DNA from: a virus | Lineage: Duplodnaviria; Heunggongvirae; Uroviricota; Caudoviricetes | IMG/VR virus record: IMGVR_UViG_3300010396_000001 | Span: 132,320-160,709 of that record | Direction: 5' to 3' (one strand) | Length of the DNA: 28,390 nucleotides | Shown: positions 1-28,390 of the stretch, one piece after another | Numbering within the stretch: position 1 is the first letter of the stretch | Layout: each line of letters begins with the position of its first letter | The notes under the pieces: model-generated | What the model was told of the DNA's origin: nothing | The model's input: only the letters and a program-made list of their open reading frames with translations | Databases searched by the model: none | Made by a program: the position numbers and the translations under genes

Positions 1-2
1 AC

Positions 3-227
3 GAGGGCATTCCCTACTCATTCCTGGACTATGACGCGATTGCCGCGCACCGGCTGCACATCCCGGCGCCGGGGCTGAAGCACTACATCGCCGACACCGG
101 GCACCAGATCTGCTCCCAGCTCACTGATCAGTGCTGCCTGGACCTGGGCTGGCACCTGTTCACCGACGGCCGCTGGCCCGGCTACGTCGATCCTGAGGAC
201 CTCGCCAACCTGGCCAGCCCGCGCTAG
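3..227 (+). CDS. C-terminal part of a permuted papain-like (NlpC/P60, YiiX/YebB-like) amidase/peptidase, 5'-truncated
   Basis: Frame 3 is open from the window start: EGIPYSFLDY...GHQICSQLTDQC...DGRWPGYVDPEDL...TAG(225-227). G-x-PY and ICSQL are typical of the permuted papain-like family. Confidence 0.6.
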   Translation, partial: EGIPYSFLDYDAIAAHRLHIPAPGLKHYIADTGHQICSQLTDQCCLDLGWHLFTDGRWPGYVDPEDLANLASPR

Positions 228-236
228 GATCCCGGC

Positions 237-602
237 ATGCTCCCGAGCGCCGTTCCCCTCAGTGCCCTGAACAGGGCCCGTGCTATTGCCTCAGCGTGCG
301 AGCCCGAGGACGAGACCTGGCCGCGTATCCCTGACGAGCAGCTGCGGCTGCTGATCGCGGGCGCGCTGTCCCCTGACCGGGATCCCTCGCAGCAGTACAC
401 GGCGGAGGAGCTGGAAGCCTCCCTGCGGTGCTTCCTGCACGAGGGCGGCGTCCTCGGCTCTGACCTCGGCGGCTCCAAGCTGGTCTTCCTCGATACTCCG
501 TTCGGCCAGCTGCCCCTCCAGCAGGTCGCCGTCGGCTTCAGCGCCCGCAGCCTGATCGTGCTGAAGCTGACGGGCGGCTTTGACGTTCCTGCGGTACCCT
601 AG
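237..602 (+). CDS. Hypothetical protein (121 aa)
   Basis: Fills the gap between the upstream stop (227) and tRNA-Met; protein-like composition. Confidence 0.6.
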   Translation: MLPSAVPLSALNRARAIASACEPEDETWPRIPDEQLRLLIAGALSPDRDPSQQYTAEELEASLRCFLHEGGVLGSDLGGSKLVFLDTPFGQLPLQQVAVGFSARSLIVLKLTGGFDVPAVP

Positions 603-609
603 GGACCTA

Positions 610-683
610 GGCGGGGTGGAGCAGTTCGGTAGCTCGACGGGCTCATAATCCGTAGGTCGTCAGTTCAAATCTGGCCCCCGCTA
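610..683 (+). tRNA. tRNA-Met(CAT), initiator-like; CCA not encoded
   Basis: Cloverleaf GGCGGGG/CCCCGCT, D-stem GAGC/GCTC, anticodon arm ACGGG-CTCATAA-TCCGT, T-arm GTCAG-TTCAAAT-CTGGC, discriminator A683. A11:U24, G2:C71, C3:G70 and the TTCAAAT loop are initiator features. Confidence 0.95.
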
Positions 684-731
684 CGAACCGCCCGGCGCTT
701 CGGGGCGGCATAGCAAGTACCGAGCGGGCGA

Positions 732-807
732 TCCCGCGTAGCTCAATTGGCAGAGCAGCGCCCTGTTAAGGCGCAGGTTACAGGTTCGATTCCTCTCGCG
801 GGAGCCA
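732..807 (+). tRNA. tRNA-Asn(GTT) with encoded CCA
   Basis: Acceptor TCCCGCG/CGCGGGA, G discriminator, CCA at 805-807, anticodon arm GCGCC-CTGTTAA-GGCGC, T-loop TTCGATT; one C:C mismatch in the T-stem. Confidence 0.96.
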
Positions 808-811
808 TTTA

Positions 812-1168
812 GTGATTGACGTCTGGATTATTCCCCGTATTTTCCCTCAGCAGTGGAGCTGGCACCAGTCCTTGGCATTCAGCATTGAGAAAGTACGTGA
901 GCTGGTAGCCCAGGACCCGGTTTTCGCCGAGGACATCCGCTCTCTTCGCGAGTCAATGCCTTTCGTCATCATGACCGGCGAGGCCAGTGCCCCGCTGGCA
1001 TGCCAGTACTGCAGTACCCCGATCCATGCGGTGCCCGAGCGCAACGTTGCCGACCCGGACCGGATCTGGCACCGCGCCCTGTGGGAGCCGGAGACGGGCC
1101 GCAAGCACACTGAGCGCCGGTGCAGGGTCCTGCGCGCCCCGGAGCCCTGTGGTAAGACAGGGCCGTGA
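812..1168 (+). CDS. Hypothetical protein with CxxC motif
   Basis: 118-aa ORF with CQYC; its stop overlaps the next start (GTGA, 1165-1168). Start codon uncertain (no RBS; GTG is 5 nt after the tRNA CCA). Confidence 0.55.
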   Translation: MIDVWIIPRIFPQQWSWHQSLAFSIEKVRELVAQDPVFAEDIRSLRESMPFVIMTGEASAPLACQYCSTPIHAVPERNVADPDRIWHRALWEPETGRKHTERRCRVLRAPEPCGKTGP

Positions 1169-1455
1169 GCAGGAAGCTGGCCGGAGGGCCGCCGTCGGGC
1201 CGGGCGAAGGCGCTGTCCTTCCGGCTGCCGACGTCCCTCGATCAGGGCATCCGCGAGTGCGCGGACGCGCTGGGCATTGACGTCAGTGACTGGATCCGCA
1301 GCGCGCTGACCGACGCCGTGCGCGAGCAGCGCTCCCCGACCAGGGAGATCGCCGGGTGGCAGTGTGCTCATGTCTCCATCATCGGCACCCGGCTGCTGCC
1401 CCCCTGGTGCGAGCACGGCTGCGAGATGAAGCCGGTCTACCGCAGCATCGCCTGA
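1165..1455 (+). CDS. Ribbon-helix-helix (CopG/Arc-like) DNA-binding protein
   Basis: KALSFRLPTSLDQGIRECADALGIDVSDWIRSAL fits the RHH pattern (beta-strand S-F-R-L, helix, G-x-x-x-S-D-W-I-R); C-terminal CxH...CEHGC. Confidence 0.7.
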   Translation: MSRKLAGGPPSGRAKALSFRLPTSLDQGIRECADALGIDVSDWIRSALTDAVREQRSPTREIAGWQCAHVSIIGTRLLPPWCEHGCEMKPVYRSIA

Positions 1456-1471
1456 GGTCCCCGGAAGCTAC

Positions 1472-1738
1472 GTGAGCGCCGTCATCCACATCGCCGGGCC
1501 TGACATCCAGGTCGGTCCTCAGCTGCGCCAGCGATGTGCCTGGTGCGGGGCCGTGCTGAACGACTACAACCTGGAGCTGATCGCCGTTCCCGCCGGCCAG
1601 GACCCGCGGCCGGGCATGTGGCCCGTCGGCGAGCTTGTGGCCGTTGACGGATCGCTCAGCTACGTCGTCGGGCACGAGGACGGGGCTCAGCTTCCCGAGG
1701 GCTCCTGCGGCCAGCTCGACCCCGCGGTGACGGCATGA
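1472..1738 (+). CDS. Hypothetical protein (CAWC motif)
   Basis: 88-aa ORF; ATGA overlap with the next gene; GC3-rich codons. Confidence 0.7.
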   Translation: MSAVIHIAGPDIQVGPQLRQRCAWCGAVLNDYNLELIAVPAGQDPRPGMWPVGELVAVDGSLSYVVGHEDGAQLPEGSCGQLDPAVTA

Positions 1739-2760
1739 CAACCGCCGCCTTCCGCCGGACCGCCCACGATCCGGGCGACGCGCAGATCACTAGTCACTGC
1801 CCGTTCTGCGGTAGCGGCCAGGTCGTCGGCCGCTCGGACGGCAACATCGAGTGCTCGTTCTGCGGCATGACCTACCTGGTCCGCATCCAGCCGATGTTCA
1901 CCGGCATGCCCGGCAACCCGGCCCCCGGCTTCGGCGGCGAGACCAGCATGGCTCCGGACCTCATGGATCCCGCGATGGTCGGCCCGGACGGCATGCCGAT
2001 GGGCGAGGAGATGGGCGAGCCGCCGCCAGGCGAGGATGCGCCCCCCTTCGGTGACGAGGAGGCCGGGGAGGGCCCGCCTGACGACGAGGCACCGGATGAT
2101 GCGGCGGGACCGCCCCCGGCCGCAGACGACGATAGCGGGGCGCCCCCGCCCAAGGGCAGCGATACGAAGAAGAAGCCCTCCAAGAGCAAGAAGGGCGCAC
2201 GCACCGCTGAGGGGCGCCGGAAGACCGCGCGGGTCGAGGACAGCCACGAGGATATGTCCGAAGCTGAGCTGCGCGCTCACATGCGGCAGCAGCACGGCTA
2301 CTGGGACTCGCCGGATGACCCGGACGCGGTGATCGACCAGACGCACAAGGACGAGCACGCCGACTACAAGCATGATCATGTGCATCCGGACCTGGAGCAC
2401 GAGCATGACCTGGATCTCCACCTGGGCGACCGGGACTGGATGCACCAGAACGGCATCGAGGCCTCGCGTCGTATTGCCGCGAGCAAGGTCCGCCGGTGCA
2501 AGTTCCCTTCCGCTGACGGTAAGACCTGCGGAGAGCTGATCATCCAGGACCAGAGCAAGGGCCCGTATCGGCATCAGGATCCCGCACTGGACGAGCAGCA
2601 TGAGGCTCAGGCATGGTGGTCTGCGCCCGGAGCACAGCACGAGGGGCGCCGGTACCGCACCATCGCCGGGGACGTGCTGCCCGAGGCGGCTTACATGCGG
2701 CACCTGGCCGTGCTGCACGGCGGGACCGAGATTCTCCGGAGCGCAGGCCAGCGCCCCTGA
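1735..2760 (+). CDS. Zn-ribbon protein with acidic/Pro linker and His-rich module, probably head-associated
   Basis: N-terminal CPFC-x14-CSFC ribbon (recalled in genes near the portal of related actinophages), acidic Pro-rich linker, Lys-rich patch, six-His module at 2278-2406, C-terminal C..C..H..H motif. Confidence 0.8.
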   Translation: MTTAAFRRTAHDPGDAQITSHCPFCGSGQVVGRSDGNIECSFCGMTYLVRIQPMFTGMPGNPAPGFGGETSMAPDLMDPAMVGPDGMPMGEEMGEPPPGEDAPPFGDEEAGEGPPDDEAPDDAAGPPPAADDDSGAPPPKGSDTKKKPSKSKKGARTAEGRRKTARVEDSHEDMSEAELRAHMRQQHGYWDSPDDPDAVIDQTHKDEHADYKHDHVHPDLEHEHDLDLHLGDRDWMHQNGIEASRRIAASKVRRCKFPSADGKTCGELIIQDQSKGPYRHQDPALDEQHEAQAWWSAPGAQHEGRRYRTIAGDVLPEAAYMRHLAVLHGGTEILRSAGQRP

Positions 2761-2849
2761 GGAGAAGCGTCCCACGGCCTTTCGGGCCGTACTATCCGCG
2801 GGTGCCAATTCCGCGAGGGACTCTTGCGACCTGTTCCTCAGGGGCGCTG
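2749..2849. ncRNA. Candidate structured RNA or bidirectional terminator (multibranch)
   Basis: Perfect 15-bp inverted repeat 2749-2763/2835-2849 enclosing helix GTCCC/GGGAC (2769-73/2817-21) and two hairpins (2774-2790, 2797-2815). Confidence 0.5.
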
Positions 2850-2862
2850 ACGTCTTGCGGGG

Positions 2863-3291
2863 TCAGACGGCCGGCAGGGGCTCTACCCAGACGTGACCGT
2901 CCATGTGCCGGGGCTCGGTGCCGTACTTGGCCAGGAGAGCAGCCTCGCCCGGGTCGGCAGCGTAGTCCCAGCCCTCCTCCATCCGGGCCTGCGCGTCGAT
3001 GTGGTCATGGCCGACGGTGCACTCGTAGCCGATCTCGCGGCCCGCGGCATTGAACAGCTGGCGCGACCAGGCGCCGCACTCTGTCGGCGGGTGGCCGCCG
3101 TCCTCGCACATCCCGCACTCGGGCTGGCGGCAGAACGGGCGCTCGACCAGCCAGCTGCACTTCCAGGGGGCGCAGCGCTTGCCGGAGTGGTGCTCGGCCG
3201 CGCACTGGCGGACCTCGGCCAGGCTGGCGTGGGTGAAGCGGCAGTGGCCGCAGGCAATCGCGATGATGGTCTCGATCAGCGTGGTCGTCAT
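2863..3291 (-). CDS. Cys/His-rich (Zn-binding) hypothetical protein
   Basis: CGHC-x3-H-x5-VRQC plus further Cys pairs; RBS GAGAGGGA (3297-3304 on the minus strand) and an upstream promoter. Confidence 0.8.
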   Translation of the reverse strand: MTTTLIETIIAIACGHCRFTHASLAEVRQCAAEHHSGKRCAPWKCSWLVERPFCRQPECGMCEDGGHPPTECGAWSRQLFNAAGREIGYECTVGHDHIDAQARMEEGWDYAADPGEAALLAKYGTEPRHMDGHVWVEPLPAV

Positions 3292-3321
3292 GTCGGTCCC
3301 TCTCGTTGTGCTTACGCCACG

Positions 3322-3351
3322 AGCCTAGCAAGGAACATTGTATTTAGTCAA
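3322..3351 (-). promoter_or_regulatory. Sigma70/HrdB-type promoter P1 with palindromic spacer box
   Basis: Minus strand TTGACT-N18-TAGGCT with TG extension; spacer contains CAATGTTCCTTG (3329-3340). Confidence 0.8.
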
Positions 3352-3389
3352 CAAGTCCGGAGCATGCACGGAAGCTCTGGAGGCAAAAC

Positions 3390-5681
3390 GTGAAGATCAG
3401 CTACTCACCCCGTGCGGCCAGCATCTCGGACCGGCGCGTGTTCGGCGACATGAGCCGGGTTATCGCGCACGGCGCGAGGGACCTGCGCGAGGAAGACCCG
3501 CAGGTCACCGAGATGCGCAAGAACCGGCGCGTCTCCAGCCGACTGGCCCGCACGGCGTCCCTGGGGAGCCGGACGGCCTCCGGCGGCGGCTCGGGCGCGG
3601 GATCGGGCTTCTCCGACATCCAGTTCGCCACCGGCCGGCCGCGGGACCCGCTGTTCTACTGGCGGCAGAACAACCTGCCTTACGACTTCAGCCAGAACGA
3701 GGAGCTGGCCAAGGTCCGCGCATTCTGCCGCCTGCTCTACCAGACCGATCCGATCATCGGCGCGTGCATCGACATCTTCTCCAAGTTCCCGGTCATGGGC
3801 TGGGAGCTGGAATGCAAGGACAGCAAGCTGGAGGACTTCTACGGCGAGCTGTTCTTCGACGATGGGGACAACTCCCTCGACTATGACGAGTTTCTCGTCG
3901 ATATCGGCCGCGAGTACTTTATCGCCGGAGAGGCATGGCCTTTCGCCACCTTCGACGAGGACCTCGGAATCTGGTCAGACGAGGAACTGCTCAACCCCGA
4001 TGACATCAAGGTCGAGCGGTCGCCGTTCCTGAAGGAGCCCAGGTATTTCATCAGGCTGCCGTGGACGATCCGGCAGATCCTCCAGACGCGGCAGCCCGCC
4101 TGGGAGTACAACAAGCTCATCAAGGAATACCCCGAGCTGGCCGCCTATACCTCCGAGAATTCCTTCATGCCGGTCAGCAATGTCCTGCTGAAGCAGCTGA
4201 AGTTCAAGGGCGATACCTTTAATATCCGCGGCCTGCCGCTGCTGACCAGGGCCATGCGCTCCATGCTGCAGCAGGAGATGCTGAACACCGCGATGGACGC
4301 CATCGCCGACCGGCTGTACACCCCGCTGATCCTGTGCAAGCTGGGCGCCAGCGCCTCCGACCTCGGCACCTCGGTCCCGTGGATCCCGACCGACGACGAC
4401 CTGGAGAACTTCGAGCTGGCCCTGGATGCCGCGCTGGCCGCGGACTTCAGGGCCCTGGTGTACAACTTCGGCGTCGAGATGGCCCCGGTGCTCGGCCGGG
4501 AGAACATGCCCGACCTGACCCCGGACTTCGAGCGGATCGAGGACCGGGTGCTGATGGTCTTCGGCCTGTCCCGCTCCCTGCTGGTCGGCGCCGGAACGGG
4601 CCAGACCTACGCCGCGGACGCGCTGAACCGCGACCTGGTCACCATGCTGATGACGCGCTACCAGCGATTCCTGACCCGGCACTTCCGCCAGCGCGCCATG
4701 ATCGTTGCCGAGGCCCAGGAGCACTACGACTTCGAGGAGCGCAACGGGCGCCGGTACGTGATCATGGAAGAGGTCCTGGAGACCGACGAGGAGACCGGCG
4801 AGAAGCACATCGTCGAGCAGCCCCGGCTGCTGGTTCCTGACCTGCGGTTCAAGACCCTCAACTTCCATGACGAGGACACCCGGCGCCAGTTCATTGAGGG
4901 CCTGCGCGCTACCGGCGTGCCGATCAGCCAGCGCACCCGCACCCGTGACCTCGGCATCGACCTGGACGAGGAGACCGAGCGGTCCAAGGACGAGGCAGTC
5001 TCCCAGATCGTCGATGAGCAGGAGGTCCGCAAGCGCGCCTACGTGGCGCTGAAGGATGCCGGCCTGCCGCTCGCCCCGGACCTGGTCGCCGACTTCGCTC
5101 CCCAGGCCCAGGTCGAGAACATGCCGCCGGGCATCGCCGCCGAGATGCTGATGCAGGAGCGCTTCGGCACCGACCCGACCGACATCCCCGACATCGCCCC
5201 CACCCCCGAGGACATGGCCGAGGAGGTGCCGCCCGACGCCGAGATGGGCTCCGAGGCCCCTCCGGACGAGGGGATGTACGAGGAAGGGGGCGAGGACCAG
5301 GACCAGCGGCCTGACGAGTCCGATGAGCAGCGGGCCGACATGCCGAAGAAGGGCGCCAGGATGAAGGACTACAGGGGGCGCGGGCTGCCGTCGCAGGCGG
5401 CGCTGTTCCGCCGCACCGCCCGCGTCCGGGATATCATCGCCACCCGCCGGATCGAGGAGGCGACCCTGCAGGCCGAGGCCGCACGCGAGGCACTGCTGGA
5501 TGGCCGCGAGGTGAGCTGGGAGATGCAGGTCCATGCCAAGGAGCATCCCGAGGCCAAGGACTGGGTATCCGGGCCCGAGGTGCCCTGCTACGCCACGCCG
5601 CCCCACGTCGGCGCCCGGCGCGAGCTGACTATCACTGATGACCTGGCGGACAGGGATCGCTATCCGGCGGTGAGGCGGTGA
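3390..5681 (+). CDS. Portal protein (763 aa) with acidic C-terminal extension
   Basis: GGAGG RBS at 3379-3383; helical core (YQTDPIIGACIDIFSKFP, GLPLLTRA, AIADRLYTPLILCKLG, FGLSRSLL) resembling large-actinophage portals; first large gene of the head cluster. Confidence 0.85.
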   Translation: MKISYSPRAASISDRRVFGDMSRVIAHGARDLREEDPQVTEMRKNRRVSSRLARTASLGSRTASGGGSGAGSGFSDIQFATGRPRDPLFYWRQNNLPYDFSQNEELAKVRAFCRLLYQTDPIIGACIDIFSKFPVMGWELECKDSKLEDFYGELFFDDGDNSLDYDEFLVDIGREYFIAGEAWPFATFDEDLGIWSDEELLNPDDIKVERSPFLKEPRYFIRLPWTIRQILQTRQPAWEYNKLIKEYPELAAYTSENSFMPVSNVLLKQLKFKGDTFNIRGLPLLTRAMRSMLQQEMLNTAMDAIADRLYTPLILCKLGASASDLGTSVPWIPTDDDLENFELALDAALAADFRALVYNFGVEMAPVLGRENMPDLTPDFERIEDRVLMVFGLSRSLLVGAGTGQTYAADALNRDLVTMLMTRYQRFLTRHFRQRAMIVAEAQEHYDFEERNGRRYVIMEEVLETDEETGEKHIVEQPRLLVPDLRFKTLNFHDEDTRRQFIEGLRATGVPISQRTRTRDLGIDLDEETERSKDEAVSQIVDEQEVRKRAYVALKDAGLPLAPDLVADFAPQAQVENMPPGIAAEMLMQERFGTDPTDIPDIAPTPEDMAEEVPPDAEMGSEAPPDEGMYEEGGEDQDQRPDESDEQRADMPKKGARMKDYRGRGLPSQAALFRRTARVRDIIATRRIEEATLQAEAAREALLDGREVSWEMQVHAKEHPEAKDWVSGPEVPCYATPPHVGARRELTITDDLADRDRYPAVRR

Positions 5682-5931
5682 CAGAGCCGAAACCCTGAAC
5701 CCAGGCGCGCACGATGGCGGCCAGCCGTCGCTCTATGCCGCCGACCGGTGCCTCAATATTGCCATTGTCCACCCGCTTGATGAACTGCAGGAGCCAGTAG
5801 CAGCCGCTGCCGTCGGCATACCGGCCGAAAGCGGCATGATGCAGGTCCAGCTTCTGCGGTTCTTTCATGGCATATACAAGAGCCTCCTGCAGGACCTCTT
5901 CCTCGGTCCGGGGCTTCTTAGAGCCAGTCAT
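5632..5931 (-). CDS. Hypothetical protein (99 aa), last gene of the minus-strand operon
   Basis: ATG at 5931 in an ATGA overlap with the upstream stop; 3' end overlaps the portal 3' end by 50 nt. Confidence 0.65.
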   Translation of the reverse strand: MTGSKKPRTEEEVLQEALVYAMKEPQKLDLHHAAFGRYADGSGCYWLLQFIKRVDNGNIEAPVGGIERRLAAIVRAWVQGFGSVTASPPDSDPCPPGHQ

Positions 5932-6326
5932 ACCCTGATCCGGCCTTTCCGCGAGAACAGGCTGCGCCACCAGGGACGCTCCTCTGCTCGCTTTCTCTCG
6001 TTATTGACTGTCCGGTAGAGGAACAGGGAGCGCCGGATGATCTCGGCCGCCGTGCAGTCCTGCTCGGACGCCTCGCCCAGGAGCCAGTCGCGCTCTGTCT
6101 GCCCGAGCCCCACCGAGATCCGGTGCGTCGAGGGAGGACGCGAGTGCATGATCCGGCGCACGGCTCCCTGCAGCTGGTCCGAGAGGATGATCACCCCGAA
6201 GTCTCTCAGGGTGATCATGACACCCCCGGGCTCGCTGCGCTGGACCCCCTCGACCGGGTACAGCACGCCGTTGTGCAGGTAGTCATCGCCCTTGCGGACC
6301 TTGCCGATGCCGAGGATCTTATCCAC
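5928..6326 (-). CDS. Protein with C-terminal ribbon-helix-helix domain
   Basis: GTG at 6326 with GGAG RBS; HRISVGLGQTERDWLLGEASEQDCTAAEIIRRSL matches the RHH pattern. Confidence 0.7.
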   Translation of the reverse strand: MDKILGIGKVRKGDDYLHNGVLYPVEGVQRSEPGGVMITLRDFGVIILSDQLQGAVRRIMHSRPPSTHRISVGLGQTERDWLLGEASEQDCTAAEIIRRSLFLYRTVNNERKRAEERPWWRSLFSRKGRIRV

Positions 6327-6654
6327 CGGAGGGCTCCGGCCCCAGTGGCGGCCAGGGCAGCGGGAACGCATTCGTGAGCGCGCGGGCGCGCTCGGTGTAC
6401 AGCTCCCGCTGCCACCAGGACGGGAGGCCCTCGGCCGCTGCGGCCTCCAGGTAGGCCCTCCAGGCGCATGGCTCGATTACCAGGGCGAATTCCAGGGCCA
6501 CCCCGGCCTCGGCCTGCTGCTGCGGGGTTCCCGCAACGGCGGCGACGATGCTGGCCGCCCTGGCCCAGATGGTCGCGACGGAAACGTTCCTCGCGACCTC
6601 CAGGGTCAGCTGAGACGGCGTCTTCGGCAGGGTCTGCCGGGCGTGCCTGCCCAT
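6319..6654 (-). CDS. Hypothetical protein (111 aa)
   Basis: ATG abuts the upstream stop; GGAGGAG RBS inside the end of the upstream gene. Confidence 0.7.
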   Translation of the reverse strand: MGRHARQTLPKTPSQLTLEVARNVSVATIWARAASIVAAVAGTPQQQAEAGVALEFALVIEPCAWRAYLEAAAAEGLPSWWQRELYTERARALTNAFPLPWPPLGPEPSGG

Positions 6655-6900
6655 CTACTCCTCCTGCGGGACCCTGGCCAGCAGGCGCTCCAGGGCGCTG
6701 CGGGCTGTCTTCCGGTCGGGATACCGGCCGCTGTCGGCGGGAATGCTCATCCCGCCGTGGGTGATCAGGAACAGGCCCCCGCCGGGACCGGGCCAGAAGT
6801 ACGGCGCGGGCAGCTGCTCGACCGTCCAGCGGACTCCGTAGCCGGCCTGCTCTTCCTCGGTCACGCGCTGGCCGGCGAGGACCATGTCCCTGGGATTCAC
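6655..6900 (-). CDS. Hypothetical protein (81 aa)
   Basis: GTG at 6900 in a GTGA overlap with the upstream stop; coupled operon member. Confidence 0.7.
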   Translation of the reverse strand: MNPRDMVLAGQRVTEEEQAGYGVRWTVEQLPAPYFWPGPGGGLFLITHGGMSIPADSGRYPDRKTARSALERLLARVPQEE

Positions 6901-7430
6901 CGGATGTAATCCGGGGCGGTCAGCGGCAGGTCGTTCTCGGTCAGCCACGTCCGGGCCCGGTCGGCGCCGATGCCGCCATCAGCCAGCATCCGGTAGGCCT
7001 CGCGCTCGGGGGTGGTGAAGCCGCCCTGGACCTCGACGGCATGCATGGCCGCAGTGACCGGCGAGTGGTAGTGCCCGTCGGCGTCCATGTACCTGTCGCC
7101 GTCTGCAGCTGGCACGAGGCTGGGCAGGGGCTGCGAGGCCAGGCGCTCCATCTTGCGCCGCTTCAGGACATTCTGGTACTGGATGCGCTCGATGTCGTTC
7201 ATGCCCATGATCCTCTGGTACCAGCGCAGCACCTCGTTGATCCCCGCCAGGAAGGCCACGGCCTCGCCCTTGCCGGTGATCGTGCGGATGGTGTCGCCGA
7301 TGCCGAGCACCCACTTCTCGCCGAGAGGGATGCTGGGCAGCACGTACTTGATGATCCCGGCGTCCTGGTGCTCCAGGAGCTTGTCGTAGACCTCCTGATC
7401 GGTCAGGACGTCCCCAGGCTCGTCAGCCAT
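6897..7430 (-). CDS. Hypothetical protein (177 aa)
   Basis: Protein-like ORF with GC3 bias; 8-nt overlap with the upstream gene. Confidence 0.8.
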   Translation of the reverse strand: MADEPGDVLTDQEVYDKLLEHQDAGIIKYVLPSIPLGEKWVLGIGDTIRTITGKGEAVAFLAGINEVLRWYQRIMGMNDIERIQYQNVLKRRKMERLASQPLPSLVPAADGDRYMDADGHYHSPVTAAMHAVEVQGGFTTPEREAYRMLADGGIGADRARTWLTENDLPLTAPDYIR

Positions 7431-7644
7431 TGCTCGTGATCCTTTCCGGGTGCGTTTCCTCGGCGAAGAAGTGCGGCATGCCCATCATGCGGCACCGGTA
7501 ATGCGGCAGCGCCCCGCAGAGAGGGCAGCCTTTCCTGAGGTCACCAAGCGGGCGGAAGCGGTCGCCGAGGCGCTCGCCGTCCCTGACGGCGACATCCATC
7601 CGCTGGGCGGACCTGCGGGCGCCGGCAGCGCCGCGACTCGTCAT
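7423..7644 (-). CDS. Small phage-type zinc-finger protein (73 aa)
   Basis: ATG at 7644 with GGAGGA RBS (7651-7656); CPLCGALPHYRC...HPER (CxxC-x7-C-xn-H-x2-R). Confidence 0.7.
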   Translation of the reverse strand: MTSRGAAGARRSAQRMDVAVRDGERLGDRFRPLGDLRKGCPLCGALPHYRCRMMGMPHFFAEETHPERITSNG

Positions 7645-7676
7645 GATCTTTCCTCCGGGCCGTCGATGTTGCCGCG

Positions 7677-7705
7677 AACCTATCAAGGTTCCTTGCAGTC
7701 GTCAA
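7677..7705 (-). promoter_or_regulatory. Sigma70/HrdB-type promoter P2 with palindromic spacer box
   Basis: Minus strand TTGACG-N17-TAGGTT with TG extension; spacer contains the 5-2-5 palindrome CAAGG-AA-CCTTG (7684-7695). Confidence 0.82.
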
Positions 7706-7742
7706 GCGATTCGGCAGCCGCCCGGAAGCCTCGGGAGGATTC

Positions 7743-14299
<6,557 letters not shown>

Positions 14300-14303
<4 letters not shown>

Positions 14304-14731
14304 GCCAGCTCGCCTACCGTGCAGAGACGCTGACGCCCGAGGAAATAGCTGCTCAGGATCCATTTTGCGGAAATGGCGTGCGCCTGGAGCATGATTCTCA
14401 GGATCTTGCCGCAGTCGCTGAGCTGGTGCTCGGGATGCTCGGCACGCCATGCGTCGTTTTCCCCGGCTGCGCCTGGGCAGACTTGTCCGATCAGGAATTC
14501 GATGCCAGTGAGGCCCGGAAGCAGTGGCACGAGATCCTGGAAGGACAACATGACGGGATTGTCCCAGCTCCTGCTGACTTACGGGCCGCTGGGCGCACTG
14601 GTTCTCATGCTGCTGGTGCCAGTGCCCGGCGCAGGAGTGCCCGTCCTGGTTACCTACTGGTACGTTGTCAAGCAGCAGAAGGAGCTAGACCTGAAGCAGC
14701 AGGCGCTAGACCTGGAGCGCGAGGCGGCTAA
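14300..14731 (+). CDS. Possible hypothetical protein
   Basis: ATGA overlap with the giant gene. The first ~85 aa look protein-like, but the 3' 182 nt overlap the next gene out of frame. Confidence 0.4.
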
Positions 14732-14846
14732 GCGAGCAGTCGGGGAGCTGGAGATGGCGAACCGGCTGGTCGGCGAGCTGCGCACGATCGCTGCTGCCCG
14801 CACCGGAGGGATTCCGGATGTCACGGCATCACGGAAAGATCCGTAA
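14550..14846 (+). CDS. Small membrane protein with coiled-coil tail (holin-cassette member)
   Basis: GAAGGA RBS, ATG at 14550; hydrophobic N-terminus LLLTYGPLGALVLMLLV...VLVTYWYVV followed by a charged heptad region. Confidence 0.72.
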   Translation: MTGLSQLLLTYGPLGALVLMLLVPVPGAGVPVLVTYWYVVKQQKELDLKQQALDLEREAAKRAVGELEMANRLVGELRTIAAARTGGIPDVTASRKDP

Positions 14847-15060
14847 CATGCTTGCGACCATTACCGGCCATCATCCCGCAGCAGGCGGCCTGGATGAGCG
14901 GATCGAGACAGCACACCAGGAAGTCGCCGAGGCTGCTGACCGGCTGGAGGCGGCCAAGAGGGAAGCCCGTCAGGCGCGCACCTATATCAATGAGAACCGG
15001 TTCGCTGCGCTGATCGCGGATTCACTGGGCATACAGCATCCCCGGCACAATTCTCACTGA
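14818..15060 (+). CDS. Small helical protein of the type found beside actinophage holins
   Basis: Coiled-coil then INENRFAALIADSLG (the NxF motif is recalled for such proteins); lies between two membrane genes. Confidence 0.65.
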   Translation: MSRHHGKIRNMLATITGHHPAAGGLDERIETAHQEVAEAADRLEAAKREARQARTYINENRFAALIADSLGIQHPRHNSH

Positions 15061-15110
15061 CTGTCTCTACCGCCCGGTACGATCTTCCCGGGAAGTATCA
15101 GGGAGGGGTC

Positions 15111-15605
15111 GTGATGATGGAGAACTCTGCAAAGCCGCGCGGACGTGCTCGCGCAATTTGGCGCGTGGCCTGGGCTCCGGGAATGAACCGGTCCTGGGTC
15201 ATTATCGGTGTTCTTATCGTCGCCTGGATCGTGTGCGGGTTTTTCCTTGACCGCACGCAGTTCGGGCCGGACCTGTATAATGTTTCCATTGTAGCGCTTC
15301 CGGCAGCAGCCCTGCTGTTCAGCCTGGAATACACGGTGATGGGATTCCGGGGATCAGCCAAGTGGTGGACGAATGACCTCGGCACCACGATCGTGATGAA
15401 GGACGTTGCCATCATCACCTCGAATATCGTCCTGGCCTGGGCCCAGCTGTTTAACCATGGCCTGATTGATACCCCGCTGCCTGCATGGATTTACGTCGGC
15501 GGCGTTACCGGGGCGGTGCTCATCCTGGTCTGGCGCATCCTGGTCTGGCTGCGCGTTTACCGCCAGGAGCGGATATCGGGCCGTCAGCCGGACGGCGGCG
15601 CCTGA
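15111..15605 (+). CDS. Multi-pass membrane protein, putative holin
   Basis: GGAGG RBS; about four hydrophobic segments, KWWTNDLGTTIVM loop and basic C-terminus WRILVWLRVYRQER. Confidence 0.62.
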   Translation: MMMENSAKPRGRARAIWRVAWAPGMNRSWVIIGVLIVAWIVCGFFLDRTQFGPDLYNVSIVALPAAALLFSLEYTVMGFRGSAKWWTNDLGTTIVMKDVAIITSNIVLAWAQLFNHGLIDTPLPAWIYVGGVTGAVLILVWRILVWLRVYRQERISGRQPDGGA

Positions 15606-15805
15606 TAAAGCTGCCGGCGCGCATCAAGCCACGCCTGGTAAGCCGTGTCGGCCACGGCCCTTGCCCGGAACGCCGCCCCGTAGGCCCGTCCCGCGGCCGG
15701 GGCGAAGCCGCCGGCCTGCATGATCTGCGCCCAGGTGACGAAAAGCTGCCGGGCTTGCGCCTCCGCTGCGGTGTAAGCGCTCCACAGGGCGTCGATCTCG
15801 GCCAT
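15584..15805 (-). CDS. Small helical protein, LW..AY...APP module copy A
   Basis: GAGAGAG RBS; clear paralogy with the adjacent gene and with the C-terminus of 16924-18465. Confidence 0.85.
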   Translation of the reverse strand: MAEIDALWSAYTAAEAQARQLFVTWAQIMQAGGFAPAAGRAYGAAFRARAVADTAYQAWLDARRQLYQAPPSG

Positions 15806-15816
15806 CGCGTGCTCTC

Positions 15817-16053
15817 TCAGCTCGGCGGCGCATTGTAGATCTGCTGGTAAAACGTCATCCAGGCGTCATAGGCGTCTCCGGCTGCGATCTGCGCCTGGTA
15901 AGCCGCCGAGAAGGCCGAGGCGCTGCGCCAGGAATGGCCGCCGAGCGTCGTCATGTGCTCTTCCCACTTGCGGCTCAGCTGGCTCGCGGTGGCCTGAGCC
16001 TGCTGGTAGGCAGCCCACAGGGTGCCGAGATCAGCGTCTGTCAGCTGGGCCAT
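15817..16053 (-). CDS. Small helical protein, LW..AY...APP module copy B
   Basis: ATG at 16053 with GGGAG RBS; paralogous to copy A. Confidence 0.85.
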   Translation of the reverse strand: MAQLTDADLGTLWAAYQQAQATASQLSRKWEEHMTTLGGHSWRSASAFSAAYQAQIAAGDAYDAWMTFYQQIYNAPPS

Positions 16054-16121
16054 GAGTTTCTCCCGGGAGCGCATGGCTTCCCTGGAAGAGGCGAGACCAC
16101 CACGTCCTGGGGAGGGCCCCG

Positions 16122-16445
16122 ATGACAGAGCAGCCGGCAGGCGGCCGGGATGTCCTGGCTGAGCTGGACTCGCTGGGCGAGTACCTCCTCGCCCTGATCG
16201 GCGACAATCCGCAGCCGGGCCAGGACGCCAACAAGACCGACCTCGTATCCCGGCTGTTCCACCTCAAGACGGTGGCGCAGAACATCAGCGAGCTGCACGC
16301 GGTTTATGCCTCCGGCGTCACGCACGACCAGCTGGTACGCCGCAGCCGGGGCATGAGCGAGGCCGACACCGCTGCGCAGGAGCGCATCGCCGAACTGGAA
16401 CGCCAGCTTGCCGAGGCCCGAGGGAGTGCCAGTGCCCAGGTATAA
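16122..16445 (+). CDS. Hypothetical helical/coiled-coil protein
   Basis: GGGGAGG RBS; 107-aa ORF overlapping the next start. Confidence 0.75.
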   Translation: MTEQPAGGRDVLAELDSLGEYLLALIGDNPQPGQDANKTDLVSRLFHLKTVAQNISELHAVYASGVTHDQLVRRSRGMSEADTAAQERIAELERQLAEARGSASAQV

Positions 16446-16923
16446 CGCCCAGTGGCAGACGGCTGCCGCCCTGGCGAGTAACAGCGTGCTGGCCTGGATG
16501 GGCTTCACCGTGGTCCCCGCCCGGCTACGCCGGTGCACGATCGGCGTCGCGAACTCCGGCGGCACGATCACCAGCATGCAGTGCCAGGTGGGCCTGAACC
16601 TTGCCACCACCGGCAGTCCGGCCACTCCGGTGAACGTCACCTCGAACAACATGGCGCCGTTCGGCGGCACGCCAGTAGCCTCGACGAACAAGCTGATCAG
16701 CGCCTGGACCACGGCGCCGACGCTGGGTGCGCAGACCACCGACGCCTACACGATCACCTTCAATGACCAGCTGATGGGCGACCTGCCCTGGGAGCTGCTG
16801 GAGGAGTTCTGGTTCTCGGGAGCGGGCCTGGCCGCCAATGGCGGCATCGCCTTCGTGAACCGCAGCGGCGCCGCACTGCCCGGCTCGCACTACTTCACCA
16901 TCGCGGTGGAATGGGAAGAGTAA
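16432..16923 (+). CDS. Beta-rich protein, possibly virion structural
   Basis: GTG at 16432 after GGGAG; Thr/Ala/Gly/Asn-rich alternating beta pattern, ends in YFTIAVEWEE. Confidence 0.75.
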   Translation: MPRYNAQWQTAAALASNSVLAWMGFTVVPARLRRCTIGVANSGGTITSMQCQVGLNLATTGSPATPVNVTSNNMAPFGGTPVASTNKLISAWTTAPTLGAQTTDAYTITFNDQLMGDLPWELLEEFWFSGAGLAANGGIAFVNRSGAALPGSHYFTIAVEWEE

Positions 16924-18465
16924 TCAGTTCGTCGGAGGCGCCGGGTACAGCGCCTTTCTGGCGTCATCCCAGGCCTTCCAGGCTGCGTCCTTAGCCTGAT
17001 CCGCGGTATACAGCTGCGCGTAGATCGAGCCGGCCGTCCCGTCGGTCCGGGCGGCCGAGGCGATCATGCGCCAGTTGCGCTCCAGCTGCGCATGGCGCTC
17101 AGCTGCCGCCAGGTAAGCGATCCACAGAGTCGCCAGGTTGGTCTGGGCTGGCGCTGCAGTCGCGGTCAGCACCGAGGGAGCCGACAGGGCGGCCTGCGCC
17201 AGGGCAGCGCACACGGCGCTCGCCGTCAGCACCGACGAGGCGCTCAGGGCAGCCGAGCCGAAGACCGTGGCCGGGCCCGCCGGAGGCGGCGGGGGAAGCT
17301 GCGCCGGCCGGGTCTTCCTGAAGGCCAGCGACGGGCGCCGCTTCGGCGCCAGCAGGGTGATCCGGGCGAGGAGTCCCCGGTAAAGCCGCGAGCGTGACGA
17401 TATGACCTGCGGGCGCCCGGCGCGCCGCATGCCGGGCGGGAGTGCTGCCGGTGGCGGGACGCGCCGCAGGACCCGGCGCTCCCCCTTCGCAGCCAGCCGG
17501 GATGCCCGGCGCCCGGTCACGCCATGGGAAACCGCTGCCGGCAGGATGACGGCCGCGGGCACCGCCTGCTGCGTCCGGCTGCGGACCGGGGAGGACGCGG
17601 GCCGGCGCCGGGACACTGGGGCGCGCAGGATGACGGCCGCGGGCACGGCAAGCACCGGCGGGCGCCCGGGCTCTCGCGTGCGCCGCAGGTCCGCGGTGCG
17701 CAGCGGCAGCCGCCGCGCCTGGGGCAGCACGGGGACCACCAGGGAGCCCTGCAGCTGCGGCCTGCGGATCCTGGAGACAGCCGATGCCGTGCGAGGCCGC
17801 TGCGCCTGCGGGACGAGCGTCACCGTGGCGTTTCCCGGCGCGATGGCCATGCACAGGCCTATCCACTCGCCGGCGCTTCCCTGTGTTCCCGAGAAGGTGA
17901 ACGTGCCCGTGGACGAGCTGATCTGGTAGCCCAGGACGCTGTTGTTGGCGGCGCTGAGTCCCTGGCTGGTCCAGGGAGCGCCCGGGAGCGTGGGCAGGCC
18001 GTTGAACTGGACCAGCAGCCCGAGGATGAACTCGGCCAGCTGAGTGGTGAGGGAAGTGGGCCCGGAGGAGACCGCGGTGCTGTTGCCGGTGGCGATGCCC
18101 GCGGTGCCGTCCAGGAAGGGCGAGCTGCCCAGGCCCGATACCTCGGCATACATCAGGCCGACGACCGCAGCCAGGGACCCGTTGGGCACGGAGATCGACA
18201 CGGCGCTCTGGCCGCCCGCGATGGACGGCTTCATCCAGGCTGCGCCGTAGACCTCGTTGCTGCTGTAGCCCGACAGCTCGGCAGCCGGGTTCGTCCAGCC
18301 GGTGGTCACGCCGCCCAGGGACGGACCGGAGGAGCTGATCGCGACATTGGAGGTAGAGAAGCTGGTGGGCAGCAGGAACAGCGTGTTGCCTGCGCCGGTT
18401 GCCTGCGAGAGGCTGCCGGAGAAGGCATTGGGGATCGACCCCGACTGCACTACGGCGATCGCCAC
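16924..18465 (-). CDS. Chimeric protein: Ser/Gly/Thr-rich beta domain, Arg/Pro-rich linker, LSAxSVLTA repeats, LW..AY...APP module copy C
   Basis: AGGAGG RBS (18471-18476); the N-terminal ~210 aa resemble virion fibre/decoration beta domains; the C-terminal ~73 aa are paralogous to copies A and B. Confidence 0.85.
   Translation of the reverse strand: MAIAVVQSGSIPNAFSGSLSQATGAGNTLFLLPTSFSTSNVAISSSGPSLGGVTTGWTNPAAELSGYSSNEVYGAAWMKPSIAGGQSAVSISVPNGSLAAVVGLMYAEVSGLGSSPFLDGTAGIATGNSTAVSSGPTSLTTQLAEFILGLLVQFNGLPTLPGAPWTSQGLSAANNSVLGYQISSSTGTFTFSGTQGSAGEWIGLCMAIAPGNATVTLVPQAQRPRTASAVSRIRRPQLQGSLVVPVLPQARRLPLRTADLRRTREPGRPPVLAVPAAVILRAPVSRRRPASSPVRSRTQQAVPAAVILPAAVSHGVTGRRASRLAAKGERRVLRRVPPPAALPPGMRRAGRPQVISSRSRLYRGLLARITLLAPKRRPSLAFRKTRPAQLPPPPPAGPATVFGSAALSASSVLTASAVCAALAQAALSAPSVLTATAAPAQTNLATLWIAYLAAAERHAQLERNWRMIASAARTDGTAGSIYAQLYTADQAKDAAWKAWDDARKALYPAPPTN
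17541..17646. repeat. 22-bp direct repeat GCAGGATGACGGCCGCGGGCAC, 84-bp period
   Basis: Copies at 17541-17562 and 17625-17646; encodes VPAAVIL twice. Confidence 0.9.
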
Positions 18466-18515
18466 GTGACCCTCCTCTGCTTCTGATTACCGAAGGCAGC
18501 ATGCAGGGTTTCCGG

Positions 18516-18545
18516 TTGACGTTATGCAAGAAACCTTGATAGTGT
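18516..18545 (+). promoter_or_regulatory. Sigma70/HrdB-type promoter P3 with palindromic spacer box; predicted leaderless transcript
   Basis: TTGACG-N18-TAGTGT with TG extension; spacer contains CAAGAAACCTTG (18527-18538); ATG 18552 lies 7 nt after the -10. Confidence 0.82.
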
Positions 18546-18551
18546 TTTGGC

Positions 18552-19133
18552 ATGAGCAGCGGACAGGCAGGGGCGGTCATGAATCAGCGGATGGCTAGCG
18601 ATGACCTGATGACCGAGATCAGCCAGCTGGCTGCCGAGCGGCAGCACGTGCTGACTGCCGACATGACCGGATCGAGGCGCCTGACCCTGGCCAGCGCGCT
18701 GAGCGTGCGGTCCCACCTGCAGGGGCGCCCGGCCCGCCACCCTGCCCAGGAACCTGCCCCGGCTCCGGTGCGCAGTGCCCCGGCCGACGGTTCTCTTCCT
18801 CCCGTCACGGCCTTCCGGCACGTGCCGCCTGGCCGGTACGCCGTCGAGAGCCGGACCGGGAACAACGACCTGGACTTCTTCGAGGTGCGCCGGCCCGAGG
18901 AGGGCAAGTGGGCGGGCTACACCTTCGTCGAGCGGATCATCGGCGGCCATGACAACGCGCCGGTCCGCGGCATTGCCGCCCGGCGGGCACTGCAGGCCAT
19001 CGTGCGCGCGGGGTTCGATGAGTCCAGGCTGCGGGCCGCTCAGGAGCTGGGGCTGTGCAAGGAGTGCGGGCGCCACCTGACCGATGAGGAGTCGCGACTG
19101 GCGGGCATGGGGCCCTACTGCAGGAACAAGTAA
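18552..19133 (+). CDS. DUF6011-type zinc-finger protein
   Basis: C-terminal CKECGRHLTDEESRLAGMGPYC, preceded by GRYAV...LDFFEV...GKWAGYTFV, typical of this actinophage family. Confidence 0.8.
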   Translation: MSSGQAGAVMNQRMASDDLMTEISQLAAERQHVLTADMTGSRRLTLASALSVRSHLQGRPARHPAQEPAPAPVRSAPADGSLPPVTAFRHVPPGRYAVESRTGNNDLDFFEVRRPEEGKWAGYTFVERIIGGHDNAPVRGIAARRALQAIVRAGFDESRLRAAQELGLCKECGRHLTDEESRLAGMGPYCRNK

Positions 19134-19141
19134 CGACCACC

Positions 19142-19167
19142 GCGGGGCAGCCGGAGCGCTGCCCCGC
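19142..19167 (+). terminator. GC-rich hairpin, probable intrinsic terminator
   Basis: GCGGGGCAGC-N6-GCTGCCCCGC, a perfect 10-bp stem 8 nt after the stop codon; no U-tract. Confidence 0.65.
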
Positions 19168-19187
19168 TGTCATGCGGGAAGGCAACC

Positions 19188-19934
19188 ATGAACTACAACG
19201 AGCCCTGGCTGTATGCCGTGATCGCCGGGCTGTTCCTGGTCCTGGTGCTCCTGGAGCGCCTCGGCCCGGTCAGCATCCGGCAGGAGATCACCAGCCGCCT
19301 GCAGCACCTGCATCATTCTCAGGAACGCCTGGTCGTTATCCACGAAACGGATGCTGAGCCTGCCCCGGAGCCCCCGGCGGTCCGGATCCTGCCGGGGCCC
19401 GGTTACGTGCTGCCTCCTGCCGCCCCGGCGGTCCCCGGTCACGAGCCCCTGCTGATGCCATCGCAGCCGACCGGCAAGCCCACCCTGCTGTCGGACGAGG
19501 CCCGCACGGAGCAGCTGGCGTCTCTTCGCGCCGACTGCGAGTACTGCGGCGAGGACCACGTCGGCGACTGCGAGAAGAGCCTCCTGGCCCGGGCGCTGCG
19601 CAAGCGCGGTGTCCAGCCCGGCTCGATCGCCTTCGAGAAGGCGCTCGGCCGCCCGGCGCCTCCTGGCGCCGAGGATACGATTCCGGACATGAAGCAGCCT
19701 CCTGAGCCCCGGCCCCCTGTCCGGGTGCGCCCCGGCGAGCAGGTCCGGATCGAGCTGCCGCCGCCGCCCGCCATCCCGGAGATCGATCTCCTGGGTGATT
19801 ACGACCCGGACTCAGTGGCCGCCCGGATCAGGGCCGCTTACGAGCGTGCCGAGGCTGACCAGCAGCTGCGGATCGACGAGGCGGCGCAGCTGAGCCGCCA
19901 GGTCTGGGCAGCGGAGCACCCGCCAGCAGGCTGA
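19188..19934 (+). CDS. N-terminally membrane-anchored Pro-rich protein with CxxC-x3-H-x3-C motif
   Basis: WLYAVIAGLFLVLVLL transmembrane segment; CEYCGEDHVGDC; GGAAGG RBS. Confidence 0.78.
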   Translation: MNYNEPWLYAVIAGLFLVLVLLERLGPVSIRQEITSRLQHLHHSQERLVVIHETDAEPAPEPPAVRILPGPGYVLPPAAPAVPGHEPLLMPSQPTGKPTLLSDEARTEQLASLRADCEYCGEDHVGDCEKSLLARALRKRGVQPGSIAFEKALGRPAPPGAEDTIPDMKQPPEPRPPVRVRPGEQVRIELPPPPAIPEIDLLGDYDPDSVAARIRAAYERAEADQQLRIDEAAQLSRQVWAAEHPPAG

Positions 19935-19973
19935 TCCTCTCGCGGCATGCAGGGAAGCCTAGAGGAGGCCCGG

Positions 19974-22900
19974 ATGCTGCGGAAGTACGCCAGTCTTGCT
20001 GTCCTGGATGCCTGGCAGGTCCCGGCGCGGCCGGGGCCTGCCTCGCTGCGCAAGACCGCTCACCGGGTGGACTTCGAGTACACCCCGCGGCCGGGCTACC
20101 TGTACGTGCGCTCGCGGGCGATCTCCAGCCGGGCCAACGACAACCACGACGAGTTCCCGGCCGCCGAGATCGAGAAGTCCTACAAGACCTTCCTCGGCAA
20201 GCCGGTCTTCGTCAACCACCACAACGCCAACCACCGCCGGGCCCGCGGCGTGATCGTCGCGGTCGCCCTGCACCGTGACCGCAACCCGGACGGCACTCCC
20301 GACACCTGGGCCGAGGTCCTGCAGGAGATCGACGCGCGCCGCTTCCCCAAGCTGGCCCAGGCCATTCTGGCCGGCCGGGTGGACCGCACCTCCATGGGCG
20401 TGGACGTCGAGGAGTCGCAGTGCACTGCCTGCGGCAACAAGGCCACCGACCCGGCTCAGTACTGCCGTCACCTGCCCGCCCTGAAGGGCCAGAAGATCCG
20501 CAGGCGCGGCAGCGACGGCAAGCTCCGCGAGGAGATCATCCGCGAGATCTGCCGGGGCCTGTCCTTCTTCGAGAACAGCCTGCTGGTCGAGGAGCCCGCT
20601 GACCCGACGGCCTACGTGCTCGGCACCCCTGATGACCGCGGCCTGAAGATGACCGCGGCGGCCCTGCCGAAGAGCCTGCGGTTCCGGTTCATGCACGCCA
20701 GCGAGACCATGTCCGGGTCCCACGAGCTGACTGCGCACGTGCCCGGCCGGGACAAGCCGGTCGGCGAGATCAAGTGGCACCCCGCCAGCGGCGCCGTGGA
20801 CCTTGTCGGCACCCATCCCTCTTATCAGGGCCGCGGGCTGGCCACCCACCTGTGGAACCGGGCTCACGAGATCTCGGCCGAGCGCGGCTTCCCGTTTCCC
20901 CGGCACACCGGCAGCGAGCCCGGAGACGCACCGGGCGTCCAGACCCCGGAGGGCGCCCAGTGGGCCCGGCACGCTCCTAACCCCGGCTACGTGCACGGCC
21001 AGGAGCCGATGATCCCCCGCCAGCGGGGCAACCAGACCCGCGACATCCGGCCCGAGCTGATCGACCCGGCCGCGACCGACATGGCCGAGCACATGATCAG
21101 CGACCACGGGTTCTACGACTCGGCCAGCCGGATCCGGGCCTCAGATCCTGAGGCCGTCGCAGCCATGCATGACGCCCAGCATGCCGGGCCCGTCCGGCGC
21201 CCGCACCGTCACGCGGCACTGCCGCCGCACGTCAACTGGGACGCCGTCACCGGCCTGCAGCATGTCGTTCCCGTGACATTCAGCGGCGACTCGTCAGAGC
21301 CCTATGAGTTCCCGATGGGCAGCCCGCATACTCACGACGTCTGCCGCGATCACCTTCCCTCAGTAATGTCGCTGCCGGAAGGCGAGGCGCGGATTCACCC
21401 GGAGAACCCGCGCCGGGGAACCTGCGTTTACTGCGGGCGCGGCCCCGAGGGCATCATCGGCAATCCCCAGAACCTGGACGTGCCGAGCCGCGAGGGCGGC
21501 GGCACTTATCCTTATTCTCAGCGTCACCTGCCGGAGATGCTGCGCCAGCTAGGAGAAGGTCAGCACGACTTGAGCCCCTACGACCCGCACAACCCGAAGT
21601 TTGATTACCATTCGGGAATCGACCAGCGGCTGCCCTACCGCATGAACTCGCTGCGCCGCGAGGCGATCACGGGCGAGGAGGCGGAGCCTGGCCACAGCAT
21701 CTGGGCCGTCCCGAACGGCGAGAGCCCGGCCGCCGACGAGGTCTACCAGAACATGCACACCCGCGATCCGGGCGAGCACGGCGAGGGCTGGTACAAGGGC
21801 ACGGCCTATCACGGGCCGTACCACATCATCCGGCACCCCGAGACCCGGTCCACCCACGTGGTGGACGCCCGCGGCCGGGACACCCGGCCCGGCAGCCCCG
21901 GCGGCTACGGCAACTGGGAGCGCGACGGCAACTGGGGCGAGAGCGCCGCCGAGGACCACTGGCGCGGCCTGGAGTCAGTCGGCCCCGACCACGCCCGGAC
22001 CGGCACTCACGAGGATCCCTCGTACGCCCTGCAGAAGGAGCGCACCCCAGCCTTCCCGCACTCGCGCATCGATCCCGAGGACCTGCGCCGGGCCGAGCGC
22101 CCGGACGCCCGCGTGCACAAGCCGGAAGGGCACAGTCCGGAGGATGAGTGGCACGGGCCCTATGAGGTCGTGAGGCACCCGGAGACCAGCAGGTTCCACG
22201 TGGTGGACAACGCCGGGCGCGTTGCCCCCCATGGGTGGCAGGGACACCCGACGCAGATGGGAGCAGAGCGCTCTCGCGATTACACTGACCGCCGCCAGCA
22301 GTCCAAGGACCGGGCCAAGGGCATCGCCGGCGCCATGTGGGAGGGCATGCAGCAGGTCTTCGACCCCGGCTCGACCCCCGACAGCCGGCAGTCCGACAGG
22401 AACCTGGCCGAGGGTCAGGAGCTGATGACCCGCTATGCGGGCGGGCGCGGGCGCGTGAAATTCGACCCGGATGAAGATGGCGGCGCGCCCTACTATCACC
22501 GCGAGCACTACCTGCCGAACGGGAATGAGTCCGGCTGGTACGTAAAGCATTACGGCGGCGCTCACGCGGACATTTATCATCACGCCACGGGTGATGAATC
22601 GGGTCATGACATGATCCGATTCCCCGAGCATCCTGATGACGAGAACTCAATGGCGCCGCGGATTCACCCGGACTTCGACGACATCAGCATGGGCAAGGCG
22701 CTGAAGGACTGGCACGACGACACCGAGGCCGGGGCACGCCGGCACTGGGAGGACGCGAGCCCCGGCTATGGCGGTCATCCGGTCGGGGACGCCCGGATCA
22801 TCCGCTGGAAGCGGCGCTACCCCAACGGGCGCCCTCCCCGCCCGCAGCAGCACGAGGGCGCCCGCTACGAGAGCCCGGCCGACCACCCGTTCTTTCAGGC

Positions 22901-24275
22901 CAACCCGGTCAGCAAGGAGCACCTCAAGCACGCCTTTTACGACTCGACGCCGGACGAGCACGAGCAGGGCAGCCGCTGGTACCCCGATGCCCACCACGTG
23001 GCTACGGCTATCGCCGGGGGCGACTCTGCCCGTGGAGCCGGCCTGGTAGCCGCTTACTCTCCGCGCACCGCGTGGCCATCCAACCTGTTTAACGCCTCGA
23101 AGGCTCATCGGGAGAACCGGGCCTTCGGCGGCCCCGGCGAGGGCGCCATGGGCATGCACCGCAACCTGGCCGCCCCGATTATCGCCGGAGTCCACCACTC
23201 CGAGGCCTTCTCCCGCTCCGCGCCCAAGATCCGGGCCTTTGCTCACCTGATCGAGCACGGCGGCGATCTTCCCGAGGACGTCGGCACCGACCGCGAGCAC
23301 GTTGTCATCGACCGGCATGCCCTGTCCGCCGCCATCGGCCGCCGGGTTACTGACGACGACCTCAGCCGGGTCCCGCTCGACCATCCGCGCTTCTACGAGC
23401 ACGTGGCCAGTACCTACCGTGCCGCGGCACGGGACCTGTCGGCTGATCTCGGCCTCCACATCCCCTCCCACCGGCTCCAGGCCACCGTCTGGAAGCGTCA
23501 GCTGCGCCTGAACGCTGCTGAGGACGCCGGGCAGCCCTGGGGTGGCCGAGGTCGTAACAAGCGCACGGAGAACGCCTGGACCCGCTGGAACCAGCACGCC
23601 CAGGAGCACCACCCCGAACTGGGGCCGGAGAACATGCACCGCCAGGGAGCCCAGCGCATGGCCTACGGGGAGACTCGCGTGCCGCCGCAGATTGACACGC
23701 TGCGGGCCGAGGAGTGCCCGGTCTGCGGCGAGGACCAGGTGTGGACCGGCCAGCGCTGCCCCGTGTGCGGATACGTCAGCCCGCCGGACCTGTTCCGGGA
23801 CCCGGACACCAGCCGGGCCATGCAGGTCCGCGAGCAGCTCGACAGCGGCGACGTGGACATCCCGCCGGAGGGCCAGGGCTCCTGGCCTGATGCCGACGCC
23901 CAGCTCTACCACCCCGACCAGATCGCGCCCAACGGCGTGCCCGGCCCGGATGCCACCGTCCAGGATCCCGGTGACGGCCAGCTGCCCCAGGAGGGCGGGG
24001 AGGGGGCCCTGGCCTGCCCCGAGTGCGGCGCTCAGTTCGGGCCCGAGGACGGCCTGGCCGAGGGTGACCCGTGCCCCGAGTGCGGCCAGGGCCAGCTGGT
24101 GGCCGCCGACTTCGCCGGGGACGAGGGCGAGCTGCCGCCGGACGAGGAGATGGCGGAAGAGGGCGAGGAGCTGCCGCCGGGCGAGGAGCTGCCTGAGGAT
24201 GAGGAAGAGCCGCCCGAGGAGGAGGATGAGGGCGAGGATGACGAGCCTGACCCCAGGGAGAAGAAGCGCAAGTGA
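19974..24275 (+). CDS. Prohead (capsid maturation) protease fused to GNAT, repeat, HhH-glycosylase-like (DUF7178-like) and Zn-ribbon domains
   Basis: GAGGAGG RBS and ATG at 19974. Protease motifs KPVFVNHH...DRTSMG...FFENS...PAD (~20040-20630); GNAT motif HPSYQGRGLA (20814-20843); WYPDA...AAYSP...VIDRHA...LQATVW (~22870-23620); C-terminal CPVC/CPEC pairs and acidic tail. Confidence 0.88.
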   Translation: MLRKYASLAVLDAWQVPARPGPASLRKTAHRVDFEYTPRPGYLYVRSRAISSRANDNHDEFPAAEIEKSYKTFLGKPVFVNHHNANHRRARGVIVAVALHRDRNPDGTPDTWAEVLQEIDARRFPKLAQAILAGRVDRTSMGVDVEESQCTACGNKATDPAQYCRHLPALKGQKIRRRGSDGKLREEIIREICRGLSFFENSLLVEEPADPTAYVLGTPDDRGLKMTAAALPKSLRFRFMHASETMSGSHELTAHVPGRDKPVGEIKWHPASGAVDLVGTHPSYQGRGLATHLWNRAHEISAERGFPFPRHTGSEPGDAPGVQTPEGAQWARHAPNPGYVHGQEPMIPRQRGNQTRDIRPELIDPAATDMAEHMISDHGFYDSASRIRASDPEAVAAMHDAQHAGPVRRPHRHAALPPHVNWDAVTGLQHVVPVTFSGDSSEPYEFPMGSPHTHDVCRDHLPSVMSLPEGEARIHPENPRRGTCVYCGRGPEGIIGNPQNLDVPSREGGGTYPYSQRHLPEMLRQLGEGQHDLSPYDPHNPKFDYHSGIDQRLPYRMNSLRREAITGEEAEPGHSIWAVPNGESPAADEVYQNMHTRDPGEHGEGWYKGTAYHGPYHIIRHPETRSTHVVDARGRDTRPGSPGGYGNWERDGNWGESAAEDHWRGLESVGPDHARTGTHEDPSYALQKERTPAFPHSRIDPEDLRRAERPDARVHKPEGHSPEDEWHGPYEVVRHPETSRFHVVDNAGRVAPHGWQGHPTQMGAERSRDYTDRRQQSKDRAKGIAGAMWEGMQQVFDPGSTPDSRQSDRNLAEGQELMTRYAGGRGRVKFDPDEDGGAPYYHREHYLPNGNESGWYVKHYGGAHADIYHHATGDESGHDMIRFPEHPDDENSMAPRIHPDFDDISMGKALKDWHDDTEAGARRHWEDASPGYGGHPVGDARIIRWKRRYPNGRPPRPQQHEGARYESPADHPFFQANPVSKEHLKHAFYDSTPDEHEQGSRWYPDAHHVATAIAGGDSARGAGLVAAYSPRTAWPSNLFNASKAHRENRAFGGPGEGAMGMHRNLAAPIIAGVHHSEAFSRSAPKIRAFAHLIEHGGDLPEDVGTDREHVVIDRHALSAAIGRRVTDDDLSRVPLDHPRFYEHVASTYRAAARDLSADLGLHIPSHRLQATVWKRQLRLNAAEDAGQPWGGRGRNKRTENAWTRWNQHAQEHHPELGPENMHRQGAQRMAYGETRVPPQIDTLRAEECPVCGEDQVWTGQRCPVCGYVSPPDLFRDPDTSRAMQVREQLDSGDVDIPPEGQGSWPDADAQLYHPDQIAPNGVPGPDATVQDPGDGQLPQEGGEGALACPECGAQFGPEDGLAEGDPCPECGQGQLVAADFAGDEGELPPDEEMAEEGEELPPGEELPEDEEEPPEEEDEGEDDEPDPREKKRK

Positions 24276-24321
24276 GCACCAACAATAGTGCGGGTACCCC
24301 AACTATCGTGGGTCCGCTCTG

Positions 24322-24753
24322 GTGAAGCCGCCAAGGTGGCGCCGGGGCGGCTGGGTGGACGAGCGCTGGCGCCATCGTGCGGCGCAGCGGACGCGAGCGG
24401 CAGACAAGGCGATCGAGATGGGACTGACGAGCGACCCGGCTGACCCCCGGCTCGGCCACGGCGAGGATAAGTCCCCGCAGCCGATGCAGGAGATGTACCT
24501 GATCCTGTCCGACCACGAGCGGGCCCGCGGCTTCGTGCGGCCGGTCCGGCGCTCCTACCGGCACCAGGACCCCGAGTGCGGCGTGGTGACGACGATGGCG
24601 CTGCCGCTGGCCGAGACCTACGCCGCCAACCCGGCCTTCTACGGGGCGACCTACTGCACCGGCTGCCGCATGCACCGGCCGGTCGGCCAGCACGGCGAGT
24701 TCACCTGGATGGACAACGACGGCAGCGATACCGCGGAGCTGGTGGGAACATGA
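24322..24753 (+). CDS. Conserved phage hypothetical protein with H..CG..T / TYCxxC..H motifs (alternative start 24418)
   Basis: YLILSDHERARGFVRPVRRSYRH...CG..TTM...AETYA..P.FYGATYCTGC..H.PVG..GEFTW is a recognisable widespread small Zn-binding family. Confidence 0.85.
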   Translation: MKPPRWRRGGWVDERWRHRAAQRTRAADKAIEMGLTSDPADPRLGHGEDKSPQPMQEMYLILSDHERARGFVRPVRRSYRHQDPECGVVTTMALPLAETYAANPAFYGATYCTGCRMHRPVGQHGEFTWMDNDGSDTAELVGT

Positions 24754-25478
24754 GCGAGGGTTACGACCCGGCGCAGGACCCGGTTCACGGGAGCGGCTGG
24801 AACTCCGCGGCCCGCTGGGGCGGCTGGGACTGGCGCGAGCCCCGCGGGGCGCAGCACTACCGGACCTGCTCGTTCTGCGGCAGCATCAGCCCGCAGGACC
24901 TGGCCGCCGAGCCTGCGGGCACGGGCTGCGGGTTCCCCGGCTGTCCCGAGCCGCACAGCGAGCTGAGCAACGTCCACTTTCCTGGCCCGGAGGCCTACTG
25001 GAACACGGAGCTGCAGACCAGCGCGGGCCATCCGTTCCTGAACACGGGCTGGCGCGCCAGCTGGGCCGACCAGAAGTACGGCTGGCCGCACAAGTTCTAC
25101 GTCAAGGGCCTGGTCAACCGCCATCCTGAGATCAAGCGCATTGTCACCGCGCTGAGCGAGGATCAGTACCAGGCGATGCTGGCCGGAAAGGACTGGCCCG
25201 TCCGCCAGGACGCCTATGAGTGGCATCGCGCCAGCGATATCCCGGACGGCTATGACGCCTCCGGCTGGCGCCTGGAGGATGGCCGTTACGCCTGGGTGGG
25301 ATTCGGCTCCGACAAGACCCATCACGCGAAGTTCTACTCGGTTCACCTGGCCGATCCTGCGATCGGCGACGAGGTGCGGGAAACCGTCTCGCGAGTCTGC
25401 GGGCTGCGGTTCACGTTCACCGGCGGCAAGGTCAGCTGGAAGGCCTATGCGCCGCCTGAGGAGCCCGCGGCGGAGTAA
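24750..25478 (+). CDS. Hypothetical protein (242 aa) with CSFCGS motif
   Basis: ATGA overlap at 24750-24753; Trp-rich; ADQKYGWPHKFYV motif. Confidence 0.82.
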   Translation: MSEGYDPAQDPVHGSGWNSAARWGGWDWREPRGAQHYRTCSFCGSISPQDLAAEPAGTGCGFPGCPEPHSELSNVHFPGPEAYWNTELQTSAGHPFLNTGWRASWADQKYGWPHKFYVKGLVNRHPEIKRIVTALSEDQYQAMLAGKDWPVRQDAYEWHRASDIPDGYDASGWRLEDGRYAWVGFGSDKTHHAKFYSVHLADPAIGDEVRETVSRVCGLRFTFTGGKVSWKAYAPPEEPAAE

Positions 25479-25485
25479 ATGCCAC

Positions 25486-25584
25486 GGGATCGCAGCCGGG
25501 CAGAATGCGGCTGCAACCCCGGTCCGCCCCGGCGTGCACCGGCACGCTCCGCGCGCTGCCTGGTGGGGTGACGGCTGCGATCCC
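25486..25584. ncRNA. Candidate structured cis-regulatory RNA upstream of the scaffold gene
   Basis: Perfect 13-bp inverted repeat 25486-25498/25572-25584; inner ACCCC/GGGGT helix and GCGTGC-ACCG-GCACGC hairpin; a competing pairing partner at 25508-25514. Confidence 0.5.
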
Positions 25585-25666
25585 TGGATCAGGCCTGCAC
25601 GGGCCATCCCCGCGCTGAATCCTATCGGCCCCGGAAGGTGCAGTAGCACCGCCGGAAGGGGACTCG

Positions 25667-26581
25667 ATGGGTGGCGCCAAGTCAGCTGCTCGCGAGATGC
25701 AGGCGCAGCATGTTGCTGCCCTGATCCGCGAGAACCAGATCCTGCGCGCTCAGCTGCATTTCGTGGCCGACCTGGCCGGCGTGCGCCCGGAGCTGGAGCA
25801 GATCCGCCGCCAGGCGGACATGAACAACCCGGCGTCCCCGGTTCCGGACCCGCCGGAGGAGCCTCCGAGCGAGACCACCGAGGAGACCCTGGCGCCGGAC
25901 GCCAACGGGGACGCCTCGCGGCCCGGTGCCGAGCCCGGCTCGCTGACCCGCGTCCCGGCCGAGCAGATGACCACGTCGATGACCCCCGGCGTGGAGATCC
26001 AGACTCCCCCGGCGTCCAACCTGGTCTCGGTGACGGCCCCGGTCCAGGGCACCAACCCCGACCAGGACGGCGGGGTGCCGATCCAGCAGCGCCGCATCGA
26101 GACCGACGTGCGCATCGACCCGGATCCGCTCAAGGCCGGGGGCCCCGGTATCGGCGGCATCGGCGGCAACGGGGCCGCGTTCCCGTGGATGCTGGATGCC
26201 CGCGAGCCCGGCCAACAGGGCGGCCAGCAGAAGGCAGCGGCCCTGCAGCCGCCCGCCTCGGCTGAGGACGTCTCCGGGGCGCGCACGATGGCCTCTATCC
26301 GGCTGGCCCGGCTGCGGGTGCACGCGGGCCTGGCCCGCGGCGACGAGCTGGTCCTCGGCACGCAGATCGAGCGTGACGCCTCACTGTCCACGCCGGCGAT
26401 CGAGCACGAGATCGGCATCCTGCAGCAGGTGGCCGCCGTGCGCCCGCCGGAGCGCCCGCGGCCGATGGCCCGCCAGGCCGCCCGCAGCGCGCCCTCCCTC
26501 GCGCCGACGATGGCGCCGGTCTATGCCTCGGCCTCCGCGGCCGGGGACAGCGACGACCTCTCGGACCTGTTCAGTGACTGA
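25667..26581 (+). CDS. Putative scaffolding protein
   Basis: Lies between protease and decoration/capsid genes; helical N- and C-terminal parts, Pro/acidic linker, acidic-hydrophobic tail DDLSDLFSD. Confidence 0.65.
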   Translation: MGGAKSAAREMQAQHVAALIRENQILRAQLHFVADLAGVRPELEQIRRQADMNNPASPVPDPPEEPPSETTEETLAPDANGDASRPGAEPGSLTRVPAEQMTTSMTPGVEIQTPPASNLVSVTAPVQGTNPDQDGGVPIQQRRIETDVRIDPDPLKAGGPGIGGIGGNGAAFPWMLDAREPGQQGGQQKAAALQPPASAEDVSGARTMASIRLARLRVHAGLARGDELVLGTQIERDASLSTPAIEHEIGILQQVAAVRPPERPRPMARQAARSAPSLAPTMAPVYASASAAGDSDDLSDLFSD

Positions 26582-26870
26582 CGCGGCGCGCGTCACGGCG
26601 CTGGAAGCGGAAATAGCCCGGCTGCGCGAGACCGTGGCGCAGCTGCAGTCCCGGGCAGTCAGCCAGGCAATTACCTGTCAGCCGTTCCCGCTGACCGCAT
26701 GCGCGGGCGTCATACCGCCGGTCTATTACCCCGCGATGGGGCCCGGCTGGATGACGTTCTCGCTGCCGCCCGCGGGCGCTGCGCCGGTGCCGGCGCTGCA
26801 GTGGGTCGAGTTCGGAAATTCCGGGAGCCGCGTCTCCCTGACGCCCCCGGAAACGGCGCCAGAAGGATGA
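26574..26870 (+). CDS. Hypothetical protein (98 aa), N-terminal coiled coil
   Basis: GTG at 26574 overlaps the scaffold stop by 8 nt; RVTALEAEIARLRETVAQL heptads. Confidence 0.6.
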   Translation: MTDAARVTALEAEIARLRETVAQLQSRAVSQAITCQPFPLTACAGVIPPVYYPAMGPGWMTFSLPPAGAAPVPALQWVEFGNSGSRVSLTPPETAPEG

Positions 26871-26934
26871 CGCCCGGAAGAGTCAGCAGGCAGATGGCAG
26901 CGAGCCTGAGCCGGATGCAGAAGGAGATACCGGA

Positions 26935-27618
26935 ATGATCCGGACCTATCTGGCCAACGACTACATCAAGCGGACGATCCGCCCGCTGTACTCGTGGACC
27001 CAGGCGACGCCAAAGCCATGCTTCCTGGACCCGGCGTGGACCCGGGCCGTGCCGATCTGGCCCGGCATGGGCTTCATCCGCACCGGCGGCGACCTGGTCA
27101 CGCTCGCGGGCGCCAACAGCGTCCAGATGGGCAGCGCCAAGACCATGTACGGCACCGCGGGCAGCGGCAACAACGGCGTCGTGCTGAGCGCCAACGAGCC
27201 CTACCCGGTCTACGGCCTGGGCGCCCTGTACGTCGGCGGCGACGGCGTGGACGAGCTGCTCTACGCCGGCATCAACGCCTTCGCGGTGTGGGTCCTCGGC
27301 CCGGATGCCGAGTTCGAGATCCTCGCCCCGGCGTTCGACCCCACCTCCACGTGGACCGACCCGCCCGCGATGGGCACCGGTGCCACCAACTACCCCGGCT
27401 CGCAGCTGATCGGCGTCGCCACGCAGAACGGCGGCGGCACGGGCACCGGCCTGCAGACCGGCACCCTGCAGGGCCAGCTGGTGCCGTGGAGCAACGGCAC
27501 CGGCGTCTCCTCGCCGGTCGCCCGGCTGCTGAAGGTGAACTCCTCGACCAAGATCACCATCGGCGGCCTCAGCTTCACCGACCTGGCCAGCAACGCCAAC
27601 CTGGCGACCACCAACTAG
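26935..27618 (+). CDS. Capsid decoration / head-stabilising protein (lambda gpD-like position)
   Basis: AAGGAG RBS; KRTIRPLY...QATP...FLDP...PGM and EILAPAFD motifs recalled from the gene preceding the capsid gene in cluster C-like phages. Confidence 0.8.
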   Translation: MIRTYLANDYIKRTIRPLYSWTQATPKPCFLDPAWTRAVPIWPGMGFIRTGGDLVTLAGANSVQMGSAKTMYGTAGSGNNGVVLSANEPYPVYGLGALYVGGDGVDELLYAGINAFAVWVLGPDAEFEILAPAFDPTSTWTDPPAMGTGATNYPGSQLIGVATQNGGGTGTGLQTGTLQGQLVPWSNGTGVSSPVARLLKVNSSTKITIGGLSFTDLASNANLATTN

Positions 27619-27673
27619 CCCGGCCCGCCCGGGACGGACACGGCAGCTCGCACGCACGCGGAAGGACACCCAG

Positions 27674-28390
27674 ATGTCAACAGCACTGGCGCCGGTCACG
27701 GCAGGCCACCTGGCGCCCGCGCCGGCCTATGCGCCGGCCGAGGGGCTGCGGCGTGCGACCGCCCGCAAGTCCGACGACTACGTGGCGCAGATCGAGGCGC
27801 GCCGGTCGCGGACGGCCCCGCTTACCCGCGAGGCCAAGCTGCGCAAGATGGCGCTCGTCCTCTCGGACGAGATGCACGGCTTCCGGCGCCTGGGCGTCGG
27901 CATGGTCGGCCCGATCCAGCTCAAGCTCCGCTACCAGGGCATCGTGCGCAACGTCCTGGTCGAGGACCCGGTCACGCCGGGCACCCCGGTGGAGTACGAC
28001 GTCTGGGACGACCTCGGCCAGGCCTACATCCTGTCCGGGACTGAGGGCGAGGTCCGGGTCACTCCCTTCGAGGGCAAGCGGATCCCGGTGCGCTTCTTCC
28101 GCATCGCGGCCCGCCCGGCGCTGCGCAAGGAAGACCTGTTCTACCTGCGGATCAACGCGGTCGAGCAGGCGCAGGACGAGACCAAGCAGGCGATCCTCAA
28201 GCAGGAGGACGCCCGGCTGCTGGTCATCCTGCAGGCCGCGGTCACCGACTACGCCACCCGGCCCGATCACGTGGTCACCCCCAACCACAACATCACCGAG
28301 GCGTCGGGCTACCTGACCCCCGGCTCGCTCTACAGCGCGGTCGCGATGACCGACCTGCACGAGCTGCCCTCGGCCCGGATCCTGATCAAC
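27674..28390 (+). CDS. Major capsid protein, 3'-truncated (not in the ORF track)
   Basis: GAAGGA RBS at 27661-27666; open to the window end: MSTALAPV...KSDDYVAQI...GPIQLKLRYQGIVRNVLVED...YDVWDDLGQAY...RVTPFEGKR...KEDLFYLR...KQAILKQEDARL, closely resembling the Bxz1-type capsid protein as recalled. Confidence 0.92.
   Translation, partial: MSTALAPVTAGHLAPAPAYAPAEGLRRATARKSDDYVAQIEARRSRTAPLTREAKLRKMALVLSDEMHGFRRLGVGMVGPIQLKLRYQGIVRNVLVEDPVTPGTPVEYDVWDDLGQAYILSGTEGEVRVTPFEGKRIPVRFFRIAARPALRKEDLFYLRINAVEQAQDETKQAILKQEDARLLVILQAAVTDYATRPDHVVTPNHNITEASGYLTPGSLYSAVAMTDLHELPSARILIN

Follow-up and report, generated by a model that had tools for sequence, protein, structure and literature searches.

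A cysteine-free six-histidine module, repeated in three head-region genes of a 160.7-kb phage, represents a previously undescribed small domain with a putative metal site

In the terminal part of a complete, 160.7-kb phage genome (70% GC; IMG/VR), a short histidine-rich element recurs six times in three genes of the head region, which raises the question of what kind of domain this element is and what it does in such different proteins. The stretch analyzed, called the window throughout, is 28,390 nucleotides long and comes from a distant relative of the cluster C mycobacteriophages. The carriers of the module are a Zn-ribbon protein encoded 5' of the portal gene (P0001), a giant protein of 2186 amino acids (P0002) and a prohead-protease fusion (P0003). 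P0001 (341 aa; 1735..2760, + strand, by translation) is encoded directly upstream of the portal gene and comprises an N-terminal Zn ribbon with a weak Lar-type match, an acidic, Pro-rich linker, the first copy of the module and a C-terminal half-module. The portal protein (3390..5681, +; PHROG 2833 portal, E 7e-142) is about 38% identical to the portals of cluster C mycobacteriophage, Gordonia and Rhodococcus phages. P0002 (7743..14303, +), located 2 kb after the portal gene, is a multidomain protein with module copies 2 to 5 and a duplicated domain of 150 aa; its SWIM-like and ParB-like motifs were seen by eye and none of them reaches a Pfam match. Homologues are P0006, P0008, P0010 and P0015, and the SWIM-containing region matches genes of cluster C phages, including gene 96 of Myrna, which by number lies two genes before the capsid genes 98 and 99 of that phage (PMC7150772). 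P0003 (1442 aa; 19947..24275, +; PHROG head maturation protease, E 1.5e-19; PF23802, E 1.6e-30) starts with the prohead protease, followed by a GNAT-like domain, module copy 6, DUF7178 and Zn ribbons. In none of the module carriers was a MuF domain detected. The assumption that all three are head proteins is plausible, because P0003 starts with the protease, P0002 shares its SWIM region with Myrna gene 96, and P0001 is the neighbour of the portal.

The six copies had been described in a sequence-only reading of the window, and translation returns the peptides quoted there, in frame within three long + strand genes; only the interval 9318-9447, assigned to copy 2, is with 130 nt too long by one base, the copy itself being present. 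Copy 1 (P0001, residues 168-226; 2236..2412, +) belongs to a subclass with a 15-aa spacer between the HG and the H-x3-H motif and has conserved orthologues in alignment A5. At the C-terminus of the same protein, a partial seventh copy, HLAVLHG (2701..2721, +), consists of the first-helix motif only; its extended form Y-x-R-H-L-A-x-L-H is kept in the orthologues of the related loci L035 and L050, and the C-terminal stretch is alignable in L007, too. Copy 2 (P0002, 512-577; 9276..9473, +) shares the 15-aa spacer and contains an insert ahead of the tail histidines, while in copies 3 to 6 the spacer measures 19 aa. Copy 3 (P0002, 839-898; 10257..10436, +) has an orthologue in P0006 (593-650), and copy 4 (P0002, 986-1044; 10698..10874, +) is of the best-conserved type, W-x-x-H-L-x3-H-G-W. 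Copy 5 (P0002, 1604-1664; 12552..12734, +), downstream of the SWIM region, has orthologues in P0010 and P0015 and a variant in P0008; in P0006 the module is missing from this position. Copy 6 (P0003, 368-426; 21048..21224, +) is a lineage-specific insertion, and for region 230-480 of P0003 no relative was found besides itself. As the longest DNA words common to the copies are of 13 nt, they are old duplicates at the protein level and not DNA repeats.

Since the carriers are rich in histidine, the first point to be settled is whether the module could have arisen by chance from sequence that is rich in His, Asp and Glu and partly disordered. The His content of P0001 to P0003 is 5.6-6.5%, all giant proteins of the source phage being His-rich (6-8%, versus 2.9% as the median of the genome). 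When the three carriers were shuffled 20,000 times with their composition preserved, the core H[LM]xxxHG was found 0.12 times on average versus 7 times in reality; the core plus H-x3-H was observed 6 times versus 0.002 expected, and the full pattern 6 times versus 0.0003. Leave-one-out profiles gave 21.8 bits for copy 2, 39.8 for copy 4, 31 for copy 5 and 17.8 for copy 6, with a maximum of 13 bits in 2000 shuffles of each of these; copy 3 obtained 1.7 bits, and copy 1, with 9.7 bits, is marginal, lying within its own shuffle range (maximum 10.2). A profile built from other phages only recognized copies 4 (52 bits), 5 (38.7 bits), 6 (21.2 bits) and 3 (14.8 bits) as the sole significant matches in the six-frame translation of the whole genome. 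Thus, copies 2 to 6 are all recognized by profiles built without them, be it by leave-one-out or from other phages, and for copy 1 well-conserved orthologues were identified in eight loci of related phages. Some matches of the exhaustive search described below (P0005, P0011 and P0013) are indeed low-complexity or repeat false positives. The shuffles, the other-phage profile and the conservation over 42 copies, with orthologous positions kept across dozens of phages and a confidently predicted fold, nevertheless refute a compositional origin, to which we give practically no credence. The repeated six-His module is a real, homologous family.

The common features of this family were derived from 42 diverse copies (alignment A4; mean column identity 26%). 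The consensus reads hydrophobic-x-x-H-[LM]-x3-H-G-[WFY], 15-19 residues, H-[DE]-x-[L]-H, 6-14 residues, H-x-H. The histidines H15, H20, H41 and H45 are invariant in 42/42 copies, and G21 is found in 40 of them (95%). Of the tail residues, H52 is present in 38/38 and H54 in 36/38 occupied positions, so that about 88% of the copies contain H-x-H. The residue after the first histidine is hydrophobic throughout (L24/M15/V2/I1) and never Glu, and the conserved glycine is followed by W, F or Y in 28/42 copies. The second histidine pair has the HxxxH spacing, as had been proposed for both pairs; the first one is actually H-x4-H. The description as cysteine-free holds for the six copies (Cys in 0/6) and nearly so for the family, with Cys accounting for 0.1% of the residues across the 42 copies. 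The alignment lacks a conserved Glu or Asp column of the kind expected for ligands, and the module is acidic, with a net charge of -4 in the median and a pI of 6.0.

The fold was predicted with AF2 for copy 4 (59 residues, 18 sequences), with a pLDDT of 86.7 and a pTM of 0.68. The model is all-alpha, no strand being predicted, with helices at residues 2-20, 24-32 and 37-46 and a low-confidence tail, which amounts to a confident prediction of a three-helix bundle of about 55 residues. In this model, the H-x4-H pair would close helix 1, capped by the conserved glycine, the H-x3-H pair would reside within helix 3, and H-x-H would be placed on the flexible tail. The 15-aa-spacer subclass of copies 1 and 2, folded alone, reached a pLDDT of 57 only, yet with helices at both histidine pairs.

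That the module could not be assigned to a named family was borne out by comparison with Pfam, PDB sequences and four fold libraries, none of which contained a match, and no family emerged from 50,697 GenBank phages and 185,579 species genomes either. A hmmscan of the six copies against Pfam-A at E<=10 returned chance matches only (E 0.17 and 0.52), and the search of the whole carriers and six homologues against Pfam gave nothing in the module region. None of the Pfam-A families, among them LPD, CHAD, hemerythrin/HHE, Integrase_Zn and zf-C2H2, came near its gathering score. A C2H2 zinc finger is rejected on account of the scarcity of Cys and of the absence of a predicted strand, and a zincin metallopeptidase (HExxH or HExxxH) on account of the missing Glu after the first histidine and of the all-alpha model. 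Hemerythrin and HHE domains are four-helix bundles, approximately 130 aa long, whose motifs are H, HxxxE, HxxxH and HxxxxD; the module, with three short helices in some 55 aa, no Glu/Asp ligand column and no Pfam match, is not one of them. By its putative ligands it is no zinc bundle of the retroviral integrase HHCC or Vpx type, since the Cys pair is wanting; the integrase HHCC domain appeared in no search result, and Vpx was found by fold comparison with Z scores of 4.2 (4cc9_B) and 3.9 (4z8l_E), values below 5 being common for helical models. In our best reading, the module is a previously undescribed, independently folding and uncatalogued domain family.

The same data bear on the idea of a minimal or degenerate enzyme, namely a relic of a HExxxH-type metallopeptidase helix, or a DNA or RNA binder. 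The H-x4-H spacing equals that of the HExxxH variant described for the metallopeptidases of polyvalent proteins by Iyer et al. (PMC5512222), and the carriers are multi-enzyme proteins. In 42/42 copies, however, the first histidine is followed by L, M, V or I, the model is devoid of a beta-sheet and comprises only 55 residues, and no Pfam peptidase was matched even at E 10. The nucleic-acid-binding role that had been suggested for the module is disfavoured because it is acidic. Overall, we judge a relic or binder of this sort to be very unlikely.

When 1.84 billion cluster representatives were searched exhaustively with the profile, only 12 matches were obtained at E<=1e-3; one was P0001 itself, and eight were taken as true. 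Five of the eight belong with the 2186-aa P0002, being a fragment or homologues of it, and contain between one and four copies each. The others are P0012, apparently a stand-alone module of 58 aa, a phage protein of 339 aa that has a signal peptide and contains the module twice in a short form, and a protein of 93 aa in which two half-copies are present. Among 46 related IMG/VR loci, the module was found again both in the giant protein and in the small one encoded upstream of the portal. The family is at home in a clade of uncultured, 160-kb, high-GC soil phages, distantly related to the cluster C mycobacteriophages, whose portals are 61-79% identical to that of the source phage; apart from a small number of copies in contigs of unrelated phages, it seems to be a narrow family. 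In most of the related loci a P0001 orthologue precedes the portal gene, but many of these orthologues are without the module, and the orthologous protease fusions (1145-1529 aa) contain it in 0/16 cases. In relatives it is also found in giant ORFs of 1919 and 2517 aa, 50-115 kb away from the portal. Mobility of the module, as had been surmised, is thus well documented in evolutionary terms, with gains and losses between orthologues and occurrences in other giant proteins. It is a shuffled accessory of giant multidomain proteins, which are probably virion-packaged.

This distribution bears on the proposal that the module serves as a packaging, assembly or docking tag, which would attach to the inside of the procapsid, to the portal, to the protease or to another copy of itself and so recruit the three carriers together to the head, and which could act with or without a bridging metal. 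In the source phage all six copies are confined to the three head-region genes and occur nowhere else in the genome, the prohead protease itself is one of the carriers, and both the stand-alone and the multi-copy forms would fit an interaction module. On the other hand, the absence from all 16 protease-fusion orthologues and from many small upstream proteins, the empty copy-5 position in P0006, the accumulation of four copies in one protein and the remote ORFs of the relatives speak against such a role. A module so dispensable can hardly be an essential or obligatory targeting signal, and a tag function, as favoured by the sequence-only reading, is considered unlikely.

On balance, we lean towards the module being a shuffled accessory domain of giant phage proteins that most likely forms a small structural His4-His6 metal site. 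Two histidines spaced by three to five residues along a helix are a standard way of liganding zinc, as in C2H2 fingers and zincins. Metal binding is plausible from the four to six invariant histidines and their placement in the predicted helices. In an up-down-up bundle, helices 1 and 3 would be parallel, which would bring H15 to the height of H41 and H20 to that of H45. The four invariant histidines would then close on one transition-metal ion, Zn2+ or possibly Ni, Co, Mn or Fe; this convergence of side chains is inferred from helix register alone. The H-x-H of the tail would complete a six-His shell or supply spare ligands. In this way, the metal would pin together a very small fold, insensitive to redox conditions, that is placed between the carriers' enzyme domains.

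Several observations count against this interpretation. On an ideal helix, the two residues of an H-x4-H pair point in directions that differ by about 140 degrees, and a bent helix end would be required; the tail H-x-H is wanting in about 10% of the copies; and the prediction for the 15-aa-spacer subclass is poor. With giant proteins being generally His-rich, some of the histidine conservation could be a general property. Moreover, the same carriers hold ordinary Cys-based Zn ribbons, and avoidance of Cys is no rule there.

The histidines might also work without metal, as a switch or interaction surface in which His protonation or His-aromatic contacts alter folding or binding, for example, in the control of capsid compaction or in release and unfolding at ejection. 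The clustering of six histidines in a small acidic domain, the aromatic residue conserved after the glycine, the flexible tail and the probable packaging and ejection of the carriers would be compatible with it. Four histidines invariant at i/i+5 and i/i+4 through 42 copies of 26% identity are, however, the signature of ligands and not of a titratable patch, and no precedent was identified here; such a switch has a rather small chance of being correct. Smaller still is the chance of a more elaborate version of the metal site, a single-chain, high-affinity all-His (His6) clasp, portable, oxidation-proof and releasable by metal or pH, which would hold capsid cargo compact or tethered until ejection.

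With the module, a new family of small domains is defined by an unusually clean signature, namely four invariant and two near-invariant histidines and no Cys; it resides in large proteins with hardly any annotation, encoded by a clade of soil phages that is abundant. The protease fusion, which carries the module in the source phage only, illustrates domain shuffling. If the module does bind metal, it would be one of the rare all-His sites in nature, built into a minimal fold of about 55 residues, and of interest to metalloprotein chemists and protein designers. It would also serve as a landmark when the domains of giant phage proteins, unannotated in current databases, are to be told apart.

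Among known metal-binding bundles, the retroviral integrase HHCC domain and Vpx of SIV/HIV-2 are helical bundles of some 50 residues whose size would not suffice for stability and which are fastened by one metal, bound by two histidines of one helix and by a second pair of ligands close to the C-terminus. There, this second pair is Cys-based, whereas the putative one of the module is made up of histidines, and the likeness to Vpx, likewise a three-helix bundle, is at the level of any such bundle, the module probably not being a family member. With the C2H2 helix (L-x2-H-x3-5-H) it shares the histidine pair at a helix end and the conserved hydrophobic residue before it; one copy met the C2H2 model at the chance-level E of 0.52. 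Unlike C2H2 fingers, however, it has neither a Cys pair nor a beta-hairpin, and its second putative ligand pair is a histidine pair on a separate helix. The accessory domains of polyvalent proteins are small modules of unassigned function, shuffled among giant proteins near head genes, and these proteins presumably enter the capsid and are delivered together with the DNA (Iyer, Burroughs, Anand, de Souza, Aravind 2017, PMC5512222). The module resembles them in being small and shuffled among giant multidomain proteins, but no such Pfam family (LPD or other) matches it or its carriers, and no histidine-rich helical module is mentioned for polyvalent proteins in that paper. With respect to mechanism, the His6 site of calprotectin (S100A8/S100A9; PDB 4XJK) is comparable, in which His91 and His95 on a helix, His103 and His105 on a flexible C-terminal tail and two further histidines combine to a coordination that is termed unique in the calprotectin literature (PMC5361872). 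The module likewise has H-x3-H on a helix, H-x-H on a tail, two further histidines and no Cys. Calprotectin is a eukaryotic EF-hand S100 heterodimer with the site at its interface, whereas the module would be a single-chain three-helix unit; there is no match in sequence or fold, and with metal binding by the module being putative, the analogy is one of mechanism only.

The His module, a cysteine-free domain of about 55 residues with the motifs H-x4-H-G and H-x3-H and a tail H-x-H, is found in six copies in three plus-strand genes of the window, which encode P0001 (1735-2760, 341 aa; copy 1), P0002 (7743-14303, 2186 aa; copies 2 to 5) and P0003 (19947-24275, 1442 aa; copy 6). The intervals listed in the sequence-only reading translate exactly into the peptides it quoted, in the frames of these genes, with one interval being too long by a base. 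The spacers are as reported there, namely 15 aa in two copies and 19 aa in four, and Cys is found in none of the six. Its consensus holds as a repeated motif, except that the first His pair is H-x4-H and not a second HxxxH. A seventh copy, comprising the first helix only, is located at 2701-2721.

His is abundant in every giant protein of this phage (6.0-8.0%, versus a genome median of 2.9%), including those encoded directly upstream of the window at positions 106106-111772 and 111954-118178 of the contig, which are devoid of the module; P0002 and P0003 still contain 5.5-5.9% His outside their modules. A compositional artefact is, nevertheless, excluded. In composition-preserving shuffles of the carriers (5.6-6.5% His) the full pattern is expected 0.0003 times per trial, versus six observed, and when a profile built exclusively from other phages' sequences is run against all six reading frames of the complete genome, copies 4, 5, 6, and 3 are its only significant matches. 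No further copy was detected in the whole genome, including the two giant proteins directly upstream. With leave-one-out profiles, copies 2, 4, 5, and 6 score 18-40 bits, clearly exceeding 2000 shuffles of each; copy 1 is marginal (9.7 bits, inside its own shuffle range), and orthologues of it are conserved in related phages. Origin from a DNA repeat was rejected, since the copies have words of at most 13 nt in common.

Searching 1.84 billion cluster representatives with a profile of the six copies yielded 12 matches at E<=1e-3, a lower bound because the library holds representatives only; neither P0002 nor P0003 was among them. Three matches are false positives (repeat or ankyrin), and one is the window's own P0001. 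Four, of 1474-2273 aa, are P0002 homologues in which the module occurs one to four times, and a 320-aa fragment has two copies. The remaining three are P0012, a 58-aa protein consisting of the module and nothing else, whose gene adjoins a RusA gene on a short phage-like contig; P0009 (339 aa), in which two short copies are combined with a signal peptide and a CxxC region, from a contig of small unannotated ORFs; and P0014, a 93-aa protein with two half-copies. About 25 more distinct copies came from a scan of 46 related loci. In the resulting alignment of 42 sequences (A4), mean column identity is 26%, yet H15, H20, H41, and H45 are invariant, G21 is present in 40 of 42, and, among the copies having the tail, H52 is found in 38/38 and H54 in 36/38. 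An aliphatic residue invariably follows the first His, hydrophobic residues recur at positions 12, 16, 22, 37, and 44, Cys accounts for 0.1% of the residues, and the median net charge is -4. AlphaFold2, given 18 sequences, predicts the fold with confidence (pLDDT 86.7, pTM 0.68), with helices at 2-20, 24-32, and 37-46 and the H-x-H in a low-confidence tail. The prediction for the copy-1 region, based on nine orthologues of its own, reaches pLDDT 57, which is too weak for a shared-fold comparison.

That the module cannot be assigned to a named family, as the first inspection had concluded, is borne out by all libraries consulted. Pfam and PHROGs scans of carriers and copies gave no family for it, and PDB sequence profile searches with A4 and with an earlier alignment gave no match at E<=10. 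Foldseek of the confident model against PDB, BFVD, and AFDB clusters, the ESM Atlas searched by shape, and an exhaustive VIA-align comparison over 48,161 chains revealed nothing beyond generic three-helix similarity; the ESM Atlas searched by features gave no usable match. The best fold-search score was Z 4.9, values below 5 being the level which any three-helix bundle gives, and the likeness to ShosA (8zva_A; Z 4.5, 27% identity over 52 residues) is probably due to chance. In the word-indexed protein search, residues 820-1060 of P0002 had no match, and A4 retrieved a single 81-aa protein that it already contained. No relative of copy 4 was found in the IMG/VR scan, no match for the module or the small carrier by tblastn of copy 4 and P0001 against 50,697 GenBank phages, and no relative of the copy-1 alignment in 185,579 prokaryotic species genomes.

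The source IMG/VR virus record is complete, with 160,709 bp and direct terminal repeats, the window being its bases 132,320-160,709 with a GC content of about 70%. The portal gene (3390-5681; PHROG 2833, E 7e-142) encodes a protein that shares about 38% identity with its counterparts in cluster C mycobacteriophages and in Gordonia and Rhodococcus myoviruses. Portals 61-79% identical to it occur in 46 IMG/VR loci, several of which are complete records of 160-166 kb, and the phage is thus a member of a sizeable clade of uncultured phages. Between the portal and P0002 genes lie four small minus-strand ORFs (5632-7430), and therefore these two genes do not form one operon. The actinobacteriophage capsid paper offers no virion proteomics data for P0002's homologue in cluster C.

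Within this clade, the module is distributed patchily. All P0001 orthologues keep the N-terminal Zn ribbon, and only some have the module; in the P0002 homologues, the copy-5 position is filled in P0010 and P0015, variant in P0008 and empty in P0006. For P0003, a protease fusion, residues 230-480 found only themselves in the word-indexed protein search, and none of 16 orthologous fusions (1145-1529 aa) has the module; copy 6 is specific to this phage. Complete relatives have copies in further giant ORFs of 1765, 1919, and 2517 aa as well, and two of these ORFs lie 50-115 kb away from the portal. Taken together, this makes the module a shuffled accessory domain of the clade's giant proteins, not a fixture of head proteins. 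Its presence in three probable head proteins had led to the suggestion of a mobile packaging tag; this is weakened by its being dispensable, the module having been lost or being absent in many orthologues. Nucleic-acid binding, put forward on the same grounds, is likewise weakened, by the negative charge of the module. P0009, encoded on an unrelated phage-like contig (L004:6001-7020, +), combines a signal peptide, a Cys-rich stretch and a thioredoxin-like CxxC region with two short His modules without tail H-x-H. The module thus serves in a probably exported protein as well.

Further repeats are found in the carriers. A domain of about 150 aa, starting L-H-R-G-I-x-V-x-L-P and without Pfam match, occurs twice in P0002 (residues 257-397 and 614-763, window 8511-8933 and 9582-10031, +; 31% identity, E 3e-17). 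Since a His module trails each copy by 90-130 residues, a two-domain unit is suggested to have been duplicated. P0003 has a short internal repeat (21807-21878 and 22149-22220, +; 63% identity over 24 residues, E 4e-9) of the sequence H-G-P-Y-x-[IV]-[IV]-R-H-P-E-T-x3-H-V-V-D-x2-G-R. A recurrent four-residue junction motif like that of the neighbouring giant proteins is not shared with P0002 or P0003. P0001 (2680-2760, +) and its orthologues (ORFs L035:8724-10001 and L050:6207-10001) keep the C-terminal motif R-Y-R-T-[IL]-[AS]-G-D-[VL]-L-x-E-x-A-Y-x-R-H-L-A-x-L-H, which is similar to helix 1 of the module, the rest being absent; the half-modules of P0014 are of a similar kind. The L050 orthologue (+) lies within an open frame of 1265 aa, in which an insertion of several hundred residues separates the first ribbon-like Cys motif (S-H-C) from a complete Zn-ribbon motif (C-P-F-C-G-S-G-Q) that follows it. 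This insertion resembles an intein; an intein here would suggest an essential role for the small protein encoded upstream of the portal.

Concerning function, no polar residue other than His is conserved in the module, and the best explanation for four to six invariant His at fixed helical spacings in an acidic domain of 55 residues is a role as metal ligands. That the module is a zincin relic can be excluded, as both the Glu and the sheet are lacking. Helical His pairs with a separation of 3-5 residues are standard chelators, as in C2H2 fingers and zincins. In the usual up-down-up bundle, helices 1 and 3 would run parallel, which would put H15 and H41 at one level of the bundle and H20 and H45 at another, as judged from the predicted helix limits, not from coordinates. 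A predicted complex of the copy-4 module of P0002, the P0003 module and two Zn scored 0.00, without controls, and weighs neither way. The His6 site of calprotectin is formed by a helix H-x3-H, a tail H-x-H and two more His (PMC5361872), and the module has exactly these elements. By its sequence, its model and this analogy, metal binding is plausible. The favoured reading is a putative structural His4 to His6 metal site that would stabilise a minimal fold between larger domains, to which we assign a likelihood slightly better than even. Such a module does not appear in the survey of polyvalent proteins by Iyer et al.; the module is a new domain family within a known kind of system, the shuffled modules of giant head-associated phage proteins.

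Follow-up and report, generated by a model that had tools for sequence, protein, structure and literature searches.

We analysed a window of 28,390 nucleotides (positions 132,320 to 160,709) from the genome of an uncultured soil phage with an actinobacterial host. The 160.7-kb genome is complete, and the phage looks lytic, with a distant relation to the cluster C myoviruses. A preliminary description had singled out three promoters in the window, P1, P2 and P3, that share a 12-bp palindromic box between the −35 and the −10, and had proposed that they form a regulon of three accessory units inside the head gene cluster. The three promoter strings are present verbatim, in position and in strand. 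Coordinates also confirmed that they lie in divergent gaps adjoining the portal gene, a gene for 2186 aa and a gene for 513 aa. The features are as follows, in window coordinates:

2863..3291, minus strand: P1 unit, a single Cys-rich ORF of 142 aa with 10 Cys and two CxxC motifs
3322..3351, minus strand: promoter P1; −35 TTGACT at 3351-3346, 5-nt gap, box at 3340-3329, 1 nt, −10 TAGGCT at 3327-3322
3390..5681, plus strand: portal gene, divergent partner of P1, without a cassette on its own strand
5632..7644, minus strand: P2 unit, about six small ORFs, the first of 73 aa
7677..7705, minus strand: promoter P2; −35 TTGACG at 7705-7700, 4-nt gap, box at 7695-7684, 1 nt, −10 TAGGTT at 7682-7677
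7743..14303, plus strand: 2186-aa gene, divergent partner of P2, without a cassette on its own strand
16924..18465, minus strand: 513-aa gene, divergent partner of P3
18516..18545, plus strand: promoter P3; −35 TTGACG at 18516-18521, 5-nt gap, box at 18527-18538, 1 nt, −10 TAGTGT at 18540-18545
18552..19133, plus strand: P3 unit, one gene, for a DUF6011 protein with a C-terminal CxxC...C
19142..19167, plus strand: GC-rich hairpin with a 10-bp stem, directly 3' of the P3 gene

At all three promoters the box ends 1 nt short of the −10 and its final TG falls at the position of the extended −10 TG, as had been described. The gap between −35 and box is 4–5 nt, which gives spacers of 17–18. The box spans −25 to −14, abuts the −10 and overlaps core promoter elements. 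Its dyad symmetry is perfect at P2, and a single pair is broken at each of P1 and P3. Transcription from P1 is predicted to start near 3315, leaving a leader of ~24 nt with an SD. The ATG of the P2 unit, at 7644, is preceded by GGAGGA. At P3 a leaderless start is possible because an ATG (18552) lies exactly 6 nt past the −10; another candidate ATG is found at 18579.

The P1 unit sits as an insert between the portal gene and a conserved 341-aa gene, a junction that carries different inserts in the relative G003 and in this genome. Its 142-aa ORF matched nothing in Pfam or PHROG and has no counterpart in relatives. The P2 unit, which includes an RHH-like ORF at 5928-6218, is made up of ORFs that have no homologue near the portal of relatives. 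The P3 unit is the only one of the three kept in relatives, and there too it is preceded by the cassette of the genome in question. The DUF6011 protein gave a confident fold prediction (pLDDT 89.7) that matched no solved structure. The hairpin behind it is likely a terminator that parts the P3 unit from the downstream head genes. The statement that the first gene of each unit encodes a Zn-binding protein goes back to Cys motifs; the Pfam zinc-finger match of the 73-aa product is sub-threshold (20 bits versus a cut-off of 24). As a rule it fails across the genome, where CxxC occurs in only 4 of 13 first genes.

A promoter class across the genome

Searched alone with up to two mismatches, the 12-mer was not significant (3 matches versus 1.5 expected; 21 of 100 shuffles reach 3). 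The composite −35/box/−10 pattern, in contrast, had 0 matches in 100 shuffles, and the weight-matrix scores of the sites were 36–45 bits versus 8–20 for the best match in shuffled genomes. The complete genome holds at least 11 strong copies of the cassette, plus weaker ones. All are intergenic, as are all 19 scored sites; 91% of the genome is coding. Eighteen of these 19 sites point at a gene downstream, three weaker ones only at 1.5–21 kb. The exception, site 1880 on the minus strand of the genome, has no downstream ORF, and an Rfam search downstream of it returned nothing.

Scans of the genome and its relatives thus found the box enriched at promoters genome-wide, a point on which the preliminary description had staked its proposal. 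The number of strong copies replaces the three-unit head-cluster regulon with a general promoter design of the genome and its clade. No core virion gene is preceded by a cassette on its own strand. The class is predicted to drive non-virion genes: those of the replication block, variable genes of small size and, among the head genes, the three accessory units in antisense. Divergent late genes carry a GGAAG motif, and a check by hand found no fixed distance between box and GGAAG. Sites 62126, 60344 and 59216 had been considered as boxes lying over a −35, proving positional freedom, and were dropped when re-examined: one of them can equally be taken as a cassette in normal register whose −10 is weak, and the scores of two fall in the chance range. 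Viral contigs scanned with the exact pattern yielded a single match, on an unrelated AT-rich contig, and this was set aside as chance.

The −10 is of the TANNNT type, TTGAC is present as −35 in 8 of 11 copies in this genome, and spacers are 16–18. Many copies have an ATG 6–7 nt past the −10 that opens a long ORF. Of 82 cassettes, 32 have an ATG or GTG 6–8 nt past the −10; the nine sites tested open ORFs of 55–307 aa with a GC3 of 0.75–0.96. Long ORFs opening at this distance therefore mark what are very probably genuine, often leaderless, sigma-A-type promoters. A look through public sequencing runs turned up a single DNA run, probably from the source sample, and none of RNA. Judged by their sequences, P1, P2 and P3 are very probably members of a single promoter class of host sigma-A type.

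Variants of the box among relatives

No close relative emerged from a megablast comparison with cultured phages and plasmids; the phage belongs to a widespread clade of ~160-kb soil actinophages. We found 46 relatives and analysed the promoter family in five complete ones. These carry 9–22 copies each, versus 0 in a backwards control. Finch, Tonenili and RedWattleHog, which are cultured but distant relatives, lack the cassette pattern, with matches at control level.

The box differs between phage lineages and is constant across the promoters of one genome; the variants are genome-specific even at the base at −13. The 12-bp box reads CAR-N6-YTG with an AT-rich middle. In this genome pairs 1–3 of its dyad are complementary in 82–100% of sites, and pairs 4–6 in 55, 36 and 27%. 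The dyad pattern of G004 is similar; in G001–G003 only the outer CA and TG pair up. Dyad symmetry, noted in the preliminary description, applies to some lineages, and most relatives carry an asymmetric T-rich box. TTGAC occurs as −35 in 0 of 63 sites in T-rich-box genomes, whereas palindromic-box genomes retain the −35. The register between box and −10 is 1 nt or 0 nt at more than 100 sites. Asymmetric-box genomes have essentially no other host-type promoters (0–4 per genome), so when infection begins their cassettes must be served by polymerase that is still unmodified.

Orthologous promoters, those of the DUF6011 gene, the first replication-block gene and a 664-aa gene, carry the variant of their own genome. 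Outside −35 to +8 the flanks share no mutual similarity, and at the orthologous promoters they have diverged despite the genome-specific box. On the portal tree the type of the left half of the box needs 2 changes versus 6.6 in shuffles. In asymmetric-box genomes the exact reverse complement of the box serves promoters on the opposite strand (14 reverse-only versus 58 forward sites). A reverse −10 is present at 61% of the boxes that lack a forward −10, against an estimated ~16% by chance, and several of the reverse-orientation sites have leaderless ATGs or a shared leader. That the shared box is under selection is supported.

Possible readers of the box

We propose that host RNA polymerase with its primary sigma factor would read the −10, the extended −10 TG and, in this genome, the TTGAC −35, and that transcription would start 6–7 nt past the −10, often at the ATG itself. 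The box would be an autonomous cis-element, the putative site of a co-evolving phage-encoded DNA-binding protein that acts on the whole class. Once bound, this protein would occlude RNA polymerase and bring about a coordinated shut-off when the early phase ends. Occlusion would be the most likely action because of where the box lies: it covers −25 to −14 and is in contact with the first bases of the −10. We give a probability of roughly 0.5 to this reading as a whole, a co-evolving phage-encoded protein that binds the box and probably shuts off the class.

Its parts differ in strength. On the sequences we lean slightly towards a separate box-binding factor, which the genome-specific variants, the concordance of orthologues, the portal-tree changes and the inverted use favour. 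That such a factor would be a repressor is more tentative, and somewhat short of even odds. Negative action is favoured because the promoters of this genome are already near the sigma-A consensus and because asymmetric-box cassettes must fire on unmodified polymerase. Protein binding, phage encoding and repression are what we infer here; binding and class shut-off would be a reasonable reading, strengthened by the concerted change between lineages and by the inverted use. A register this strict would be less usual for a free operator than for an element read jointly with the −10, and the asymmetry of the box in most relatives, with its strong orientation bias, speaks against the proposal. Loss of the −35 exactly in asymmetric-box genomes suggests that the box adds promoter strength.

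We searched the genome for proteins that might bind the box. Searches for sigma region 2 or 4 and for WhiB found nothing; a search for a T7-type polymerase also gave no match, with an uninformative control. Matches to HTH_3, MerR/HTH_17 and RHH_1 were all sub-threshold. Two RHH proteins had been suggested as the binders, but neither has a detectable homologue in the five complete relatives, all of which retain the promoter family, and it is improbable at best that the factor is one of them. An HTH-like ORF showed no conservation in relatives. Ten proteins common only to this and the other palindromic-box genome include no DNA-binding family; in these and in ten small clade-conserved proteins the one match to a transcription-factor family was an Lsr2 homologue. 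A box-less promoter for the phage Lsr2 gene, considered as a rule, did not hold across relatives.

Could host RNA polymerase read the box by itself? The box would then be a promoter module with an extended −10, possibly read with RbpA or CarD and with no separate protein: a phage-optimised "long −10" able to replace the −35, whose uniformity would come from selection for strength and from recombination between copies. The −10 register, strict across all genomes, fits this explanation, as does the absence of the −35 with the T-rich box and its retention in palindromic-box genomes. It also fits that T-rich-box genomes have essentially no host-type promoters besides the cassettes, so that these must work with unmodified polymerase. 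Early promoters of T4, T5 and SPO1 offer a precedent, with conservation extending well past the host consensus. However, the exact asymmetric box works both ways, and polymerase would then meet quite different sequences. The lineage-specific variants, moreover, shift in concert at orthologous promoters, and the DNA-reading regions of sigma-A are highly conserved among Actinobacteria. We hold a polymerase-read module to be fairly unlikely. Alternatively, the box could be the site of a phage factor, either an activator or one that retargets polymerase, which is made early or enters with the injected DNA and takes over from −35 recognition. Precedents are MotA/AsiA at middle promoters of T4 and gp39 of Thermus phage P23-45, which acts on extended −10 promoters. 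The dispensable −35 of most relatives and the lineage-specific box variants would follow; yet the copies of this genome, with a near-consensus −35 and spacer, need no activator. A site centred near −19 would also be unusual, since the MerR-type exception needs spacers of 19–20 bp and those here are 16–18, and the gene of an activator made de novo would go untranscribed in genomes without other promoters. We consider an activator rather improbable.

The similarity of the sites could also reflect mainly shared descent, with cassettes copied and exchanged by recombination as in promoter-early stem-loop (PeSL) cassettes and a palindrome that has no function of its own. Cassettes do border poorly conserved ORFan units inserted at varying places in relatives, about one quarter of the copies have a strong PeSL-like hairpin just upstream, and the palindrome can be viewed as two independently varying halves combined. 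But no flanking similarity is present outside −35 to +8; orthologous promoters with diverged flanks still carry the genome-specific box, and sequences upstream of cassettes fold, on average, with the same energy as random 60-mers. Descent as the main cause has poor odds. Least probable are promoters of a phage-encoded RNA polymerase or sigma factor, which would explain lineage-specific motifs of ~23 nt. The motif is indeed long, genome-specific and at a fixed distance from the start. The searches for sigma regions and for a T7-type polymerase count against such an enzyme, the latter with the reservation on its control, as do inner −10 positions that vary freely as in TANNNT, TTGAC at 16–18 spacing and the invertible box.

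A bolder version of the protein-binding proposal, which we regard as unlikely, is that a new, fast co-evolving phage protein sits in the spacer in either orientation and governs a whole temporal class; across most of the clade it would have freed the promoters from the need for a −35. This would make minimal bidirectional promoters possible, with the starts of two leaderless genes only ~37 bp apart around one 12-bp site. At orthologous promoters the box changes in concert and by lineage, and it is used in both orientations. These two features amount to a clean natural experiment that points to a candidate regulator or to a novel reading of promoter spacers in Actinobacteria. The cassettes give a testable map of transcription signals that splits host-type (early or accessory) units from virion genes. 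Short, strong and often leaderless, they could serve as expression parts for high-GC hosts.

Comparison with known promoters and operators

Extended −10 promoters that lack a −35 are known from the middle and late genes of Thermus phage P23-45 and are typical of mycobacteria. Most relatives are like these and conserve only TG-N-TANNNT and the upstream spacer. This genome differs by its consensus −35, and the conserved part of the spacer extends well past a TGN motif and can be inverted.

Multi-copy repressor sites of actinophages include the "stoperators" bound by L5 gp71 and the conserved inverted repeats at early promoters of phiC31. As there, a short, lineage-specific site linked to early promoters recurs tens of times along the phage genome. 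L5 and phiC31 are temperate, with a known immunity repressor as the one protein that reads the sites, and their sites lie at varied positions, including inside operons. Here, in contrast, the phage looks lytic, the site is locked to the −10 and the repressor is putative.

A dyad between −35 and −10 also recalls SoxR and other MerR-type operators. The E. coli SoxR box is CCTCAAGTTAACTTGAGG (PMC4411124), and its inner 12 bp (CAAG-N4-CTTG) match the outer 4+4 bases of the box in this genome. The CCT/AGG arms of the 18-bp dyad in that consensus (PMC4411124) are absent here. Spacers are 16–18 bp, not 19–20, the genome encodes no MerR-family protein above threshold, and most relatives are without the dyad.

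PeSL cassettes are known from T4-type phages (Arbiol et al. 2010, PMC2839356; Comeau et al. 2014, PMC4122927). In both cases many near-identical strong host-type promoters occur within one large myovirus genome and front small, poorly conserved genes in plastic regions amid conserved core genes. PeSL-type placement, at ORFan borders between conserved blocks, is seen at the P1 and P2 units and at the G003 junction. Some copies may likewise be joined to an upstream terminator hairpin, strong hairpins lying directly upstream at, for example, 77422, 81774 and 87715 of G002 and 10179 of G000, although here the hairpin accompanies only that one quarter of copies. The conserved part is the 12-bp spacer box, whereas in PeSL it is the whole promoter with its stem-loop, and the cassettes here serve a high-GC actinobacterial host with many transcripts predicted to be leaderless. 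Overall, the cassettes are a variant, not described before, of known phage promoter and operator families.

Distribution of the promoter design and its genes

The window forms the final 28.4 kb of a single IMG/VR record of 160,709 bp, which carries direct terminal repeats, has a GC content of 68% and is rated 100% complete. The genes of this record lie mainly on the plus strand, with short minus-strand islands. The portal (window 3390-5681) matches phrog_2833 and is ~38% identical to the portals of cluster C mycobacteriophages, Rhodococcus phage Finch and Gordonia phage RedWattleHog. Searching cultured phages gave no close relative; searching with the back-translated portal gave 46 related soil contigs (61–79% identity), among which five complete relatives, G001–G005, were studied in full.

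We examined three promoters that carry a 12-bp box 1 nt before the -10 (hereafter, cassettes):

3322-3351, minus strand: P1, before a single 142-aa ORF (2863-3291, minus)
7677-7705, minus strand: P2, before a unit of about six small ORFs (5632-7644, minus)
18516-18545, plus strand: P3, before the DUF6011 protein gene (18552-19133, plus)

All three strings were present verbatim as the preliminary description gave them, and P1, P2 and P3 indeed sit in divergent gaps beside the portal, the 2186-aa and the 513-aa genes, respectively. In the window the box alone gave 3 matches versus 1.5 expected, which is not beyond chance; the full -35/box/-10 combination was never seen in shuffles. The proposed scan of the whole genome and relatives showed that the design recurs genome-wide and clade-wide. 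Further copies lie at genome positions 1880, 3562, 8711, 10179, 39891, 70510, 105749 and 130764, in the order TTGAC, 4–6 nt, box, 1 nt, TAG..T and a loosely conserved TG.CA near the start, and there is a second, weaker tier. With eight more positions here and others in relatives, the design is thus not a three-unit regulon of the head cluster, as had been suggested.

All 19 scored sites were intergenic in a genome with 91% ORF content (by a rough gene call). A cassette heads most short minus-strand islands and also the 31-gene block of replication and recombination genes at 70.5–97 kb. The box is present in 10 of 28 intergenic -35/-10 matches, and no same-strand cassette was found at core virion genes. 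A loose pattern matched 18, 22, 21, 9 and 17 times in G001–G005 (backwards control, 0); in Finch, Tonenili and RedWattleHog it stayed at control level.

Two RHH proteins had been put forward as binders of the box. One, an ORF at window 1165-1455, has a weak Arc-like PHROG match and an RHH_1 match below threshold; the second RHH-like ORF lies inside the P2 unit. Neither has homologues near the portals of the 46 relatives or anywhere in the five complete ones, and the absence from the latter speaks against them as binders. Nor are the P1-unit and P2-unit genes conserved in relatives. The rule that each first gene encodes a Zn-binding protein fails as well: a CxxC occurs in only 4 of the 13 genes standing first after a cassette.

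Other features upstream of the portal are:

610-684: tRNA-Met (CAT), just upstream of the small-gene block with the first RHH ORF
732-807: tRNA-Asn (GTT), just upstream of the same block
1735-2760: 341-aa gene with an N-terminal zinc ribbon

The 341-aa gene is the only portal-upstream gene conserved in the loci of 28 relatives. In relatives, a divergent cassette directly precedes it. In this genome the P1 unit is an insertion separating this gene from the portal; G003 has a different insert of ~5 kb at the same junction.

Several other signals were seen. A C(C/G)GGAAG(C) motif, distinct from both the SD and the box, occurs at window 3370-3375, 7724-7729 and 19177-19181 and at many more sites genome-wide, 11–35 nt upstream of virion-type start codons (those of the portal and 2186-aa genes, of the gene at 19188 and of roughly a dozen more); it may be a late-gene signal. 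A second promoter-like repeat (TTGCAT, 4 nt, GCGGGRAACCTG, 1 nt, CAGGAT) lies at genome positions 13315-13343 and 14192-14220 (locus L048), in a tRNA/ncRNA region, and a palindromic box-like site (13294-13305) adjoins one copy.

Promoter character and predicted leaderless starts

Judged from their sequences, the cassettes are very probably real promoters. In 32 of 82, an ATG or GTG stands 6–8 nt past the -10; at nine tested sites such starts open ORFs of 55–307 aa with GC3 of 0.75–0.96. P3 is of this type, its ATG at 18552 lying six nt past TAGTGT. Leaderless starts are common in Actinobacteria. A 10-bp GC hairpin comes directly 3' of the P3 gene, which is thus a one-gene unit. The minus-strand cassette at genome position 1880 faces ~550 nt without a convincing ORF (1295-1880, L048); the minus strand there had no Rfam match and may encode a non-coding RNA.

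Lineage-specific boxes and their orientation

Each genome has one box consensus of its own.

Box consensus by genome
G001: CAG.TTTTCTTG, then C
G002 and G005: CAGCTTTTCTTG, then A
G003: CAGCTTTCCTTG, then C
G004: CAAGGTTCCTTG
Further contig group: CAAGGTTTATTG

Self-complementarity past the outer CA/TG is limited to this genome, the contig nearest to it and G004, so the palindrome is not a family trait: the dyad symmetry first described belongs to only part of the clade. The palindrome can be seen as a CAAGG left half meeting a CCTTG right half; both halves are also found singly. On the portal tree, left-half type requires 2 changes versus 6.6 in shuffles, showing that it is heritable and switches rarely. 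Orthologous promoters (those of the DUF6011 gene, of the gene that opens the replication block and of a 664-aa gene) carry the variant of their own genome, a concerted change at independent sites.

In asymmetric-box genomes, the T-rich strand is the non-template strand at most cassettes (58 sites), with the box 1 nt ahead of the -10. Fourteen boxes without a forward -10 (61% of such boxes; chance estimate, ~16%) instead have TAT..T at 0 nt on the opposite side, reading the opposite way, and leaderless ATGs, or the short leader shared within the genome, follow several of these. Two G003 boxes serve a leaderless gene in each direction: at 154347 and 155845 (L094/L095), a single 12-bp box has -10 hexamers on both strands, each followed after 6–7 nt by an ATG opening a 55–183-aa ORF, so that the divergent start codons are only ~37 bp apart. 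A TTGAC -35 was found at 0 of 63 cassettes of asymmetric-box genomes, where other TTGAC-N-TANNNT sites number 0–4 per genome (chance estimate, ~2). A good -35 is retained in this genome and in G004.

What may read the box

The exact box works inverted, and it changes in concert across lineages while the DNA-reading regions of sigma-A are conserved. Both observations argue for a separate reader, and we put at roughly 0.55 the probability that the box is recognized, as duplex DNA, by something besides the polymerase's own promoter-reading surfaces. The same observations make it unlikely that the box is a module read by RNAP itself. The box spans -25 to -14 relative to the predicted start, and with no other promoters in several genomes, the cassettes have to work on unmodified polymerase. 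Together with inverted use and concerted change, this favors negative, class-wide control. A box-binding factor might therefore be a repressor, a reading we hold tentatively; that the box is an activator site seems quite improbable.

Several points weigh against a separate factor and negative control. The register to the -10 is very strict, the asymmetric box has an orientation bias, the -35 has been lost exactly in the genomes with a T-rich box, and no candidate protein was found. These points hold down our estimates for both.

A MerR/HTH_17-like helix-turn-helix (sub-threshold; genome 101863-101928, minus) lies in a small ORF (101821-102006), not conserved in relatives, at the distal end of the ten genes under cassette 105749. 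An Lsr2 homologue (genome 31691-32041; L049:13691-14041) has a dimerization domain (E=1.5e-16) and a DNA-binding domain. Lsr2 binds AT-rich DNA; cassettes make up 5 of the 11 most AT-rich 30-mers of this 68% GC genome.

Among known systems, the spacer operators of SoxR/MerR are alike by look only: the spacer length and arms that define them are missing here. The nearest systems include the PeSL cassettes described in T4-type phages and the repressor sites that recur in many copies in temperate actinophages.
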